From the NCBI GenBank assembly GCA_035708565.1, contig DASSSF010000097.1, positions 1 through 60,911 on the forward strand: DNA of 60,911 bases, in the 5' to 3' direction. The DNA comes from Candidatus Limnocylindria bacterium. GTDB taxonomy: Bacteria; Chloroflexota; Limnocylindria; P2-11E. Positions 1 to 60,911 of the stretch are shown piece after piece (within the stretch, counting starts at the first letter, position 1; each line of letters starts with the position of its first letter). The notes beneath the pieces are model-generated. The model made no database searches. It worked only from the letters and a program-made list of their open reading frames with translations, and was not told the DNA's origin. The translations under genes were made by a program, and so were the position numbers.

Positions 1-166
1 GGTGGGCGTACTGTTCCGCCGCACGACCGACGGAGCCGCACCGGTTCGAAGCGATACGGGCAACGCCACTCTCGGACCTGCGTCACACAACGCTCAAGCG
101 CGTGGTGAATGACCGTCGGAGCGGGCCGGAGTAACGGCTCCGCCAGGCGCAGCACCGGCTCGCGGC

Positions 167-943
167 CTAGCGGTTCCGCTCCGCGCGCACGAACAGCGCG
201 GTGCCGACGGCCATGAACACGACGAAGCCCGCGGCCATGATCGCGAAGTTCGTCATGGGGTCCGCGAGGACGACGCGGTCGGCTTCGGGCGAGCCCGCGT
301 AGTAGCCGCCGCGCATGAGGTCCACGGCGTAGCGCATCGGGGAGATACGCGAGACGATGTCGAGGTACCACGGCAGAACGGCGATCGGATTGAAGATCCC
401 CGCGAGGAAGTACTGCGGCAGCATGATGAACGGGAAGACCTGGTTCGCGGCGCGCTGGCTGCGCAGGTTCGCGAGCACCACGATCCCGAACGCGCCGCCG
501 AAGAAGGCGGCCGCGAGCCCGGTGACGGCGAGCGCGGCGAGCCGCGGCCCGTCGAGCGGAACGCCGAGGAGCGCGGCGAACGCGACGATCCCGATCGCGA
601 CCGGCGCGGCGACGAGCGTCTCGCCGAGGATCTTCCCGAACACGATCGCGTAGCGCGAGACCGGGCTCACGAAGATCTCCTGGCTGAAGTCGTTCTCGCG
701 GTCCTCGATGAGCGACACGATCCCGAGCGCCGTCGTCTGGAAGATCGTCATGCCGACGGCGCCGGTGAACGTGAACGTCAGGAGGTCGTAGCCGACCGCG
801 CCGCCGAGGTTCGCCTGCAGGCTCGATCCGAGCACGCCGATGAAGATCATCGGGAACACGAGCTCCGAGACGAGGCGCGCCCGGTCGCGCAGGAGCTTCA
901 GGAGGTCACGCTGCGCGATCATGAGCACGGCGCCGGCGTTCAC
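167..943 (-). CDS. ABC-2 type transporter permease
   Basis: 258-aa ORF with multiple hydrophobic spans typical of ABC-2 exporter permeases. GTGA overlap with the upstream ATPase gene. Confidence 0.8.
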   Translation of the reverse strand: MNAGAVLMIAQRDLLKLLRDRARLVSELVFPMIFIGVLGSSLQANLGGAVGYDLLTFTFTGAVGMTIFQTTALGIVSLIEDRENDFSQEIFVSPVSRYAIVFGKILGETLVAAPVAIGIVAFAALLGVPLDGPRLAALAVTGLAAAFFGGAFGIVVLANLRSQRAANQVFPFIMLPQYFLAGIFNPIAVLPWYLDIVSRISPMRYAVDLMRGGYYAGSPEADRVVLADPMTNFAIMAAGFVVFMAVGTALFVRAERNR

Positions 944-1878
944 TCCGTCCTACCCACGATCTCGAGGTACGCGTCCTCGAGGCTCGGCGCGTGCGTGCGG
1001 ACCGCCGTGAGCGGCGTCTCGATCGAGCGAAGGAGCGCGTGCGCGCCCCGTTCCTCGACGTCGATGCGGAAGAGCGGCGTCTCGGTGAAGCGGATGCCGC
1101 GGCGGTGCAGCTCGTCGCGCAGCCTCGCGCGGTCGGCGGCGTCGAGGAGCAGGTACTGCGCGGTGAGCTTCGCCTTCACGTCCGCCGGAGAGCCGAGCGC
1201 GACGATCCTCCCCTTGTCGATGATGCAGACCGTGTCGGCTTCCTCCGCCTCGTCGAGGTAGTGCGTGGTCAGGAAGACCGTCGTCCCTCGCTCGGCGCGG
1301 ACCTGCCGCAGGTACTCCCACAGCGTCCGCCGGCTCGCCGCGTCGAGCCCGGCGGTGGGCTCGTCGAGGAACAGCACGCGCGGCTCGTGCATCAGGCTCC
1401 GCACGATCTCGAGCTTCCGCTTCATCCCGCCGGAGAAGGTCTTGACCGGACGGAACATCTGCCGGCCGAGGCCGAGCAGTTCGGCGAGCATCGCCACCCG
1501 GTCCCGGTACTCCTTGGGCATCAGCGCGTACGACGGGCGGAAGGCGTGCAGGCCGTAGAGCACCGCGTGGAAGCGGACGTTCTCCTCGGCCGTGAGGTTC
1601 TGGTCCAGGCTCGGCTTCTGGAAGATGATCCCGACCACGCTCCGGACGGCGCTCGCCTCCGTGCGCACGTCGCGGCCCGCGATCCTCGCCGTGCCCGAGG
1701 TGGGTGCGAGCGTCGTCGTGAGGATCGAGATCGTCGTCGTCTTCCCCGCCCCGTTCGGTCCGAGCAGCGTGAAGAAGTCGCCCGCGCGCACGCGGAAGGA
1801 GATCCCGTCGACCGCGTTCGCGTCGGCGCCCCGATAGCGCTTGACGAGGTCCTCGACCTCGACGCTGAAGGCGGTCAC
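940..1878 (-). CDS. ABC transporter ATP-binding protein
   Basis: Walker A 'GPNGAGKTT', signature 'FSGGMKRKLE', Walker B 'LFLDEPTAGLD'. I place the start at the GTG at 1878 (VTAFSVEVEDL...). The Arg/Pro-rich N-terminal extension of the 509-aa ORF overlaps hisA and is rejected. Confidence 0.9.
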   Translation of the reverse strand: MTAFSVEVEDLVKRYRGADANAVDGISFRVRAGDFFTLLGPNGAGKTTTISILTTTLAPTSGTARIAGRDVRTEASAVRSVVGIIFQKPSLDQNLTAEENVRFHAVLYGLHAFRPSYALMPKEYRDRVAMLAELLGLGRQMFRPVKTFSGGMKRKLEIVRSLMHEPRVLFLDEPTAGLDAASRRTLWEYLRQVRAERGTTVFLTTHYLDEAEEADTVCIIDKGRIVALGSPADVKAKLTAQYLLLDAADRARLRDELHRRGIRFTETPLFRIDVEERGAHALLRSIETPLTAVRTHAPSLEDAYLEIVGRTE

Positions 1879-2603
1879 GCGCCTCGCGCCGCGGCCATCG
1901 CTTCCCCGAGCGTGAACCGCCCCATGTACAGCGCACGCCCGACGATGACCCCCCGGACGCCGCGGTGCCGCAGGCGCGCGAGCGCGCGGATGTCGTCGAG
2001 GGATCCGACGCCGCCCGAGTAGATCGTCTCGCCGCCGAACCCGCGCGCGATGGTCTCGGTGGTCGCGAGGTCGACGCCCTGGAGCGTGCCGTCGAGCGAG
2101 ACGTTCGTGAACACGATCGTGGCGACGCCGATGACCGCGAGCTCCTGCACGAGGTCCTTCGCCTCGACGTCGCTCGTGCGCGTCCATCCGGCGGTCGCGA
2201 CCTTGCCGGCGCGCGCGTCCACCGCGACCGCGAGCCCGTCCGCGTGGCGGTCCACGAGCCGCCCGACCAGCTCCTTGTCGGAGATCGCCGCGGTGCCGAC
2301 GACGATCCGGTTCACGCCGGCCTCGGCGAAGCGCTCGGCCATGTCGAAGTCGCGGATGCCGCCGCCCGCCTGGAGCCTGACGGTGAAGCGGTTCGCGATC
2401 GCGCGGATGTGGTCGAGGTTGCGCGGCACGCCGGTGCGCGATCCGTCGAGGTCCACGACGTGGAGCCACTCCGCGCCCGCGGCGACGAGGCGCTTGGCGG
2501 CCTCGAGCGGCGAGCTCGCGACCTCCTCGACCGTGGCGAAGTCGCCGCGCTCCATCCGGACGACGCGGCCGTCGAGGATGTCGATCGCCGGGTAGACGAT
2601 CAC
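1875..2603 (-). CDS. hisA: ProFAR isomerase of histidine biosynthesis (HisA; a PriA-type enzyme is possible in actinobacteria)
   Basis: 'VIVYPAIDILDGRVVR...', 'LQAGGGIRD' and 'GVIVGRALY' are the HisA (beta/alpha)8 barrel signature. GTG start at 2603. The upstream Arg-rich part of the ORF is rejected. Confidence 0.85.
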   Translation of the reverse strand: MIVYPAIDILDGRVVRMERGDFATVEEVASSPLEAAKRLVAAGAEWLHVVDLDGSRTGVPRNLDHIRAIANRFTVRLQAGGGIRDFDMAERFAEAGVNRIVVGTAAISDKELVGRLVDRHADGLAVAVDARAGKVATAGWTRTSDVEAKDLVQELAVIGVATIVFTNVSLDGTLQGVDLATTETIARGFGGETIYSGGVGSLDDIRALARLRHRGVRGVIVGRALYMGRFTLGEAMAAARGA

Positions 2604-2998
2604 GGCTTCGGCTCGCTCGCCTTCCGGTACCAGCCCCCGAGCGCCGCGACCGGGACGGTGAGCGCGAAGCCCACGAGCTGCAGCCAGCCGGGCTGCGACG
2701 ACGCCGACCCCGGCGCCGCGAGCTGGCACCCGAGCCCGAGCCCGAGCGAGAGCATGCCCACGGCTACGCCGTGCTCGACGTGCCTCGTTCCCGCCATCGC
2801 CGCGGCGACGTACGCGCCGATCCCGGTGAAGGCGAGCCCGACGAGCGCGAGCGACAGCATCAGCTCCGTCGACGAGGACATGCGACGCGACATCTCCTCG
2901 GGCGTGTCGCCGCCGACGATCGCGACGACGACGGCCGAGAACATGAACGTGAGCCCGATGTCGGTGAGGAAGCCGGTGAGGATCGCGGCCGGCCTCAC
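2600..2998 (-). CDS. small integral membrane protein (hypothetical)
   Basis: 132 aa with 4 predicted hydrophobic helices. GTGA overlaps on both sides suggest translational coupling. Confidence 0.5.
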   Translation of the reverse strand: MRPAAILTGFLTDIGLTFMFSAVVVAIVGGDTPEEMSRRMSSSTELMLSLALVGLAFTGIGAYVAAAMAGTRHVEHGVAVGMLSLGLGLGCQLAAPGSASSQPGWLQLVGFALTVPVAALGGWYRKASEPKP

Positions 2999-3876
2999 GT
3001 CGCGACCGCCGGCGCGAGCCCGGCGAGGGCCGTCGCGACGCGGTCGAGCGCTCCCGTGAGCGCGTAGCGCTCACCGAGCGCGCGGACGCGCTCCGGATCC
3101 CGTGGCCGCGGCGGGAGCGCGCCGTCGCCGGCGACGACCGGCGCGTCGCGCACCATGGCGACCACCCTGCGCGCGGCGACGAGGTAGTCGGCGGCGCGCC
3201 GGAGGCGCGCGCCGACCGCCGGCGAGAGGTCCGTGGCCGCGAGGATCCCGTCGAGCGAGCCGTACTTGCGCAGGAGCTCGCTCGCCGTCTTCTCGCCGAT
3301 CCCCGCGACGCCGGGCAGCCCGTCGCTCGGGTCGCCCCGCATGATCGCGTAGTCGAGGTAGCGGTCACCCGGGATGCCGTACTTGTTCGCCACCCACGCC
3401 GCGTCCACGCGCGCGAGCTCCGTGACGCCGCGCAGCGTGTAGAGGACGACGATCTTTGGATCGGCGACGAGCGCGAAGAGATCGCGGTCGCCGGTCACGA
3501 CCTCGACCGGCCCCGTCTCGCGCGCCGCGAGCGTCGCGATGACGTCCTCGGCCTCGAGCCCGTCGGACGCCGCCGTCGAGATCCCGATCGCGCCGAGGAG
3601 CTCGACGATGATCCGCATCTGGGGATCGACGGGGTCCGGCGGATCCTCCGGCCCCGCGACGCGGTGCGTCTTGTAGGTCGGGAGCGCGGCGACGCGGAAC
3701 TCGGGGCGCCAGTCGGCGTCGAGCGCCACGTGCAGCAGCCCGGGGCGGCGGTCGGCGACGAGGCGCGAGAGGAAGTTGAGGAAGCCGTACGCGGCGTTCA
3801 CCTCGGTCCCGTCGGGCGCCTTGATCGTGGGGACGGCGTGGTACGCGCGGTACGCGAGGCTCGCGCAGTCGATCAT
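2995..3876 (-). CDS. 5'-3' exonuclease (FEN / Pol I N-terminal domain family)
   Basis: Starts at 'MIDCASLAYRAYHA', the internal ATG at 3876. H3TH motif 'GDPSDGLPGVAGIGEKTASELL' and acidic clusters typical of 5'-nuclease domains. Confidence 0.8.
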   Translation of the reverse strand: MIDCASLAYRAYHAVPTIKAPDGTEVNAAYGFLNFLSRLVADRRPGLLHVALDADWRPEFRVAALPTYKTHRVAGPEDPPDPVDPQMRIIVELLGAIGISTAASDGLEAEDVIATLAARETGPVEVVTGDRDLFALVADPKIVVLYTLRGVTELARVDAAWVANKYGIPGDRYLDYAIMRGDPSDGLPGVAGIGEKTASELLRKYGSLDGILAATDLSPAVGARLRRAADYLVAARRVVAMVRDAPVVAGDGALPPRPRDPERVRALGERYALTGALDRVATALAGLAPAVAT

Positions 3877-3893
3877 GAGGTGCGGGCGCGCGT

Positions 3894-4247
3894 TCACCGG
3901 CGGGCGAGCGTCCACGCCGCGAAGCTCCCGGCGAGGGCGAAGGCCCAGATGGCGAGGTCGAGAGGCCCTCCGGGGAGGATGCGCGTCACGCCTGCTGTGA
4001 ACAGCACGGCGCCGCAGCCGATGCCGATGAGCGCTCCGATCGTCGCCGCGCGGCGCGTCCAGGCGCGGCGCCGCCCGAAGAGCGACGCGAGGAGGAACAG
4101 GCCCGCCACGGCCGCGAGGGCCAAGGGGTAGAGGACGAGACCGAGGTAGGCGTTGTCCTGGGCGCACCTCGGGCAAGCAGGCAGGATCGCGAAGCTCGCG
4201 AGCGCCACGAGCGCGAGGACGACGGCGACGGCGAGCGTTCCCCTCAC
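3894..4247 (-). CDS. small integral membrane protein (hypothetical)
   Basis: 117 aa with 3-4 hydrophobic helices and high GC3. Confidence 0.45.
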   Translation of the reverse strand: MRGTLAVAVVLALVALASFAILPACPRCAQDNAYLGLVLYPLALAAVAGLFLLASLFGRRRAWTRRAATIGALIGIGCGAVLFTAGVTRILPGGPLDLAIWAFALAGSFAAWTLARR

Positions 4248-4269
4248 GCTATCGCCGCATCGTCGGTCG

Positions 4270-5355
4270 TCACGCGACCGCTGGCGCGAACGCGTGCGCG
4301 AGAGCCGCGATGAACCGGTCGGTCTCGCCCGCCGTGCCGATCGAGGCGCGGAGGCAGCCCTCGCACCCGGGCCACATGGACACGTCGCGGATCAGCACGC
4401 CCTCCTCGAGGAAGCGGGCGTGCACGCGCGCGGTGTCGCCGTCGTGCACGCGGAAGAGGACGAAGTTCGTCACCGACGGGTACACGCTCACGCCCGGGAC
4501 GCGCGAGAGCGCCGCGATCACCCGCTCGCGCTCGACGCGGCACCGCTCGACGCGGCCCGCGATGTCGCCGTCCTCGCGCAGCATCTTGAGCGCGATCGCG
4601 TAGGTGACGGCGCTGATGCTGTACGGCAGCTGCGCGGCGCGGTAGACCTCGGCGAGCTCGGGATGCGCGATGAGGTAGCCGAGGCGCAGTCCCGCTGCGG
4701 CGCGCACCTTGGAGAACGTCTTCGCGACGACGACGTTCGCGTACGCCGCGACCGCCGGGATCAGCGAGCGGCCGGCGAGATCCGCGTACGCCTCGTCGAG
4801 GAGCACGAGCGTGCGCGGGTAGCGCGCGGCGACCGTGAGCACGACGTCGTCCGGGATGGTGTTCCCCGTGGGGTTGTTCGGCGACGTGAACGCGACGACG
4901 TGCGGCCTCACGCGCTCCATCGCCGCGAGCGCGCGGTCGGCGCGCAGGTCGTACGGGAGGCCGACCTTCTCGACGGCGACCGTGCCGCCGGCGAGCGTCG
5001 TGAGACGGCCATGCATCGCGTACGTCGGGTGGAAGAGGAGCGTCGTGCGGCCGTGTCCGCCGAACACGATGAAGGTGCTGAACAGGAGCTCGTTGCTGCC
5101 GTTCCCGAGGATGATCTGCTCGGGCTCGACGCCGTGCTGCTTCGCGATCGCCGCGCGCACCTCGCCCGACGGTCCGCCGCCCGGGTAGCGGTTGAGGAGG
5201 ACGGAGCCGAGCTCCTCGCTCGTGAGCCACTTCCCCGCCGGGTTCGGCTCGGTCCACTCGTTCGCCTGGAGGCGCACGTCCGCGCCCGGCAGCTGCTGCG
5301 TCGCGTAGGCCTTCTGCCCGGCGAGGTCGTCGCGGGGGCGCGGCAGCTCCGTCAC
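4270..5355 (-). CDS. hisC: histidinol-phosphate aminotransferase
   Basis: Class II aminotransferase layout with a PLP-lysine context 'TFSKVRAAAGLRLGY' and 'NPNNPTGN'-type motif 'SPNNPTGN'. Confidence 0.85.
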   Translation of the reverse strand: MTELPRPRDDLAGQKAYATQQLPGADVRLQANEWTEPNPAGKWLTSEELGSVLLNRYPGGGPSGEVRAAIAKQHGVEPEQIILGNGSNELLFSTFIVFGGHGRTTLLFHPTYAMHGRLTTLAGGTVAVEKVGLPYDLRADRALAAMERVRPHVVAFTSPNNPTGNTIPDDVVLTVAARYPRTLVLLDEAYADLAGRSLIPAVAAYANVVVAKTFSKVRAAAGLRLGYLIAHPELAEVYRAAQLPYSISAVTYAIALKMLREDGDIAGRVERCRVERERVIAALSRVPGVSVYPSVTNFVLFRVHDGDTARVHARFLEEGVLIRDVSMWPGCEGCLRASIGTAGETDRFIAALAHAFAPAVA

Positions 5356-5373
5356 TGGCGTAGCGTGCCACGC

Positions 5374-5748
5374 ATGCGCACCGCCCGTCTTCTCGCCGCC
5401 GCAGCCGCCACGATCGGCGTCTTCTACGCGGTGTATTTCTTCCTCGGGCCGACCGGGATGATGTGCTCGATCACCGACGGCGGGCCGCAGGTGTGCCGGC
5501 CGACGACGCAGCTCGAGATGAGCGGGCTCGCGCCGCTCCCGTTCTTCATCCTCTGGGCCGGCGCGCCCGTCGCCGCGCTCGCGGCGCTCACCTGGGGAAG
5601 CCGGGCCACGGCGACGCGGGTGCTCGTCGCCGCGATCCTCGTCGACCTGACGTCGATCGTCAGCATCGGCGGCGGCTTCTACTACGCGCTGTTCTGCGTG
5701 CCGTTGCTCATGCTGGCGCTGGTGGCGATGAGGCGCGCGCCGGCGTAG
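5374..5748 (+). CDS. small integral membrane protein (hypothetical)
   Basis: ATG at 5374 (MRTARLLAAAAATIGVFY...), 124 aa, 4 hydrophobic helices. Only the 3' part of the 531-aa ORF is credible. Confidence 0.5.
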   Translation: MRTARLLAAAAATIGVFYAVYFFLGPTGMMCSITDGGPQVCRPTTQLEMSGLAPLPFFILWAGAPVAALAALTWGSRATATRVLVAAILVDLTSIVSIGGGFYYALFCVPLLMLALVAMRRAPA

Positions 5749-5777
5749 GAGGATCGGGAGCGGCGGCCTCTGTTAGC

Positions 5778-5996
5778 TCAGTGCACGTCGAGGCAGGCCG
5801 AATAGCCCATGTGCGTGCCCGGGTTGTGGAAAGCGTCGGGCGGCCCGTGCGGTGTATGGCTCGACACATGAAGGAGGCCGTACTCGCTGGCGCCGGGCGC
5901 ACCGGTGTCGGTGCACGGCCCGTGCGCGATGACCGGCGTGGCGCTGGCGAGCGCGAGCACGATCGCGAGGGTCGACGCGAGCGCGGTCCTGATCAC
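5778..5996 (-). CDS. small secreted His-rich protein (hypothetical)
   Basis: GTG at 5996 sits about 8 nt downstream of GGAGGTG. Signal-peptide-like 'VIRTALASTLAIVLALASATPVIA', then a roughly 48-aa mature part with 7 His and 2 Cys. Confidence 0.5.
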   Translation of the reverse strand: MIRTALASTLAIVLALASATPVIAHGPCTDTGAPGASEYGLLHVSSHTPHGPPDAFHNPGTHMGYSACLDVH

Positions 5997-6108
5997 AGTT
6001 CTGCACCTCCAAGGACGAGGCCGCCGCTCCCGCAAGTGCTACGAGGAGCGCGGCGGTGCGGATGCGCGAGAAGTCCGGCTCGCCGCCGTACAATGGACAT
6101 CTCCGCAC

Positions 6109-6180
6109 TGGGGAGTGGCCAAGCGGTAAGGCACCTGACTCTGGATCAGGCGATCGAAGGTTCGAATCCTTCCTCCCCAG
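6109..6180 (+). tRNA. tRNA-Gln (anticodon CUG)
   Basis: Hand-folded cloverleaf: acceptor TGGGGAG/CTCCCCA, D arm GCC-AAGCGGTAA-GGC, anticodon arm CCTGA-CTCTGGA-TCAGG (anticodon CTG), T arm GAAGG-TTCGAAT-CCTTC, discriminator G. CCA is not encoded. Very similar in layout to E. coli tRNA-Gln. Confidence 0.9.
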
Positions 6181-6273
6181 CAGACCCCGATGAACATTGG
6201 GCTGCCCATGGGTGGCCGCGCGTGGCAGCTCACCTGATCCGCCGGAAGATGACCTGATCCTCTTGCGACCTGA

Positions 6274-6470
6274 CTACCGCGTGCGTCGCCGCCGGATCGT
6301 CGCGGTGAGCGCGTTCGGTAGCGCCTGGAGCTCAGCGAAGGGACGGTTCTGGGTGTAGCGCCGCGCCATCGTGACGTCGCGTCAGCCGCCCTCGGCCTGG
6401 ATGTCGAACACGATCAGACCCGCCGCGTGGGATGCGGTCGCCCGCCACCGACCCGCCGAGGGGAGTTGCC
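6274..6470 (-). pseudogene. decayed 3' fragment of a tyrosine recombinase (integrase) gene
   Basis: The minus-strand frame reads '...GRWRATASHAAGLIVFDIQAEGG*RDVTMARRYTQNRPF...'. This resembles the integrase box II region (HxLRHTxAS...AG....IQ..LGH..V.MT.RYxH), but has an in-frame TGA where the conserved His is expected and no upstream catalytic domain. It lies about 95 bp downstream of the tRNA-Gln. Confidence 0.35.
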
Positions 6471-6628
6471 CAATAGCGGGCCTCGGCAAGCCATGATGCG
6501 AACGACCTCAGGTACGCGAGCGCGAGCCGTGGTCAGCCTGACGCTCCGGCAAGCTCACTTCCAGGAGATCCACACGAGCGACGCGCGCGTCACCCCACCT
6601 GCACCGCATGGCGCGTGGCAGAGGCGCG

Positions 6629-7354
6629 TCATGGAGCGGTCGGCGCCGCCAGCCTTTGCCTTCTCCCTTGACTGAGTCGCGCAAGGATGTGGGACACCGC
6701 GTACGCGGCAAATGCAGCCAAGATCATCACCAGCACGTCAGGCCGCGCATCCATGACCCAGGTGCCGTCCCCCGGCGGACAGATCTCACGACCCTGCTCG
6801 ATGATGCAGTGAAGCTCACCTGGAGTACCGCCCACGAGGTAGCCCTGACTCGCGGTGTAGGCGACGACCGCCGCCGCAACGCCGAGGGCAACGAGCGCGC
6901 CGCGCAGGAGGCCCCCGAGGTCGCGCTCGGCCGGAACGATGAACGGCGCGCTGACGAGGCCGAGCAGGATGAATCCGAGGCCGAGCACCATCGTGCCGCT
7001 GAAGGCTTGCCCGTCGCGTGCTAGTCCGGTCGTGCGCTCGTACCAGACCATCGCGAGCGCGAGATGCCCGACACCGACGGCCACGGAGTACAGCGGAGCG
7101 GCGGCAAGACCCTTGCGGAACCCCGCGAAACGACCAGTAGAGGGCGTGCCTCGCAGCGCAGCGCGGGTGTTCCGGGTGGTGAGAGCCATAACGCCGGTGA
7201 TGATCGTCAACGGGATGGGAAGCAGCCAGTTCTGCGTCCCGAGTGCGGCGATGCCCGCGAGGATCAACACCAGGAGCCAGTTCCGCGTCGTGAGTCCCAC
7301 GATGGCGGCGATGATCAACACGATGGTCATCACGACGATGGGTAGGAGATCCAC
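6629..7354 (-). CDS. integral membrane protein (hypothetical)
   Basis: 241 aa with 7-8 hydrophobic helices. Lies in a stretch that is visibly less GC-rich than its surroundings. Confidence 0.55.
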   Translation of the reverse strand: MDLLPIVVMTIVLIIAAIVGLTTRNWLLVLILAGIAALGTQNWLLPIPLTIITGVMALTTRNTRAALRGTPSTGRFAGFRKGLAAAPLYSVAVGVGHLALAMVWYERTTGLARDGQAFSGTMVLGLGFILLGLVSAPFIVPAERDLGGLLRGALVALGVAAAVVAYTASQGYLVGGTPGELHCIIEQGREICPPGDGTWVMDARPDVLVMILAAFAAYAVSHILARLSQGRRQRLAAPTAP

Positions 7355-7925
7355 GCCGACACCTTACTCCCGCGACCCACCCCGGAGTGTGGTCACGACC
7401 ACGCGCGGACTGAGTAATGCAGCATGTGACTCGACGCGCGCCGACGCTGGACGCAGTGGCCTGCGGCGGTCCATCGTCACGTTGGTCGCGCTCGGGAGCG
7501 CTTTGCTCGTCGCTGTGCTGCTTTCCCCGTTGCTCCTGCTCGTCAGCGTGCCAACGACGTTCCGGTGCCGGGCCTTCATCGACGCTTCGGCCGAAGCGAA
7601 GCTCGCGTATCCGGGTGGGCGCCGGCTCTCGTATCAAAGCAACGAAGGCACGCGCCAGCTCATCGAGCTGTCCAGTCGACAGCTCCCGGGTCTCACCGAG
7701 CACCTGGCGATCCCTCGGACGTCAACCCCAGTCCGGCACGATGATCACCTGATCCTTGCGGGAGCATGGCCCCGCTCCCTCGTCGCGCCAGCAGCCCTGC
7801 CGAACCGATCGTGACCACTCGATGCCGAGATCGTCGGAGGGCGCCGCGAGGCGCTGCACGGCCACCGTGCAGGATGTCGGGACACAGTGGGTCGATCGCA
7901 AGTTTCGGCAATGGAGGACCGCGCC

Positions 7926-8285
7926 ATGAGCGAGCTTCTTGGTATCGCACGCTTCAAATTTCACGAGGGCAAGCGCGAGGAATACCTGCGCTTGTCCGAT
8001 CAGGCCATGGAGATCGTACGGACGAAGGACTCCGGCACGCTCCAGTACGACCTCTACCTCAACGGCGATCGGTCCGAGTGCGTGTTCATCGAGCGGTACC
8101 GGGACTCCGAGGCGGCGATCGAGCACGCCGCGAACCTCGGCCATCTGTTCGCACCGGTCCTCGCGACGGTCTCAGTCGTCCACGGCGAGCTGCTCGGTGA
8201 GCCGAGCGCAGAGCTCAGAGCGAAGCTGGCTGGCAGCGAGGTGCCGGCTCTCTTCACTCCCTACCGGTCCATGCGTAGGGCGTAA
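7926..8285 (+). CDS. antibiotic-biosynthesis-monooxygenase (ABM)-like small protein
   Basis: About 119 aa from the ATG at 7926: 'LGIARFKFHEGKREEYLRL...ECVFIERYRDSEAAIEH', a ferredoxin-like ABM pattern. Confidence 0.65.
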   Translation: MSELLGIARFKFHEGKREEYLRLSDQAMEIVRTKDSGTLQYDLYLNGDRSECVFIERYRDSEAAIEHAANLGHLFAPVLATVSVVHGELLGEPSAELRAKLAGSEVPALFTPYRSMRRA

Positions 8286-8341
8286 GACTCCACCCGAGCA
8301 GGCGGCGGGCGGTCCGGAGGAGGACCGCAGCGGCCGACCCC

Positions 8342-8986
8342 TTACGCGTCGAGCGGCATCGGCCCGAAGAGGTGCGACAGCTGCGCGTCGTCGTATCCCG
8401 CGTCGCGGAGGTACCCGCGCACGATCGGCCCGCCCTGCCGCCACAGCTCCTCCGGCGGCAGCGGCGCCTGCGCGGCCGCGGCGCTCACGACGAGCGACAC
8501 GAGGGTGTGCGCGAGGTCGTCGGCGCGGTCGCCGAGCCGCGGGACGCAGCGGATCACCACCTCACGGACGGTCGCGTCGAGGGTGGCGATCCGGCGCGAC
8601 GAGAACACGTCGCCGGCGTCCCGGCCCGCCTCGATCGCGAGGCGGACCGCGAGCACCACCAGGTCGACGTGCGCGATCGCCTCCACGAGAGCCGCGCGGA
8701 GGGCGCGGAGCCCGTCGGGCTCGGCGTCGGCGGCCTCGTTGAGGAGCATCGAGCAGTAGCCGGTCGGCGGCTCCGTGAGAGGAAAGAGGGCGAAGTCGAG
8801 CTTCGAGGGGAAGTAGCGGTACAGCGCCGGAGCGGATACGCCGCAGGCGTGTGCCAGCGCCTTCATCGTGACCTGCCGGTAGCCGAACGCGCGGAAGACG
8901 GGCGCGGCCTTCGCGTACAGGAGATGGCGGTGGCGGTACGGGTCGTACGCCGGACGGCCACCGGTGGGTCGCGTCTGGAGGGCCAT
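8342..8986 (-). CDS. TetR/AcrR family transcriptional regulator
   Basis: HTH 'VTMKALAHACGVSAPALYRYFPSK'. Start taken at the ATG at 8986; an alternative ATG is at 9034. The upstream 160 aa of the ORF are rejected. Confidence 0.8.
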   Translation of the reverse strand: MALQTRPTGGRPAYDPYRHRHLLYAKAAPVFRAFGYRQVTMKALAHACGVSAPALYRYFPSKLDFALFPLTEPPTGYCSMLLNEAADAEPDGLRALRAALVEAIAHVDLVVLAVRLAIEAGRDAGDVFSSRRIATLDATVREVVIRCVPRLGDRADDLAHTLVSLVVSAAAAQAPLPPEELWRQGGPIVRGYLRDAGYDDAQLSHLFGPMPLDA

Positions 8987-9085
8987 GAAGGCGACACGAT
9001 AAGGGGTCCGTGAATAGGTGCGGCAGTTCTTCATGAAACCGCGCTCGGCCTTGACCCCCGGCGCTCCGCGCGCGACAACACGCCC

Positions 9086-9526
9086 ATGAACATCACATCG
9101 TTCGCCATCGCTCTCGTCGTCGCCGCGACCATGTTCGCGCTCGCGCTCACCGCCCTGCCTGAGGGCGCGATCACCCCTCCGGCGGAAGTGTTCCCCGCGT
9201 TCGGGGTGCTGGTCCTGCTCGAGTCCCTCGCCTTCGGCGTCGGCGTCGCCTACGTCCAGAGGGCGCGCCGCACGCTGTTCGGCCCGGGCGTCGTGGCGCT
9301 CGAGCGCGCGGTCGCGTGGTGCGTCGCGTACCTGCTGCTCGCGCCCTGGCCGCACGACTTCCTGCACCGCATCACGCACATCAACGGCGAGTACAACTGG
9401 CCGGCCCTGGCGGTGATCGAGTACGTCTTCCACTTCGGCATCGTTCCGATCGGAGCGCTCGTGGGCGCGTACCTCGTGCGAAGCCACCGGCGGGAGCTCG
9501 CGTCGCGTCCCGCACCGCAGGGCTAG
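9086..9526 (+). CDS. integral membrane protein (hypothetical), divergent from the TetR gene
   Basis: 146 aa with 4 hydrophobic helices. Its divergent position suggests it is the TetR target. Confidence 0.55.
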   Translation: MNITSFAIALVVAATMFALALTALPEGAITPPAEVFPAFGVLVLLESLAFGVGVAYVQRARRTLFGPGVVALERAVAWCVAYLLLAPWPHDFLHRITHINGEYNWPALAVIEYVFHFGIVPIGALVGAYLVRSHRRELASRPAPQG

Positions 9527-9568
9527 CCACCAGGCCGCCCTCCGCGCGCACGTGCCCCGGATCCCGCG

Positions 9569-10732
9569 CTAGTCGGCCGCCACCAGCTTCGCGAGGTACG
9601 CGCGCTTCCACGCCTCATCGAGGTCGCCGAACGGCACGGGCGCACCGGGCACGAGCCAGAGGTGGATCATCTCCCCGCTGCGCGGGAGCGCGATCGACCC
9701 GAGCGGGCACATGCCGAACGGGCTCACGAGCCCGGCGAGCGCGGGCGGCACGAGCGAGAAGCACACCTGCTCGTGGGCGTGCCACACGGTGAGCGGTCCC
9801 CCGATCGTCGGACCGGCCTGACCGAGCTCGGGCATCTGGAAGAGCGCGCCCATGAGCACCGGCCGGCCGTCGGGCGCGAGCGCGTAGACGAGCGTCTCGG
9901 GCCGCTCGGGATCGAAGACGCGGCCGTCCTTCTCGTACGAAGGGTTCGGGGCGTGGAAGTCGATGCCGCGCATGCCGTCGACGCGGTACCCGTCGGCGGC
10001 GGCGACCGCCGGGTCCGCGTATCGCGCGAGCGCCGCGCGCGCCGTGAGCACGAACTGCGTCACGGCCTGCCGCTCGCCGGCGGTGGCGTCGCGCTCCGGC
10101 ACGACCGGAAGGACGGTGCCCGGCGGCGCGACCGCGCCTCCGTGGACGTGATGGCCCGCGACCTCGTCGTGCGTCGCGGCGGACGCGCGGAACGCTCCGA
10201 TCCACGCGCTCGCCGCGGTCCCGACCACGAGCAGGACCACGGCCGCGCCGACCGCGGCGGACCGGAGCCGCCGCGGCGCGGCGCCGAGCGGCCGCTGCGC
10301 GACGATCGCGAGCGCGAGGATCTCGGCGGTCTTCGTCAGGAGCCCGAGCTGATCGGGCGCGTCGCCGCGGAGCGCGGAGGCGCAGTACGCGACGATCGAG
10401 CCGAGCAGGACCGCAGCGCCGAGGCGGCCGACCGGCTCTCCGCGCCAGACCCGCCGCGCGACGAGCGCGAGCAGGAGCGCGTCGAGCGCGAACAGCGCGT
10501 TCGCGGCGCCGCCGTGGTCATCACCGACAGCGAGCCCGGCGTGCACCGCGGCGGATCCGGCGACGAGCGTGAACAGCAGGAGCTCGAGCGGCGAGCGCGA
10601 CCGCGCTCCCGGACCTCGCACGAGCCGGACGACCAGAAGGGCGACGAGCAGGAGCAGGATCGCCGCGGCCGCATGGTCCGGCGCGAGCCGGTAGAGCGGG
10701 CTCCCGCCGACCGCGCCCTGCGCGTGCGCCAT
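9569..10732 (-). CDS. membrane-anchored hypothetical protein
   Basis: 387 aa. The N-terminal half is polytopic membrane and the C-terminal ~200 aa is a soluble domain I do not recognise. High GC3. Confidence 0.6.
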   Translation of the reverse strand: MAHAQGAVGGSPLYRLAPDHAAAAILLLLVALLVVRLVRGPGARSRSPLELLLFTLVAGSAAVHAGLAVGDDHGGAANALFALDALLLALVARRVWRGEPVGRLGAAVLLGSIVAYCASALRGDAPDQLGLLTKTAEILALAIVAQRPLGAAPRRLRSAAVGAAVVLLVVGTAASAWIGAFRASAATHDEVAGHHVHGGAVAPPGTVLPVVPERDATAGERQAVTQFVLTARAALARYADPAVAAADGYRVDGMRGIDFHAPNPSYEKDGRVFDPERPETLVYALAPDGRPVLMGALFQMPELGQAGPTIGGPLTVWHAHEQVCFSLVPPALAGLVSPFGMCPLGSIALPRSGEMIHLWLVPGAPVPFGDLDEAWKRAYLAKLVAAD

Positions 10733-11143
10733 CTAGGCCGCCGCGGCCGCGAGCGGCGCGGCCGCGGCCGCGGCGCGCGCGCGGCGGAGGAGCGCGATCA
10801 CCGCGAGCGGGATGAGCAGCCGCGTGACCAGCGCCGTGGCGGGCGGCAGCGCGCGGGTGATCAGGAGCGCGAGCGCGCCGTCGATCGCGATCGTCGCGAT
10901 CAGCGCGCCCTCCACGACGAAGAGCACCCGGCGCGCCCACCGGCGCTCGTTGCCAACGTTCGCACGCGCGACGAGCAGCGCGGCCGCCGCGGCCGCGCTC
11001 GGCACCGCCGTCGCGGCGCCGCCGCCGAACGCGGAGCCCCAGATCAGCGCCTCGATCGTCGCCGCGACGAGGATCGCGCCCTGCAGCAGCACGAGCGCGC
11101 GGACCACGTCGAGCAGCTGCTCGAGCGTCCGTGGAGCGTTCAT
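10733..11143 (-). CDS. small integral membrane protein (hypothetical)
   Basis: 136 aa with 3-4 helices. Its stop abuts the start of the downstream gene. Confidence 0.5.
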   Translation of the reverse strand: MNAPRTLEQLLDVVRALVLLQGAILVAATIEALIWGSAFGGGAATAVPSAAAAAALLVARANVGNERRWARRVLFVVEGALIATIAIDGALALLITRALPPATALVTRLLIPLAVIALLRRARAAAAAAPLAAAAA

Positions 11144-11325
11144 CGCCGCAGATCATCCGCCGCTCTCTGGCCGGCGTGCGTGCGCTCGGTCACGATCTGG
11201 CCACCTGATCGTTCGAAGTCGGTAAGGAGAGCGGCGCGGCGGCCGACCGGCCGCGCTCGCGGGCGGTGGTCCGGTCCCGCGGGTGCGAGAGCACACTGGC
11301 GTGCCAAGTTGAACCCCTCGACACC

Positions 11326-11880
11326 ATGTCGGGCGTCCTATTGGCTGACGACGTGAGCAGCGGACCCGCGGGCGGCGCTCGACCGTCCCACGACATCGAG
11401 CTCGACTGGCCCGCGCTGTACGAGCGCCACGGCCCGGAGCTGTCGGCGTTCGCCTACCGGCTCACCGGCGACATGGAGGCGGCGAGGGACATCGTGCAGG
11501 ACACCTTCGCGCGGGCGATCGAGCGGGAGCGGTCGCTCCGCGACCGCGGCGCGGTCCGCGCGTGGCTCTACCGCATCGCGGCGCGGCTCGTGGTCTCGCG
11601 CCGGCGGCGGAGAGCGATCCTCGCGTTCGTCCCCTTCGCGGGGACCGAGCGCGCGCCGGAGCCCGACGCCGACACCGCGGCGCTCGTGCGCACGGCTCTC
11701 GCGCGCATCCCCTCGCACGAGGCGGTCGCGCTCGTGCTCGCGTACCACGAGGGCCTCTCGCGCGCGGAGATCGCGTCCGTGCTGGACGTCCCCGAGGAGA
11801 CGGTGAGGACGCGGATCCACCGCGGGCGCAAGAGCTTCGGCGCCGCGTACCGGCGCCTCGAGCGGGGCCTCGCCGGATGA
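11326..11880 (+). CDS. ECF-type RNA polymerase sigma-70 factor
   Basis: Region 2 'DIVQDTFARAIE...AWLYRIAARL' and region 4 'GLSRAEIASVLDVPEETVRTRIHRGRK'. ATG at 11326. Confidence 0.85.
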   Translation: MSGVLLADDVSSGPAGGARPSHDIELDWPALYERHGPELSAFAYRLTGDMEAARDIVQDTFARAIERERSLRDRGAVRAWLYRIAARLVVSRRRRRAILAFVPFAGTERAPEPDADTAALVRTALARIPSHEAVALVLAYHEGLSRAEIASVLDVPEETVRTRIHRGRKSFGAAYRRLERGLAG

Positions 11881-13139
11881 ACGACGAAGAGCTCGAGCGC
11901 CTCCTCCGGACGCCCGAGCGGCGCGTTCCGCTCGCGCCGTTCGCGGACCTCCGCCGCGGCGGCGGCGCGCGGCCGCTCGTGCCCGCGCTCGCGCTCGTCG
12001 TGGCGGTCGTCGTCGGACTGGTCGCCGGCACCCGCCTCCTCGACCTGCGGCAGCAGCAGGCCGCGAGCCCGTCGGCGTCGCCGGCCGCGAGCGCGTCGCC
12101 GCCGGCGTCGCCGTCCGCGTCCGCGACGCCCTCCGCGTCACCGACCTCGGGCACCGCGTCGACCGCGTACGAGAACCCCGTGCTCGGCTACCGGATCGCG
12201 CTCCCGCGGGGGTACCGGCGATCCTTCTCCAACATCGTGACGGCGGCAGGCGGGCGAGGAGGCACCGACTACTACACGCTCACGACCGAGGCCGAAGCGC
12301 GGGCGGCCTGCGAGCGCGACACCGGGCACACCGGAGGGCAGGGGCGCGAGGACGACGTGCACGTCAGCGTGTCCCTCGACGCGCGCGGCATGTCCGCGTT
12401 CGAGTGGGCGACGACGCCGCAGTCCCCGGGCGGGCAGCCGGTGAGCCAGCACCAGCGCGTCGAGCGGCTGACGGTCAACGGGTACGAGGCCGTGCGGCTC
12501 TACCCGGACCAGGCGGGCGTGACCGAGACGCGCTCGTACGTGATCCGCGCGAACGACCGGATCTACTGGATCAGCCCGGTGACGTGGAGGACGCCGTCGG
12601 CGCTCCCGAAGGGCTGGCTCGACGACATCGTCCGCACCTTCACCGCGGTCACGCCGCAGGCGTTCCCCGCTCCCACGCCGACCGCGGACCCCGCCTCGTC
12701 CGCGCGGCTCGCGGCGGGCAGGCTCGCGGACGCGTTCGCGGCGCGTGACGCGGACGCGGTCCGCGCGCTCATGCCGGACTGCTGGATCGCCGCCTGGCAC
12801 TGGATCGACGGCAAAGTGGTCGGCATGGGGCCGCTCAACCGGTCCGTGAGCCTTTTCACGCGCGGCCTGCGTGACGCGTTCGCGAAGGGCCTGTCGGTCA
12901 GCGTGGAGCGGCAGGTGCAGACCGAGACGGAGGGCGGGCGGACCACGTACTTCGTGCGGTCGGAGTGGCGCGAGGCCGGGAAGACGATCCGCGCCGACCT
13001 CTTCCTCGACGAGCGCGACGGCCGCTGGCAGTGGTCGGCCGCGCGGCACCAGCTCCGGAGCGGCGAGGAACCGAGCGCGTGCGTCGCCTACCCGAGCCCG
13101 TGGACCCGCCCCGACGGTCCCGTGGGCTGCCCGCCGTAG
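11877..13139 (+). CDS. putative anti-sigma factor / membrane-anchored extracytoplasmic protein
   Basis: ATGA overlap with the sigma factor gene. Short cytoplasmic N-terminus, one TM segment (LVPALALVVAVVVGLVAG), a Ser/Pro/Ala linker, then a ~330-aa external domain I do not recognise. Confidence 0.6.
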   Translation: MNDEELERLLRTPERRVPLAPFADLRRGGGARPLVPALALVVAVVVGLVAGTRLLDLRQQQAASPSASPAASASPPASPSASATPSASPTSGTASTAYENPVLGYRIALPRGYRRSFSNIVTAAGGRGGTDYYTLTTEAEARAACERDTGHTGGQGREDDVHVSVSLDARGMSAFEWATTPQSPGGQPVSQHQRVERLTVNGYEAVRLYPDQAGVTETRSYVIRANDRIYWISPVTWRTPSALPKGWLDDIVRTFTAVTPQAFPAPTPTADPASSARLAAGRLADAFAARDADAVRALMPDCWIAAWHWIDGKVVGMGPLNRSVSLFTRGLRDAFAKGLSVSVERQVQTETEGGRTTYFVRSEWREAGKTIRADLFLDERDGRWQWSAARHQLRSGEEPSACVAYPSPWTRPDGPVGCPP

Positions 13140-13171
13140 CGCCGCTCTCGCCGGGCGCGGCGTCCGCGCGC

Positions 13172-13187
13172 CTCCTCCATGGAGGAG
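13172..13187. terminator. perfect 16-bp palindrome between convergent genes (bidirectional terminator candidate)
   Basis: CTCCTCCATGGAGGAG. It is nested inside an outer inverted repeat TAGCGCCG...CGGCGCTA that contains both stop codons. Confidence 0.4.
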
Positions 13188-13196
13188 CCTACGGCG

Positions 13197-14954
13197 CTAG
13201 AACGGCGCGGTCCGGACGAGCGAGCTCTTGAGGCCGAGCGTGTGGCGCAGGAACTTGTCGCCGGGCAGGTCCGCCACGCCGAGGGAGCCGACGACCTTCA
13301 CCGAAACGGGCCGGCCTCCGGACGACAGCGCGAACTGCATGTTGACCAGCTGACCGATGTCGATGCCGTAGTCGACGATGATCTCGCGCCGCACGAGGTC
13401 CGACGAGAACGAGCGGTCCCAGACGTGCGGCATCGCGCCGAACTTGTCCCACGCGGCGAGCTCGGCCGGATCCTCGACCGGCTTCGTGTACGGCCAGTCC
13501 GCCTCGCAGGTCCACCTGCCCGCGACCCTCTCGACGTCGAGCGTGCAGCCGACGTTCTCCGACACGCCGCCGTGCGCCGACGAGAAGAGCGCGCGGATCG
13601 GCTTGCCCTGGTAGACGAGGATCTGGCCCTTCGTCGCCTGCACCGCCGCCGTCGAGCGCGGGCTCTCGTGCGACCGGCCGCCGTAGCACTGGTCGGCGAT
13701 GTCGTCGAGGACGTCCCAGTGCCGCTTCTGCGCGGTGGACTGCCGCCACGCCGCGTACGTCCGCGCCGCGATCGCCTGCGCGCGGAGGGCCTCGAACTCC
13801 CACCACGCGGGCATCTCGCTCGGGAGCACGCCCTGCATGTAGTCGTCGGAGGACACGTAGTTCACGACCGCGATGCCCGTCGCGCCGATCTGCACGCGGA
13901 TGTTGCCGCGGTACGCGAGGCCCTTCTCGCGGATCGCGATCGGGTCCCACCACTGGATCGGCGTGAAGGTCACGGCGGCGTCGCCGATGTAGACCCAGGA
14001 CCATCCGCCGTCGGCGCTCACGTGGAGGCGGCCGCCGATGTTGTGGACGTCGAGCGGGTGGTCGGGGCCGACCTCCGCGTAGACGACGCCCGGCTGCTGG
14101 TCGTTCACGAGCCGCATCCCGCCGGCGGACCACATCCGCGCGCGGTCGTGGATCGTGCGCTTCACGCACCCGGTCGACGGATACGAGAGCAGCACGCGGA
14201 ACGGCGACGACGGCGGCTGCTGGCCGAGCGAGGCGCCCGGGAAGTAGTGAAGGGCGATCTCCTCGCCGTTCTTCCTCGTTCCCGCCGCGCCGAGCGCCCA
14301 GCCCTGCGCGCCCCACTGCGACAGGCCGCTGCCGTGGCCCCAGCCCTTCCCGTAGAGGGTGACGCCCTCGGCGCGGACCGCGACGGTCGTCCCGCGCGCC
14401 CTCGCCTCGCCGCCGGCGAACCAGCCGCTCCGCTCGCGCACGAGATCCCAGGCGAGCGTGTAGAAGCCGGGCGCGTCCGGCACGCGCACGCCGGCCACGA
14501 CCGTCGCGCTCCGGCCGGGCAGCACGTCCGCGGCGATCGGCGTGCGCAGCCCGTCCCAGACCACGACCGTTCCGGTCTCGTCGTACCAGTGGTACGAGAG
14601 GCGCACCGGATCGTCGTCCGCCGCCGCCCAGGTGCCGAGGCCCGCGTTCGTGACGCGCACCTCGACCCACATCTCGCTGCCCGGGACGGCGAGCACCGGC
14701 GTCGCGACCGGGGAGATCTTGGCGTCGTCCTCGAAGGCCATGCGCTGGATGACCCCGCGCGCGTCGCCGCCGCGGGCGAGGACGAGCGCGCCGCCCCGCG
14801 CGACGAGCTCACCGAGCGGAGCGATCATGCGAGCGGCCCCCTGCTCGCCCGTGGCGTCGCCTATCGTCGCGACCAGCCCCGCGAACGTAACGACGGTCGC
14901 GACGGCGAGCGATGCGCGACGCGACCTCGTGAGCCCCAACATCCCGCTCCGCAT
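13197..14954 (-). CDS. SpoIID/LytB-domain protein with an N-terminal Ig-like module (secreted)
   Basis: SpoIID motifs 'AQAIAARTYAAW', 'DDIADQCYGG' and 'FSSAHGGVSENV'. Signal-anchor N-terminus. N-terminal module '...VEVRVTNAGLGTW...PGRSATVVAGVRVPDAPGFYTLAWDLV'. Confidence 0.8.
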   Translation of the reverse strand: MRSGMLGLTRSRRASLAVATVVTFAGLVATIGDATGEQGAARMIAPLGELVARGGALVLARGGDARGVIQRMAFEDDAKISPVATPVLAVPGSEMWVEVRVTNAGLGTWAAADDDPVRLSYHWYDETGTVVVWDGLRTPIAADVLPGRSATVVAGVRVPDAPGFYTLAWDLVRERSGWFAGGEARARGTTVAVRAEGVTLYGKGWGHGSGLSQWGAQGWALGAAGTRKNGEEIALHYFPGASLGQQPPSSPFRVLLSYPSTGCVKRTIHDRARMWSAGGMRLVNDQQPGVVYAEVGPDHPLDVHNIGGRLHVSADGGWSWVYIGDAAVTFTPIQWWDPIAIREKGLAYRGNIRVQIGATGIAVVNYVSSDDYMQGVLPSEMPAWWEFEALRAQAIAARTYAAWRQSTAQKRHWDVLDDIADQCYGGRSHESPRSTAAVQATKGQILVYQGKPIRALFSSAHGGVSENVGCTLDVERVAGRWTCEADWPYTKPVEDPAELAAWDKFGAMPHVWDRSFSSDLVRREIIVDYGIDIGQLVNMQFALSSGGRPVSVKVVGSLGVADLPGDKFLRHTLGLKSSLVRTAPF

Positions 14955-15078
14955 CGAACAGCGATCGCGGCCCGTTGAGGATCACCATCGCCCGCTCGCT
15001 CGCCTCGGTCGATACCGGATAGATCGGCGAGACCGCCGAAAGGAGATCGCGCGACGGTGATGCGCCTCGCATGATCGC

Positions 15079-16548
15079 GTGATGCGCGCGCTGCTCCTCG
15101 CTCTCGCGCTCGTCGGATGCACGGCGGCGCAGATCGATCCCCCCGCCCGGGCCACCACCGCTCCGACCACGGTCGAGCTCGCGGAGCCGCGCGCCGCCGT
15201 CGCCGAGGAGTCGCTGCGCTGCAGCGAGCGCCTCGCGCTGCCGCCGATCGCCGACGTCGTGGACGCGCGCTGGTCCCCGGACTCGCGGTCGCTCGCGATC
15301 GTCCGGTTCCACCTCGTTCCGTCGCGCTTCACGATCACGGGCCACGAGGAGCAGCGGATCCTCTCGATCGTCGACGTCGCGACCGGGACGGTGCGCGACC
15401 TCAACGTCGCGACGTATCCCGAGTGGTCCGCGTCGGGCGGTCTCCTCTCCTACTGGCGCGACGAGAACAGGAGCAAGGAGGACGAGTTCCTCCGCGTCGT
15501 CCGCGACGGCAGGACCGTAGGCCTCGTCGAGTCGACGCAGCCGGAGGCGCGGTGGGTCGGCGAGGAGCTCCTCCACTGGTACGTGAACGAGATCCGCGCG
15601 TGGAAGGACGGCCAGGTCCGCACGGTCGCGACGGTCTCGCTGCCCGCGCCGATCTACCCCGCCGAGGACACGGCCTTCAGCGCCGACGGGACCCAGTTCA
15701 CGGTCACGCGGCACCTCCTCTCCGGCGCCGTTCAGCGGTACCTCGGCGTCACGCGGACGGGCGAGGTCACCGCGATCACGGACCCCGATGTCGCGCACAC
15801 CGAGTGGTCCCCGCGCGGCGCCACGCTCCTCCTCCGCTCGCGCGACCGCGTCACGCTCCGCGCCGCGGACGGCACGCAGCGCACGGCGGCGCTCGATCCG
15901 AAGGCGCGCGTGCACGGCTGGACGGCCGATGGCCGGCTCATCCTCGGCACGGTCTCGCCGACGGTCCCCGGCGGGGACGCGCTCGACCAGTTCACGGTGT
16001 TCGGCGCGAAGAGCCTCGCGTCGCTCCCGAACCTCGCGGGCGCCCGCGCGTTCAGCCCCGACGGCACGCTCTTCGCGGGCGTGAGCCGCACCGGCGTCGC
16101 CTCGAACCAGCTGGAGCTCTTCCGCTGCGGGCCCGCCGCGGGTACCGAGACGCGCGCGGCCGCGGCCGCCCGCGGCACGCAGCGCATGCGGGAGGACGGG
16201 CTCCGCTCGCTCCGGCCGGTGGTCGGCGCGATCACCCAGTACCGGCAGGGACGCCACACCGGCGTCGACATCGGCGCCCCGCTCGGATCGATCGTCTACG
16301 CGGCCGACGACGGCGTCGTGAGCGCGACGGAGCGCCATCCGGTCGGCGGCTACCGCGTGTGCGTGACGCAGGCCGACGGGCTCGAGTCGTGCGCGTACCA
16401 CACCGCGCACGCGCTCGTCGACGTCGGCGAGACCGTCGCGCGCGGCCAGCCGATCGCGCTCGTGGGCCTCACCGGCATCACGACAGGCTCCCACCTCCAC
16501 TGGGAGGTCAGGCAGAACGGCGAGGTGGTGGACCCGCTCGGCCGGTAG
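15079..16548 (+). CDS. lipoprotein with beta-propeller-like region and a C-terminal M23 metallopeptidase domain
   Basis: Lipobox 'LALALVGC'. M23 motifs 'HTGVDIGAP' and 'GSHLHWEV'. The start is the GTG at 15079 or the ATG at 15082. Confidence 0.8.
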   Translation: MMRALLLALALVGCTAAQIDPPARATTAPTTVELAEPRAAVAEESLRCSERLALPPIADVVDARWSPDSRSLAIVRFHLVPSRFTITGHEEQRILSIVDVATGTVRDLNVATYPEWSASGGLLSYWRDENRSKEDEFLRVVRDGRTVGLVESTQPEARWVGEELLHWYVNEIRAWKDGQVRTVATVSLPAPIYPAEDTAFSADGTQFTVTRHLLSGAVQRYLGVTRTGEVTAITDPDVAHTEWSPRGATLLLRSRDRVTLRAADGTQRTAALDPKARVHGWTADGRLILGTVSPTVPGGDALDQFTVFGAKSLASLPNLAGARAFSPDGTLFAGVSRTGVASNQLELFRCGPAAGTETRAAAAARGTQRMREDGLRSLRPVVGAITQYRQGRHTGVDIGAPLGSIVYAADDGVVSATERHPVGGYRVCVTQADGLESCAYHTAHALVDVGETVARGQPIALVGLTGITTGSHLHWEVRQNGEVVDPLGR

Positions 16549-16565
16549 CGGATAGCGTCGGCTCC

Positions 16566-17000
16566 GTGGACGCGGCAGCCGTCGTCGAGCGGACGAGGAG
16601 CGTGCTCCTCGTGGACTGGCCGAGCCGGGAGGTGCCGGACGCGCTCGCGCAACGCGGGCTCGGCGTGATCTCCCAGGACGGACCGGACACGTACAACGCG
16701 TACGAGCCTGCGGGGGCGGGCGTTCGGGTGACACCCGCGGCGCCGCCCGAGCACGTCGACCTCGTCTACGCGCACCGGCCGATCGACGAGCTGCCGGACA
16801 TCGTGGCGCTCGCGCTCACGCACGGCGCGGCCGCGGTCTGGTTCCAGTCCGGGCGCGATCGCTCGGGCGCGAAGGATCCGCATGGCTGCTGGATCCCAAG
16901 CGAGGAGGCCGAGCGGGCGAGGCGGATCGTGGAGGAGGCGGGTCTCGCCTACATCGATGCGCCGTACATCGCGGAGGCGTTCGCGACGCGCTCCGGCTGA
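16566..17000 (+). CDS. CoA-binding domain protein
   Basis: GTG at 16566. 144 aa with a Rossmann-like 'SVLLVDWPSREVP...VDLVYAHRP...AVWFQSG' pattern typical of small CoA-binding proteins. Confidence 0.6.
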   Translation: MDAAAVVERTRSVLLVDWPSREVPDALAQRGLGVISQDGPDTYNAYEPAGAGVRVTPAAPPEHVDLVYAHRPIDELPDIVALALTHGAAAVWFQSGRDRSGAKDPHGCWIPSEEAERARRIVEEAGLAYIDAPYIAEAFATRSG

Positions 17001-17022
17001 CCGGCGGGAGCGGACCCGGCGA

Positions 17023-17883
17023 TCACACGAAGAACGCCACCATCGCGCGATGCTCGACCAGCCGCGCCATGTCCTCGTCGCTCGGACGCGGGCCCTGCCT
17101 GCTCGCGGCGTCGAGCACCTTCGGCAGGAGCCCGAGGTCGCCGACCGTGTTGAGGAACAGCTCGGGCCGCGAGAGCACCCACCACACCGCGAGGTCGATG
17201 TCCCGCTGCTCGGTGAGCGGCTCGTACCACGTGGTCGGCGTCGCCGGGCGCTCGGTCCGCCACGGCCCGAGCGTGATCGACTTGATCGTCTGCATCGCGA
17301 CGCCGTGCGCGTCGCAGTAGGCGATGAGCGCCTCGGCGTCCGCGGCGTACTGGCCGCGCATCTGCGTCACGTTGTACGGGAACAGCACCGAGTCGAACGC
17401 GAAGCGCTCGAGGCTGCGGCGGTGCTGCCGGGGGGCGAGCACGCCGTGCCCGGTGACGCCGATCCACCGCGCGAGCCCCGCGTCGCGCGCCTCGACCGCC
17501 GCGCGGAGGGCGCCGTCCGGCGCGAACGCCCGCTCCCACTCGTCCTCGGCGACGAGGTTGTGGAGCTGGATGAGGTCGACGTGGTCCGTCCCGAGACGCC
17601 CGAGCGACGCGCGGATCTCGTCGCGGGCGCCCGCGTACGTGCGCTGCCCGGTCTTGGTGGCGAGGAAGAAGCGGTCCCGTCCGAAGCGCGCGAGCCACGG
17701 CGCGATGCGAAGCTCGGAGTCGCCGTACGAGGCGGCCGTGTCGATGTGGTCGACGCCGTGCGCGAGCAGGAGCTCGAGCGTACTGTCCGCGTCCGCCTGC
17801 GTCGCGCGCGCGAGCGCGGCGGCGCCGAAGATCGTGCGCGCGCTCAGGTGGCCGGTGCGGCCGAAGCGCGCGCGCGCGATCAC
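17023..17883 (-). CDS. aldo/keto reductase
   Basis: '[15 protein letters not shown]', 'FLATKTG' and 'VDLIQLHN' are AKR family motifs. Confidence 0.85.
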
Positions 17884-18095
17884 GCCCGCAGCCTACCGCG
17901 CGGCTGGGCGGCGACGACCGGATGCCGGAGGATCTTCCGGAGCCGCGACGCGCGGATCCGCCGCGGGTCCGGCAGGCGGATCGCGTTCTTCGCCGCGGGC
18001 ATCGCCCCGACGCTATGCCGCCGGGCGCGGCGCGGAAGGGACGAACGGACCGCTCCGAGAGGCCCTTGCGCCCAGGTCAGGGGGAGCAGAACGAG

Positions 18096-18121
18096 AAGGG
18101 CCGCCCCCTCGGGCGGCCCTT
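18096..18121 (-). terminator. GC-rich hairpin downstream of the S1 protease gene
   Basis: AAGGGCCGCCC-cctc-GGGCGGCCCTT: an 11-bp perfect stem with a 4-nt loop, 22 nt past the stop. No T-tract. Confidence 0.5.
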
Positions 18122-18142
18122 CGTCACGTCAGCGGGGACGCG

Positions 18143-18943
18143 TCAATCGAGGAACGTGCGGACCCAGTCGAGGCTCCAGTAGCGGTCCACCCGGAACACG
18201 CCGCCGGTACCCGCGCAGTTCCCGTTGAGGCCGAACGAGGTGACGCCGCCCACGACGTTCGAGCTCCCGACGAAGTTCGGGCCGCCCGAATCGCCGAAGC
18301 ACGTGCCGCCGCTGTTCGCGTTGTTCGAGAGGAGCAGCGAGAAGTCACCCACGAGGCCGCCGTTGATCTGCACCAGGTACGGGTACGCGACCATGCGCGT
18401 GCGGAGACGGCTCTCCTTCCACGAGGCCGCGTCCGGGAACGACTTCTGGAGGCCGTAGCCGACCGTGGTGAAGCGCGTGCCCTCGCCGGGGCGGAGCGCG
18501 TCGAGCTGGTCGAGCTGCGGCAACGCGCCGTACTTGCCCAGCTTCACCGGCTTCTTGAGGACGACGATGCCGAGGTCGCGGTAGTAGAACTGGTTGGGCC
18601 GGTATTCCGGGTGCGTGTAGGTCGTGCCGCTGACCTCGCCCTTGAACGGATAGCCGCTGGTCCCGGCGCGGATCTCCGGCTCGAGGTCCGAGTCGAACCA
18701 GATCTCGGCCGAGGCCGCGGGAGACTCGGTGCAGTGACCGGCGGTCAGGTACACGGTGGGCGAGATGAGCGTGCCGCTGCAGCGCCAGAGCGGGCTGCCC
18801 TTCGCGTCCTTGGCGACCATGAGGCCGACGTACGGGTGGCCGTTGCCATCGAGCTCGCCGTCCGTGACCGCGCTCGCCGGCGCCGTGGCGCCCGTCGAGA
18901 ACGCGAACACGAGGGCGACGAGCAGCGCGAGCTTCCGAAGCAT
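18143..18943 (-). CDS. secreted trypsin-like serine protease (S1 family)
   Basis: Signal peptide, then 'LTAGHC' (His), 'GDSGGP' (Ser) and conserved Cys pairs. Confidence 0.85.
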   Translation of the reverse strand: MLRKLALLVALVFAFSTGATAPASAVTDGELDGNGHPYVGLMVAKDAKGSPLWRCSGTLISPTVYLTAGHCTESPAASAEIWFDSDLEPEIRAGTSGYPFKGEVSGTTYTHPEYRPNQFYYRDLGIVVLKKPVKLGKYGALPQLDQLDALRPGEGTRFTTVGYGLQKSFPDAASWKESRLRTRMVAYPYLVQINGGLVGDFSLLLSNNANSGGTCFGDSGGPNFVGSSNVVGGVTSFGLNGNCAGTGGVFRVDRYWSLDWVRTFLD

Positions 18944-19112
18944 GTGCTCCCCTTCCTTGTGGGCGGCACGGTGGGTGTGCCGTATTCGTCATGGGAACGG
19001 TACCCGAACGTCCGGCCCGTAACAGCCGAGCGAGCCCGCTAAAGCCGCGGCGCGACCGCGGCCGCTACCTGTTCCGATCGCGGCGCGGCGGGACGCGGGT
19101 ACGCTCTCGGCC

Positions 19113-20204
19113 GTGAGCGGCCGTCCGGCCGTCGTCCTCGCGCTCTTCCTCTACGCGGCGCTCGCCGCGGCCGTCGGCGTGATCCTGGTCAACGGCCATC
19201 GCGCGCTCACGTCGGGCGAGGTGGACCTCGGGCTCCCCGCCGTCTCGCTGCCGGTCCCGTCCCTCGGCACGCGCCCGCCCACCGCGACGGCGCCCCGCGC
19301 GGTCGCGGCGCCGGCGGCCACGAGGTCGCCGGCCACCGCCGTGACCGCGCCCGCGCGCACCGCGAGCGCGAGCGCGCAGCCGCCGCCGCGTCACCTCGCG
19401 CTCGACCCGGCGACCGGCCGCACCTTCGTCGCCGCGCCCGAGCGCGGGAGCATCACCGTCCGCGACGCGGAGGGGAAGGCCACCGCGACCGTGGGCGTCG
19501 GGTGGAGCACCGGGCTCGCCATCGACGCGGGGCGTCGCCGCCTCTACGTCATCACGTCGACCGGCTCGTCCGGCTCCCTGCGGTCGATCGACGCGGACAC
19601 GCTGCGCGAGGTGGCGAGCGTTCAGGTCGGCTCCGCGCCGAGCGCGCTCGCGGTGGACCCGCTCGCGGAGCGCGTGCTCGTCACGCTCCCGTTCGCCGGC
19701 CGGGTCGTGGCCTACAGCGGCCGCTCGCTCACCGAGTCCGCCTCGATCGGCCAGCAGAACGCCGTCGATCTGGCGTTCTCCCCCCGCGGCGACCGTCTCT
19801 ACGTCGTCTCGCAGATCACGAGCGAGCTGGTCATGTACGACGGGAGGACGCTCGCCGCGGGAACGCGCGCGCGCACGAGCTGGGGCGACGTCGTCGCCGA
19901 CGACGCGAGGGCGTACGTAGCGAGCGGCACGGTGGTGGCGTTCGGCCCGGAGGGCCTCGCCACCGTGGCCACCCTTGGCGCGACCGCGAACGCGGCGGCC
20001 CTCGACCGCGAGCGCGGCACGCTGTACGTCGCGCACGAGCGGGCGGGACGCCTGAGCGCGGTCGACCTCCGGACGGGCGCGGTGCGGCCTGTGCTGGTGG
20101 ACGGCGCACCGGTCGCGCTCGCGCTCGACGAGCAGCGCGCGAGGCTCCTCGTCCTCGTGCGCTCGAGCGACGTTCCGGTGGCGCTTCCCCTGAACGCGCC
20201 GTGA
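19113..20204 (+). CDS. membrane-anchored YncE/YVTN-like beta-propeller repeat protein
   Basis: N-terminal TM segment and Pro/Ala linker, then repeats of about 40 aa ('...LAIDAGRRRLYV', 'LAVDPLAERVLV', 'LAFSPRGDRLYV', '...GTLYVAH'). Confidence 0.65.
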   Translation: MSGRPAVVLALFLYAALAAAVGVILVNGHRALTSGEVDLGLPAVSLPVPSLGTRPPTATAPRAVAAPAATRSPATAVTAPARTASASAQPPPRHLALDPATGRTFVAAPERGSITVRDAEGKATATVGVGWSTGLAIDAGRRRLYVITSTGSSGSLRSIDADTLREVASVQVGSAPSALAVDPLAERVLVTLPFAGRVVAYSGRSLTESASIGQQNAVDLAFSPRGDRLYVVSQITSELVMYDGRTLAAGTRARTSWGDVVADDARAYVASGTVVAFGPEGLATVATLGATANAAALDRERGTLYVAHERAGRLSAVDLRTGAVRPVLVDGAPVALALDEQRARLLVLVRSSDVPVALPLNAP

Positions 20205-21052
20205 GGGTCGGCGTCCAGCTGCCCGAGGTGGAGCGCGAGGTGCGCTGGGCCGAGGTCGCGGCGATGGCGCGCGCCGCGGAGGAGACGGGGTTCGACTCGG
20301 TCTGGGTCGGGGACCATCTCCTCTACCGCGAGCCGGACCGCGGTCCGTGGGACGCGTGGACGCAGCTCGCCGCGATCTCCGCGATCACGTCGCGCGTGAC
20401 GATCGGACCGCTCGTCGCGGCGACGGCCTTCCACCCGCCCGGCCTCATCGCTCGGATGGCTGCGTCGATCGACGAGATCGGCGGCGGCCGCTTCACGCTC
20501 GGGATCGGCGCCGGATGGAACGAGCCCGAGCTCCGCGCGTTCGGCATCCCGTTCGACCGGCTCGCGTCGCGCTTCGAGGAGTCGTTCGACATCGTGCGCC
20601 GGCTCCTCGCGGGCGAGCGCGTGACGCGCCGGGGCAGGTTCCACTCGGTCGAGGACGCGGTGCTGCTCCCCCGCCCGGCACGGCGCGTCCCGATCATGGT
20701 CGGGAGCGACGGGAGGCGCGTGCTCGCGGCCACGCTCCCCCACGTCGACGCATGGAACACCTGGTACGACCGCTACGGGAACACGCCCGACGGGTTCGCC
20801 GCCAAGAACGCCGAGATCGACCGCGCGTGCGCGGACGCCGGCCGGGACCCGCGCTCGCTCGCGCGAAGCGCGTGCGTGCTCGTGTCGTATCCGGGGAGCC
20901 GGGAGCGGGCGCACGCCGCGCCGCCCGTCGCCCCGGAGCGGCTCGCCGCGCATCTCGGGGACCTCGCGCGCGCGGGCGCCGACGAGGCGATCCTCGTGAT
21001 CGACCCGATCGGGGAGCGGACGATCCGCGAGCTGGCCGCGCTCCGGAGCTAG
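20201..21052 (+). CDS. LLM-class (luciferase-like) F420/flavin-dependent oxidoreductase
   Basis: GTGA overlap start. 'GFDSVWVGDHLL' and 'FTLGIGAGWNEPE' are typical luciferase-like monooxygenase family motifs. Confidence 0.8.
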   Translation: MRVGVQLPEVEREVRWAEVAAMARAAEETGFDSVWVGDHLLYREPDRGPWDAWTQLAAISAITSRVTIGPLVAATAFHPPGLIARMAASIDEIGGGRFTLGIGAGWNEPELRAFGIPFDRLASRFEESFDIVRRLLAGERVTRRGRFHSVEDAVLLPRPARRVPIMVGSDGRRVLAATLPHVDAWNTWYDRYGNTPDGFAAKNAEIDRACADAGRDPRSLARSACVLVSYPGSRERAHAAPPVAPERLAAHLGDLARAGADEAILVIDPIGERTIRELAALRS

Positions 21053-22215
21053 CCGGCGCGGGCGCCTCCGAGCAGCACGAGGCGCGGCGGCCGCTCGAGG
21101 ACGCGGATGCCGGCGAGCGGGTCCCCGTCCCAGACCGCGAGGTCCGCAAGCCGCCCGGCCGCGAGGACCCCGACGTCGTCGCGGCCGAGCGCGCGCGCCG
21201 CGGCGCCGGTCGAGGCGACGATCGCGTCGAGGGGACGCATGCCGAGAGCGACCATGAGCGCGAGCTCCTGCGCGTTCTCGCCGTGACGGTTGAACGGCGT
21301 CGCGGCGTCGGTGCCCATGCCGATCGGCACGCCGGCGTCGAGCGCGAGGCGGAAGGTGGCGTCGCGGTCCGCGAGGCGCTCGCGCGCCTTCGCCGCCATC
21401 GCCTCCGGCACGCCCGCGCCGCCCGCGATGAGGCCGAGCGCCTTGAGCGTCGGCACGAGGAACGTGCCTCGCGCGGCCATCTCGCGGGCCACGCCCGGGT
21501 CGCGGTGCAGGTCGGTCCCGTGCTCGACCGTGTCCGCGCCCGCGCGCACCGCGCGACGGATCCCCTCGATGCCGTGCGCGTGCGCCGCGACCCGCCTCCC
21601 CGCGGCGTGCGCCGCGGCCACCACGGCGCGGAGCTCGTCCTCGCCGAGCTGCGCGTCGTCGGGGCGCTCGCTCCCCGGCGCGAGCACCGCGCCGGTCGCC
21701 ATCACCTTGATGACGTCGGCCCCGGCCAGGAGCTGCTCGCGCACCGCGCGCACGAGGTCGTCGCCGCCGGACGCCTCGCGATACATGCCGCGCCACGACG
21801 CGGCTCCCGGCGTCGGCGCGGACACGATCCGGCCTGCGAGCACGAGGCGCGGGAGCGGCCCGCCGCGGCGGCGCAGCGCGAACTCGGCGTGGTAGCGCCC
21901 GCCCACGTCGCGCACCGTCGTCACGCCCGCCGCGAGCGTGCGGCGCGCGTGCTCGGCCATCCGCGCGAGCCACGCCTCGGGCGGATCGTCGTCGTGGACG
22001 CTCGCGTCGGGGAGGCCCTCGTCCGAGAGGTGCACGTGCAGGTCGATGAGGCCGGGCAGGATCGTCGCGCCGGGAAGGTCGATGCGCTCGGCGCCGCCCG
22101 GAGCGTGGCGCCCGCCGACGGCGACGATCCGGTCGCCGTCGACGAGCACCGCTCCCGGCGCGAGCGGCGGGGCTCCCGTTCCGTCGATGAGCCGCGCCGC
22201 GGTGATGAGCAGCAC
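21049..22215 (-). CDS. amidohydrolase family protein
   Basis: Metal-binding 'LIDLHVHL', later 'AHAHG' and 'TVEHG' motifs, and an Asp near the C-terminus ('GTDAA'). Confidence 0.85.
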   Translation of the reverse strand: MLLITAARLIDGTGAPPLAPGAVLVDGDRIVAVGGRHAPGGAERIDLPGATILPGLIDLHVHLSDEGLPDASVHDDDPPEAWLARMAEHARRTLAAGVTTVRDVGGRYHAEFALRRRGGPLPRLVLAGRIVSAPTPGAASWRGMYREASGGDDLVRAVREQLLAGADVIKVMATGAVLAPGSERPDDAQLGEDELRAVVAAAHAAGRRVAAHAHGIEGIRRAVRAGADTVEHGTDLHRDPGVAREMAARGTFLVPTLKALGLIAGGAGVPEAMAAKARERLADRDATFRLALDAGVPIGMGTDAATPFNRHGENAQELALMVALGMRPLDAIVASTGAAARALGRDDVGVLAAGRLADLAVWDGDPLAGIRVLERPPRLVLLGGARAG

Positions 22216-22225
22216 GGCCGAAGTG

Positions 22226-22666
22226 TCAGCGAACGCCGGCCGCCAGGTGCGCCTCCAGCTTGTCGAGGATCTGCGTGTACCCGAGGCGCTCCTGCTCCTC
22301 GCTCATCGCCATCTCGACGGTGAACGTGAGCTCCGTGCGGCCGGCGCGGTCCGCGAACGTAGCGGTCATGAGCCGGCCATCGCCGAGGCGCATCACGATG
22401 CGCTCGGGCGCCCGCAGCTCCTCGTAGGTGCCGTACATGTCGAACCCCTCGTGGCTCCGGTCCGCGGGCGCCATCTGGATGTGGAACTCGCCGCCGCGCC
22501 GGAGATCGGTCCTCGCGGACGGGGTCATCCAGTCCTTCGCCGACATCCATCTGACGAGGTGCTCGGGCTCGGTCCAGCACCGGAAGACGAGGTCGCGGGG
22601 CGCGTCGAAGGTCCGCACGATCCTGAGCGTCCGAACCGGGACGGTGGTGCGCTGCTCCCCCGCCAT
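22226..22666 (-). CDS. SRPBCC / Aha1-domain protein
   Basis: 'RIVRTFDAPRDLVFRCWTEPEHLVRWM'. ATG at 22666, 146 aa. Confidence 0.8.
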   Translation of the reverse strand: MAGEQRTTVPVRTLRIVRTFDAPRDLVFRCWTEPEHLVRWMSAKDWMTPSARTDLRRGGEFHIQMAPADRSHEGFDMYGTYEELRAPERIVMRLGDGRLMTATFADRAGRTELTFTVEMAMSEEQERLGYTQILDKLEAHLAAGVR

Positions 22667-22668
22667 GA

Positions 22669-23148
22669 TCACCGCGCCTCCTTCGCGAGGTCTTCCGCGA
22701 GCTTGTCCAGGCTCTCGTTCCAGCCCTGCTCCATGCCTTCGAGGGCGGCGAGGCCATCGGGCGTGGCCTTCGAGATCGTCGCGCGCACGGTCACCTTCGT
22801 CCGCTCGCCCTGCCGCTCGAACGTGACGGTCGTCAGCCCCTCGATCATCGGCGCGCCGGCCGCGTCGAGCGCGTTGTTCGTGAACACGAGACGCTCTCCG
22901 CGTACGGCCTCGCGGACCGTACCGGTCATCGGGTACACGGCGCCGTCGCGGTCGTGCCGCATGTCGATGTGCATCCGCCCCCCGGGCTTTGCCTCGAGCT
23001 CGCACCGCGGGTTCGAGAAGTGCCGCGGGCCCCACCATCGCGCGAGGAGGGCGGGCTCGGTCCACGCCCTCCATACGAGGTCGACGGGCGCGTCGAACAC
23101 GCGCGTGATGACGAGCTCCTTGAGCGTTCCGCTATCTGTCGTGGCCAC
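22669..23148 (-). CDS. SRPBCC / Aha1-domain protein (paralog)
   Basis: 'VITRVFDAPVDLVWRAWTEPALLARWW'. GTG at 23148. Confidence 0.8.
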   Translation of the reverse strand: MATTDSGTLKELVITRVFDAPVDLVWRAWTEPALLARWWGPRHFSNPRCELEAKPGGRMHIDMRHDRDGAVYPMTGTVREAVRGERLVFTNNALDAAGAPMIEGLTTVTFERQGERTKVTVRATISKATPDGLAALEGMEQGWNESLDKLAEDLAKEAR

Positions 23149-23482
23149 TGTGCTTCTCCTTTCGCTGCAGCTCCCTGAGGTAGGCATCGAGACGGTCGAG
23201 CCGCCGCTCCCACAGGTCGCGATAGCGCTCGACCCAGTCGTCCACCTGCTTGAGCGGGCCGGGCCGCAGCCGGCAGGGCCGCCACTGCGCCTGGCGGCCG
23301 CGCTCGACGAGCCCCGCGCGCTCGAGCACCTTGAGGTGCTTCGAGACCGCGGGGAGCGTCATGTCGAACGGCGCCGCGAGCTCGGTCACCGTGGCCTGTC
23401 CCTTCGCGAGGCGGGCGAGGATCGCGCGCCTCGTGGGATCTGCCAGCGCGGCGAAGGTCCGGTCGAGCGCATCGGGCGGCAT
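23132..23482 (-). CDS. ArsR/SmtB family transcriptional regulator
   Basis: 'FAALADPTRRAILARLAKGQATVTELAAPFDMTLPAVSKHLKVLERAGLV' is a winged HTH. First gene of an ArsR-SRPBCC-SRPBCC operon. Confidence 0.85.
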   Translation of the reverse strand: MPPDALDRTFAALADPTRRAILARLAKGQATVTELAAPFDMTLPAVSKHLKVLERAGLVERGRQAQWRPCRLRPGPLKQVDDWVERYRDLWERRLDRLDAYLRELQRKEKHSGHDR

Positions 23483-23498
23483 CCTTACTTCACCATCC

Positions 23499-23518
23499 GG
23501 TTATCTAACCTCTTGGTT
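23499..23518. promoter_or_regulatory. overlapping short inverted repeats in the AT-richer leader of the ArsR gene (operator candidate)
   Basis: GGTTA-tc-TAACC (23499-23510) and AACC-tctt-GGTT (23507-23518), 17-36 nt upstream of the ArsR start. Confidence 0.3.
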
Positions 23519-23560
23519 TAGTACACCCGCCCGCCGGGGCGTGTCAAGGCCGGACTTGCC

Positions 23561-24126
23561 GTGCGCCCCACGTCGCCTACGCTTGATCGATCGATCAGGA
23601 AGCGGGCACGCGGGCGGCCATCCTCGGCGCGGCGCGGCGCTGCGCCGACCGGGCCGGGATCCGCGCGACCTCGCTCCGCGACGTCGCCCGCGAGGCGGGC
23701 GTCACCCAGCCGCTCATCCACTACTACTTCCGGACCCGCGAGCGCCTCTTCGCCGAGCTGGTCGCGGCGCTGCTCGACGAGCACCTCGACCGCTTCAAGG
23801 CGGACATGGAGCGCGCCGGCGCGGCCGCCGCGCGCGAGCTCGGCCTCGGCTCGCTGCGCCGGAAGGTCATGGGCGACCGCCGCGCGTGGCGCCTCCTCCT
23901 CGAGGTGATCGCGGGCGCCCGCGGCGAGGACGAGCGGCGCGCCCTCGCGACGCGCTTCGCGCGACGCCGCGCGCTCGTCGCGGAGCGGATCGGCGGACCG
24001 GACGCGGAGGCGAAGGCGCTCGTCCTCGACGCGCTCATGCTCGGGCTCGCGGCCGAGCGCCTCGCCGGCGCGAGCGACGCCGAGGTGGAGCGAGCGCTCG
24101 ACGCGTTCGAGGCGCTCGCGCGTTGA
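23561..24126 (+). pseudogene. TetR/AcrR family regulator, apparently frameshifted at a (GATC)3 tract (or using a non-canonical start)
   Basis: The frame 23587-24126 encodes 'DQEAGTRAAILGAARRCADRAGIRATSLRDVAREAGVTQPLIHYYF...' (TetR HTH). It is preceded by an in-frame TGA (23584) and has no ATG, GTG or TTG before 23806. The GTG at 23561 is in another frame. Confidence 0.55.
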
Positions 24127-24941
24127 GCGCGCCGGCGTGGGCCACCGCCCCCGGCCGCCCGTCGCTCCGGGCGCAGCGCCTCGTGGCGGACGGCGCCGTC
24201 GTCCTCGCCCTCGCCGCGTGGCTCGCCGCGGCGCGGTCCGGCGCGCCGGAGACGATCGCGCCCGATCCGGCGCGCGTCCTCCCGCTCACGCTGGAGCTGT
24301 TCACGGATCCGCGCCTCGCGCCTCACACGTACGCGTCGCTCGCGCGCGTGCTCGTCGCCGGAGCGGCCGCGGTGGTCCTCGGTACCGCGCTCATGCTCGC
24401 GGCGCGCTTCGTCTACCTGACGCGCGTCCTCATCGCCGCGCGCGTCCTGCCGCTCCTGAGCGCGTTCCCGACGGTCGGCTGGGCGATCCTCGCGGTCGTC
24501 TGGTTCGGCGTGAGCGACGCGGCCGTCCTCGCGGTGATGGTCGCGATCCTCCTGCCGTTCACGATGGTGAACGTCTGGAGCGGGCTCCTCACGCTCGACG
24601 AGGAGCTCTACGAGATGGCGCGGTCGTTCGGCCGCGACCGCCTCCGGCGGCTCCGTCTCATCGTGCTGCCGGCCCTCCTGCCCGAGATCGTCTCGAGCGC
24701 CCGCATCTCGTACGGCATCGGCTGGAAGGTCGGGATCGTCGCGGAGCTGTTCGGCGTCACCACCGGGCTCGGCTACCTCATGGCGTACGCGCGGACCGTG
24801 TTCGACACCGCGCTCCTGTACGCGGCGATCCTCGCGGTCGTCATCTTCGCGTTCGCCGTCGACGGCATCGTCTTCGCGCGGCTCGAGCGCCTCATCACCC
24901 GGCACCGCGCCGACACCGCGCGCGCGACCGCGCGCGCCTAG
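24123..24941 (+). CDS. ABC transporter permease (NitT/TauT/SsuC-like)
   Basis: TTG at 24123 overlaps the upstream stop. 6 TM segments and an EAA-like loop 'ELYEMARSFGRDRLRRLRLIVLPALLP'. Confidence 0.8.
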   Translation: MSAPAWATAPGRPSLRAQRLVADGAVVLALAAWLAAARSGAPETIAPDPARVLPLTLELFTDPRLAPHTYASLARVLVAGAAAVVLGTALMLAARFVYLTRVLIAARVLPLLSAFPTVGWAILAVVWFGVSDAAVLAVMVAILLPFTMVNVWSGLLTLDEELYEMARSFGRDRLRRLRLIVLPALLPEIVSSARISYGIGWKVGIVAELFGVTTGLGYLMAYARTVFDTALLYAAILAVVIFAFAVDGIVFARLERLITRHRADTARATARA

Positions 24942-24951
24942 GAGGAGACAC

Positions 24952-25941
24952 ATGCGCCAGGCCGCCCTCGCCCTCGCGATCCTCGTGACCCTCGCCTCGT
25001 GCGCGGGGCCAGGCGGTGGCGCCGCCCCCACCGGCTCCCCCGCCCGCGAGTCGCTGACCCTCGCCTACGCCGACGACCCGAGCCGCGTGATGCTGCTGTG
25101 GGGGATCACGTCGGGGAAGGTCACGTCGCCGTTCCTCGACCTCAAGGTGTCGTTCCTGCCGGTCGCGCAGATCATCCCGGCGGCCAACACGAAGCAGTAC
25201 GACGTCATCGAGGCCACGCCGCTCGCGATCCCGCGCACGCTCGGCGCGGAGCCCGGGTTCCAGATCGTCTCGAACGGCCTCGTGAACGTGGGCGGGACGC
25301 GCCTCGTGACCGGCGCGGCGAGCGCGATCCGCACCGCGGCGGACCTCAAGGGGAAGACCGTGGGCGTGCCGTCGCTCGGCGGCACCTTCGTCCTCGAGAC
25401 CCGCTTCGTCCTCGCGAAGAAGTACGGGCTCGACCCGACGCTCCCGAGCGGCGACGTCCGGTTCTCGGAGACGCCACCGGAAGCGGTGCCGCAGCTCCTC
25501 CGGGAGAACAAGCTCGACGCCGCGGTCCTCACGCAGCTCGGGATCTACCGCGTCAAGGATTCGGCGGACTTCCGCACGCTCTCGGACGTGATCCCCGAGA
25601 TGCGGGCGATCACCGGGCGGCTGTCGGTCTCGAGCATCCTCGTCACGTACCGGGACCGCGCGCAGGCGAAGGCCCGGGCGATCGCGGAGCTCCAGCGGAT
25701 GCTCGCCGCCTCGCGCGACCACCTGTACGCGGACCGCGCCCAGGTCGTGAAGGCGGTCGCCGCGGAGAAGAAGGTGGAGGAGGCCTACCTCACCTGGTTC
25801 TTCGACCACTACCAGCTCGCGGGCGGCGCCCTCTCCGCCGAGGACCGCGCGCAGATCGCGGCCGCGTGGGAGGTCGCGAAGGCGCTCGGCGACATCAAGG
25901 ACGTCCCGCGCATCGACGAGGTGCTCTGGAAGGCGCCGTGA
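24952..25941 (+). CDS. ABC transporter substrate-binding lipoprotein (NMT1/THI5-like, NitT/TauT family)
   Basis: Lipobox 'LVTLASC' and a periplasmic-binding fold pattern. Sits between the permease and the ATPase. Confidence 0.8.
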   Translation: MRQAALALAILVTLASCAGPGGGAAPTGSPARESLTLAYADDPSRVMLLWGITSGKVTSPFLDLKVSFLPVAQIIPAANTKQYDVIEATPLAIPRTLGAEPGFQIVSNGLVNVGGTRLVTGAASAIRTAADLKGKTVGVPSLGGTFVLETRFVLAKKYGLDPTLPSGDVRFSETPPEAVPQLLRENKLDAAVLTQLGIYRVKDSADFRTLSDVIPEMRAITGRLSVSSILVTYRDRAQAKARAIAELQRMLAASRDHLYADRAQVVKAVAAEKKVEEAYLTWFFDHYQLAGGALSAEDRAQIAAAWEVAKALGDIKDVPRIDEVLWKAP

Positions 25942-26570
25942 TCTCCGTCCGCGACCTCCACGTCGCGCTCGGCGGCACGGAGATCCTCGACGGGATCACG
26001 TTCGACGTCGCGCGCGGCGAGCTCCTCTGCGTCGTCGGCCCGTCCGGCTGCGGGAAGACGACGCTCCTCCGCGTCCTCGGCGGCCTCGTCCCGCCGACGT
26101 CGGGCGAGGTGCGCGTCGGCGGCGAGCCCGCGGAGCGGGCGTGGCGGCGCGCCGCGTACGTGTTCCAGGCGCCCCGGCTCGTGCCCTGGCGCACGGCACG
26201 GGGGAACGTCGAGCTCGCGCAGGAGCTGCGGACGGGCCGCGCCGACGCCGAGCGCGCGCGCGGCGAGCTCGCCGCGGTGGGCCTCGCCGACCGCGCCGAC
26301 CGCTACCCCGCGACGCTCTCGGGCGGGGAGCGGCAGCGTGTCGCGTTCGCGCGCGCGCTCGCCGTGGACGCGGACGTCGTCTACATGGACGAGCCGTTCA
26401 GCGCGCTCGACGACGCCACGCGCGCGCGCCTCCGCGAGCAGCTGCGCGACCTCTGGCGCGCGAAGGCGCTCACCGTCGTGCTCGTGACGCACGACCGCGA
26501 GGACGCGCGCGCCCTCGCGACGCGCACCCTCGCCCTCAGCGAGCGCCCGGCACGCCTGCTGCTGGCGTAG
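25938..26570 (+). CDS. ABC transporter ATP-binding protein
   Basis: 'GPSGCGKTT', 'LSGGERQRVAFARAL' and 'VYMDEPFSALD'. GTGA overlap start. Confidence 0.85.
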   Translation: MISVRDLHVALGGTEILDGITFDVARGELLCVVGPSGCGKTTLLRVLGGLVPPTSGEVRVGGEPAERAWRRAAYVFQAPRLVPWRTARGNVELAQELRTGRADAERARGELAAVGLADRADRYPATLSGGERQRVAFARALAVDADVVYMDEPFSALDDATRARLREQLRDLWRAKALTVVLVTHDREDARALATRTLALSERPARLLLA

Positions 26571-26661
26571 CCGCGTGGGCAGGCTGCCGAGGGCCGACGG
26601 CGTGCGCGCTCGCGACGGGACGGCTCACCCGATCCTTAGGACGCTCGGACATCATCCCGGG

Positions 26662-27309
26662 ATGGTCCGGATGCTCGCGGCCGCCGTCCTCGCGCTCGCG
26701 ACCACGTGCGGGCCGGCGGCGCCGGCGAGCGTCCCCGGCGTCACGACGGGCGCGCCGACCACGGCCCGGCCGGCCGAGGCGACCGCGGCGGCGCCGAGCG
26801 CCGCGGCGACGGCCGCCGCCGCGCCGTCATGCGCGGCGCCCGCGCCCCTCACGATCGCCCAGACGGAAGGGCCCTACTTCAAGGCGGGCGCGCCACAGCG
26901 GACGGCGCTCGCCGACGCGTCGAGCCCGGGAACGCGGGTCGTCCTCACCGGCCACGTCCTCACGCGCTCGTGCGCCCCGGTCGCCGGCGCGCGGCTCGAG
27001 TTCTGGCAGGCGAACGCGGCCGGCGAGTACGACAACGCGGGCTTCGCCTTTCGCGGCCACCAGCTGACGGACGCGCAGGGGCGCTACCGCCTCGAGACAG
27101 TGGTCCCCGGCGAGTATCCCGGCAGGACACCGCACATCCACGTGAAGGTCATCGCCGGCGGGCGCGAGCTGGTGACGCAGCTGTACTTCCCGGACAAGGC
27201 GCAGCGGAACCAGGCCGACGGCATCTACCGGCCGGGCCTCACCGTCACCTACGCCTCGACGGGCACGCCGCTCGATGCCCGCTTCGACTTCGTGATCGAC
27301 GCGGCCTGA
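26662..27309 (+). CDS. secreted intradiol ring-cleavage dioxygenase family protein
   Basis: ATG at 26662 with signal/lipobox-like 'LALATTCG'. 'TEGPYF', 'FWQANAAGEYD' and 'GRTPHIHV' motifs. Confidence 0.7.
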   Translation: MVRMLAAAVLALATTCGPAAPASVPGVTTGAPTTARPAEATAAAPSAAATAAAAPSCAAPAPLTIAQTEGPYFKAGAPQRTALADASSPGTRVVLTGHVLTRSCAPVAGARLEFWQANAAGEYDNAGFAFRGHQLTDAQGRYRLETVVPGEYPGRTPHIHVKVIAGGRELVTQLYFPDKAQRNQADGIYRPGLTVTYASTGTPLDARFDFVIDAA

Positions 27310-27344
27310 CGGGCCCGGCACCGGACCTGCACCGCGCAGCCCGC

Positions 27345-28148
27345 GTGTGCGCGCACGACCCGGTCCCGAAGGAGCTCACGCCCGAGGTCGCCGCCTTCTA
27401 CGGCCACGCGATCGAGCGGCTGCGCGACGCGGGCGTCCCCTTCCTCGTCGGCGGCGCGTACGCGCTCGAGCGGTACACGGGGATCGAGCGGCACACGAAG
27501 GACGCCGACCTGTTCCTGCGACGGCGGGACATCCGCCGCGCGCTCGACGCGCTCGCGCGGGCCGGATACCGCACGGAGCTGACGTTCCCCCACTGGCTCG
27601 GCAAGGCGCGCGACGGCGGAGAGGTCGTCGACCTGATCTTCTCGTCGGGCAACGGCATCGCGCGCGTCGACGAGCTGTGGTTCGCGCACGCGCGCGACGC
27701 CGACATCCTCGGCGTGCCGGTCAAGGTCATCCCGCCCGAGGAGATGATCTGGTCGAAGGCGTTCGTGATGGAGCGCGAGCGCTTCGACGGCGCCGACATC
27801 GCGCACGTCATCCGCGCGACGGCCGAGGACCTCGACTGGGACCGCCTCCTCCGGCGGTTCGGCGCCCACTACCGCGTGCTCCTCACCCACCTCGTCCTCT
27901 TCGGCTTCGTCTACCCGTCCGAGCGCGCGCGCGTCCCCGCGCGCGTCATGCGCGACCTCCTCGGACGCCTGGACCGCGAGTGCGAGGCCTCCGGCGCGGA
28001 CGCGCCCGTGTGCCAGGGGACGCTCCTCTCCCGCGAGCAGTTCCTCGTCGACGTCGCGCGCTGGGCGTACACGGACGCGCGCACGCTGCCGCCGTCCGGC
28101 ATGACCGACGGCGAGCTCGACGTCTGGACGAAGGACATCGCCTCGTGA
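27345..28148 (+). CDS. nucleotidyltransferase-fold protein (uncharacterised family)
   Basis: GTG at 27345. 'FLVGGAYALERYTGIERHTKDADLFL' matches the G[GS]x(9-13)DxD pattern of minimal nucleotidyltransferases. Confidence 0.55.
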   Translation: MCAHDPVPKELTPEVAAFYGHAIERLRDAGVPFLVGGAYALERYTGIERHTKDADLFLRRRDIRRALDALARAGYRTELTFPHWLGKARDGGEVVDLIFSSGNGIARVDELWFAHARDADILGVPVKVIPPEEMIWSKAFVMERERFDGADIAHVIRATAEDLDWDRLLRRFGAHYRVLLTHLVLFGFVYPSERARVPARVMRDLLGRLDRECEASGADAPVCQGTLLSREQFLVDVARWAYTDARTLPPSGMTDGELDVWTKDIAS

Positions 28149-28894
28149 ACGGCACGGTCCGCGTCGCGGCGGCGGGCGACCTCCACTGCACGAAGGACGG
28201 GCAGGGCGCGCTCGCGCCGCTCTTCGCGGCCATGTCCGAGCGGGCCGACGTGATCGCGCTCTGCGGCGACCTGACCGACTACGGCCTCCCCGACGAGGCG
28301 CGCGTGCTCGCGGCCGAGCTGCGCGCCGCGCGCGTCCCGGTCGTCGCGGTCCTCGGGAACCACGACCTCGAGTCCGGCCACGCCGAAGAGGTGCGCACGG
28401 TCCTCGAGGCCGCCGGCGTGCGGATCCTCGACGGCGACGCCGTGGAGATCGAGGGCGTCGGCTTCGCGGGCACGAAGGGGTTCGCCGGCGGCTTCGGGCA
28501 GCACGCGCTCGGGCCGTGGGGCGAGACGGTGATCAAGGCGTTCGTGCAGGAGGCGGTCGACGAGTCGCTCAAGCTCGAGAGCGCGCTCGCGCGGCTCCGC
28601 ACGACCGAGCGCGTGGTGCTCCTCCACTACGCTCCGATCGCGGAGACCGTGTCCGGCGAGCCGAAGGAGATCTACCCGTTCCTCGGCTCGAGCCGCCTGG
28701 CCGAGCCGATCGACCGGTACGGCGCGTCGATCGTCCTCCACGGGCACGCGCACCACGGCCACCCCGAAGGCCGTACGGCGAAGGGGATACCGGTGCACAA
28801 CGTGTCGCTCCCGCTCCTGCGGCGGATGGACCCGGGCGGACCGGGGTTCAGGGTGCTGGAGCTCGCGCGGGCCGGCGCGGAGGTCGAGGCCTAG
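28145..28894 (+). CDS. metallophosphoesterase
   Basis: 'AAGDLH', 'CGDLTD', 'GNHD' and 'LHGHAHHG'. GTGA overlap with the upstream gene. Confidence 0.8.
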   Translation: MNGTVRVAAAGDLHCTKDGQGALAPLFAAMSERADVIALCGDLTDYGLPDEARVLAAELRAARVPVVAVLGNHDLESGHAEEVRTVLEAAGVRILDGDAVEIEGVGFAGTKGFAGGFGQHALGPWGETVIKAFVQEAVDESLKLESALARLRTTERVVLLHYAPIAETVSGEPKEIYPFLGSSRLAEPIDRYGASIVLHGHAHHGHPEGRTAKGIPVHNVSLPLLRRMDPGGPGFRVLELARAGAEVEA

Positions 28895-28898
28895 GGCC

Positions 28899-29681
28899 TC
28901 AGGCTCCGTTCGCGAGCTTGATGTCGTTCTTCCCGCCGCGCTTGACGGCGAGGAGCATCGCGTCGGCCTTGTGGATGAGCTCGTCGATGTCGCGGCCGGA
29001 CTCCGGACACACCGCGACGCCGCACGACAGCGACACGCGGCTCCCGCGCGCGGCCGTCAGGACCTCGACGCTCCAGCGGATGCGCTGCGCGATGCGCCGC
29101 GCCTCGAGCCGGTCGCAGCGGTCGAGGAGGATGACGAACTCGTCGCCGCCGTACCGCGCGGCGAGATCGGCCGCGCGGAGGTTGGCCTTGATGGCGCTCG
29201 CGACCGCCTGAAGGACGCGGTCCCCCGCAGGGTGGCCCTTCGTGTCGTTCACGTCCTTGAAGCCGTCGAGGTCGAGCACCGCCACCGCGCAGCTTCCCTT
29301 GTGGTCGACGGTGCGCGCCGTGCGCTGAGCCGCCGCCGCGCGGAAGGACCGGAGGTTGAGCAGGCCCGTGAGCGTGTCCTGCTCGGCCTGCTTCTCGACC
29401 TTCTCCACGCCGTCACGGTCGGCGCCGTAGAGGAGCACGAAGCCCGCGCCGAGGAGCGCGCTCGTGGCGAGCTGCATGACGGACGCGAACTGCGCGTACT
29501 CGGCGGTCATGAGATCGAGGGACGCGTGCGCGAGCAGGGTGAGCGACGCCAGGCCGAAGAACAGCCACGAGCGGGCCGCGATCGGGCTCCGACGGACGCG
29601 CAGCGAGGAGAGCGTCAGCGCCACGATCGAGAACGCGACGGCGACGTTCGCCCAGTCGGCCGCGCGGGAGACGTCGGGCAC
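28899..29681 (-). CDS. membrane-anchored diguanylate cyclase (GGDEF domain)
   Basis: 3 N-terminal TM helices. I-site 'RAAD' and active site 'GGDEF' ('LRAADLAARYGGDEFVILL'). Last gene of the NITWE operon. Confidence 0.85.
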   Translation of the reverse strand: MPDVSRAADWANVAVAFSIVALTLSSLRVRRSPIAARSWLFFGLASLTLLAHASLDLMTAEYAQFASVMQLATSALLGAGFVLLYGADRDGVEKVEKQAEQDTLTGLLNLRSFRAAAAQRTARTVDHKGSCAVAVLDLDGFKDVNDTKGHPAGDRVLQAVASAIKANLRAADLAARYGGDEFVILLDRCDRLEARRIAQRIRWSVEVLTAARGSRVSLSCGVAVCPESGRDIDELIHKADAMLLAVKRGGKNDIKLANGA

Positions 29682-29684
29682 GGG

Positions 29685-30509
29685 CTAGGCGAGGCCGGGC
29701 TGAGGGACCATCCCGGGCGCGAGGTCCGGCGCGACGAGGCGGATCTCGCTGCGCCCCTGGCTCTTGATCTCGCGCAGCAGCACGTCCGCCCGCTGGATGA
29801 GGCCGTGGAGCTCACCGTCGCAGTCGGGGTACATCGCGACGCCCGCCGAGATGCCGAGCTGGCCCGCCGGGGAGACGATCTCCTGCACCGCGTACGCGAG
29901 CCGCTGCACGATGCGCTGCGCCTCGAAGCGGTCGCAGCGGTCGAGGAAGAGGATGAACTCGTCCTCGCCGTAGCGGGCCGCGATGTCGTACGAGCGGACG
30001 TTCGCGCGGACCGCCTGCGCGATCTCCTCGAGGGGGAGGCTCCGGGCGTCCCGCGGCGCGTCGAAGCGCGTCCAGGAGTCGACCGAGAGGACGACGACGG
30101 CGCAGCGCCACCCGTTCGCGCGCGCGGCGGCGAACTTCGGGACGCCCACGACCGCGAAGAGCGAGAGGTCGCTGAGCTGCGTGAGCGCGGCCGGAGCGGG
30201 CCGCGGTTCGGCATCGGGCGCGATCTCGACGATCCGCGTGCCGATGCGGGCGGAGAGCTCGTCGAGGTCGAGCCCGGGAAGCGGCTCGAGGTCCGGGAGC
30301 CGGCGGCGCGCGATGACGCCCATCGCGAGGACCCCGGCGCACGCCCCGAGCCCCGCCGCCCCGCTGTCCTCGGTGAAGACCGCCGAGTTGAACACCGTGA
30401 CCGCGAAGATGCCGACGAGGACCGCCTCGACGACGGTGAGCAGGACCGCGATCCGGCCGGAGGCTCGGCGCGGCGACGGATCGCCGCGCCGGCGCTCCGG
30501 CTTCCCCAT
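29685..30509 (-). CDS. membrane-anchored degenerate GGDEF-domain protein (GEDEF)
   Basis: ATG at 30509. 2-3 TM helices. 'VRSYDIAARYGEDEFILFL' keeps the RxxD I-site, but the second Gly of GGDEF is replaced by Glu. Confidence 0.75.
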   Translation of the reverse strand: MGKPERRRGDPSPRRASGRIAVLLTVVEAVLVGIFAVTVFNSAVFTEDSGAAGLGACAGVLAMGVIARRRLPDLEPLPGLDLDELSARIGTRIVEIAPDAEPRPAPAALTQLSDLSLFAVVGVPKFAAARANGWRCAVVVLSVDSWTRFDAPRDARSLPLEEIAQAVRANVRSYDIAARYGEDEFILFLDRCDRFEAQRIVQRLAYAVQEIVSPAGQLGISAGVAMYPDCDGELHGLIQRADVLLREIKSQGRSEIRLVAPDLAPGMVPQPGLA

Positions 30510-30535
30510 CCCAGAGGAAGATCGGATAGGGAGCT

Positions 30536-30694
30536 TCACTCTTCCCAGGTGATGTTGGTGGCGCTCTCGCCACCAGCGCCTTCGACGCACTCCCACGTGT
30601 CGCCGCACTCCGCGGCGGCGGGAGCGGCCGAGGCCGCGAGGAAGGCGACGGACAGGGCCGCGGCCGCGAGGATGCGAGCGATGCGCTTCGCCAT
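30536..30694 (-). CDS. small secreted peptide precursor ending in NITWEE (peptide B)
   Basis: 52 aa: MAKRIARILAAAALSVAFLAASAAPAAA|ECGDTWECVEGAGGESATNITWEE. The ATG is preceded by GGTGAGGGGA. Sec-type signal with an AxA site. The C-terminal motif matches the subtilase repeat. Confidence 0.6.
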   Translation of the reverse strand: MAKRIARILAAAALSVAFLAASAAPAAAECGDTWECVEGAGGESATNITWEE

Positions 30695-30705
30695 TCCCCT
30701 CACCC

Positions 30706-30900
30706 CTATTCCCACGTGATGTTCTGGAAGCAGATGTTGGTGCAGTTGGGCCTGCCGGTCTCGGTGACGCCGGTGTAGCCGCTCCAGGCGGACGACGGCA
30801 TGGCCGCCGTCCACCAGAGCGCGACCGACATGAAGATCGCGAGGACCATGCGGCGCGAAGGCCAGACGATGGGGAGGCTCCCCTCCATGTGCCTGCCCAT
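30706..30900 (-). CDS. small secreted or membrane-anchored peptide precursor ending in NITWE (peptide A)
   Basis: 64 aa from the ATG at 30900, which abuts the HD-GYP stop; alternative ATGs are at 30888 and 30849. Hydrophobic 'MVLAIFMSVALWWTAAMPSSA' is followed by 'WSGYTGVTETGRPNCTNICFQNITWE'. Confidence 0.5.
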   Translation of the reverse strand: MGRHMEGSLPIVWPSRRMVLAIFMSVALWWTAAMPSSAWSGYTGVTETGRPNCTNICFQNITWE

Positions 30901-32301
30901 CTAGTTCGCCTTCACCGCGGCCACGGCCTGCTCGAACACGTGCGCGTGCGCGCCGGCCGGCTGGCCCGCGAGAGCCTGCTTGCGGTGCTCGGTCACGATC
31001 GCGACGAACTTCTCCACCACCACCGGGTTGAGCTGCGTGCCGGCGACGGCGCGCATCTCGCGGATCGCGTGGTCGAAGGAGAGCGCGCGGCGGTACGGAC
31101 GCGTCGAGGTCATCGCCTCGAACGTGTCGGCCACCGCGATGATCTGCGCGGCCAGCGGGATCTCGTCGCCCTTGAGGCCGTTCGGGTATCCCGACCCGTC
31201 GTAGCGCTCGTGGTGCGCGAGGATGATCGGCCGGACCTTCTCGAGCGTCGGGACGTGGGCGAGGAGGTTGGCACCGATGACCGGGTGCATCTTCATCTCC
31301 GCCCACTCCTCATCCGTGAGGCGCTCGGGCTTGCGGAGGATCTGCTCCGGGATGCCGATCTTGCCGATGTCGTGGAACAGCGCGCCGAGCTGCACGGCCG
31401 CGACCTCGTCCTCCGAGAGGCCGAGCTCACGCGCGACGGTGACCGCGTGGAACATCGTCGCCGACGAGTGGCCGTGCGTGTAGCGGTCCTTCGCCTCGAG
31501 CGCGCCCAGGAGCGCGCCGATGACCGAGAGGTGCGACTGCTCGAGGCGGTCGTTCGTCAGCTGAAGCATGCGGTTCGCCTCGACGAGGTCGGCGTTGCGG
31601 AGCCGCACCTCGCTCGACTTCGCCATGTAGAGCTTGAACGAGTACCAGGCCACCGCGAGCGGCAGCATGAACGTGACCGTCCCGAAGACGTTGAGCGACT
31701 GGTACGCGAAGGCGAGCGCCGCGCCGTTCACGGCGGTGGCGAGGTAGTTGATCGTCATCCACGAGTAGTTCTCACGCCAGACCGACATGAAGCGGTTCTG
31801 CGTCGTGAGCGTGATGACGAAGGCGGTCATCGCGCTGTTGGCGAGGAAGTAGATCGAGGCCGAGAGCGCCACGGCGACGACCGACTGCGGGATGTCCGCC
31901 GGCGGCACCTGACCGCCGAAGAGGCGGTACGCGTGCGCCGCGAGGAAGGCCGAGATCGTGAGGTTCCCGACGTTGAAGACCATCTTCTTGAGGGGCTTCC
32001 GCGTCGGCGTGAAGCAGTTCACGAGGGCGGAGGTCAGGTTCACCCAGAGGGCGACCGCCGGCCCGTAGAGGACGTACGACGCGATCGTCGCAGCGAACGC
32101 GACCGAGATCGCGCTCGACTTGAAGAGGAACACCGGAAGCCGCTGGGCGATCGCGGCGATGCCCATCAGCACGACGAGCATCACCGGGTCGACCTGCGTC
32201 GGCAGCGCCGTCACGCTGTACCCGAGCGCTGCGGCGCCGAGGATCCCGACCGTCGCGATGTAGGGCGTCACGAGGGTCGTCTTGTCCACGTTCTTGAACA
32301 T
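30901..32301 (-). CDS. polytopic membrane HD-GYP domain protein (putative c-di-GMP phosphodiesterase/receptor)
   Basis: About 230-aa N-terminal domain with 6-7 TM helices. HD-GYP motifs 'HGHS', 'FHDIGK' and 'HHERYDGSGYP'. Starts 3 nt after the subtilase stop. Confidence 0.85.
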   Translation of the reverse strand: MFKNVDKTTLVTPYIATVGILGAAALGYSVTALPTQVDPVMLVVLMGIAAIAQRLPVFLFKSSAISVAFAATIASYVLYGPAVALWVNLTSALVNCFTPTRKPLKKMVFNVGNLTISAFLAAHAYRLFGGQVPPADIPQSVVAVALSASIYFLANSAMTAFVITLTTQNRFMSVWRENYSWMTINYLATAVNGAALAFAYQSLNVFGTVTFMLPLAVAWYSFKLYMAKSSEVRLRNADLVEANRMLQLTNDRLEQSHLSVIGALLGALEAKDRYTHGHSSATMFHAVTVARELGLSEDEVAAVQLGALFHDIGKIGIPEQILRKPERLTDEEWAEMKMHPVIGANLLAHVPTLEKVRPIILAHHERYDGSGYPNGLKGDEIPLAAQIIAVADTFEAMTSTRPYRRALSFDHAIREMRAVAGTQLNPVVVEKFVAIVTEHRKQALAGQPAGAHAHVFEQAVAAVKAN

Positions 32302-32304
32302 CTC

Positions 32305-34032
32305 TTAATCCACCATCCCGGCGAAGCCGCTGCCGGATCCTGATAGGGCGTCGAGGGACTGCTGCGCAGACGACTGCCAGGTGATGGTCTCCCACGTGAT
32401 CGTCTCCCACGTGATGTTCTCCCACGTGAAGTTCTCCCACGTGATGTTGTCCCAGGTGATGTTGTCCCAGGTGATGTTCTCCCAGGTGATGTTCCCCCAG
32501 GTGACGTTCCGCGAGTCGACGCCGCCGTTGTGGAAGAGGTCCCGCCACGGGATCGGCTGGCCCTGGACGAAGCGCCGCATGTCCTTGGCGAACGAGTCGG
32601 TGACGCGGCCCTCGCTGTACTCCTTGTCGGGGTCCACCGAGGCCACGGCCTTGAGCGCGTTCACGAGGCCAGCGCCCTTGTCCTGGGGCCCGCCGTACGC
32701 GATGGGCGTCGTGTTCTTCTTGAGACGGCTCTTGATCTGCCCGGGCGTGAGCGAGCTGTTGCGCTCGACCATGAGCGCGACGATCCCCGACACCACCGGG
32801 GCGGCCATCGACGTGCCCGAGAGGCGCATGTACTCGGCGACGAGCGCGCCCGGGGCCGTCACGAGACGGTCCGGGTACATGGTCGGGATGGTGCTGCCGG
32901 GCGCGAGCGCGCTGACCATCTTGCGGCCGGGCGCCACGAGGTCCGGCTTGTTGAGGCGGTCGTACTTCGTGCGGCCGCGCGAGGAGAAGGTGGCCATGAG
33001 GTCGTCGGCGAGCGTCGCGGTGCCGTTGTCGTCGATCGCGCCGACCGTGATGACGAACGGGTCCGCGCCCGGCGACGTCACCGTCTCGACCGTCGGGCCG
33101 CTGTTGCCGGCGGAGACGACGACCGCGATGCCGGCGAAGTTGAGGACCTGCGCGGCGGTCGCGAGCGGGTCCGTCTTGTACGAGCCCGACTGCGTCGCGC
33201 CGAACGACATGTTCGTGACCTTGATGTTGTAGGTGCTCCTGTTGGCGAGCACCCACTGCAGGCCGCGAAGGATGATGCCGGTGTTGGAGACGCCGTTCGC
33301 GTCGATGACGCGGACGTCGACGACGTTCGCGCAGGGCGCGGTGCCGGTGAAGGCGCCGCCCGACGCGGTGCCGTTGCCGGCGACGAGGCCGGCGACGTGC
33401 GTTCCGTGGCCGCCCGGGTCACCCGCCACGTTGACGGGCGTCGTGTTGGTCACCGAAGCGCTCGTGAAGTCCACGGCGGCGACGATCCGTCCAGCGAGGT
33501 CCGGGTGGGGGTAGACCCCGCTGTCGACGACCGCGACGCCGACGCCGCGCCCGCACGTCCCGTACTGCTGCCAGGCCTGCGGCGCGTTCGTGGCGAGGAT
33601 CCCGGGCGTCGCGGCCTTCGAGGCGTCGAGCGCCGGGTCCCAGGTCGCGCGGAACGTGACGTTCTTGAAGACGTAGTCGACGTCGTTGTCCGAAAGGAGC
33701 TCGAGAAGCTGGCGGCCGTTGATCGTGGCGACGCCGCCGCCGATGATCCCGAGGCCGTAGTGCGTCTTGCCGCCCCTCGACGTGATCGCCTTGCTGACCT
33801 TCTCGAGGCGATCGCCGCTCCTGCTCTTGCCCCTGGAATCGGCGGGCGTCCCGCGGACGATGACGTCGAACTCGCCGCGCGGGTCCGCGAGGACCTCCTG
33901 GAGGAGGACCGGATCGATCTTGGCCGCGTTGACCGAGCGGGCCTCGCTCGGCGCCGACTGCGTCGCGATCAGGATCGCGAGACAGAGAGCCGCGCCGAGC
34001 CATCGCTGGACCGCTCTCGCAGTGCCCGTCAT
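32305..34032 (-). CDS. secreted subtilisin-like serine protease (S8) with a C-terminal NITWE pentapeptide repeat tail
   Basis: ATG at 34032 preceded by GGGAGG. Signal peptide and an I9-like propeptide region. Catalytic 'VAVVDSGV' (Asp), 'HGTHVAG' (His), 'SAGNSG' (Asn) and 'SGTSMAAP' (Ser). The C-terminus carries nine 5-aa repeats. Confidence 0.9.
   Translation of the reverse strand: MTGTARAVQRWLGAALCLAILIATQSAPSEARSVNAAKIDPVLLQEVLADPRGEFDVIVRGTPADSRGKSRSGDRLEKVSKAITSRGGKTHYGLGIIGGGVATINGRQLLELLSDNDVDYVFKNVTFRATWDPALDASKAATPGILATNAPQAWQQYGTCGRGVGVAVVDSGVYPHPDLAGRIVAAVDFTSASVTNTTPVNVAGDPGGHGTHVAGLVAGNGTASGGAFTGTAPCANVVDVRVIDANGVSNTGIILRGLQWVLANRSTYNIKVTNMSFGATQSGSYKTDPLATAAQVLNFAGIAVVVSAGNSGPTVETVTSPGADPFVITVGAIDDNGTATLADDLMATFSSRGRTKYDRLNKPDLVAPGRKMVSALAPGSTIPTMYPDRLVTAPGALVAEYMRLSGTSMAAPVVSGIVALMVERNSSLTPGQIKSRLKKNTTPIAYGGPQDKGAGLVNALKAVASVDPDKEYSEGRVTDSFAKDMRRFVQGQPIPWRDLFHNGGVDSRNVTWGNITWENITWDNITWDNITWENFTWENITWETITWETITWQSSAQQSLDALSGSGSGFAGMVD
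32374..32508 (-). repeat. 9 x 15-bp in-frame tandem repeat encoding (N/T)(I/V/F)TW(E/D/G/Q)
   Basis: Minus-strand units: aacgtcacctggggg, aacatcacctgggag, aacatcacctgggac (x2), aacatcacgtgggag, aacttcacgtgggag, aacatcacgtgggag, acgatcacgtgggag, accatcacctggcag. Confidence 0.95.
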
Positions 34033-34103
34033 GTCGCCTCCCACCCGAGAACTTCGGTGACCTGGTCCGGCCCAGGACGAGAGGAACGATGTGAGAACCG
34101 GTC

Positions 34104-34146
34104 TTAGCGGGCTATTAGCGGTCGGGGGATAAACGGCCTAGCGGGC
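34104..34146 (-). promoter_or_regulatory. three direct repeats (plus strand TAGCGG[G]; minus strand [C]CCGCTA) upstream of the subtilase operon: SARP-binding-site candidate
   Basis: Repeat starts at 34104, 34115 and 34138, giving spacings of 11 and 23 bp (about 1 and 2 helical turns). They lie in a locally AT-richer intergenic region 70-115 bp upstream of the ATG at 34032 and directly downstream of the SARP gene. Confidence 0.4.
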
Positions 34147-34194
34147 CTCTGGATACCCGATTGGGACCCGCGCCTCTACGAGTGCAGTGCGACG

Positions 34195-35745
34195 TTACGC
34201 CGGGGCGTTCGCTGTACGTACGTCGCGGAGCGCGAGGAAGAGCTCGCGGGTCGCCGGCTCAGGCTCCGTGTCGAGGTCGCGGCGGAGGCGCCGCTCGAGC
34301 GACTGGTAGTGGCGGATCGCGAGGTCCGTGGCGCCGGCTCGGTGGTAGGCCCGGAGCAGGAGCCGGTGGCCGCCCTCGTCGTAGGGGTCCTTCTCGAGGA
34401 TCCGGTGGCACAGATCGATCGTGGCCTGCGGCTCGCCGGTCTCGAGCTCGGCCCAGGCCAGCTCCCGGGCCACGGACAGGAAGGCCGCCTCCACCCGCTC
34501 CCGCAGCTCGTCGATCCACGCTCCCGTGAGGTCGGCGAGGAGGGTCCCCCGATGGAGGGAGACGGCCTCGCGGAGGAGCTGCAGGTGCGCCTTCGCGTCC
34601 CCCGCCGCCTTGGCCTCGCGCGCCCGCCGCGCGCCCTGCTCGAAGGCGTCGGTGTCGAGCGTCGAGCCTTTCGGAAGCTCGAGCGCGTACCCGGCCGGCA
34701 CTTTCGTGACCTTGACGTGGTCGCCGAGGCCCGCGGACGCGAGCTCCCTCCGGAGCGAGTGCAGCGTGAAGTGGAACTTGCTCACGGCCGCGGCCGGCTC
34801 CGAGTCCGGCCAGAGCGCGACCATCAGCTCGTCGCGCGGGACGGGCCTCCCCTCCGCGGTCGCGAGGATCGCGAGCATCTCCTTCGCCTTCGCGGTGCGC
34901 CAGACGTTCTGGCCGACGGTCGCGCCGTCATGGCGCATCGCGAACGGACCGAGGAGGAGGATCTCGAGCGGCGCCGGGCCGCGCGCCGGCGCCTCGTGCG
35001 CCGGCATCGCGCTGTTCGCGGTGAGCAGGCCGAGCGTGGACGAGAGCCGGAGCGACGGATCGACCGCCGCGCCCTGCTCGCGAAGCCACTCGAAGACGGC
35101 CGGCCGCGCGACGAGGAGGTCGCGGTAGCCCTCCTGCGCGAGCGTGCGGACGGCGTCCCGTAGCGCGGGCACCTCCTGCTCGGGCGTCGGGGAGAGCCGC
35201 GCCGCGAGGATCGTGGCCTTCGTGCGGGCGTAGCGGGCGCCCGCCGCTTCGGCCTCCCGCTCGGCGCCGCGGTACGCGACGTACGCGTCGTCGAGGCTCC
35301 CCTCGAGCTCGAGCACGGCTCCCCGCGCGAGGAGCAGGTAGGCGGTCGGGACGGCCGAGGCGTCCACGCGCGCCGCCACCTCGTCGGCGGAGCGGAGCGC
35401 TGCCCGGGCGCCGGGCAGGTCGCCGCGGCCCGCGCGGAGCTCGGCCGCGGCGCAGTGCAACCGGAAAAGGGTGCTCGGGTCGCGCGAGCCACGCTCGGCG
35501 TCGAGCGCGGCGCGGTACGCGTCCTCGGCCGCCTCCGCGTGCGCGGCGAGCGCGTTCACGACGACGACCGTGGAGAGCGAGGCGGCGCGCGCGATGCCGA
35601 ACGACTCCGTGCGCTCGACTCTCGGCGTGAGGTCGACGCCCGCGACCGCTTCCGGCGACAGCCTGCGGAGCCACTGGCGGGCGCGCTCACGGAGGTCCGC
35701 GAGACCCGCGGACCGGCTCGAACGATCGTCGGGAGACGAGCTCAC
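34195..35745 (-). CDS. SARP-type regulator: N-terminal helical-repeat (TPR-like) region plus C-terminal winged-helix and BTAD domains
   Basis: GTG at 35745 is preceded by GAGAGGAAGG. 'LEILLLGPFAMRHDG...PVPRDELMVALWPD...' is an OmpR-type wHTH. 'TDAFEQ...LLREAVSLHRGTLLADL...LLLRAYHRAGATDLAIRHYQSLERRLRRDLDTEP' is a BTAD domain. The upstream 62 aa of the ORF overlap the preceding gene and are rejected. Confidence 0.8.
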   Translation of the reverse strand: MSSSPDDRSSRSAGLADLRERARQWLRRLSPEAVAGVDLTPRVERTESFGIARAASLSTVVVVNALAAHAEAAEDAYRAALDAERGSRDPSTLFRLHCAAAELRAGRGDLPGARAALRSADEVAARVDASAVPTAYLLLARGAVLELEGSLDDAYVAYRGAEREAEAAGARYARTKATILAARLSPTPEQEVPALRDAVRTLAQEGYRDLLVARPAVFEWLREQGAAVDPSLRLSSTLGLLTANSAMPAHEAPARGPAPLEILLLGPFAMRHDGATVGQNVWRTAKAKEMLAILATAEGRPVPRDELMVALWPDSEPAAAVSKFHFTLHSLRRELASAGLGDHVKVTKVPAGYALELPKGSTLDTDAFEQGARRAREAKAAGDAKAHLQLLREAVSLHRGTLLADLTGAWIDELRERVEAAFLSVARELAWAELETGEPQATIDLCHRILEKDPYDEGGHRLLLRAYHRAGATDLAIRHYQSLERRLRRDLDTEPEPATRELFLALRDVRTANAPA

Positions 35746-35818
35746 GTTGTCGGGCCTTCCTCTCTGTGCGGAAGGTGAGGCTAACCCAGGCTGAACGGGC
35801 GCGGTCGTGTCGGAACGG

Positions 35819-37579
35819 TCACCAGTTGGCCGTGAACCCCGCCACGCGTGGCGGGAGCGCGGCGCCGGGCGGGCGGATGACGTAGACGGTGCCGAAGGAT
35901 CCCTGGAGCCAGGCCCGCTCGAACGCCGCACGGGGATAGACGCGCCTGACGGCGGCGTTCGACAGCGCGGCCGGGTCGTGCGAGATCACGTCCCCGCTCT
36001 CGGTGAACCCGCTGATCACGAGCAGGTGGCCCTCTGTCCCGAGGCCGAACAGGAAGCCCGGCAGCGCGCCCGGAGCGAAGGACACCGACGCCACGAGCGG
36101 GATGCCCGCGACGACGAACGCCTCCGCCTCGGCGAGCGAGCGCAGCCGGGTCACGGAGCCACGCGCCCCATAGCGCGCCGCGTACGCGGTGTTGAACGCC
36201 CAGTTCCCCGTTCCGCGGTAGCGGTGGTCGTAGGTGTATCGCGCGGCGTGGTCGACCTGCGGATCCGCGTACGGGATCCCGGCGAGCTCCGACGCCGAGG
36301 GCCCGAGGCCGTGGAACGCGAGCACCATCGCGGTCGACGTCGGGCTGCACCATGCCTCACCACCGCCGTCGTACTCCGGGTACTCGCCGGCGTGGATCTC
36401 CTGCGAGAACGGCGGCACCGCGAGCTCGCTGCCGCGACCGGATCCGGGTGCGCTCGGGATGCGCGGGGCGTACTCGCGGGTGTCCGCGACGACCGCGCCG
36501 AGCGCCGTCACACGCGGCGTCGCGGCGTAGCCGTCGGTCCGGTACAGCGTCGCGCGGAGACGGTACGAGCGGTAGCGCTCGGCGCCGGCGACGAACGTGT
36601 CCACGCTCACGCTCCCGCCGTCGTCGCGCTGGCCGGCGACCGACGTCCGCGAGATGTCCGCGTCGCCCGAGGCCCACACGCCCATCACGTACCAGCGCGT
36701 GCTCCGGATCCCGTCCGGAGAGGCCTGCATCGCGACCTCGATCCACGTGCCGGGCGGCGTGTCCGCCTCCCACGACGCGATGAGCTCGCTCCAGCCGAAC
36801 GGCGTCTCCTGCCACGCGGACGTCCACGAGCCGGCGCGGTACGCGCGCGTGCCGCGCCCGAACGCGTCGGTGAAGGTTCCGCTCTGCGTCGGCGACGCGA
36901 GCTCGACCGCCGCGGCGGCGAAGCGCGTCCCGTCGTGCGTGCCTGCCGCGAGGTCGGCCTGCGCGTAGCCGATCGCCGGCGAGCCGCCCGACGGCGGCAC
37001 GCTGCCGTCGGCGCGCAGCACGGTGACGTACCAGAACACGCCGAAGTCCTCGAGCCACGCCGCGGCCTCGATGAGCGGACGGATCGCGAGGCGGTACGTG
37101 CCCGGGACGAGCGGGGCCTGAACGGTGAACCGGAACCACGCGACCTGGCCCGGACCGACATACGGCACGGGCTGGACGGCGACGCGGTCGTAGCGCGGCC
37201 AGCCCGTCGCGGGCGAGCCGCGCGTGCCGTCCCCGCCGAGGACGCTCGCGCGGTCCTGTCCGGGCTCCGGCGTCCACGTGCCGAGGTAGGCGACCTCCCC
37301 CATCCTGCCCGCGACCCAGCCGAGCGAGCCCGAGTTGTAGAAGGCGACGGTCGCCGTCGAGCGCTCGCCCGCGCAGAGCGACGGGTAGCCGCTCTGGCCG
37401 TACCAGTGCGCGTGGAACCCGGCGATGCCCGACGGCACGTCGGCCGGCGGCGGGATCCCCGGTCCGACGCTCGACACGCACGACGACCCGCTCGCCTTCG
37501 CGGGCGGGACCGCGGCCGTCGCCGGGACCGGCGCCGCGGGCGCGAGCGCGACGACGACCGCGAGCGCGATGCGGATCAC
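35819..37579 (-). CDS. secreted protein: Ig-like N-terminal module plus C-terminal C39-like (YvpB-type) cysteine peptidase domain
   Basis: Signal peptide. 'GGGEAWCSPTSTAMVLAFHG' is the Cys motif and 'EGHLLVISGFTESGDVISHDP' the His motif of the Peptidase_C39-like family. The N-terminal ~190 aa are paralogous to the protein at 39104-40405. Confidence 0.75.
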   Translation of the reverse strand: MIRIALAVVVALAPAAPVPATAAVPPAKASGSSCVSSVGPGIPPPADVPSGIAGFHAHWYGQSGYPSLCAGERSTATVAFYNSGSLGWVAGRMGEVAYLGTWTPEPGQDRASVLGGDGTRGSPATGWPRYDRVAVQPVPYVGPGQVAWFRFTVQAPLVPGTYRLAIRPLIEAAAWLEDFGVFWYVTVLRADGSVPPSGGSPAIGYAQADLAAGTHDGTRFAAAAVELASPTQSGTFTDAFGRGTRAYRAGSWTSAWQETPFGWSELIASWEADTPPGTWIEVAMQASPDGIRSTRWYVMGVWASGDADISRTSVAGQRDDGGSVSVDTFVAGAERYRSYRLRATLYRTDGYAATPRVTALGAVVADTREYAPRIPSAPGSGRGSELAVPPFSQEIHAGEYPEYDGGGEAWCSPTSTAMVLAFHGLGPSASELAGIPYADPQVDHAARYTYDHRYRGTGNWAFNTAYAARYGARGSVTRLRSLAEAEAFVVAGIPLVASVSFAPGALPGFLFGLGTEGHLLVISGFTESGDVISHDPAALSNAAVRRVYPRAAFERAWLQGSFGTVYVIRPPGAALPPRVAGFTANW

Positions 37580-37651
37580 GATCGATCAACTGTCCCGCCG
37601 CACCCGCGTGACGGCAAGCGACCGACCGGGCGTTCGTTCTAGCGTGGCGCG

Positions 37652-38326
37652 ATGCGCGCATCGGCACGTGACGCGCTCATCGAGGGATGGCCGCTCTTCC
37701 TCACGTCGTTCGTGATCGGCGTGCCGTTCGGGATCGCCGCGCGCCGCGCCGGGCTCGGCGCGATCGAGGCGTCGGGCATGAGCGTGATCGTGTTCGCCGG
37801 CGCCGCGCAGTTCGCGATGCTCGACCTCTTCGCCCGCGGCGCGCCCGCCGCCCTCGTCGTGGCGACCGCGCTCCTGATCAACCTCCGTCACCTGCTCATG
37901 GCCACGGCCATGCGGCCGTTCGCCGAGGGCCGCGCGCTGTGGCAGCGGCTCGCGATCGCGTACGTGCTCACCGACGAGTCCTTCGCCATGGGGATCGGCC
38001 GTCTGCGCCGCGGCACGGCGGACGTCGCCTACTACCTCACGTTCGCGTTCACGCTGTGGCTCGCGTGGAACGCGGCGACGATCGTCGGCGCGACGCTCGG
38101 CGGCGCCGTCACCGACCCGGACAGGCTCGGCCTCGACTTCGCCATCACGGGCGCGTTCATCGCGATCGTCGTGCTCGGCATCAGGGACCGCGTCGACGTG
38201 GCGGTCGCGCTCGCCGCGGCGCTCGCCGCCGGGGCGCTGCGGCTCGCGGGCGCGTCGTCCGTGGCGGTCGTCGCCGCAGGCGCGATCGCGCCGCTCGTCG
38301 CGGCCGCGGTGCGGAGGGTGCGGTGA
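37652..38326 (+). CDS. azlC: branched-chain amino acid exporter subunit AzlC
   Basis: 'FVIGVPFGIAARRAGL...MSVIVFAGAAQFA...LINLRHLLM' is the AzlC family pattern. Confidence 0.85.
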   Translation: MRASARDALIEGWPLFLTSFVIGVPFGIAARRAGLGAIEASGMSVIVFAGAAQFAMLDLFARGAPAALVVATALLINLRHLLMATAMRPFAEGRALWQRLAIAYVLTDESFAMGIGRLRRGTADVAYYLTFAFTLWLAWNAATIVGATLGGAVTDPDRLGLDFAITGAFIAIVVLGIRDRVDVAVALAAALAAGALRLAGASSVAVVAAGAIAPLVAAAVRRVR

Positions 38327-38628
38327 TCTGGGCCGCGATCGTCGCGTCGGGGATCGTCACCTTCGCCACGCGCGCGCTCCCGCTCACGGTCCGCGTGAGG
38401 CTTCCCGATGGCGGCCCGGCCCGCGCGTATCTCGACGCGCTGCCCACCGCGATCATCGCGGCGCTCGCCGGCGCCGCCGTCATCGCGCCGGCGGACGCGG
38501 TCACGCGCGGAGCGGAGCTCGTGGGCGCGGGCGCGGCGACGGCCGTTGCCGCGTGGCGGAGGCACGTGCTCCTCGCGATGCTCGCCGGGGTCGCGGCGGT
38601 CGCCGTCGCGAGGTCGTGCGGCTACTGA
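38323..38628 (+). CDS. azlD: branched-chain amino acid exporter subunit AzlD
   Basis: GTGA overlap with azlC. 101 aa with 3 TM helices ('GIVTFATRALPL'). Confidence 0.75.
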   Translation: MIWAAIVASGIVTFATRALPLTVRVRLPDGGPARAYLDALPTAIIAALAGAAVIAPADAVTRGAELVGAGAATAVAAWRRHVLLAMLAGVAAVAVARSCGY

Positions 38629-38648
38629 GCGATCCCAGGGGACAAGGG

Positions 38649-38674
38649 AAGGGCGCGCCTTCCGGCGCGCCCTT
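38649..38674. terminator. GC-rich hairpin between convergent genes
   Basis: AAGGGCGCGCC-ttcc-GGCGCGCCCTT: an 11-bp perfect stem with a 4-nt loop, 21 nt after the azlD stop. Confidence 0.5.
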
Positions 38675-38813
38675 CGTCGCTAGATGTGCGGCGTGGGCCG
38701 CTTGTCGTCGTCCCTCTTCGGCGGCGGCGTCGGCTCGTCCTTCGGAAGGCCCGCCTCCTGCCGCTGCTCGCTCGGCGGGTGCTCACCCGGCCGAGGAGGG
38801 AGCTGCGTGGTCA

Positions 38814-38987
38814 CTAGCGCTGCTGGCCGGTGCCCTGGCCGGGCGTCGGGGTGCCGGCACCCTTCTTCTCGAAGTCGCCATGCTTCCCGAGGTCGCCCTG
38901 CTTGCCGACGTCGCCGCCCTGCTTGCCGATCTCAGGGCTGCTGCCGGTGCCGCCCTTGGGCTGGCCCTGTTCCTTCTTCTCCTGCAT
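38814..38987 (-). CDS. small hydrophilic Gly/Lys/Gln-rich protein (hypothetical)
   Basis: 57 aa: MQEKKEQGQPKGGTGSSPEIGKQGGDVGKQGDLGKHGDFEKKGAGTPTPGQGTGQQR. GGAGG lies 9 nt upstream of the ATG. No hydrophobic segment. Confidence 0.5.
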   Translation of the reverse strand: MQEKKEQGQPKGGTGSSPEIGKQGGDVGKQGDLGKHGDFEKKGAGTPTPGQGTGQQR

Positions 38988-39103
38988 GTGGACATGCCTC
39001 CACGCGTGTTGAGTCGGCGCGACGCGCGCCGCGCTTCCATGCGGAGCAGATACGGTGCCGCGCTCGGTATCGGCGGAGGCACGCGCATGGGCCGTATCGA
39101 GCG

Positions 39104-40405
39104 CTATGGGGCCGAGCGGACGAACGCCGACCGGTGCGCCTCGAAGCGCGCGTAGAAGGCGTCCACGCCCTCCGCGAAGGCGCCCGCGAACGCGGCGCGC
39201 CATGGCTCCCCGCGCCCGACGCGCGCGCACCAGTCCCGCAGCGAGAGCGCGCCGCGCTCGCGCGCGAGCAGCTCCACCGCGAGCTGGCCGACGGCGAACG
39301 GGTTCGCGGACGCGGGCCACGACGACTCGAGGGACGAGAGCGGCACGTACTCGCCGCCCGTGAGCTGGCGGCGCAGGAACGTGTCGACGGCGCGTCTTTG
39401 GATCAGGCCGTCTGTGACGAGCGCGCCGTAGGCGATCGTCTCGGGCATGCCCTCCGACAGCCAGCGCGGGCCGAGCATGCAGCCGCTTCCGCCGACCTCG
39501 TGCTGCCAGAGGTGCGCGTACTCGTGGGCGGACAGCTCCATGCGCTCGACCGACGCGCTCCACGTGTCGGGCGCCGCGGCGGCGGGGGCTCTCCACGCGG
39601 CGTGCGACGTCCAGATCTCGAACGACGTCCCTGTCGCGAGGCAGCAGTACCGCTCGCTCCCGCTGCCGACGGCGATCGTCGCGGCCGCGGCGCGTCGGCG
39701 GTCGCCGCCGTACGTCTCCGCGAGGTGGCGGCCCGCGCGCGCGACGCCCTCGTGCAGCTCGTGCACATGCCAGGCGTCGAGCCCTGGACCCGCGACGACC
39801 GTGAACCCGAGCGGGTCGCGAGGCGCGGGACGGGGCGGCGCCGTGCCGTCGGGCCGGAGCACGGTCACCTCCCAGTAGACGCCGACGTCCTCCAGCCACG
39901 ACGCATCCTCGATCACCGGCCGGATGCCGATGCGGTAGAGGCCCGGCGTCGCGGGAGCCTGCACGGTGAACTGGAACCACGCGACCTGGCCCGGACCGAC
40001 GTACGCCGCGGGCTGCGCCGCGACGCGGTCGTAGCGCGGCCAGCCCGTCGCGGGCGAGCCACGCGTGCCGTCGCCGCCGAGCACGCTCGGCTGATCCTGG
40101 CCCGGCTCCTCGGCCCACGTCCCGAGATACGCGGCCTCGCCCATGCGGCCCTGCACCCAGCCGATCGAGCCGGCGTTGTAGTACGCGACGACCGCGGTCC
40201 GGCGCTCGCCCGGGCAGAGGCGCATGTAGCCGCTCTGCCCGTACCACTGCGCGTGCAGACCCGGGATCCCCGCGCGCACCGACGCCGGCGGCGGGATGCC
40301 GGGCCCCGTGCTCGAGGCGCACGCGGCCTGCGCGGGCACCGACGGGAGCGGCGCGCCAAGGCCGAGGAGGAACAGCAAGATCGCGAGCCCGGCGTTGGCC
40401 ATCAC
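39104..40405 (-). CDS. secreted protein: Ig-like N-terminal module plus C-terminal HExxH putative zinc metalloprotease domain
   Basis: Signal peptide, N-terminal module paralogous to the protein at 35819-37579, and 'ELSAHEYAHLWQHE' (HExxH) in the C-terminal half. Confidence 0.7.
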   Translation of the reverse strand: MMANAGLAILLFLLGLGAPLPSVPAQAACASSTGPGIPPPASVRAGIPGLHAQWYGQSGYMRLCPGERRTAVVAYYNAGSIGWVQGRMGEAAYLGTWAEEPGQDQPSVLGGDGTRGSPATGWPRYDRVAAQPAAYVGPGQVAWFQFTVQAPATPGLYRIGIRPVIEDASWLEDVGVYWEVTVLRPDGTAPPRPAPRDPLGFTVVAGPGLDAWHVHELHEGVARAGRHLAETYGGDRRRAAAATIAVGSGSERYCCLATGTSFEIWTSHAAWRAPAAAAPDTWSASVERMELSAHEYAHLWQHEVGGSGCMLGPRWLSEGMPETIAYGALVTDGLIQRRAVDTFLRRQLTGGEYVPLSSLESSWPASANPFAVGQLAVELLARERGALSLRDWCARVGRGEPWRAAFAGAFAEGVDAFYARFEAHRSAFVRSAP

Positions 40406-40433
40406 CCCTTCAACTGTGGGCCGCCCGCACGAG

Positions 40434-40847
40434 TTACTCGGGTAGAGCGAGCTCCCGGGCGAGCGCCCGCACGCGGTCGAAGATCCCGTCCCGCACGATG
40501 CGGAACGCCGCGAGGCGCTCCTCCTCCGTGCCGGTCGCGGCCGACGGGTCGGGGAAGCTCCACTCGAGGTGGAGCCGGTGCTTCGGCGGGATCGGGCAGT
40601 TGCTGTCGCACACGGTGACGACGGCGTCCCATTCGCGCGGCGCGAGCTCGTCGATCGTCTTGCTCGTCTGCGTCGAGATGTCGATGCCCACCTCCGCCAT
40701 CGCGCGCCGCGCGAGCGGATGGACGCCGCGGGCCTGAGTCCCGGCGCTCGCGGCGAGGAACGAGTCGCCGCCGAGCGCGCGGAGGAAGCCCTCCGCCATC
40801 TGCGAACGCGCCGAGTTATGCGCGCAGAGGAAGAGGACCGAGCGCAC
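40434..40847 (-). CDS. arsC: arsenate reductase, LMW-PTP (thioredoxin-coupled) type
   Basis: 'VLFLCAHNSARSQMAE' is the CX5R P-loop, and downstream Cys residues are at 'TVCDSNCP'. Confidence 0.8.
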   Translation of the reverse strand: MRSVLFLCAHNSARSQMAEGFLRALGGDSFLAASAGTQARGVHPLARRAMAEVGIDISTQTSKTIDELAPREWDAVVTVCDSNCPIPPKHRLHLEWSFPDPSAATGTEEERLAAFRIVRDGIFDRVRALARELALPE

Positions 40848-40900
40848 GGGGCGATGCTGGCACGTCGCGGGCGGGGCCGCGGCCCCGCCCGCGGAGACGT

Positions 40901-41083
40901 CTAGGCCGCGAGCATGAGGTCCGCGAGCGAGCGGTTGTTGACGTTCACGTTGAAGATCGCGGGGCCGGCGTAGAAGACGAGGATGAGGACGATGAGGATC
41001 AGGACGACGATCCCGATGATCATCCCGGCGCTGAATCCGCCGTCACCGGTGGAGCCGCCTGGGTTCACGTTCACCTGGCTCAT
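40901..41083 (-). CDS. small single-pass membrane protein (hypothetical)
   Basis: 60 aa from the ATG at 41083: MSQVNVNPGGSTGDGGFSAGMIIGIVVLILIVLILVFYAGPAIFNVNVNNRSLADLMLAA. Confidence 0.4.
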   Translation of the reverse strand: MSQVNVNPGGSTGDGGFSAGMIIGIVVLILIVLILVFYAGPAIFNVNVNNRSLADLMLAA

Positions 41084-41168
41084 GAGAGGCAGAGTCCCCT
41101 TTCTCCCACACGGACGTGGGCGACTGGTGCCGCGCACGTAGCGCGTTTGCGCCTGTCATGCAGGCGGC

Positions 41169-42500
41169 ATGCCGAGCCCCGGGTCGCGTCCCTATCCTCG
41201 ATCGCAGGTGCTGCGAGGTCCCCTCCGACACGGATGGTTCGCCGCGTTCGTGGCGTCGGTCGGCCTCACGGGGATCGGGCACGAGGCCGCGCGGCTCGCG
41301 CTCCCGCTCCTCGTGCTCGACCTCACCCACTCGCTGCCCGCGGCCGCGCTCCTCCGCGTCCTCCAGATGGTCCCCTACGTCCTCTTCGGCGCGATCGCCG
41401 GCGCGATCATCGACCGGGTCGACAAGCGCCTCCTGCTGATCGCGTGCGACATCGCGAACGTCGTGCTCACCGCGCTCATCCCGCTCTCGGTGGCGTTCGG
41501 CGTGTTCTCGCTCGAGCTCCTCTACGCCCTCGTCTTCCTCCTCGGGACGGTGGAGGTGCTCTGGGGGGTGACGGCGGACTTCAGCGTCGTCCCCGCGCTC
41601 GTGGAGGAGCACGAGCTCACCGAGGCGAACGCCGCGTACCTCGGGGTCGACCGCGCCGCGCGCGTCGTCGGGCCGATCCTCGCCGGCGTCGTCATCGGCG
41701 CGCTCGGCGGCGGCCCGGCCGCGGACGCCGCCGCGATCTGGATCTCGGCGGTCGCCTTCGTCCCGACGCTCCTCGTGTTCGTGCTCATGCCGCCTCTCCT
41801 CGGCAAGGCCGAGGCGGCGCGGCCGCTGACCGTCGGGAACGTCGCGTACGAGATCGGCGAGGGCTTCTCGTTCATCTGGCGCGACCGCGTGCTCCGGGCG
41901 CTCATGGTCCTCATGTTCATCTCGAACCTCGGCGGGGTCGGCATCCAGACGCTGCTCCTGTACGTCCTGAGCGTGGAGCAGCGGCTCGACGCGACGACGA
42001 TCGGGATCGCGCTCGCGCTCACGGGGCTCCTCACGATCGGCGGGTCGGTCGGCGCGCCGCTCATCGCGCGCGGCCGGCCGCTGGGCCACACCATGCTCGG
42101 CGTCATCACGTTCGGCGCGCTCGCGTCCGTCGCCGCGGCCTTCGCGCGGGACTGGCGCCTCCTCGTCGCCGCCGCGGCCGCGCGCCAGACCGCGTGGGCG
42201 GCACACGTCGTCTACGCGTTCGTCCCGCGCCAGCGCGGCGTGCCCGCCGCGCTCCGCGGCCGCGTGAACGGCGCCTTCCGCACCATCGTGCTCATCGCGA
42301 ACTCAGCGTCGCCGGCGCTCCTCTCGGCGATCCAGGCGACCGCGGGCTCGTCCGCGGCGTTCCTGTCGGCGGGCGCGCTCATGGGCATCTCCGTCGCGGT
42401 CACGTTCTGGTCGCCGCTCCGCGACTACGACATCCGCGACGCTCCTGAGGCCGCCGCGGCCGTCGAGCGCGAGGCGGAGGTGGAGGAGGCCGCCGACTGA
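41169..42500 (+). CDS. MFS transporter
   Basis: 443 aa with about 12 TM helices and a 'GAIIDRVDKRLLL' motif between TM2 and TM3. Confidence 0.8.
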   Translation: MPSPGSRPYPRSQVLRGPLRHGWFAAFVASVGLTGIGHEAARLALPLLVLDLTHSLPAAALLRVLQMVPYVLFGAIAGAIIDRVDKRLLLIACDIANVVLTALIPLSVAFGVFSLELLYALVFLLGTVEVLWGVTADFSVVPALVEEHELTEANAAYLGVDRAARVVGPILAGVVIGALGGGPAADAAAIWISAVAFVPTLLVFVLMPPLLGKAEAARPLTVGNVAYEIGEGFSFIWRDRVLRALMVLMFISNLGGVGIQTLLLYVLSVEQRLDATTIGIALALTGLLTIGGSVGAPLIARGRPLGHTMLGVITFGALASVAAAFARDWRLLVAAAAARQTAWAAHVVYAFVPRQRGVPAALRGRVNGAFRTIVLIANSASPALLSAIQATAGSSAAFLSAGALMGISVAVTFWSPLRDYDIRDAPEAAAAVEREAEVEEAAD

Positions 42501-42556
42501 GCGCCGCCGACCGGCGCAGACGCCGCACCGGGGCCCGAGCACCTAGGCTTGACCCC

Positions 42557-43177
42557 GTGTCCCGCGACTGGCTGACCCTCGGCGAGGCCGCGCGTGCGCT
42601 GGGGGTGGACCCCGACACGCTCCGCCGCTGGTCCGACGCCCGGAAGGTCGACGTGTTCACGACGCCCGGCGGCCATCGCCGCTTCCGCCGCGAGACGATC
42701 GACGCCCTCGCGCCGCGGCCGCGGTCGCGCCGGCGGGACGAGCTCGACCCGCGCGACACCATCGCCGCCGAGTTCAGGCGCCGCGTGCGCGCGGAGCTCT
42801 CGGATCAGGACTGGCACGGCCGGCTCGACGAGGCGTCGCTCGCGTGGTTCCGGGAGCGCGGCATGCGCATGAGCCAGCTCCTCCTCGCGTCGCTCGACGC
42901 GCGCGCGGGCGCCGAGCGGGCGACGGGCGAGGCCGCCGCGCTCGGCGGCGAGTACGGCGGCCGCGCCGCGCGCGCCGGGCTCTCGATCGGCGAGGCCACC
43001 GAGGCGTTCCTCTTCTTCCGCGCCCGCTTCCTCGCTGAGATCGCCAACGTCGCGCGGCGCCGGGACATGGACGAGCGCCGCGCGGCGTCGCTGTTCGAGA
43101 ACGCCGACCGCGCGCTCGACCGCGTGATCGTCGCGCTCGTCGAGGGGCACCGCGCGGCGTCGCGGGCGCTCGCGTGA
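42557..43177 (+). CDS. excisionase/MerR-type HTH DNA-binding protein
   Basis: 'WLTLGEAARALGVDPDTLRRWSDARKVDVFTTPGGHRRF', then a ~150-aa helical C-terminal region I do not recognise. Confidence 0.65.
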   Translation: MSRDWLTLGEAARALGVDPDTLRRWSDARKVDVFTTPGGHRRFRRETIDALAPRPRSRRRDELDPRDTIAAEFRRRVRAELSDQDWHGRLDEASLAWFRERGMRMSQLLLASLDARAGAERATGEAAALGGEYGGRAARAGLSIGEATEAFLFFRARFLAEIANVARRRDMDERRAASLFENADRALDRVIVALVEGHRAASRALA

Positions 43178-44379
43178 GCGACGACCTCCGCGCCTGCGTC
43201 CTCGAGGCGATCGACTCGCGGCGCGAGGAGCTCATCGCCCTGTCGCTCGCGATCCACGGCGACCCGGAGACCGCCTACCAGGAGCACCGCGCGTCGGAGC
43301 GCCTCGCCACGTACCTCGCGGCGAACGGCTTCGAGGTCGAACGGCCGTACGGCGGCCTCGCGACCGCGTACCGGGCCGCCGCGCGCGCCGGGAAGCGGGG
43401 ACCGACCGTCGCGATCCTCTCGGAGTACGACGCGCTGCCCGACATCGGCCACGCGTGCGGCCACAACCTCATCGCGGTCATGGGTGCCGGCGCGGCGGTG
43501 GGCGTCCGCGCCGCGCTCGAGGGGGCCGGCGGCACGCTGCTCGCGGTGGGCACGCCCGCCGAGGAGGGCGGCGGCGGGAAGGTCGCGCTCGTCCGCGCCG
43601 GCGCGTTCAGGGGCGTGGACGTCGCGATGATGTGCCATCCCTCGTCACGCACCCTCATGGGCAGGACGTCGCTCGCGTCGAACCGCGTGCTCGTCGAATT
43701 CCGCGGCCGCGCGGCGCACGCGGCCGCGCAGCCCGACAAGGGGATCAACGCGCTCGACGGGGTCATCCAGACGTTCAACAACGTGAACGCGATGCGCCAG
43801 CAGCTCCGCCCGGACGCCCGCGTGCACGGGATCGTCACGTCGGGCGGCAGCGCGGCGAACATCATCCCCGAGTACGCGGCGTCGCGGTGGAGCGTGCGCG
43901 CCCTCGACCACTCCTATCAGAAGGAGGTGCTGCGGCGGTTCATCGCCTGCGCGGAGGGCGCGGCCACGGCGACCGGGACGAAGGTCCAGGTCACGGTCGA
44001 CGAGAACGCCGGCTACGAGAACATGGTGTTCTCGACGCCGCTCGCGGAGCGCTGGCGCGAGCACATCCGCGGGCTCGGCGTCGAGGTGTCGACGGTCGCG
44101 GACGACGAGCGCATGGGCTCGACGGACATGGGGAACGTGAGCCAGGTCGTCCCGTCGATCCACCCGTACATCGGCATCGCGCCGGAGGGGACGCCCGGCC
44201 ACTCGACGGCGTTCCGGGACGCGGCCGCGACGCCGCAGGCGCTCGCGAACGCGATCGCGGCGGCGAAGGCGCTCGCGCTCGTCGCCCTCGACGTGCTGCG
44301 CGAGCCCGCCCTCCTCGAGCGGGCGCGCGCCGAATTCGCCGAGCGAAGGGCCGCCGGGATCGTGAAGGGCGACGGCTAG
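43174..44379 (+). CDS. M20-family amidohydrolase/peptidase
   Basis: 'DIGHACGHNL', 'GTPAEEGGGGK' and 'MCHP' motifs. GTGA overlap start. Confidence 0.85.
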   Translation: MSDDLRACVLEAIDSRREELIALSLAIHGDPETAYQEHRASERLATYLAANGFEVERPYGGLATAYRAAARAGKRGPTVAILSEYDALPDIGHACGHNLIAVMGAGAAVGVRAALEGAGGTLLAVGTPAEEGGGGKVALVRAGAFRGVDVAMMCHPSSRTLMGRTSLASNRVLVEFRGRAAHAAAQPDKGINALDGVIQTFNNVNAMRQQLRPDARVHGIVTSGGSAANIIPEYAASRWSVRALDHSYQKEVLRRFIACAEGAATATGTKVQVTVDENAGYENMVFSTPLAERWREHIRGLGVEVSTVADDERMGSTDMGNVSQVVPSIHPYIGIAPEGTPGHSTAFRDAAATPQALANAIAAAKALALVALDVLREPALLERARAEFAERRAAGIVKGDG

Positions 44380-44425
44380 CGGCCGCACCGCGCTCCCGGC
44401 CGGCCTCGCCGCGGGCCTCTGTGGC

Positions 44426-44887
44426 GTGGCCGTGGTCGCGGTCGCAGCGGCCCTCGCCGACGAGCGCACGCCTCAGCCGCTCGCGGCCGCGCTCGTCGCG
44501 GCCACGCTCGTGATCGCGCCCGCGGCGGCGATCGTCGCGGTCGCGGCGTCGCGCGCGGTCGGGCCGCTCGTCCCGCTCGCCGCCGTCGGCGCGCTCGTGT
44601 CGATCGGGGCCACCGGCGCCTCCCTCTCCCGCGGCACCGCGGTCGGCGCGGTCGGCACGCTCCTCATGGCGACCGCGATCGCCGCCGTGACCGTCGTCAC
44701 GGACCGCGCGCGGCCGCCGGTCGCCTGGCCCGGCGCGGGCCTGCTCGCCGGGCTCGCGGCCGGCGTCGTCCTCGCGCGCGAGGACCCGCTGCTCGTCTCG
44801 ATCGCGCTCGCGGCGCTCGCCCTGCCCCTCGCGACCGTCACCGGTGTAGTGGTGGACCGCGCAGCGCCACCGCGACCCTTTGGCTAG
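44426..44887 (+). CDS. integral membrane protein (hypothetical)
   Basis: Ala/Val/Leu-rich with 4-5 hydrophobic spans and very high GC3. It fills an otherwise 500-bp gap. The start is uncertain because the frame stays open upstream. Confidence 0.4.
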   Translation: MAVVAVAAALADERTPQPLAAALVAATLVIAPAAAIVAVAASRAVGPLVPLAAVGALVSIGATGASLSRGTAVGAVGTLLMATAIAAVTVVTDRARPPVAWPGAGLLAGLAAGVVLAREDPLLVSIALAALALPLATVTGVVVDRAAPPRPFG

Positions 44888-46697
44888 CATCGGATCGGTG
44901 ACCACGACCGTCGAGGCGCCGACCCGCAACCGCCACGTCGCCGCCTGGGTCGACGAGATGGCGCGGCTATGCCAGCCCGACCGCGTGTACTGGTGCGACG
45001 GCTCCGAAGCGGAGCGCGACCGCCTGACGAAGGAGGCGGTCGACGCCGGGATCCTGATCCCGCTCGACCCGAAGAAGCGCCCCAACTCGTACTACTCGCG
45101 CTCGAACCCGAACGACGTCGCGCGCACCGAGGAGCTCACGTTCGTCTGCACGCCGACGCGCGAGGAGGCGGGGCCGACGAACAACTGGATGGAGCCCGGC
45201 GAGATGCGCCGCAAGCTCGAGGGCATCTACCGCGGCTCGATGAAGGGGCGGACGATGTACGTCGTCCCCTACGTCATGGGCCCCGAGGGATCGCCGTTCG
45301 CGAAGATCGGCATCGAGCTCACGGACTCCGTCTACGTCGCGCTCAACATCCGGATCATGGCGCGGATGGGGAACGTCGCGCTCGACCTGCTCGGCGCGTC
45401 GAACGACTTCAACCGCGGGCTGCACTCGGTCGCGGACTGCGACCCGTCGCGCCGCTACATCACGCACTTCCCGCAGGACAACGCGATCTGGTCCGTCGGC
45501 TCGGGCTACGGCGGGAACGCGCTCCTCAACAAGAAGTGCCTCGCGCTCCGGATCTCGAGCTACCTCGCGCGCCAGGAGGGCTGGCTCGCGGAGCACATGC
45601 TCCTGCTCGAGGCGGAGAGCCCGACGGGCGAGGTCCGCTACGTCGCCGCCGGTTTCCCGAGCGCCTGCGGCAAGACGAACCTCGCGATGCTCGTCCCGCC
45701 GAGGATCTTCGGCGACTGGAAGGTGCGCACGCTCGGCGACGACATCGTGTGGCTGCGCATCGGCGAGGACGGACGCCTCTACGCGCTCAACCCCGAGGCG
45801 GGATTCTTCGGCGTCGCGCCCGGCACGAGCATGCACACGAACCCGAACGCGATGCGGATGCTCTCGCACGACGCGATCTTCACCAACGTCGCGCTCACGA
45901 AGGACGGCGACGTGTGGTGGGAGGGAATGGACGGCCCGGCGCCGGAGGGGACGCTCGACTGGCGCGGCCGGCCGTGGACGCCGTCCGCGGGCGAGCCCGC
46001 GGCGCACCCCAACAGCCGCTTCACCGTCGCGCTCGAGAACAACCCGGCGCTCTCGCCGCGCGCGCACGATCCGCGGGGCGTGCCGGTGTCCGCGCTCATC
46101 TTCGGGGGCCGCCGCTCGACGACGGTCCCGCTCGTGCTCGAGTCCTTCAACTGGACGCACGGCGTGTACCTCGCCGGCACGATGGGCTCCGAGACGACCG
46201 CGGCGAAGACGGGCGCGGTGGGCGTCCTCCGCCGCGATCCGATGGCGAACATCCCGTTCGTCGGCTACGACATGGGCACGTACCTCGAGCACTGGCTCGA
46301 GATGGGCGCGCGGATCCCGCACCCGCCGCGGCTCTTCCTCGTGAACTGGTTCCGCAAGGACGCGCGCGGGAAGTTCCTCTGGCCGGGCTTCGGCGAGAAC
46401 ATGCGCGCCATCAAGTGGATCCTCGACCGCTGCGACGGACGCGCGGGCGCGCGCGAGACGCCGGTCGGGTGGACGCCGCGGCCCGAGGACCTCGAGCTGC
46501 GCGAGCTGGGCGCGCCGCGCGAGGCGGTGGAGGCGAGCCTCGCGGTGGATCCGGGCGAGTGGCTCGCGGAGCTCGTGCTCCAGGGCCAGTGGCTCGACCA
46601 CCTCGGGCCGACCGTGCCGCGGGCCCTCCGCCTCCAGCACGAGCTCCTGCTCGGCGCGACCGAGCGCGCGGCCGAGCAGCGCGAGGCGCGCTCCTAG
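44880..46697 (+). CDS. pckG: phosphoenolpyruvate carboxykinase (GTP)
   Basis: Full-length GTP-PEPCK pattern, including 'FPSACGKTNLAML' and 'YFGVAPGTS...NP'. The start is the TTG at 44880 or the GTG at 44898. Confidence 0.9.
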   Translation: MASIGSVTTTVEAPTRNRHVAAWVDEMARLCQPDRVYWCDGSEAERDRLTKEAVDAGILIPLDPKKRPNSYYSRSNPNDVARTEELTFVCTPTREEAGPTNNWMEPGEMRRKLEGIYRGSMKGRTMYVVPYVMGPEGSPFAKIGIELTDSVYVALNIRIMARMGNVALDLLGASNDFNRGLHSVADCDPSRRYITHFPQDNAIWSVGSGYGGNALLNKKCLALRISSYLARQEGWLAEHMLLLEAESPTGEVRYVAAGFPSACGKTNLAMLVPPRIFGDWKVRTLGDDIVWLRIGEDGRLYALNPEAGFFGVAPGTSMHTNPNAMRMLSHDAIFTNVALTKDGDVWWEGMDGPAPEGTLDWRGRPWTPSAGEPAAHPNSRFTVALENNPALSPRAHDPRGVPVSALIFGGRRSTTVPLVLESFNWTHGVYLAGTMGSETTAAKTGAVGVLRRDPMANIPFVGYDMGTYLEHWLEMGARIPHPPRLFLVNWFRKDARGKFLWPGFGENMRAIKWILDRCDGRAGARETPVGWTPRPEDLELRELGAPREAVEASLAVDPGEWLAELVLQGQWLDHLGPTVPRALRLQHELLLGATERAAEQREARS

Positions 46698-49369
46698 CGG
46701 GCGTCCTCCAGGGCGTAGGCGACCGCGGCCTCGGTCCCGAGCGCGCGCCCCTCGTCGTACGCGGCGCGGTGCGCGGCGATCTCCGCGTCGCCCGGGTAGC
46801 GCAGCTCGGCGACGCGCTGCGTCCGCACGTAGTCGAGCGCGCCCTCCACGAGCCCCGTCCCCGACCGCTCGCGCAGCGCGTCCGCCGCCCCCGCGAGCCG
46901 AGTGGCGCGCGCGACGTCGCCGTCGAGCATCGCGAGGAGCGCGAAGTCCGTGAGGACGAGCGTGATCGCGGAAACGTCGGCGGCCGCGTGGAAGAGCCGG
47001 AGCGACTCGGCGAAGCCGTCGCGCGCCGCGCGGGGGTCGCCGCGGAAGAGGTCCGTGAGCCCGCGCATGTGGAGCGACCACCCGAGCGCGAAGGGGTCGC
47101 CGAGGCGCCGGTTGAGCGCGACCGCCTCCCGCGCGTTCTCGCCGGCGGCGTCCACCTCCTCGCGTGAGTCCGGCGCGAGGTTCACGAGCCCGAAGAGCAC
47201 GTTCGCGATCCCCCGCTCGTCGCCGAGCCGCCGGTAGATCCCGAGCGCCTCCGTGAGCGCGGCGCGGCCCGTGTCGAGGCGCCGCTGCTCCGCCTGCGGC
47301 AGGAGGTAGGCGAACGAGAGGTTGTAGAGCGCGTTCGCCGTCTCGCGCTCGTCGCCGCGCCCGCGCCAGTGCTCGAGGGTCGCCGCGTACCAGCGCTCAG
47401 CCGCCTCGAGATCGCCCTGCCAGTACGCGATGCCGCCCGCCGCCTCGATCGCTTTCGCGCGGAGGTCGGCGTCGATGCCGCCTATCGCGGCCAGGACGCG
47501 GTCGGAGAGGAGGCGCCCCTCCTGAAGGTGCCCGCGCATCTGCCAGAAGCGCCACGCCGCGCGCAGCAGGCGCGCGGCGGCCGTGGGGTCGTTCGCGACG
47601 GACCACTCGACGGCGGCGCGGAGGTTCGCGGCGTCGCGCTCGATCCGGTCGAGCACCGTCTTCTGCTCGGGCCCGAAGATCCGGGGCCCGACCGCCTCGA
47701 GGATCGCGACGCAGCGCTCGGCATGGCGCCGGCGCACGTCGCGCGCGTCCGGCTCCTCTTCGAGGCGCTCGAGCGCGTACTCGCGGATGGTGACGAGCAT
47801 GCGGACGCGCGGGACCCCGCCGACCTCGCGCTGCCGCACGAGGCTGTGGTCGACGAGCGCCATCAGCACGTCGAGCGCGTCGGCGCCGAGCCCGGGCCCG
47901 CACACGGCCTCCACGTCCTCGACGTCCGCGCCGTCGACGAACACCGCGAGCCGCGCGAAGAGCGTGCGCGCGGGCGGATCGAGGAGGTCGTACGACCAGG
48001 CGATCGCGCCGCGGAGCGTGCGTTGCCGGTCGGGGAGGTCGCGCGATCCCGCGGAGAGGAGGTCGAGCGCGTGGCCGAGCCGCTGCGCGATCGCCTCGGG
48101 CGTCAGGAGCTTCACGCGCGCCGCCGCGAGCTCGATCGCGAGCGGCAGGCCGTCGACGCGGCGCACGACCTCGGCGATGGCCGCGGCGTTGTGGGCGGTC
48201 ACCTCGAAGTCCGGGCGGGTCGCGCGCGCCCGCTCGACGAAGAGCCGCGCGGCCTCCGACTGCGTGAGCGCCTCGACGCCGTAGGAGGGCTCGGGCAGCG
48301 AGAGCGGCGGCACCGGGAACTCGCTCTCGCCGTAGATGCGGAGCGGCGCGCGGCTCGACACGATCGCGCGGACGCTCGGCGCGGCCTTGAGGATCTCCGC
48401 GACCACCGGCGCCGCCGGGAGCAGCTGCTCGAAGTTGTCGATCACGAGGAGCGCGGAGCGGGCGCGGAGGTGCTCGGCGACGCGCTGCGCGACGGGCACG
48501 CTGCCCAGATCCTGGAGGCCGAGCGACGTGGCGATCGTCGGCACCACGAGCGCGGGGTCGGAGAGCGGCCCGAGCGGGACCCAGTAGACCCCGTCCGGGA
48601 ACCGCTCGAGGAGCTCGCTCGCGATCTCGATCGAGAGGCGCGTCTTGCCCGTGCCCCCGGGGCCGGTGAGCGTGAGGAGCCGCGTGCCGTCCGAGAGGAG
48701 GCGTACGCCCTCGGCCTTCTCGCGCTCGCGGCCGATGAACGTCGTGAGCTGCTCAGGGAGGTTGTTGGCGGTGCGGTCGAGGGTGCGGAGCGGCGGGAAG
48801 TGGGCGGGAAGGCCGTCGACGACGAGCTGATAGAGGCGCTCCGGCTCGGCGAAGTCCTTGAGGCGGTGCGTGCCGAGGTCCTTGAGCGAGACGCCCTCCG
48901 GCAGAGCGTCCTCCACCAGGGAGCGCGTCGACGCGGAGACGACGGCCTGCCCGCCGTGCGCCGCCGCGGCGATCCGCGCCGCGCGGTGGACGTCGATGCC
49001 GACGTAGTCCGCGCCCGCCTCCGCCGCCGCGGGCCGCCCCTCGCCCGTGTGCAGGCCCATGCGGACGCGCACGTTCGCCCCGTGCGGGAAGGCGGTCGAC
49101 GCGAGCGCGCGCTGCACGCCGGCGACCGCGGCGACCGCCGCCTGCGCCGAGGAGAAGACGACGAAGAACGAGTCGCCCTCCACGCGCACCTCGCGGCCGC
49201 CCGAGCCCTCGCGGAGGGCGCCGCGCATCAGCCGGCCATGCTCGACCAGGACCTCGTCGTACGCGTCGGTGCCGAGCGATCGGAGCAGCTCGGTCGATCC
49301 CTCGATGTCGGTGAACAGGAACGTCACCGTGCCGGTCGGCAGCGTCGCGCCCATCCTCAGACGTGGCAT
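46694..49369 (-). CDS. class III adenylate/guanylate cyclase fused to a STAND-type ATPase and TPR repeats
   Basis: 'VTFLFTDIEGST...EGDSFFVVF...VRMGLHTG' is the cyclase domain and 'LTGPGGTGKTRL' the P-loop. The C-terminal ~350 aa are TPR-like. Confidence 0.85.
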   Translation of the reverse strand: MPRLRMGATLPTGTVTFLFTDIEGSTELLRSLGTDAYDEVLVEHGRLMRGALREGSGGREVRVEGDSFFVVFSSAQAAVAAVAGVQRALASTAFPHGANVRVRMGLHTGEGRPAAAEAGADYVGIDVHRAARIAAAAHGGQAVVSASTRSLVEDALPEGVSLKDLGTHRLKDFAEPERLYQLVVDGLPAHFPPLRTLDRTANNLPEQLTTFIGREREKAEGVRLLSDGTRLLTLTGPGGTGKTRLSIEIASELLERFPDGVYWVPLGPLSDPALVVPTIATSLGLQDLGSVPVAQRVAEHLRARSALLVIDNFEQLLPAAPVVAEILKAAPSVRAIVSSRAPLRIYGESEFPVPPLSLPEPSYGVEALTQSEAARLFVERARATRPDFEVTAHNAAAIAEVVRRVDGLPLAIELAAARVKLLTPEAIAQRLGHALDLLSAGSRDLPDRQRTLRGAIAWSYDLLDPPARTLFARLAVFVDGADVEDVEAVCGPGLGADALDVLMALVDHSLVRQREVGGVPRVRMLVTIREYALERLEEEPDARDVRRRHAERCVAILEAVGPRIFGPEQKTVLDRIERDAANLRAAVEWSVANDPTAAARLLRAAWRFWQMRGHLQEGRLLSDRVLAAIGGIDADLRAKAIEAAGGIAYWQGDLEAAERWYAATLEHWRGRGDERETANALYNLSFAYLLPQAEQRRLDTGRAALTEALGIYRRLGDERGIANVLFGLVNLAPDSREEVDAAGENAREAVALNRRLGDPFALGWSLHMRGLTDLFRGDPRAARDGFAESLRLFHAAADVSAITLVLTDFALLAMLDGDVARATRLAGAADALRERSGTGLVEGALDYVRTQRVAELRYPGDAEIAAHRAAYDEGRALGTEAAVAYALEDAR

Positions 49370-49443
49370 CGTAGCGAGCCATGCCTCGTTCCACTCGGCA
49401 CGGTCGGTACGGGCACCTCCTTCCGGAGGTGCTGTAGGACCCG

Positions 49444-49866
49444 ATGGCCGCCACGGAGCAGATCCTCGACACCCTCGCGTCGCTCGCGATCTTCGCCGAC
49501 CTCGGGCGGCCCGAGCTCGAGCACGTCGCGCACGAGCTCGATGAGCAGTACTTCCCCCAGGATCAGCGCGTCCTGCGCCAGGGCCTCTCGGGCTCCGCGT
49601 TCTACCTCGTCCTCGAGGGCGAGGCGGCCGCCATCGCGAACGGCGTGCGCGTGAACACGCTCGCTCGCGGCGACTTCTTCGGCGAGATCTCCGTGCTCCT
49701 CGGCGAGCCGCCGAGCGCGGACGTGGTCGCGGTGCGCCCGCTGCGCTGCCTCGTGCTCGCCGGCGAGCGGCTCGAGCACTTCCTCGTCGAGCACCCGCGC
49801 GTGACGTACCGGATCCTCCAGGCCGAAGCGCGCAAGCTGCGCAACGCCACGCGCCAGACGCGGTGA
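49444..49866 (+). CDS. stand-alone cyclic-nucleotide-binding domain protein
   Basis: 'GDFFGEISVLLGEPPSADVVA' is a phosphate-binding-cassette-like segment. The usual Arg of R[ST]A is Pro here. Confidence 0.75.
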   Translation: MAATEQILDTLASLAIFADLGRPELEHVAHELDEQYFPQDQRVLRQGLSGSAFYLVLEGEAAAIANGVRVNTLARGDFFGEISVLLGEPPSADVVAVRPLRCLVLAGERLEHFLVEHPRVTYRILQAEARKLRNATRQTR

Positions 49867-51368
49867 GCGCGGAGCGCCCGTTCCCGCCGGGCGACTACCC
49901 GGCGGTCGTCGTGGGGAGCGGGCCGGGTGGCCTCCAGCTGTCGTACTCGCTCCGCCGGCTCGGCATCGAGCACGCGGTGATCTCGGCGGATCCGGCAGCC
50001 GGCGGGATGTTCCGCCGGTGGCCGTTCTTCCAGCGCCTGCTCTCCTGGACGAAGCCGTACGTGCGGTTCGACCGCTCCAGCCGCGAGTTCGAGCGCTACG
50101 ACTGGAACAGCCTCCTCGCCGACGAGCCGGACCGCCGTGGCCTCATGACGGAGGTGATGGACGGATCGTCGAACTACCCCTCGCGCCCCGAGATGCAGCG
50201 CAGCCTCGAGCGCTTCGCGGAGCGCACCGGCGTCGCGGTGCGGTACGGGTGCACGTGGACCTCGACGCGCCGCGAGGAGGGCGGCGGGTTCGTCCTCGCG
50301 ACGACGGACGGGGAGTACCGCTGCCGCGTGCCGGTGTTCGCCGTCGGCGTCGCCGAGCCGTGGACGCCGCCGACGCCCGGCATCGAGCACGCGGCGCACT
50401 ACGCGGACACGCGGCCCGCGGAGACCTACGCCGGGAAGCGGATCTTCATCATCGGCAAGGAGAACTCGGCGTTCGAGCTCGCGACGGGCTTCCTCCCGTG
50501 GGCCGCGTCGCTCGTGCTCGCGTCGCCGAGCCCGGCGAAGCTCTCGATCCTCACGCGCTCGCTCGTGGGCGTGCGCGCGCGGTACGTGCAGCCGTACGAG
50601 GACCACGTCATCGGCGGCGGCGGCGTCACGATCCTGAACGCCTCGATCGAGTCCATCGACCGCGCCGGCGAGGTCCTGCGCGTCCGCACCCGCCGCACCG
50701 ACGGCCCGGGCGAGCTCGCCTTCGAGGTCGACGACGTCATCGCGGCCACCGGCTTCACCTCCCCCATCCGCGACCTTCCCGCGCTCGGCGTCGCGACCGT
50801 GGGGCGCAACGCGCTCCCGGCGCAGACCGCCTTCTGGGAGAGCGCGTCGGCGCCGGGGGTCTACTTCGCGGGGACGATCCACCAGGCCTCGCCCGGCCTG
50901 CGCAAGCACGGCATGCCGAGCAACTCCGGCGGCGTGAACGGCCACCGCTACAACGGCCGCATCCTCGCGCGGCACATCGCGCGCACGCACTTCGGCGTCG
51001 AGGCGCCGGTGCGGCCGCTGCGCGGCGGGGACGTCATCCCGTTCCTCCTCTACGAGGTCACGCACGGCCCCGAGCTGTGGCATCAGAAGGCCTACCTCGC
51101 GCGCGTCGTGCGCTCGGATCCGAAGGCGGGCCTCGTCGACGACGGCGTGTGGCCGCTCATGCACTTCCTCGACGCGGGCGGACCCGACGCGGTCGCGGCG
51201 ACGGTCGAGGAGAACGCGGCAGGCGACATCTACCCCTCGCTGTACGTGCGCCGCGGCGGCGACGTCCGCGAGGTGGTGCTCCCGCCCAACCCCCTGCTCG
51301 ACTTCCGGACCGCGGAGAACGAGCGCGCCCTCGCGGACGCGCTCGCGCCGCTCATCGCGGGGGCGTAG
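49863..51368 (+). CDS. FAD/NAD(P)-binding oxidoreductase (flavin monooxygenase-like)
   Basis: 'VVVGSGPGGL' is a dinucleotide-binding motif and 'IFIIGKENSAFE' a second one. GTGA overlap with the cNMP-binding gene. Confidence 0.7.
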   Translation: MSAERPFPPGDYPAVVVGSGPGGLQLSYSLRRLGIEHAVISADPAAGGMFRRWPFFQRLLSWTKPYVRFDRSSREFERYDWNSLLADEPDRRGLMTEVMDGSSNYPSRPEMQRSLERFAERTGVAVRYGCTWTSTRREEGGGFVLATTDGEYRCRVPVFAVGVAEPWTPPTPGIEHAAHYADTRPAETYAGKRIFIIGKENSAFELATGFLPWAASLVLASPSPAKLSILTRSLVGVRARYVQPYEDHVIGGGGVTILNASIESIDRAGEVLRVRTRRTDGPGELAFEVDDVIAATGFTSPIRDLPALGVATVGRNALPAQTAFWESASAPGVYFAGTIHQASPGLRKHGMPSNSGGVNGHRYNGRILARHIARTHFGVEAPVRPLRGGDVIPFLLYEVTHGPELWHQKAYLARVVRSDPKAGLVDDGVWPLMHFLDAGGPDAVAATVEENAAGDIYPSLYVRRGGDVREVVLPPNPLLDFRTAENERALADALAPLIAGA

Positions 51369-51386
51369 GGCGGGACCCGCCGGCGG

Positions 51387-52964
51387 TCACTCCGCGCCGG
51401 CGCGCACGTCCGCGTCGCGGATGCCGACCCAGCTCACGGCCGCGCCGGCCGCGAGGAGCGCGAAGCACGCGAGCATCGCCGAGCGGAAGGCCTCGGTGCT
51501 CGCCTCGCGCGCCGCGCGCAGCACGTCCTCCGTGACATAGAGTCGCGCCGCGCCCGGGGCGTCGAGCTTCGGCGCGTTGAGCGGCGTGACGCGCTGCCGT
51601 ACCGCGGGGTCCGAGACGTCCAGGCCCGGGACGCGCTGGGCGAGCGACGCGTAGAACGCGGCGGTGATGACGACGAAGATGAGCGCGCCGGCGAGCTGCG
51701 GTCCGATCCGCGAGATCGCGTTGTTGACCGCCGAGCCCACCCCCGCCGACCGCTTCGGCACGCTCGTCATGAGCGCGGTCGTGAGCGGCGCGACCATGAT
51801 CCCGAGCCCGACCGCGAACGCGATGAGCCCGGGCATGAAGTCGACGAGGTATCCCGCGGACGGCACGAACGTGCCCGGATCGTCCAGACGCAACCCCCAC
51901 GGTCCGCTCGACGCGGGCACGCGGGCGACGAGCAGCGTCCCGAGCGCCATCAGCGCGGGACCAGCCGTCATGAAGATGCGCGCCCCGTAGCGCGCGGCGA
52001 GCGCGCCCATCCGGGGCGAGATGGCGACGAGGACGACGGTGATCGGAACGCCCGCGAGCCCCGCGGCCGTGGCCGTGTAGCCGAGCGTGCCCTGCTGGAA
52101 CAGGGCGAGGAAGTACGAGAACACGTAGAGCGCGCCGTAGATGAGGAGCGTCGCGAGGTTCGTCACGGCGAAGTTCCGCGAGCCGAACAGGCCGAGCGGG
52201 ACGAGCGGGTGCCGCCGGCGCGCCATGACGAACGGGAAGGCGACGGTCGCGAGCGCCCCCACGGCGAGCGCGACGAACGCCTCCGGGTCGCGCCACTCGC
52301 GCTGCTGCCCGTAGATCGCGCCGAACGAGAGGCCGCCCACGCCGAGCGCGACGAGCGCCGCGCCGAGCCAGTCGAAGTGCGCGCTCGACGTCTCGTCGCG
52401 CGACTCGCGGACGTAGCCGCGCGTCGCCCAGAGCGTGACGATCACGAAGGGAACGTTGATGAGGAACGCCGCGCGCCACGACACGGTGTCCACGAGCAGC
52501 CCCCCGAGCGGCGGGCCGAGGAGCGTCGTCACCGCGGACGCGCTCGCCCAGATCCCGAACGCGCGCCCCTGCTCCTCGCCGCGGAAGGTCGCGGTGAGGA
52601 TCGCGAGGGAGCCGGGCACGAGGATCGCGCCGGCCGCGCCCTGGAGCAGCCGGAACGCGACGAGCCACTCCATCGTCGGGGCAAGGCCGCAGAGCACGCT
52701 CGTGAGCCCGAAGGCGGCGACGCCGATGGTGAACACGCGCCTCCGCCCGTAGTGGTCGGAGAGCGCTCCCGCGAGGATGAGGAGTGCCGACAGCGCGAGG
52801 AGGTAGCCGGTGTAGACGTAGGACTGGCCCTCGAGGACGCCGAAGAGCGTCGCGGGCAGGTCGTGACCGATCCTGGGCATCGCGACCGTCACGACCGTCG
52901 AGTCGAGGAACACGATCCCCGAGCCGAGGCACGTCGCGACGAGCGTCCACGTCTTGAAGCTCAT
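51387..52964 (-). CDS. MFS transporter, DHA2 (EmrB/QacA-like, 14-TMS) family
   Basis: ATG at 52964. 'LDSTVVTVAMPRI' and 'GALSDHYGRRRVF' motifs. Confidence 0.85.
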   Translation of the reverse strand: MSFKTWTLVATCLGSGIVFLDSTVVTVAMPRIGHDLPATLFGVLEGQSYVYTGYLLALSALLILAGALSDHYGRRRVFTIGVAAFGLTSVLCGLAPTMEWLVAFRLLQGAAGAILVPGSLAILTATFRGEEQGRAFGIWASASAVTTLLGPPLGGLLVDTVSWRAAFLINVPFVIVTLWATRGYVRESRDETSSAHFDWLGAALVALGVGGLSFGAIYGQQREWRDPEAFVALAVGALATVAFPFVMARRRHPLVPLGLFGSRNFAVTNLATLLIYGALYVFSYFLALFQQGTLGYTATAAGLAGVPITVVLVAISPRMGALAARYGARIFMTAGPALMALGTLLVARVPASSGPWGLRLDDPGTFVPSAGYLVDFMPGLIAFAVGLGIMVAPLTTALMTSVPKRSAGVGSAVNNAISRIGPQLAGALIFVVITAAFYASLAQRVPGLDVSDPAVRQRVTPLNAPKLDAPGAARLYVTEDVLRAAREASTEAFRSAMLACFALLAAGAAVSWVGIRDADVRAGAE

Positions 52965-53557
52965 CCCGGGTACGACATCTCGCCGGCGCGCACCTCGGCC
53001 TCGAGCCAGTTCTCGCGCGGCGCGAGGGGGCATGACCAGCGCACGTCGTAGTGGCACGACGGGTGGTACGCGAAGTTGAGGTCGAGGACCAGCTCGCCGC
53101 GCTCGTTCGAGCCGAGGTCGGCGCCCTTCACCGTGTCGATGAGGTACCGCCCGCCGCCGTACGTCTCCTTCCCGCTCGTCCCGTCGCGGAACGGGATGAA
53201 CACGCCGCCGCCGTAGACGTCGACCCAGAAGACGTCGAGCGACCCGATCGGGAGCTCGACGACGCCGAAGCGGCGCATCGCGAGCGCTTCGCCGGTGGTC
53301 GTCCGGAGCTCGAAGCGGTCGCCGGGGCGGGCGCGCACGCGCCCCGCGAAGCGGAAGGCGGGGTCGTACTCCCAGTAGCGGAGCCCGGAGAACGCGGCGC
53401 GGCCCTCGGGCGGGAGCGGCGACTGCGGGTGCTCGCGGAACAGCTGGTCGCGGATCGCGCGCCAGCGGACGTGGCCCACGCGCGGCCCGAGCGTCCGCAC
53501 CTCGTCGTACATCGCGTCGACGCGGCGGCGCCAGTCGAGGAGGTCGAGCTCGTCCAC
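52961..53557 (-). CDS. DUF1684-domain protein
   Basis: 'GGRYLIDT...LDLNFAYHPSCHY...WSCPLAPRENWL' is a pattern I recognise as DUF1684. ATGA overlap with the MFS gene. Confidence 0.7.
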   Translation of the reverse strand: MDELDLLDWRRRVDAMYDEVRTLGPRVGHVRWRAIRDQLFREHPQSPLPPEGRAAFSGLRYWEYDPAFRFAGRVRARPGDRFELRTTTGEALAMRRFGVVELPIGSLDVFWVDVYGGGVFIPFRDGTSGKETYGGGRYLIDTVKGADLGSNERGELVLDLNFAYHPSCHYDVRWSCPLAPRENWLEAEVRAGEMSYPG

Positions 53558-54924
53558 TAGCGCAGCGAGAGCGCGGCCTTCGCGAACAGGCCGCCCATGA
53601 CGCGCGCGGTCGTCGGGAACGCGTGGATCGTGTCGGCGAGCACCGCGAGCGGCGTGCGGAGCTTGACCGCGAGCACCGCCTCGTGGATCGCCTCCGCCGC
53701 GCCGGGCCCGCCGATGAAGGCCCCGGCGAGGGTCCGCGCCTTCCGGTCGACGACGATCGAGACGTGGCCCCTCCCTTCCACGACGTAGCCCTTCGCGCTC
53801 GTCGCGAGGTCGGCCGTCTCCTCGGCGGCGTCGATGCCGCGCTCGCGCGCCTGCTCGAGCAGCAGGCCGACCGCGGCGGTCTCGGGGTCGGTGTACACGC
53901 AGCGCGGCGTGGCGCCGAAGTCCGCGCGCGCGTCCTCGCCCAGGATCACGCGGACCGCCACCTCGCCCTCGTAATGGCCGAGGTGCGTCGAGAGCTCGCG
54001 GCCGATCGCGTCACCGATCGCGAAGACGTGCTCGGCCACGCGGAGATCGTCGCCGACCGCGAGCGCGTCCGCGCCGTCGTAGGCGACGCCGATGCGGTCG
54101 AGCCCGAGCCCGCGGAGCGCCGGCGCGGCGGTCCGGCCGACGTTCAGCTCGACGACCTCCGCCGTGACGGTCGATCCGTCGGCGAGATCGACGGCGTGCG
54201 CGCCGCCGTCACCCGCGCGCGGGCGCACGCGCTCGGCGCGCGCGTGCTCGCGCACGTCGACGCCGTCCGCGCGGAGGGCCTCGGCGAGCAGCGCGGAGCT
54301 TCGGGGGTGGTCGGTCGGGTTCACCTGCCGCGGGCTGACGATCGTCGTGCGCACGCCGTAGCGCGCGTAGACCTGCGCGAGCTCGACGCCCGAGGGCCCC
54401 GCGCCGAGGATGGCGATGCTCCGCGGCAGCTCGCGCAGGCTCGTCCCCTCCTTGTTCGTCCAGAACGTCGCCTCCGCGAGCCCCGGGATCGGCGGCTCCT
54501 TGGCCACGGAGCCCACCGCGATCACGACGTCGCGCGCGCGCAGCGTGCGCACCGCCCCGTCATGCGCGACCTCGAGCGTGCCGGGCGCGGCGAAGCGGGC
54601 GGTCCCGCGGATCGCGGTCGCGCCGGCCTCCTCGAGCGCGCGGATGTGGCGCGCGTCGTCCGGATACGTCCGCGGCGGCTCGCGCACGATCATCCAGTCG
54701 CGGAAGCGTGAGGCGCGAGGCCAGGGGAACTCGCCGCCGCGGTGGTGCACCTCGGCCGCGTGGAGCAGCGCCTTCGACGGCATGCAGCCCCAGAACGCGC
54801 ACGTCCCGCCGAAGAGGTCGCGGTCGACCACGGCGACGCTCAGGCCCCGATCGAGCGCGTAGTTGGCGGCGGCCTCGCCGCTCGCGCCCGCGCCGATGAC
54901 CACGAGGTCGAAGTCGCCGCTCAT
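53557..54924 (-). CDS. pyridine nucleotide-disulfide oxidoreductase (dihydrolipoyl dehydrogenase / mercuric reductase-like)
   Basis: ATG at 54924. 'DLVVIGAGASG' (FAD), redox-active disulfide 'GGTCAFWGCMPSK', and a C-terminal dimerisation motif 'HAFPT'. Confidence 0.85.
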   Translation of the reverse strand: MSGDFDLVVIGAGASGEAAANYALDRGLSVAVVDRDLFGGTCAFWGCMPSKALLHAAEVHHRGGEFPWPRASRFRDWMIVREPPRTYPDDARHIRALEEAGATAIRGTARFAAPGTLEVAHDGAVRTLRARDVVIAVGSVAKEPPIPGLAEATFWTNKEGTSLRELPRSIAILGAGPSGVELAQVYARYGVRTTIVSPRQVNPTDHPRSSALLAEALRADGVDVREHARAERVRPRAGDGGAHAVDLADGSTVTAEVVELNVGRTAAPALRGLGLDRIGVAYDGADALAVGDDLRVAEHVFAIGDAIGRELSTHLGHYEGEVAVRVILGEDARADFGATPRCVYTDPETAAVGLLLEQARERGIDAAEETADLATSAKGYVVEGRGHVSIVVDRKARTLAGAFIGGPGAAEAIHEAVLAVKLRTPLAVLADTIHAFPTTARVMGGLFAKAALSLR

Positions 54925-55271
54925 CGCGTCGCGGTGTACCAGACGGAGCCGTCGCGGGCCGTGACGAACACGCGGAGCTCGTCGCCGATCCACGAGCACG
55001 CGACGTCGCGCGCGTCGGGGGCGCCGGCGAGGTCGCGCCACTCGACCCAGCGCGTGCCGTCCCACCAGCGGTGCCGCACGCGGCCGCGCGTGTCGACGGC
55101 CATCACGTCGATGCGGTCCGCGGCGCGGGCCGAGGCGGCGACCGCGCCCGCGAAGCCGTCGCCCATCGGCTCCCAGGGGTGCCAGGCCGTCCCGTCCCAG
55201 TAGCGGTTCCGGAGCACGCCGTCCTCATGCACCGCGAAGATCTCGGACTCGAACGTGCCCCAGGACGCCAC
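54921..55271 (-). CDS. small Trp-rich beta-propeller-blade repeat protein (hypothetical)
   Basis: Two to three repeats of about 45 aa ('...VLRNRYWDGTAWHPWEPMG', '...RVRHRWWDGTRWVEWRDLAG'). ATGA overlap with the downstream oxidoreductase. The start is uncertain: GTG at 55271, or TTG at 55343, which would overlap the upstream gene. Confidence 0.4.
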   Translation of the reverse strand: MASWGTFESEIFAVHEDGVLRNRYWDGTAWHPWEPMGDGFAGAVAASARAADRIDVMAVDTRGRVRHRWWDGTRWVEWRDLAGAPDARDVACSWIGDELRVFVTARDGSVWYTATR

Positions 55272-55312
55272 GGCGGCACCGCGGACGGCGCCGCCGAGCG
55301 ACGTCCAGGCGG

Positions 55313-56245
55313 CTATCGGATCAGCCCCTGCTTCTTGAGCCAATCGCGCGCGACGTCCTTGGCGTCCTTCTTGTCGATGTCGACCTGCCTGTTGAGGTCG
55401 GTGAGCGCCTCGGTCGTGAGCTTCGCGGACACGCCGTTGAGGACGCGCCGGAGGTCGGCCTCGGCCCTGTTGAGCAGGTCGTTGCGCACGACCGGCACGA
55501 CGTTGTCGGCGGCCTGGAGCTTCTTGTCGTCCTCGAGCAGCACGAAGCCGTTCGCGGCGATCCGCCCGTCCGTCGAGAAGAGCAGGCCGACGTCGACCTG
55601 GCCGGCCTGCACCGCCGCCACCGTGAGCGGGCCGCCCGCGTCGAGCGGCTTGAACTCCTTGAACGTGATGCCGTACGTGTCCTTGAGGCCCTGGAGGCAG
55701 AACGGGCGCTGCGGGCACTCGGGCGGCGCGCCGAGCGTGAGCTGCCCGGCGACGGCCGCGAGGTCGCTCATCTTCCTCAGCTTGTGCTTGTCGGCGGTCG
55801 CCTTCGTCACGACGAACGCGTTCGTGTCGATCGCGTTCGCGAAGTCGAGCGCCGTGATGCTCTTCGGGCGCAGCGCCTCCTGGTACTGGCGGTAGGCGGT
55901 CGCCGGGTCGCCGATCTTCGCGCTCGCCTTGGTGACGAACGCGAGCGACGTCGCGAGGTACTCCGGCACGATCTCGATCTCGCCCTTCTCGAGCGCGGGG
56001 AAGACGATCTCCCGGTTCCCGAGCTTGCTCCGGTGGGTGTACTTGAAGCCGGCGTCCTCGAGCGCGAGGCCGTAGACCTCGCCGAGGATGACGCTCTCCG
56101 TGAAGTTGAACGAGCCGATCGTCACGCCCGGCAGCTGCTTGCCCGCCGTCGTGGCGCCGGGGGCGCCCGTGCCGCCGCCGCCGCAGGCCGCGAGGATCGT
56201 GGCGAGCACGAGGCAGACGGCGAGGAGTCGACGTGTGCGGGACAT
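55313..56245 (-). CDS. osmoprotectant (glycine betaine/choline/carnitine) ABC transporter substrate-binding lipoprotein
   Basis: Lipobox 'ILAAC'. 'IGSFNFTESVILGEVY...FPALEKGEIEIVPEY' is the OpuCC/OpuBC family pattern. Confidence 0.85.
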   Translation of the reverse strand: MSRTRRLLAVCLVLATILAACGGGGTGAPGATTAGKQLPGVTIGSFNFTESVILGEVYGLALEDAGFKYTHRSKLGNREIVFPALEKGEIEIVPEYLATSLAFVTKASAKIGDPATAYRQYQEALRPKSITALDFANAIDTNAFVVTKATADKHKLRKMSDLAAVAGQLTLGAPPECPQRPFCLQGLKDTYGITFKEFKPLDAGGPLTVAAVQAGQVDVGLLFSTDGRIAANGFVLLEDDKKLQAADNVVPVVRNDLLNRAEADLRRVLNGVSAKLTTEALTDLNRQVDIDKKDAKDVARDWLKKQGLIR

Positions 56246-56306
56246 CGTGGGCCCTCCATCTCGGCCGAAGCCGCGGCGGCGAACTCTTAGGTCTCTCCGC
56301 CTGGAC

Positions 56307-56978
56307 CTAGGAACGATAGGGCGAGACGGATCGTTCCAGTGCCCCGAGGGCCAGCTCGGTCGCGATCGCGAGGAGCGCCACCAGGAGCGCGCCCGCGAAG
56401 AGGCGCTCGTACTCCTGGAGCGCGAGCCCGTCGACGATGTAACGCCCTAGACCGCCGCCGGCGACGAGCGCGCCGAGCGTCGCCGTCGCGACGATCGCGA
56501 CCGCGGCGCCGCGGATGCCCGCGAGGATCACCGGCGCCGCGAGCGGCAGCTCGACCTGCGAGAGGATCCGCGCCTCGCCGAGCCCCATGCCGCGGGCGGC
56601 CTCGACCACGTCGCGGTCCACCTGCCGGATCCCGACGTACGTGTTCGTCACGATCGGCGGCAGGCCGAGCGGGATCATCGCGAGGACGGTCGGGAAGGAC
56701 CCGAGGCCCTGGCCGAGGGCGAAGGACACCGGCAGCGCGAGCGCGATCATCGCGAACGACGGCAGGGCGCGGCCGAAGGCGGCGACGTTCACCGCGAAGA
56801 ACCCGCCACGCCCGGCATGGCCGAGCGCGAGACCGATCGGAAGCGCGATGGCCGCCGCGACCGCGAGCGCGAGCGCCGAGATCTGCACGTGCTCGATCAG
56901 GCGGTTCGGGATCCCGTCGCCGCCGGACCAGCGCGCCGGAGCCGCGAGCCACGCGCCGACCGACGCGAGGAACTCCAC
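56307..56978 (-). CDS. osmoprotectant ABC transporter permease
   Basis: 5-6 TM segments and an EAA loop 'DVVEAARGMGLGEARILSQVELPLAAPVILAG'. Confidence 0.85.
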   Translation of the reverse strand: MEFLASVGAWLAAPARWSGGDGIPNRLIEHVQISALALAVAAAIALPIGLALGHAGRGGFFAVNVAAFGRALPSFAMIALALPVSFALGQGLGSFPTVLAMIPLGLPPIVTNTYVGIRQVDRDVVEAARGMGLGEARILSQVELPLAAPVILAGIRGAAVAIVATATLGALVAGGGLGRYIVDGLALQEYERLFAGALLVALLAIATELALGALERSVSPYRS

Positions 56979-57659
56979 CTAGGTCGCACCGATGCGCGCG
57001 AGCGCGCGCTCCGGCTCGCGCCACGGCGTGAGGGCGCGCTCCACGACCGCGAGCGCGCTGTCGATGACGACCGCGAGGAGCACCGAGAGGACCGCGCCGA
57101 GGATGAGCGGCGTCGAGAAGAACCGCTGGATCCCGTCGAGGATGAACGCGCCGAGACCGCCCTGGCCGATCAGCGCCGTGACCGTCACGAGCCCGATCGT
57201 CGACACGGTCGCGACGCGCAGGCCGGCGACGATCACCGGCAGCGCGATCGGGAGCTCGACGCCCCACAGCACCTGGCGCGGTGCGTAGCCCATCCCGCGC
57301 GCGGCGTCGCGGACCTCCTCGGGCACCGAGCGGATGCCCACGACCACGTTGCGGACGAGGATGAGGAGCGTGTAGGACACGAGGCCGATCTCGGCGGTGA
57401 GGACCGACAGCCCGCTGAACGGGATGAGGAGCGCGAACAGCGCGAGCGACGGGATCGTGTACAGGACGCCGCTGGCCCAGACGGCGCCGGCATAGAGGCG
57501 CTCGCGGCGCGCGACCGCGAGGCCGACGGGCAGCGCGATCGCGAGACCGACGGCGACCGCGATCCCCGTGAGGATCAGGTGCTCGCCGATGCGGGTCGCG
57601 ATCTCACCCGCGTGCGACGCGATCCAGTCCCAGCGGACCAGGGGCTCGCCCGGCGTCAC
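56979..57659 (-). CDS. osmoprotectant ABC transporter permease
   Basis: GTG at 57659 with a GTGA overlap with the ATPase gene. EAA loop 'EVRDAARGMGYAPRQVLWGVELPIALPVIVAG'. Confidence 0.85.
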   Translation of the reverse strand: MTPGEPLVRWDWIASHAGEIATRIGEHLILTGIAVAVGLAIALPVGLAVARRERLYAGAVWASGVLYTIPSLALFALLIPFSGLSVLTAEIGLVSYTLLILVRNVVVGIRSVPEEVRDAARGMGYAPRQVLWGVELPIALPVIVAGLRVATVSTIGLVTVTALIGQGGLGAFILDGIQRFFSTPLILGAVLSVLLAVVIDSALAVVERALTPWREPERALARIGAT

Positions 57660-58723
57660 TCCGCCCTCTCGAACGTCGACGCGATCTCGTCGATCCCGAT
57701 CACGCCGACGTAGCGCCCCTCGTCGTCGACGACGACCCCGTCGCGGACCGCCGCGGCGAGCAGGAGGGACAGCGCGTCGCGGGCGCGCGTCGACCGGCGG
57801 AGGATCGGCGACGACGGATCGGGCGCGAGATCCGGCCGCGCGCGGTTCACCCAGCCGATCGGCTTCCGGTCCGGCCCGAGCCGCAGGACGAAGCCCTCGC
57901 CGCCGCCGAGCGGCGCGCCGTCGGCGAGCGTGTCGGCCTGCCGCAGCGGCAGCTCGCCGACGGGGACGAGCGCGAGCCGCTTGAGCCCGCGGTCCGCGCC
58001 GACGACGCGCGCGACGAAGTCGTCGGCCGGCGAGTCGAGCAGCACCGCGGGCGGCGCGTACTGGACGAGCCGGCCGTCCCGCAGCACCGCGACGTGGTCG
58101 CCGAGCTTGATCGCCTCGTCGATGTCGTGCGTCACGAAGACCACCGTGGTGCCGAGGGCGCGCTGGATGCGGAGGAACTCGTCCTGGAGACGTTCGCGCA
58201 CGATCGGGTCGACCGCGCCGAACGGCTCGTCCATCAGCAGGAGCGGCGGCTCGGCGGCGAGCGCGCGCGCGACGCCGACGCGCTGGCGCTCGCCGCCCGA
58301 GAGCTGCGCGGGATAGCGCGGCAGGAAGGAGCGGTCGAGCCCGATGAGCTCCACGAGCTCGTCGACACGGGCGGCGACGCGCTCCCCCTTCCAGCCGAGG
58401 AGCCGCGGCACGGTCGCGATGTTGTCGGCGACGGTCCGGTGCGGGAACAGCCCGACCTGCTGGATCACGTAGCCGATGCGGCGCCGGAGCGCCGCCGGAT
58501 CCTCGCGCCGGGCGTCCGCGCCGTCGATGAGGATCTCGCCCGTCGTGGGCTCGACGAGCCGGTTGATCATGCGGAGGCTCGTCGTCTTCCCGGAGCCGCT
58601 CGGGCCGACGAGGATGCACACGGCGCCGGCCGGGACCTCCAGCGTGAGGTCGTCGACCGCGGCCTTCCCGCCGTAGCGCTTGGTCACGTGGCGCAGCTCG
58701 AGCGTCGACCCGGAACGGCTCAC
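57656..58723 (-). CDS. osmoprotectant ABC transporter ATP-binding protein with a C-terminal CBS pair
   Basis: GTG at 58723. 'GPSGSGKTT', 'LSGGERQRVGVARAL' and 'LLMDEPFGAVD'. The C-terminal ~120 aa are CBS-like. Confidence 0.85.
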   Translation of the reverse strand: MSRSGSTLELRHVTKRYGGKAAVDDLTLEVPAGAVCILVGPSGSGKTTSLRMINRLVEPTTGEILIDGADARREDPAALRRRIGYVIQQVGLFPHRTVADNIATVPRLLGWKGERVAARVDELVELIGLDRSFLPRYPAQLSGGERQRVGVARALAAEPPLLLMDEPFGAVDPIVRERLQDEFLRIQRALGTTVVFVTHDIDEAIKLGDHVAVLRDGRLVQYAPPAVLLDSPADDFVARVVGADRGLKRLALVPVGELPLRQADTLADGAPLGGGEGFVLRLGPDRKPIGWVNRARPDLAPDPSSPILRRSTRARDALSLLLAAAVRDGVVVDDEGRYVGVIGIDEIASTFERAE

Positions 58724-58790
58724 TCCCGCATTCTCAGGGCAGCGGGCGAGCGCTAGTCTCTCGGGCGGCCGCCGCGTGAGGGAGGGACCC

Positions 58791-59822
58791 ATGCGCACCG
58801 TCGCCCGTCGCCTGTTCGCGATCCGAAGCGTGCCCGCCTCCGTCGTCGTCATCACCGCCGCCGTGTCGTACGTCGCTCAGATGATCGCGATCATCCAGGG
58901 CTGGCCGCTCTGGGCGATCGCCGGCGTGACGCTCCTGCCGTGGATCCCGCTCTTCACGATCGAGATGGCCTGGACGTACCGCCACTACGAGTGGCTCGCG
59001 CTCTTCTACGTGCTCGTGATCACGCAGGTCGGCCACTTCATCGAGCACGTCACGCAGATGGTCCAGATCCACGTGCTCGGCCTCAAGGGCCTCGACGCGC
59101 GCGGCATCTTCGGGCAGCTCGACGTGGAGTGGGTGCACTTCACCTGGAACACGTGGATCATCGTCGCCGTCCTCCTGCTCCTGACGCGCTTCCGCGGGAA
59201 CCGGTGGCTCTGGGCGACGCTCGTGCTAGCCGGCTGGCACGAGATCGAGCATCTCGTGATCATGTCGGCGTTCCTCGCGACCGGGAAGGCGGGGACGCCG
59301 GGCCTCCTGTCGCAGGGCGGGCTGATCCTCGGCGGGCTGCCGCTGCCGCGACCCGACGTGCACTTCATCTACAACCTGATCGAGACGACGCCGCTCGCGG
59401 TCGCGTTCGTCGTCGAGCTCCGCCGCGCCTACGACCAGTGGGTGCGCCGCGCGCTCCCGAGCCTCTCCGAGAAGGAGCTCGTCGAGGCCACCGACCGCGC
59501 GCAGGTGCTGCGCTTCCGCGCGGGCGACGACGTCGTGCGCGAGGGCGAGCCCGCGGACCGCTTCTACATCGTGACGAAAGGCGAGCTCGCGGTGAGCCAG
59601 GCGATCGGGCAGATCGAGCGGCCGCTCCGGACGCTCGCGCCCGGCGACCACTTCGGCGAGATCGGCCTGCTGTCCCGCGCCAGGCGCACCGCGACCGTTC
59701 GCGCGCTCACGGACTCCGAGGTGCTGGCGTTCGACGCCAACACCTTCGGCGGCATCGTGCGCTCGAGCGAGGCCACCGCGCGCGACCTCGCGCGTGTCGC
59801 GCAGGAGCGGCTCGCCACCTAG
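58791..59822 (+). CDS. polytopic membrane protein with a duplicated H-x-I-E-H motif fused to a C-terminal cyclic-nucleotide-binding domain
   Basis: The ATG at 58791 is preceded by GAGGGAGGGA. About 215-aa membrane domain ('GHFIEHV', 'WHEIEHL'). cNMP-binding domain with a canonical 'FGEIGLLSRARRTATVRA'. Confidence 0.75.
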   Translation: MRTVARRLFAIRSVPASVVVITAAVSYVAQMIAIIQGWPLWAIAGVTLLPWIPLFTIEMAWTYRHYEWLALFYVLVITQVGHFIEHVTQMVQIHVLGLKGLDARGIFGQLDVEWVHFTWNTWIIVAVLLLLTRFRGNRWLWATLVLAGWHEIEHLVIMSAFLATGKAGTPGLLSQGGLILGGLPLPRPDVHFIYNLIETTPLAVAFVVELRRAYDQWVRRALPSLSEKELVEATDRAQVLRFRAGDDVVREGEPADRFYIVTKGELAVSQAIGQIERPLRTLAPGDHFGEIGLLSRARRTATVRALTDSEVLAFDANTFGGIVRSSEATARDLARVAQERLAT

Positions 59823-59845
59823 GCGGCGCGCGGACGTGCCGAACG

Positions 59846-59883
59846 GCCCGAGCGCAGCGCCTCCGCGGGCGCTACGCTCGGGC
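59846..59883 (+). terminator. long GC-rich hairpin after the cNMP-binding membrane protein gene
   Basis: GCCCGAGCGCAGCGCC-tccgcg-GGCGCTACGCTCGGGC: a 16-bp stem with one mismatch, 24 nt after the stop. Confidence 0.45.
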
Positions 59884-59918
59884 ACAGGCCCCTCCCAGCA
59901 CGTACGAAGGTGGATCAA

Positions 59919-60911
59919 GTGACGCACACCATCACCGTCATCCCGGGCGACGGCACGGGCCCGGAGATCGTGGCCGCCACGCGGCGCGCCATCGACGCGA
60001 CCGGCGTGAGGATCGAGTGGGACGTCCAGCAGATCGGCGTCCCGGCGATCGAGAAGTACGGGACGCCGTTCCCGCCTGAGGCGCTCGACAGCGTCCGGCG
60101 CAACAAGGTCGGCCTCAAGGGACCGCTGACGACGGAGCTGGGCAAAGGCTTCCGCTCGGTGAACGTGGCCCTGCGCAAGGAGTTCGACCTCTACGCGAAC
60201 CTCCGGCCCGCGCGCACGTACAAGGGCGTGCAGGCGCCGCTCGGCGAGGTGGACCTCGTCGTCGTGCGCGAGAACATCGAGGACCTCTACGCCGGGATCG
60301 AGTTCGACATCGGCACGAAAGAGCTCGCGGACGTGCGGGCCGCGATCGAGAAGGCCGGCGGTGCGAAGATCCGCGAGGACGCGGCGATCGCGATCAAGTA
60401 CATCAGCGAGTTCGGCACGCGCCGGATCGTGAAGTTCGCCTTCGAGCACGCCCGCGCGAACGGGCGGAAGAAGGTCACGGCGGTGCACAAGGCCAACGTG
60501 ATGAAGTTCGCCGACGGCCTGTGGCTGCGCGTCGCGGGCGAGGTCGCGAAGGACTACCCGGACATCGCCTTCGAGGACCGCATCGTCGACAACATGTGCA
60601 TGCAGCTCGTGCAGAAGCCGGAGCTCTACGACGTGCTCGTGCTCCCGAACCTGTACGGCGACATCGTGAGCGACCTCGTCGCCGGCCTCGTCGGCGGCCT
60701 CGGGGTCGCGCCGGGCGCGAACATCGGCGAGAACGGGGTCGCGGTGTTCGAGGCGATCCACGGCTCGGCACCGAAGTACGCGGGACAGAACAAGGTCAAC
60801 CCGATGGCGCTCATGCTCGCCGGCGTGCTGATGCTCCGGCACATCGGAGAGCGCGAGGCGGGCGACCGCCTCGAGCGCGCGATCGCGGACGTCGTCGCCG
60901 AGGGCAAGGAC
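59919..60911 (+). CDS. isocitrate/isopropylmalate dehydrogenase family protein (NAD-IDH-like), 3' end outside the window
   Basis: The GTG at 59919 is preceded by GAAGGTGGA. 'ITVIPGDGTGPEI', 'FRSVNVALRKEFDLYANLRP', 'NLYGDIVSD' and 'FEAIHGSAP'. The frame stays open to the window end, so it is absent from the ORF track. Confidence 0.85.
   Translation, partial: MTHTITVIPGDGTGPEIVAATRRAIDATGVRIEWDVQQIGVPAIEKYGTPFPPEALDSVRRNKVGLKGPLTTELGKGFRSVNVALRKEFDLYANLRPARTYKGVQAPLGEVDLVVVRENIEDLYAGIEFDIGTKELADVRAAIEKAGGAKIREDAAIAIKYISEFGTRRIVKFAFEHARANGRKKVTAVHKANVMKFADGLWLRVAGEVAKDYPDIAFEDRIVDNMCMQLVQKPELYDVLVLPNLYGDIVSDLVAGLVGGLGVAPGANIGENGVAVFEAIHGSAPKYAGQNKVNPMALMLAGVLMLRHIGEREAGDRLERAIADVVAEGKD

Follow-up and report, generated by a model that had tools for sequence, protein, structure and literature searches.

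A Trp-centered repeat unit shared by the tail of a secreted subtilase and adjoining mini-proteins in a conserved operon encoding c-di-GMP enzymes

INTRODUCTION

Among the closest described systems are the Phr/CSF peptides of Bacillus (RRNPP), whose Sec-exported propeptides are matured by subtilases and in some cases hold more than one pheromone unit (PMC11343458). The locus described here lies in a 60,911-nucleotide stretch of DNA from a Candidatus Limnocylindria bacterium (the window) and appears to share with them small (~40- to 60-aa) Sec-exported precursors whose conserved active part is C-terminal, as well as maturation outside the cell by an S8 subtilase (in Bacillus, subtilisin, Epr, and Vpr). 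Its 52-aa mini-protein also resembles some Phr propeptides in containing more than one unit. However, no Rap or other TPR-type receptor gene adjoins the peptide gene and no Opp gene is present in the operon; the partners are instead c-di-GMP enzymes of the membrane or a histidine kinase. The protease, a dedicated one encoded in the operon, carries the unit nine times in its own tail, and the conserved core of the 64-aa family comprises 12 residues, a Cys loop together with the unit.

Kex2 is an S8 protease that cuts tandem repeats, as in the precursors of yeast alpha-factor and fungal dikaritins. Plant burpitides have short cores, often with Trp, located in the enzyme polypeptide ("fused") or in small precursors ("split") (PMC11253845). 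A short Trp motif both fused to a putative processing enzyme and present in stand-alone small precursors is likewise found here, but the enzyme is a protease rather than a copper-dependent BURP cyclase, the system is bacterial, and, unlike burpitide and Kex2 precursors, it has no modification enzyme, and its units are contiguous, with no spacers. In the LapD-LapG system, in which c-di-GMP controls proteolysis in the periplasm, a protease outside the cytoplasm is likewise linked to a membrane protein of c-di-GMP signaling encoded nearby, but the protease, LapG, is of the cysteine type, the degenerate GGDEF-EAL receptor LapD has a large periplasmic domain, and both repeat tail and mini-peptides are lacking. 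The tandem 5- or 6-residue period with a hydrophobic residue at fixed positions recalls pentapeptide-repeat (Rfr-fold) and hexapeptide-repeat (left-handed beta-helix) proteins, from which the tail differs in its central Trp, in the lack of a Pfam match for the window's tail, and in that AlphaFold, in low-confidence runs, predicts no beta-helix. The SHP and ComS/XIP systems of streptococci use very small ORFs encoding hydrophobic peptides, sometimes with Trp, whose C-terminal residues are the signal; export by PptAB and import by Opp precede binding to cytoplasmic Rgg/ComR receptors. The 8- to 19-codon ORFs of Acidobacteriota reported below resemble these but are shorter still, and Rgg/ComR, PptAB, and Opp genes were not seen here.

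RESULTS

Operon organization

The operon order BTAD, S8, MASE9/HD-GYP, mini-protein, GGDEF, GGDEF (Table 1) is conserved in Gaiellaceae-like soil bacteria and was the same whether loci were found from the protease or from the mini-protein. Successive genes are separated by 3, 0, 11, 26, and 3 nt when the first GGDEF gene is taken from its ATG (30509), with 3 nt between the S8 stop and MASE9/HD-GYP, 0 nt between HD-GYP and mini-protein 1, and 26 nt between mini-protein 2 and the first GGDEF gene. These gaps, together with the coordinates and tail sequence given in a first-pass annotation, were all present in the sequence. The SARP/BTAD regulator, whose true start is probably downstream of 35931, lies directly upstream of the S8 gene and is conserved there at L080 to L083, L114, L115, and L001. 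Both the HD and the GYP motifs of the MASE9 protein are intact. The degenerate GGDEF protein (GEDEF, RSYD I-site, two hydrophobic segments) is likely a c-di-GMP receptor or sensor, while the diguanylate cyclase has an intact GGDEF motif (I-site RAAD) and is also the last operon gene at L080, L116, and L117.

TABLE 1 Features of the operon region in the window
Feature	Position	Strand	Basis
Secreted protein, Peptidase_C39_2-like domain	35819..37579	-	Pfam PF13529, E 2e-23
SARP/BTAD-type regulator (Trans_reg_C + BTAD)	34195..35931	-	Pfam PF03704, E 1e-27
Secreted S8 subtilase	32305..34044	-	Pfam PF00082, 167.7 bits
Tail array, nine W-centered pentapeptide units x-[IVF]-T-W-[EDGQ]	32374..32508	-	Sequence, Tandem Repeats Finder
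22-aa C-terminal extension after the nine units	32308-32373	-	Sequence
Integral-membrane MASE9 + HD-GYP c-di-GMP phosphodiesterase	30901..32301	-	Pfam PF20972, PF13487, PF01966
Mini-protein 1, 64 aa (60 aa from second ATG)	30706..30900	-	25 homologue clusters
Mini-protein 2, 52 aa	30536..30694	-	Homologue P0146, 73% identical
Membrane-anchored degenerate GGDEF protein	29685..30509	-	Pfam PF00990, partial match
Membrane-anchored diguanylate cyclase	28899..29681	-	Pfam PF00990, E 1e-39

The subtilase and its tail

The S8 subtilase consists of a signal peptide, an I9-like propeptide, the catalytic domain, a conserved linker, and the W-repeat tail, and its start is probably the ATG at 34032, as the database copy (P0001) is 575 aa. 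The catalytic residues D174/H213/N314/S412 are invariant in alignments of 18 and 59 sequences, which argues that protease activity matters. When the propeptide junction was aligned with subtilisin BPN', cleavage appeared possible between ATW and DP or between DAS and KA, with no clear support for Trp at P1.

The tail (residues 513 to 557) reads NVTWG-NITWE-NITWD-NITWD-NITWE-NFTWE-NITWE-TITWE-TITWQ and is encoded by 8.9 copies of a 15-bp unit with 90% matches. Homologues of the subtilase number more than 4,800, and all of the 120 best have 9 or 10 tail units, with variants tied to position (NVRWD as unit 3 and GFTWE as unit 6). The conservation of these variants across ~100 homologues argues for a defined structural or binding role of the tail and against equivalent cleavable units. 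Neither the tail nor the mini-peptides had a match in Pfam, NCBIfam, PDB, or the literature, in agreement with the earlier impression that no described family has this arrangement; sub-threshold Pfam matches to Hexapep and Pentapeptide were obtained only for tail flavors other than that of the window. In two AlphaFold runs, with the tail in context and alone, pLDDT over the tail was 31 to 57 (low confidence).

The mini-proteins

The motif that the first-pass annotation had reported as common to the subtilase tail and two mini-protein C termini proved to be real. Translation of the window in all six frames gives six copies of ITWE, four in the tail and two at the mini-protein ends, and of the 745 stop-to-stop segments with 30 aa or more, two end in ITWE or ITWEx, versus 0.0005 expected; chance is excluded as the source of these ends. 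Both small ORFs look coding from their third-position GC (0.97 and 0.88, versus ~0.96 in neighboring genes), from homologues elsewhere, and, for the 52-aa ORF, from a GAGGGG Shine-Dalgarno-like site on its 5' side.

In mini-protein 1, a Sec-type signal peptide and a variable linker precede the conserved end C-T-N-I-C-F-Q-N-I-T-W-E-stop. All 25 homologue clusters terminate in C-x3-C-x3-ITWE-stop, so that the conserved part is a 12-residue Cys-loop peptide, more than a pentapeptide, and in the loci examined the gene is invariably flanked by HD-GYP and GGDEF. The ITWE residues are invariant across the family while their codons show synonymous changes, and the ratio of synonymous to nonsynonymous changes is 68:114 in the last 13 codons versus 49:300 in the 13 before; the core is more tightly constrained than the linker. 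In mini-protein 2 the signal peptide ends in AAPAAA, and the mature part, ECGDTWECVEGAGGESATNITWEE, carries a second unit within a Cys-Cys loop in addition to the terminal one (ATNITWEE-stop). Its homologue P0146 (ECGITWEC...AANITWEE) is encoded in the same two-gene arrangement at locus L118. With a signal peptide in front, a linker that varies, and a core conserved at the C terminus, the mini-proteins are built like the precursor of a peptide signal.

Distribution of tails and free units

S8 proteases with C-terminal W-centered repeats of 5 or 6 residues beside HD-GYP or GGDEF genes were found in Actinomycetota, Chloroflexota, and Acidobacteriota. Among 63 W-tailed S8 loci with enough downstream sequence, an HD-GYP gene follows the S8 gene in 35, and in 41 the 3 kb downstream contain an HD-GYP or GGDEF gene on the strand of the S8 gene. 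In many lineages the repeats are highly homogeneous, vary in copy number from 5 to 23, and have turn-formers (G, N, D, S, E) after Trp in both the 5- and the 6-residue periods. The link to c-di-GMP enzymes and the breadth across phyla, like the 8- to 19-codon free unit, lie beyond the first-pass annotation.

Inspection of homologue neighborhoods, which had been proposed as a check, revealed that W-rich tails co-occur with adjacent small ORFs ending in the same unit. Free copies were identified at ~18 loci, some as Sec-type mini-proteins, in flavors matching the local tail (ITWE, VTWE, ISWE, VGWN, IIWG, and IVWT). Tail and free unit pair as NITWE/NITWE in the window, GVTWE/GVTWE(E) at L086 and L110, NISWE/NISWE at L007, and GITWE/GITWE at L008 and L111; at L048, the tail unit SVGWN is accompanied by the free units NVGWNS and TVSWNG. 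On average a free unit matches its own tail at 2.52 of 4 non-W positions, a value reached in 0 of 20,000 permutations of loci that are not phylogenetically independent. In every free unit, Trp is followed by exactly one or two residues (WE, WEE, WNS, WNG, WGD, WGE, WTD, WLP, or WD), in keeping with a cap that can be removed or with a requirement for a free carboxylate close by. At L007 and L008 the free-unit stop overlaps the start of a histidine-kinase gene.

In Acidobacteriota the free units are ORFs of 8 to 19 codons that either closely follow the S8 gene or immediately precede HD-GYP; they include MARIIVWGD, MKLIIWGE, MSRLIIWGD, MRIIVWTD, and MRTRVTIIWLP. A Shine-Dalgarno-like site lies 6 to 10 nt upstream in all six inspected closely, and three copies of MRIIVWTD differ only synonymously. 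These peptides have no signal peptide; thus, an export route or action on the cytoplasmic side must be assumed. Limnocylindria-type loci keep the tail and HD-GYP with no free-unit ORF within 10 kb, which argues for a function of the tail that does not depend on free peptides.

DISCUSSION

The mini-genes and operon genes are real, conserved, co-located, and co-varying, and the occurrence of the W unit in tail and presumably exported peptides beside c-di-GMP enzymes points to an undescribed peptide-based signaling module. We tentatively favor the view that a conserved module, of which this region is the core, joins an extracytoplasmic protease to c-di-GMP signaling, and within it we infer export, a cleavage site, a signaling role, and a receptor. 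The W unit (N-I-T-W-E in the window) would be a lineage-specific recognition element, fused as nine tandem copies in the secreted S8 tail and free at the very C terminus of peptides, either one or two of ~25 aa exported by Sec or, in Acidobacteriota, one of 8 to 19 residues. The subtilase would recognize the unit and cut there, most plausibly after Trp, trimming the one- or two-residue cap from the peptides and processing its own tail. The Trp-ended hydrophobic peptides could then act at the membrane as local (autocrine or quorum-type) signals, sensed by the adjoining membrane proteins (MASE9-HD-GYP and TM-GGDEF in the window, a histidine kinase with three or four TM segments in other lineages), with a shift in c-di-GMP levels; the tail may compete as a substrate built into the enzyme or supply additional units. 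The Phr-like logic suggested earlier is viable to this extent and fits the context, as does the idea of the tail as a precursor, pseudo-substrate, or docking element, but membership in Phr/RRNPP fails because the operon has no TPR-type receptor or Opp gene and the 64-aa family core is a 12-residue Cys-loop peptide.

A less probable but still credible reading dispenses with cleavage and takes the W unit as a putative ligand of the membrane sensor (MASE9 or TM-GGDEF/histidine kinase). The multivalent tail would tether the protease to the sensor, and free peptides would compete and release or recruit the protease; an extracytoplasmic protease would be controlled in the manner of LapD/LapG, or the control would run the other way. 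Broad specificity is usual for subtilases, whereas the co-variation involves several positions, out to -3, and would fit a specific ligand-receptor pair better than cleavage. No feature is more conserved than the adjacency of S8 and HD-GYP or GGDEF, the tail is retained where free peptides are absent, and its variants keep their positions; moreover, the sensors adjoining the mini-genes have only short outside loops, and MASE9 has been proposed to bind its ligand inside the membrane (10.1101/2021.11.05.467447). Why the carrier of the tail is always an active protease is left unexplained. It is unlikely that short strands of the tail (hydrophobic-x-W, each followed by a tight turn) instead build a beta-solenoid or beta-meander on which a free unit docks, like on like, as a further rung or edge strand, capping, extending, or cross-linking the tail, possibly for assembly or anchoring. 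In-register stacking predicts the identity-type co-variation found, and the periods with turn-formers, the sub-threshold matches of other tail flavors, and the position-conserved variants are in keeping with it, but no confident tail fold was predicted in context or alone, the window's tail matches no Pfam repeat family, tiny cytoplasmic ORF products would not meet an exported tail, and the catalytic domain and c-di-GMP genes are left without a role.

More doubtful is a multi-copy precursor, in which the tail would be a polyprotein of signal units, cut by the protease into pieces of five or six residues, and each mini-protein would be a stand-alone precursor of the same product. Enzyme tail and separate small genes do share one unit, the repeats are homogeneous and vary in number in many lineages, and fused/split precursors (PMC11253845) and tandem pheromone propeptides (PMC11343458) are precedents. 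Against it, unit number and position variants have been fixed in the window's clade over long evolutionary distances, unlike interchangeable cores, no spacer or recognition sequences separate the units, and the 64-aa family core exceeds a pentapeptide. We consider it improbable that the ORFs with a W-x-stop terminus, along with the S8 gene through its W-rich 3' end, serve as cis-acting leaders regulating translation or transcription of the downstream sensor gene through ribosome stalling or Trp sensing (TnaC- or attenuation-like). Free-unit ORFs do lie directly 5' of sensor genes, are often translationally coupled, and in Acidobacteriota are only 8 to 19 codons with no signal peptide. Yet a leader would have no use for the signal peptides and Cys loops that the mini-proteins conserve, amino acid conservation extends over the whole unit rather than the Trp codon alone, a leader tracking the protease tail is unexplained, and Rfam reported only a tRNA gene (6109-6180), with no RNA element near the operon. 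Least credible, and contradicted by the comparative data, are N-glycosylation, chance, and a decaying, functionless copy of the tail repeat DNA. N-I-T fits the N-x-T sequon in the window, as the first-pass annotation had pointed out, but the Asn is not conserved, Gly replacing it in most homologues (G-V-T-W-E), while other lineages lack the sequon (SIAWD, RASWS, SVGWN); the observed ORF ends far exceed the chance expectation given above, and the mini-genes lie 1.4 kb from the tail, have their own signal peptides, and are under purifying selection.

The Peptidase_C39_2-like gene, whose place in the module is uncertain, also lies 5' of BTAD-S8 in the close relatives L081, L082, L114, and L115.

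A conserved gene row with two mini-protein genes

The GC content of the window is approximately 73%, and the minus-strand genes from the S8 subtilase to the intact GGDEF cyclase (see the table) are separated by intergenic gaps of 3, 0, 11, 26, and 3 nt, in agreement with the first-pass annotation. The MASE9-HD-GYP gene matched PF20972 (MASE9; 41.5; threshold, 24.3) and PF13487 (HD_5; 135.3; threshold, 27.2), and the HD and GYP motifs are intact in its translation (LFHDIGK and HHERYDGSGYP). The intact cyclase carries RYGGDEF, in line with the pattern GG[DE]EF, and an I-site (RAAD); the neighboring membrane-anchored protein departs from this pattern, as its GEDEF motif is degenerate. Each of these two GGDEF proteins has two hydrophobic segments. 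An Rfam scan of the window identified a tRNA gene only. Two secreted proteins encoded in the window share a clearly paralogous N-terminal domain of approximately 200 amino acids (..GPGIPPPA..HAQWYGQSGY..GWPRYDRVA..). One also has a Peptidase_C39_2-like domain, and its gene is kept upstream of BTAD-S8 in relatives; the other had no match in Pfam.

The claim that the two small open reading frames (ORFs) share the motif of the subtilase tail was upheld, as the 64-aa ORF ends ...CFQNITWE and the 52-aa ORF ends ...ATNITWEE. Six ITWE strings are present in the six-frame translation of the window, four in the tail and two at the mini-protein ends. The window contains 745 stop-to-stop segments of 30 aa or longer, of which two end in ITWE or ITWEx against 0.0005 expected, and a chance origin of the shared motif was rejected on this basis. 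The GC3 values of the 64-aa and 52-aa ORFs (0.97 and 0.88, respectively) fit coding frames.

Close relatives of the subtilase (70 to 73% identity), from Gaiellaceae-like soil metagenomes, have the same operon, with one ORF of 55 to 65 aa between the HD-GYP and GGDEF genes that ends ...TCTEGCLQSITWE or ...ICTDGCLHSITWE. When the 64-aa sequence was used as a single query, it matched only itself owing to a word-index limit; an alignment-based profile search identified a family of 25 clusters, all ending C-T-x-x-C-x-[QH]-[SN]-I-T-W-E-stop and all built from a conserved signal peptide, a variable linker, and a conserved C terminus. Loci reached via the mini-protein have the unchanged order C39_2-like, BTAD, S8, HD-GYP, mini-protein, GGDEF, GGDEF. 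The ratio of synonymous to nonsynonymous differences was 68:114 in the last 13 codons and 49:300 in the 13 codons before these; ITWE is invariant in the protein, yet its codons vary synonymously. A 73% identical homolog of the 52-aa protein reads ...AAA followed by ECGITWECANGFGGESAANITWEE, and on its contig ...NCTNICLQNITWE-stop is followed by the same 11-nt gap, the homolog, 26 nt, and a GGDEF gene. Besides its terminal NITWEE, the 52-aa peptide has a second unit, G-[ID]-T-W-E, within a Cys-Cys loop (ECGDTWEC in the window and ECGITWEC in its homolog P0146). The Cys pair before the terminal unit is C-x3-C in the 64-aa family and C-x7-C in loci L111 and L048. By inspection, the mini-proteins fit small Sec-exported precursors, with an Arg/Lys n-region, a hydrophobic core, an A-x-A-type site, and a conserved C terminus, and these sequence features argue firmly for the mini-genes encoding predicted exported peptides. 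In locus L001, runs of N mask the region directly after the HD-GYP gene, the expected site of a mini-protein gene. The evidence firmly identifies the gene row as a conserved, functional module.

Features of the window and of homologous loci
Locus	Feature	Position	Strand	Tail unit	Peptide end
Window	Second secreted protein	39104-40405	minus
Window	Secreted protein, C39_2-like	35819-37579	minus
Window	SARP/BTAD regulator	34195-35931	minus
Window	S8 subtilase	32305-34044	minus
Window	Post-repeat C terminus of S8	32308-32373
Window	MASE9 + HD-GYP phosphodiesterase	30901-32301	minus
Window	64-aa ORF	30706-30900	minus
Window	52-aa ORF	30536-30694	minus
Window	Mature part of 52-aa protein	30539-30610
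Window	Degenerate membrane-anchored GGDEF protein	29685-30509	minus
Window	Intact GGDEF cyclase	28899-29681	minus
L001	Masked region	~6175-7200
L007	ABC-2-type permease; kinase	8897-9688; 13156-14355
L008	ABC-2-type permease; kinase	9027-9815; 13309-14463
L111	ABC-2-type permease; kinase	5215-6003; 9251-10603
L086	ABC-2-type permease upstream of S8	48-1022
L086, L110	Two mini-protein genes, as in window			GVTWE	..VGVTWEE / ..GEGVTWE and ..LLGITWE / ..LFGVSWE
L111	Mini-protein			GITWE, AITWE, SITWD	..KCASTKLPACQLGITWE
L007	Mini-protein			mostly NISWE	..PANISWE
L008	Mini-protein			DITWE, GITWE	..LFGITWE
L048	Two mini-protein genes directly after S8			SVGWN	..CLGIKGLLCIVPNVGWNS and ..FLATVSWNG
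L103	Second S8 paralog	4513-6096		xVTWE
L105	Second S8 paralog	9882-11492		xVTWE
L027	Out-of-frame tail	11150-11500		TIVWAD x13
L028	Out-of-frame tail	11430-11700		SVVWTN x10
L018	Tiny ORF	11470-11499
L023	Tiny ORF	9762-9788
L027	Tiny ORF	11521-11550
L028	Tiny ORF	11719-11745
L034	Tiny ORF	stop ~3667-3669	minus
L065	Tiny ORF	2903-2929
L052	Tiny ORF	from 4644
L063	Tiny ORF	from 11490
L078	Tiny ORF	from 11383
L014-L017, L019-L021, L024, L029, L036, L040, L046, L049, L058-L075	Other W-centered S8 tails	S8 C termini
L018, L022, L023, L038, L047, L052, L061, L077	Other W-centered S8 tails

The subtilase and its repeat tail

The subtilase matched PF00082 at 167.7 bits (cut-off, 21.8), and its catalytic residues D174, H213, and S412, together with oxyanion N314, are invariant in both subtilase alignments (A1, 18 sequences; A2, 59 sequences). 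A T7SS mycosin identity was rejected, as the 142 bits obtained with NCBIfam TIGR03921 lie under the equivalog cut-off of 278.75. The tail consists of nine units, NVTWG NITWE NITWD NITWD NITWE NFTWE NITWE TITWE TITWQ, followed by 22 residues; in the DNA, a 15-bp unit is repeated 8.9 times in tandem. All 120 best subtilase homologs (Gaiellaceae and Candidatus Limnocylindria metagenome-assembled genomes [MAGs]) retain 9 or 10 units, and particular positions in the array keep their own variants (e.g., NVRWD at unit 3 and GFTWE at unit 6). The tail is an ancient feature and a conserved one. The C terminus beyond the repeats is likewise conserved in the window and homologs as [GS]-[WF]-x-x-[VL]-D-stop (..GFAGMVD, ..SWDPVD, and ..WELVD).

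More distant S8 relatives have five-residue W-centered tails (SIAWD, SVNWG, SVSWN, SVGWN, GSAWT, GSTWT, RASWS, and GSQWA), and those of Acidobacteriota have a six-residue period (TIVWSD, SIIWGN, GLVWSN, NIVWST, QIIWGD, and SAVWGT), with copy numbers from 5 to 23 across S8 relatives in other phyla. The window tail is outside every Pfam and NCBIfam family, and no curated family was found for the W-centered tails in other phyla. The proposal that N-x-T marks an N-glycosylation site is refuted because Asn is not conserved: most homologs have G-V-T-W-E, and SIAWD, RASWS, and SVGWN are found in other lineages.

In PDB sequence searches, the closest solved structure to the subtilase was Tk-SP (3afg); searches with the tail by itself yielded weak, compositional matches only, e.g., to HIV gp41. 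The short beta-helical fold suggested for the repeat is possible but did not appear in two AlphaFold2 runs (the full subtilase with a 59-sequence alignment and the tail alone with 24 sequences), in which tail pLDDT was 31 to 57, i.e., of low confidence. Pentapeptide-repeat profiles (PF00805 and related) did not match the window tail at E values up to 1, and the other tail flavors gave sub-threshold Hexapep/Pentapeptide scores only; a pentapeptide-repeat protein identity was thus rejected for want of a profile match or predicted beta-helix. In a BLASTP comparison with the BPN' precursor, the propeptide junction was ambiguous and a P1 preference was not apparent, and no clear pattern of co-variation between the junction and tail flavor was seen. 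In L027 and L028, the W-repeat tails are out of frame with the S8 catalytic domain, which is probably an assembly frameshift, though found in two loci; as the tails exist in another reading frame, these loci were rejected as examples of a tail-less S8 plus tiny ORF.

Free units match the tail of their own locus

Mini-proteins of the Sec type with one terminal unit were tabulated for six loci (L007, L008, L048, L086, L110, and L111). An exact copy of a unit from the tail of the same locus was found at 8 of 14 peptide ends. The mean own-tail match was 2.52 of the 4 non-W positions; when loci were permuted 20,000 times, this value was never reached, although the loci are phylogenetically non-independent. 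In Acidobacteriota, the free unit is instead a tiny ORF 10 to 80 nt past the S8 stop codon or immediately upstream of the HD-GYP gene, with 8 to 19 codons, a single tail-like unit, and no signal peptide. Examples include MARIIVWGD, MKLIIWGE (tail SIIWGN), MSRLIIWGD, and ..RRKVVWD, as well as MRTRVTIIWLP in two loci and MRIIVWTD in three, two of which have the tails SVVWTN and SIVWTD; the three copies of MRIIVWTD differ synonymously only. A Shine-Dalgarno-like site lies 6 to 10 nt upstream in all six closely inspected cases (L018, L023, L027, L028, L034, and L065). When both strands of 1.1 Mb were scanned for the motif, a Shine-Dalgarno site, and ORF length, ten tiny free-unit ORFs adjoining S8 or HD-GYP were identified, the other matches being two inside an S8 tail, four opposite S8 tails, and, elsewhere, two ORFs of 5 aa. 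In every free unit, one or two residues trail the Trp. The unit can be firmly described as a shared, lineage-specific recognition element.

Limnocylindria-type loci lack a free unit within 10 kb, though the tail and HD-GYP are kept. Some of them have a second S8 paralog with an xVTWE tail after HD-GYP, in the position occupied by the mini-proteins in the window.

Association with c-di-GMP enzymes and kinases

Downstream sequence of at least 2.5 kb was available for 63 W-tailed S8 genes. On the same strand and no more than 3 kb away, 35 of these are followed by an HD-GYP gene and 6 by a GGDEF gene; several of the remainder have an HD-GYP or GGDEF gene upstream instead. The window HD-GYP bears MASE9, a membrane domain for which ligand binding within the membrane has been proposed (10.1101/2021.11.05.467447). 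L007, L008, and L111 have the row ABC-2 permease, S8, HD-GYP, mini-protein, and histidine kinase with three or four transmembrane (TM) segments, and in L007 and L008, the stop of the mini-protein gene overlaps the start of the kinase gene. This permease and kinase may be paired for exporting and sensing the peptide. The L048 row runs from a LuxR-type response regulator through S8, two mini-proteins, and HD-GYP to a GGDEF + HD-GYP protein.

Relation to known systems and possible mechanism

The arrangement resembles the Phr-like logic put forward in the first-pass annotation. Phr/CSF propeptides, for which subtilisin, Epr, and Vpr are the cleaving proteases (PMC11343458), are likewise small Sec-exported precursors with a conserved C-terminal peptide. 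Membership of the Phr/RRNPP family fails for want of both Opp and the receptor that defines the family (Rap/RRNPP): Pfam identified no TPR-type receptor (Rap, NprR, PlcR, or PrgX) among the operon neighbors or in relatives, the sole TPR-like domain among the operon neighbors being the BTAD of the SARP regulator, and the operon has no opp gene. A lanthipeptide/RiPP cluster with a LanP-type S8 was rejected, as no LanB/C/M, radical SAM, YcaO, etc., occurs in the operon or conserved neighbors, and by the features tested the arrangement is not a LapD/LapG system. Neither the literature nor curated families yielded W-repeat subtilase tails, the mini-proteins, or S8/HD-GYP pairing; no description of a peptide with c-di-GMP was found in the literature, and the paper on Streptomyces HdgA does not mention a protease partner. 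The arrangement was rated categorically new, though its parts are known.

We tentatively favor a mechanism in which the subtilase would recognize the unit and cut there, stripping the one- or two-residue cap and processing its own tail (candidate substrates are SGYTGVTETGRPNCTNICFQNITWE, ECGDTWECVEGAGGESATNITWEE, and a tail peptide of three units); the resulting Trp-ended peptides would signal to the adjoining membrane-embedded c-di-GMP enzymes or kinase. Three main rivals exist. One membrane receptor could bind tail and peptides alike, without cleavage, or the peptide could dock homotypically onto a folded tail. The units could also belong to a multi-copy precursor in fused and split forms, for which burpitides are the comparison system (PMC11253845); the likeness to the S8/mini-protein system is in logic only, and membership of the burpitide pathway was rejected, as Pfam identified no BURP domain. 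Cis-acting leader peptides are less likely.

Beyond the favored cleavage mechanism, the loci could represent an undescribed multi-phylum form of peptide signaling, combining a fused array of a lineage-specific Trp-centered ligand unit in a secreted subtilase with split copies from adjacent genes, in Sec-exported mini-proteins or micropeptides of 8 to 19 residues, in which fused and split units both feed membrane-embedded c-di-GMP enzymes (MASE9-HD-GYP and TM-GGDEF) or histidine kinases, and tail, peptide, and sensor diversify together like pherotypes; taken as a whole, this reading is plausible but doubtful. If it is true, the unit would be the first ligand class for MASE9, would tie extracellular proteolysis directly to c-di-GMP, and would provide a bacterial case of an enzyme bearing copies of its partner peptides' end motif. 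We know of no signal for MASE9 or for most membrane-embedded HD-GYP/GGDEF sensors. The arrangement holds much interest in that it supplies MASE9-type sensors with a candidate ligand class and lends itself to direct experiments; the genetically linked, co-varying unit is a concrete, synthesizable candidate ligand with a testable protease-dependent maturation step. To our knowledge, quorum-type peptides have not been reported in Gaiellales, Chloroflexota/Limnocylindria, or Acidobacteriota, and the multi-phylum reading, if true, would extend peptide signaling to these poorly studied soil phyla. Conserved, functional ORFs of 8 to 19 codons can be found by matching them to the repeat motifs of neighboring proteins. 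The contigs of loci L005, L008, and L052, which carry the bacterial S8/HD-GYP module, are labeled Bathyarchaeia archaeon, Saccharimonadales, and Bifidobacteriaceae and are probably mis-binned MAG contigs.

Follow-up and report, generated by a model that had tools for sequence, protein, structure and literature searches.

The systems closest to the one described here are found in the Bacillota, where the propeptides of the RRNPPA family (e.g., Rap-Phr, PlcR-PapR, and NprR-NprX) are 50–120 aa long, are exported by Sec, and are processed by signal peptidase and then by extracellular proteases (PMC11343458). For CSF, the proteases named are subtilisin, Epr, and Vpr (PMC11343458). The active peptide comprises 5–10 aa, usually at the extreme C-terminus, some propeptides are tandem or pseudo-repeated, and the gene adjoins that of the receptor (PMC11343458). 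The ComX precursors (53–58 aa) carry a modified Trp third or fourth from the C-terminus, ComX(RO-E-2) ending in ..KGIFWEQ, and are sensed by the membrane kinase ComP (PMC5331326). Among the membrane-embedded input domains of c-di-GMP enzymes, the MASE9 family (bioRxiv 10.1101/2021.11.05.467447) has no known ligand and is thought to bind one within the membrane.

The locus that we compare with these systems lies in a 60,911-nt stretch of Candidatus Limnocylindria DNA, referred to here as the window. It includes two small genes, for which an earlier, sequence-only reading had proposed tandem ORFs at 30536–30900; both were recovered exactly, on the minus strand. They are pepA (30706–30900; 64 aa, MGRHMEGSLPIVWPSRRMVLAIFMSVALWWTAAMPSSAWSGYTGVTETGRPNCTNICFQNITWE) and pepB (30536–30694; 52 aa, MAKRIARILAAAALSVAFLAASAAPAAAECGDTWECVEGAGGESATNITWEE), each predicted to encode a small secreted-protein precursor. 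As that reading had it, the ATG of pepA directly abuts the stop codon of the HD-GYP gene (..AACTAG followed by ATGGGC), and a strong ribosome binding site, GGGGTGAGGGGA, precedes pepB. The predicted signal peptide of pepA extends to about SSA/W, leaving a mature part of about 26 aa with CTNIC and an NITWE end (codons 30709–30723), and that of pepB (MAKRIARILAAAALSVAFLAASAAPAAA) leaves about 24 aa with an internal DTWE and a terminal NITWEE (codons 30539–30556), so that N-I-T-W-E is the C-terminal sequence common to both. Signal peptides were recognized by heuristics, that is, a K/R n-region, a hydrophobic h-region of at least 11 residues, and an AxA-like site (AAA/E in pepB, SSA/W in pepA).

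Both are real genes encoding small proteins with signal-peptide-like N-termini: GC3 is 0.97 for pepA and 0.88 for pepB, like that of the neighboring genes, and both were called in an independent assembly (pepA in L141, pepB as P0121). Syntenic small-ORF homologues in relatives, a point on which the sequence-only reading had turned, were found for pepA (L001, L002, and L028–L030, ending in CTEGCLQSITWE) but not for pepB, for which the homologue search returned pepB alone and nothing alignable. What pepB shares with the family is architecture only, namely the signal peptide, the internal DTWE, and the terminal NITWE(E), a two-motif layout that resembles the peptides of fam1, L086, and L079. Scans of the peptides and of the protease tail described below against Pfam and NCBIfam, at E-values up to 10, gave only noise, neither database having a model for them.

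Like the Phr propeptides, pepA and pepB are small precursors (64 and 52 aa) with Sec-type signal peptides by our heuristic. The larger set of peptides ending in a Trp-Glu motif, to which they belong, likewise combines a conserved extreme C-terminus with a variable pro-region, and additional internal copies of the unit occur in 74 of 164 such peptides, comparable with the tandemly duplicated Phr propeptides. The differences lie in the neighborhood. There is no adjoining cytoplasmic receptor of the TPR type (Rap, NprR, PlcR, PrgX, or AimR), the neighbors being an S8 protease, a MASE9-HD-GYP protein, GGDEF proteins, and a BTAD regulator, and no genes for Opp, the importer through which RRNPPA pheromones re-enter the cell, lie within about 15 kb of the cassette. 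Here the partner is a polytopic MASE9 c-di-GMP enzyme, the operon includes an S8 protease with 3–17 copies of the motif, and the host is a member of the Chloroflexota.

That protease, encoded two genes upstream of the peptides, is a predicted secreted S8 subtilase of 579 aa (32305–34044, minus strand). It has a signal peptide at its N-terminus, retains the D/H/S triad, and carries a repeat tail. It matches Peptidase_S8 (PF00082) with 167.7 bits, and the VDSG, HGTH, and GTSMA motifs, as well as D170, H209–H212, and S408, are invariant among 61 homologues. Scores for the mycosin and PatA/PatG subfamilies fall below their cut-offs. The closest solved structure is 3afg, for the catalytic domain only; homology of the tail to the C-terminal domain of 3afg was considered and rejected, as the phmmer match spans the tail without identities. 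An AF2 model built on the 61-sequence alignment was poor (mean pLDDT 58.7, with residues 534–575 below 50).

The C-terminal tail (32374–32508, minus strand) consists of nine tandem pentapeptide units of the form x[IVF]TW[EDQ], which read NVTWG NITWE NITWD NITWD NITWE NFTWE NITWE TITWE TITWQ. In the DNA, these units form a coding minisatellite with a 15-nt period (8.9 copies with 90% match by TRF). The tails of relatives have 3–17 units, and in most of them the motif is internal, while the L014/L138 protease ends exactly in it. Each unit is preceded by E, D, or Q rather than by a hydrophobic residue. The sequence-only reading missed that the NITWE of the peptide ends is the repeat unit of this co-transcribed subtilase.

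One might be tempted to compare the tail with the pentapeptide-repeat (Rfr-fold) proteins, with which it shares a strict five-residue period and hydrophobic residues at fixed positions. The consensus differs, however (x[IV]TW[ED] versus A(D/N)LXX), the AF2 model is of low confidence and shows no beta-helix, and the tail did not match the Pfam Pentapeptide models even at E=10. Tandem units in a secreted precursor that are released by an S8-family protease are a feature of the Kex2-processed multi-copy precursors, i.e., yeast alpha-factor and the fungal repeat peptides. Those systems are eukaryotic, have dibasic spacers, and carry the repeats in a dedicated precursor, not in the protease. We could find no described precedent in the literature for a protease with tandem copies of the motif that ends neighboring small proteins.

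Between the protease gene and pepA lies the gene for a predicted membrane c-di-GMP phosphodiesterase (30901–32301, minus strand; 466 aa), which has the HDIGK and HHERYDGSGYP motifs. Its HD_5 domain (135.3 bits) is C-terminal to a polytopic MASE9 domain encoded at roughly 31612–32301 (minus strand; PF20972, 41.5 bits against a cut-off of 24.3). The outward-facing loops of MASE9 are predicted to be very short, in agreement with the description of the family (bioRxiv 10.1101/2021.11.05.467447).

Downstream, a membrane GGDEF-domain protein with a degenerate GEDEF (29685–30509, minus strand) starts 26 nt past the pepB stop, and the last gene of the operon encodes a predicted membrane diguanylate cyclase with a canonical RYGGDEF (28899–29681, minus strand; GGDEF, 136.2 bits). 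Both are accessory, and the GEDEF protein is an output that the family does not conserve; only 4 of 39 loci have a GGDEF gene in the 1.5 kb downstream. Also accessory is a BTAD/SARP-type regulator (34195–35931, minus strand), located 5′ of the S8 gene and composed of a wHTH and a BTAD domain (97.3 bits) with an N-terminal extension of about 330 aa; it precedes the S8 gene in 7 of 19 loci. Farther upstream is a predicted secreted Peptidase_C39_2 protein without an ABC transporter fusion (35819–37579), which tblastn recovered in L001 and L002 only, among the first 27 loci. A scan for promoters and terminators yielded nothing informative within the operon.

The motif is highly restricted in its distribution. 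Across all six frames of the 61-kb window, N[IVF]TW is confined to the S8 tail and the ends of the two peptides. Of 820 stop-to-stop segments, just 2 terminate in [IVLFM][TS]W[EDQ], compared with none in shuffled windows. The same cassette was found at about 130 related Chloroflexota/Limnocylindria loci, and it is conserved in soil Chloroflexota. At 80 metagenome loci, motif-ending segments numbered 64 of 2650 on the operon strand and 0 of 3225 on the other. Candidates that we discarded include L027, a chance two-unit match in an unrelated alphaproteobacterial protein, and three matches of the exhaustive search (P0299, P0306, and P0260) that look unrelated or artefactual. In the databases, the peptides form 343 clusters, all labeled 'hypothetical', with 68 representatives at 50% identity.

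A repeat-tailed S8 gene lies immediately 5′ of the MASE9 gene at 66 of 73 loci. At 46 of 76, the MASE9 gene is followed by one or two small ORFs that have a signal peptide and terminate exactly in x[IV][TS]WE, the first starting −3 to +31 nt and the second about +130 to +230 nt from the MASE9 gene stop. A signal-peptide-like N-terminus was recognized by the heuristic in 68 of 71 motif-ending ORFs. The relatives support the proposal that the small ORFs are partners of the membrane HD-GYP gene, rather than chance ORFs; of their placement between HD-GYP and GGDEF genes, the HD-GYP side is conserved and the GGDEF side is not. Since the S8 gene is upstream at 66 of 73 loci and MASE9-GGDEF replaces MASE9-HD-GYP in L008, L015, and L017, the conserved partner is the MASE9 sensor domain and not the output domain. 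About 35–40% of loci have the S8 tail and the MASE9 gene without a small peptide gene, so the peptides are dispensable for the core module.

The acidic, Trp-containing C-termini that the sequence-only reading had singled out are conserved across the family. In all 70 peptide termini, W is followed by E, with T or S before the W in 69, and after the terminal E there is at most one more residue (E, Q, or D). Counted from the C-terminus, the Trp is second in 50 of 68 peptides and third in 18. Other features named in that reading are present in the window (C-x5-C in pepB, C-x3-C in pepA, the NCT and NIT sequons of pepA, and a Gly-Gly 10 residues from the pepB end) but do not define the family: conservation of the Cys pair is limited to the pepA subfamily and some of the MFRS-type peptides, relatives do not keep the Gly-Gly, and the sequon Asn is mostly G in them. 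At this position, the 70 peptides have G 59, S 5, N 3, D 2, and T 1 times, and the S8 tail units have G 161, N 138, S 91, T 34, A 32, and D 10 times; this variability argues against a requirement for glycosylation. Like the Cys pairs, the Gly-Gly, and the N-x-T sequons, the adjacency of GGDEF genes is lineage-specific.

The peptide genes are under purifying selection, with dN/dS values of 0.41 in one of the large subfamilies (n=23) and 0.36 in the other (n=20), and the bodies of the peptides are divergent. Peptide ends co-vary with the units of their cognate tails at all three variable positions; the score was reached by 0 of 10,000 shuffles, which ignore phylogeny. Tails that adjoin D-type peptides are composed of 75% D-units, compared with 0% in the other classes. 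One should keep in mind that gene conversion between the tail and peptide genes could also be a source of this co-variation. Like the co-variation itself, the architecture of the cassette, its linkage in an operon, and the placement of the motif exactly at the C-terminus are observations. On the MASE9 side, we saw no association of outer-loop residues with the motif class that could be separated from phylogeny. A Lys in GGKTPP occurs in many D-type loci, yet L127, L130, and L132 lack it, the G-type L037 has it, and shared ancestry confounds the pattern.

The description of these ORFs as candidate secreted signal or precursor peptides remains the best one, firm as to the genes and their conserved architecture, with the signaling role still that of a candidate. 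The reading that we prefer, at a probability of roughly 0.45, is that pepA and pepB are Phr/ComX-like, Sec-exported pro-peptides whose W-E terminus, once freed or exposed by the subtilase, is read by the MASE9 domain of the HD-GYP phosphodiesterase. What we infer here is that the peptides are exported, that the S8 protease cleaves them, which species is active, and that MASE9 serves as receptor. The functional part of both small proteins would be the extreme C-terminus, x-[IV]-[TS]-W-E (here NITWE), a unit that recurs nine times in the presumably disordered tail of the subtilase. After removal of the signal peptide, the subtilase would cut the pro-peptides, and probably its own tail as well, so that short peptides with the W-E unit would be liberated or exposed. 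Being amphipathic, these Trp peptides may be sensed at the membrane by the polytopic MASE9 domain, changing the turnover of c-di-GMP, and the two downstream membrane GGDEF proteins would add outputs in this genome. The cassette thus read probably feeds a peptide signal into c-di-GMP control.

The residue before the terminal pentapeptide is L, V, F, or I in 77% of the peptides, in line with the P1 preference of subtilases. The tail units, however, are preceded by E, D, or Q, so one cleavage specificity cannot yield the same pentapeptide from tails and peptides, unless the cut is made after W. We also count against the pheromone reading the short MASE9 loops, the lack of a tie between loop residues and motif class that is separable from phylogeny, the lack of an alignable homologue of pepB, and the loci without peptides.

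The preferred reading can be pushed further, to a version that we regard as doubtful. Here, the subtilase tail would be a poly-pheromone borne on the protease, its 3–17 self-cut units joining the pro-peptide ends as a diffusible W-E pentapeptide autoinducer that MASE9 reads directly, leading to c-di-GMP hydrolysis. If true, this would provide the first MASE9 ligand, the first peptide quorum sensing in Chloroflexota, and a direct pathway from peptide to c-di-GMP. It would also represent a new way of encoding a signal, in which a coding minisatellite forms part of the gene for the very enzyme that processes its product and the pherotypes (N-, G-, D-, and S-type) co-evolve.

Coupling of a membrane c-di-GMP protein to an extracytoplasmic protease encoded alongside is familiar from LapD-LapG of Pseudomonas. 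LapG is a cysteine protease (C93), the receptor LapD has degenerate GGDEF-EAL domains and a periplasmic domain of some size, and signaling runs inside-out. A functionally similar arrangement based on tethering and competition is the rival that survives best, although we think it unlikely: the W-E units would form a multivalent docking motif that keeps the subtilase at the cell surface, bound either to the MASE9 protein or to some component of the envelope. The small proteins (1–4 copies) would displace it from this dock by competition or be recruited there as well, and the protease, as opposed to a diffusible peptide, would be the effector controlled by, or reporting to, c-di-GMP signaling. 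This would suit the tail being the universal element (66 of 73 loci, as against about 60% with peptides), its 3–17 tandem copies, which suggest avidity binding, its low AF2 confidence, which is expected of an array of short linear motifs, and the protease of L014/L138 that itself terminates in the motif. The co-variation of tails and peptides is also what a shared binding site would give. Left unexplained is why the motif sits at the extreme C-terminus in 70 of 70 peptides when it is internal in most tails; moreover, MASE9 exposes only very short loops, and no class-specific change was seen in them. The likeness to LapD-LapG is functional only, since the latter has neither Trp pentapeptide repeats nor small motif-ended peptides, the protease here belongs to S8, and the sole match to the NCBIfam LapD model, a GGDEF gene, scores 49 bits against a cut-off of 1020.

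Regulation of the protease itself, which we consider distinctly unlikely, would make the tail a cis-acting pseudo-substrate or autoinhibitor and the small proteins dedicated substrates or product-like inhibitors, with T-W-E-COOH in S3–S1; MASE9 would then sense something else, and the operon link would be regulatory only. Subtilase propeptides are known to act as inhibitors whose C-terminus occupies the active-site cleft, the enzyme here retains its catalytic triad, and the subtilase tail and the peptides share one recognition unit and co-vary. Such a scheme, however, gives no role to the near-obligate MASE9 partner, which is kept when the output domain changes, and one would not expect inhibitors to be multi-copy peptides or to have an architecture like that of signal precursors. 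The quality of the AF2 model is too low for the tail to be placed in the cleft.

A variant closer to ComX, in which the conserved Trp is modified (e.g., prenylated) and the lipidated C-terminal peptide enters the membrane to be sensed by MASE9, appears improbable. Both systems have a short precursor with an invariant Trp near the C-terminus, and the ends are similar (GIFWEQ in ComX RO-E-2, G[IV]TWE(E/Q/D) here, with the Trp second or third from the end); both also have a polytopic membrane sensor, ComX being sensed outside the cell, and binding within the membrane, as thought for MASE9, would suit a lipidated ligand. Yet ComX has no Sec signal peptide, whereas one is predicted here, and it requires ComQ; its sensor is a histidine kinase rather than MASE9, and there is no repeat-tailed protease. 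No ComQ-like prenyltransferase or other modifying enzyme, and no radical-SAM, Opp, or ABC-exporter gene, was found in about 15 kb around the cassette in the window or in the related loci examined.

It is very improbable that the small proteins are bacteriocins or RiPPs, disulfide-bridged or with a double-glycine leader, that are matured by the neighboring proteases. Each window peptide does have a Cys pair, pepB has its Gly-Gly, and a Peptidase_C39_2 protein is encoded upstream, but neither the Cys pairs nor the Gly-Gly are family-conserved, the leaders are of the Sec type, and the C39_2 protein is secreted, lacks the ABC fusion, and is confined to L001 and L002 of the first 27 loci. Exporter, immunity, and modification genes are absent from the surveyed neighborhoods, and no ABC exporter is linked within about 15 kb. 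A genome of 73% GC yields many spurious ORFs, such as one of 582 aa on the plus strand of the window (28971–30719), but the comparative data refute the idea that pepA and pepB are chance ORFs: 64 segments of the operon strand end in the motif versus 0 of the other, dN/dS is below 0.45, GC3 is 0.88–0.97, and the genes were called independently.

Our literature searches on the motif, MASE9, Limnocylindria and c-di-GMP, and peptide-sensing HD-GYP proteins returned no prior description. MASE-type domains are among the commonest inputs of c-di-GMP enzymes, and the conserved genetic link to a defined pentapeptide, which can be synthesized, makes the question of the MASE9 ligand directly testable. 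If the preferred reading is true, linear-peptide signaling, so far a speciality of the Bacillota, would be extended to the abundant, uncultured soil Chloroflexota (Limnocylindria) and tied directly to c-di-GMP.

For those annotating such genomes, hundreds of genes for proteins of 47–80 aa that are now 'hypothetical' or misnamed could be annotated by a simple rule: a signal peptide and a terminal x[IV][TS]WE, encoded next to a gene for an S8 protease with the repeat tail and a MASE9 gene.

The interval 30536-30900, put forward in the sequence-only reading as two tandem small ORFs, is the exact span of two adjacent minus-strand ORFs: pepA (30706-30900; 64 aa), whose ATG comes directly after the TAG stop codon of the HD-GYP gene upstream, and pepB (30536-30694; 52 aa), which lies 11 nt after pepA and is preceded by the purine-rich GGGGTGAGGGGA. 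Both are real, with a GC3 (0.97 and 0.88, respectively) similar to that of the flanking genes and with gene calls in an independent public assembly (L141). Every sequence detail reported for them was correct, and both N-termini are signal-peptide-like on heuristic judgement (basic N-terminus, hydrophobic stretch, and AxA-like site).

The operon, entirely on the minus strand, runs from a BTAD regulator (34195-35931) through an S8 subtilase (32305-34044) and a MASE9-HD-GYP c-di-GMP phosphodiesterase (30901-32301) to pepA and pepB, followed by two membrane GGDEF proteins, the first (29685-30509) with a degenerate GEDEF in place of GGDEF, which may be catalytically inactive, and the last (28899-29681) with the canonical motif. 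On the plus strand, a 582-aa ORF (28971-30719) that runs antisense to the two GGDEF genes and the two peptide genes is an artefact of high GC content and could be mistaken for a gene by automated callers.

The central link, missed in the sequence-only reading, is that the peptide termini match the units of the protease tail. The subtilase carries nine tandem pentapeptides (32374-32508, minus strand), in order NVTWG NITWE NITWD NITWD NITWE NFTWE NITWE TITWE TITWQ, encoded by a 15-nt minisatellite (8.9 copies, 90% match by TRF), while pepA ends in ..FQNITWE and pepB in ..ATNITWEE. With the 61-kb window read in all six frames, N[IVF]TW is confined to this tail and the two peptide ends, and of 820 stop-to-stop segments just 2 terminate in [IVLFM][TS]W[EDQ] (none in shuffled sequence).

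Neither the peptides nor the tail matched any Pfam or NCBIfam model, even at E=10, and the tail was rejected as a pentapeptide-repeat beta-helix given zero Pentapeptide model matches. A known C-terminal domain was also rejected; the match to 3afg seems to extend over the tail but without identities. The AF2 model of the subtilase (61-sequence alignment) was poor overall (mean pLDDT 58.7), with residues 534-575 below 50.

We gathered about 130 related loci using an S8 protein-guided search, a DNA pattern for the tandem repeat, and two MASE9-domain alignment scans. Almost all come from Chloroflexota/Candidatus Limnocylindria MAGs and soil metagenomes; the few with other phylum labels (contigs behind L001, L119, L125, L126, and peptide entry P0126, binned as Gaiellaceae, Dormiibacterota, Bathyarchaeia, Eisenbacteria, and Vicinamibacterales) are probably mis-binned Chloroflexota DNA. 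The core is a repeat-tailed S8 gene (3-17 units) directly upstream of a MASE9-domain gene, found in 66 of the 73 loci with enough upstream sequence. MASE9 is usually fused to HD-GYP, but to GGDEF in L008 (second module), L015, and L017; therefore, what is conserved in the partner is its sensor domain rather than its enzyme domain. The BTAD regulator (7/19 loci) and downstream GGDEF (4/39) are accessory, and the GGDEF neighbourhood invoked in the sequence-only reading is not a defining feature.

Where 250 nt or more of sequence follow the MASE9 gene, 46 of 76 loci have one or two motif-ended ORFs, the first starting -3 to +31 nt from the MASE9 stop and the second at about +130 to +230 nt. Several loci that seem to lack such ORFs carry variant ends (..GTTWE in L057, ..DIGWE in L087) or a second S8-MASE9 module there. 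In such tandem loci (L013, L024, L043, L058, L072, L099, also L061, L097, and L102), a second repeat-tailed S8 gene (and a second MASE9 gene) comes right after the first MASE9-HD-GYP gene, and the peptide pair lies about 3.2 kb downstream, beyond the second module.

The probability of chance ORFs is negligible: in 80 metagenome loci, 64 motif-ended segments lie on the operon strand versus 0 of 3225 on the opposite strand, and dN/dS is 0.41 for subfamily fam1 (n=23) and 0.36 for fam2 (n=20), but 0.72 for the small pepA set (n=5). A signal peptide is recognisable in 68 of 71 motif-ended ORFs, and the subfamilies share nothing except this and the terminus. They comprise fam1 (..AFAKDxxxGRETAWTD..GVTWE(E/Q), often with an internal GVTWE), fam2 (..ALAATPLG..REFFHGRGITWE), the pepA type (..CTEGCLQSITWE), the MFR[ST] type (..[DG]ITWE), and multi-copy forms (e.g., L077, TGVTWESAGITWESAGITWESAGVTWE). 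All 70 termini carry W followed directly by E; the residue before W is T/S in 69 of them, the one before that is I/V in 69, and no more than one further residue (E, Q, or D) comes after the E. No alignable homologue of pepB was found in our homologue search; its internal DTWE and terminal NITWEE fit the two-motif pattern.

A profile search of 5.8 billion proteins returned 343 clusters, all of 56-82 aa, none with a Pfam domain and all named 'hypothetical' save one mis-annotation (P0156, a 65-aa fam1 peptide that one source calls 'ABC-type nitrate/sulfonate/bicarbonate transport system substrate-binding protein'). When 1.84 billion representatives were searched exhaustively, 68 clusters were obtained at E <= 0.001, and sampled members of these large-database searches have the family architecture. 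In fam1, the largest subfamily (e.g., L084 1916-2116, P0126), the predicted mature N-terminus bears a second conserved motif, KDxxxGRETAWTD, containing a Trp flanked by Thr and an acidic residue.

At each of the three variable positions, peptide termini are closer to their own locus's tail units than to tail units from elsewhere, and 0 of 10000 shuffles reached the observed score in a test that ignores phylogeny. Tails next to D-type peptides (DITWE) have 75% D-units (0% in other classes), [IV]SWE peptides go with S-rich tails (L114, L134), the DIGWE end of L087 is paired with DIAWE units, and the window combines N-type peptides with an N-type tail. Gene conversion is an alternative cause of this co-variation.

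The peptides are small Sec-type precursors with a variable pro-region; a short invariant motif, in some cases repeated internally, sits at the very C-terminus, and their genes adjoin those for a sensor and an extracytoplasmic S8 protease. Together, these four features characterise the precursors of linear peptide pheromones. RRNPPA propeptides are likewise Sec-exported and matured by extracellular proteases; their pheromone lies at the C-terminal end and is in some cases present as tandem copies (PMC11343458); for CSF, a reference cited there names subtilisin, Epr, and Vpr. In ComX, similarly, the C-terminal peptide contains Trp (..GIFWEQ in strain RO-E-2) and is detected by a polytopic membrane sensor (PMC5331326). 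From this architecture and these parallels, we tentatively propose (probability roughly 0.45) that pepA and pepB are exported as pro-peptides, that the subtilase would free or expose their W-E terminus and probably cut its own tail likewise, and that the MASE9 domain would sense the product, modulating c-di-GMP hydrolysis. Of 164 peptides, 77% have L/V/F/I before the terminal pentapeptide, which would be suitable at the P1 position of a subtilase and fits such release; MASE9, which has no known ligand and has been proposed to bind one within the membrane (bioRxiv 10.1101/2021.11.05.467447), fits peptide sensing.

Against this proposal, about 35-40% of loci lack peptide genes, and the residues of the MASE9 loops do not follow motif class beyond what phylogeny accounts for. 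Furthermore, the pentapeptide is preceded by E/D in tails versus L/V/F in peptides, so a single cleavage specificity cannot give the identical pentapeptide from both, unless the cut falls after W. A LapD/LapG-like tether or competition between tail and peptides is unlikely, and peptides serving as pseudo-substrates or inhibitors of the protease quite unlikely; a ComX-like modified Trp, for all the resemblance of the termini, is very unlikely. A bacteriocin or RiPP is highly improbable: the Cys pairs and Gly-Gly, listed in the sequence-only reading, are confined to particular lineages, the leaders are of the Sec and not the double-glycine type, and genes for an ABC exporter, a prenyltransferase, a radical-SAM enzyme, or an Opp system are absent both within ~15 kb and from the other loci that were examined. 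A glycosylation signal was rejected, as the Asn of the N-x-T sequons is usually Gly in relatives. The general idea of secreted signal or precursor peptides holds, though several arguments first given for it rest on features without conservation.

The components are already known, and the peptide architecture matches that of C-terminal peptide pheromone precursors. The searched literature did not mention the repeat, link MASE9 to peptides or proteases, or report signalling by c-di-GMP or peptides in Limnocylindria. Three elements are undescribed: a MASE9 domain fused to a c-di-GMP enzyme as candidate receptor, tandem copies of the motif borne by the protease, and the phylum.

Several minor observations concern the tail and the neighbourhood. 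Most S8 proteins have ~15-25 residues after the repeats (32305-32373, minus strand, in the window, and matching ends in L001-L026), closing in a conserved [W/F/G]-x-x-[V/L]-[D/E]-COOH (GMVD, GLVD, WDPVD, WELVD, WAKLD), and the last unit is often ..TWQ, not ..TWE. In L014 (3038-4877, minus) and L138 (2741-4579, plus), the S8 protein ends in 17 perfect NVTWD units with nothing beyond, so the protease itself terminates in the motif, like the small peptides. An Anaerolineae MAG locus (L008, 262-2089, plus), where no small peptide gene was found, has seven NLAWD units (Ala for Thr), then two NLTWD, and a longer MASE9 partner (704 aa). The peptide gene of MFR[ST]-type and related loci is followed, with overlap at its stop, by a gene for a membrane histidine kinase (HATPase_c; L131 6509-7663, L117 6316-7668, L019 6082-7266), in the position of the window's two GGDEF genes. 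Just upstream of the BTAD regulator lies a 586-aa secreted protein with a Peptidase_C39_2 domain (35819-37579, minus); it is conserved in L001 and L002 (64-71% identity), the only ones of the first 27 loci in which tblastn detected it. Finally, an 891-aa protein (46694-49369, minus) has a STAND-like architecture, in which an adenylate/guanylate cyclase domain is joined to NB-ARC/AAA and TPR regions.
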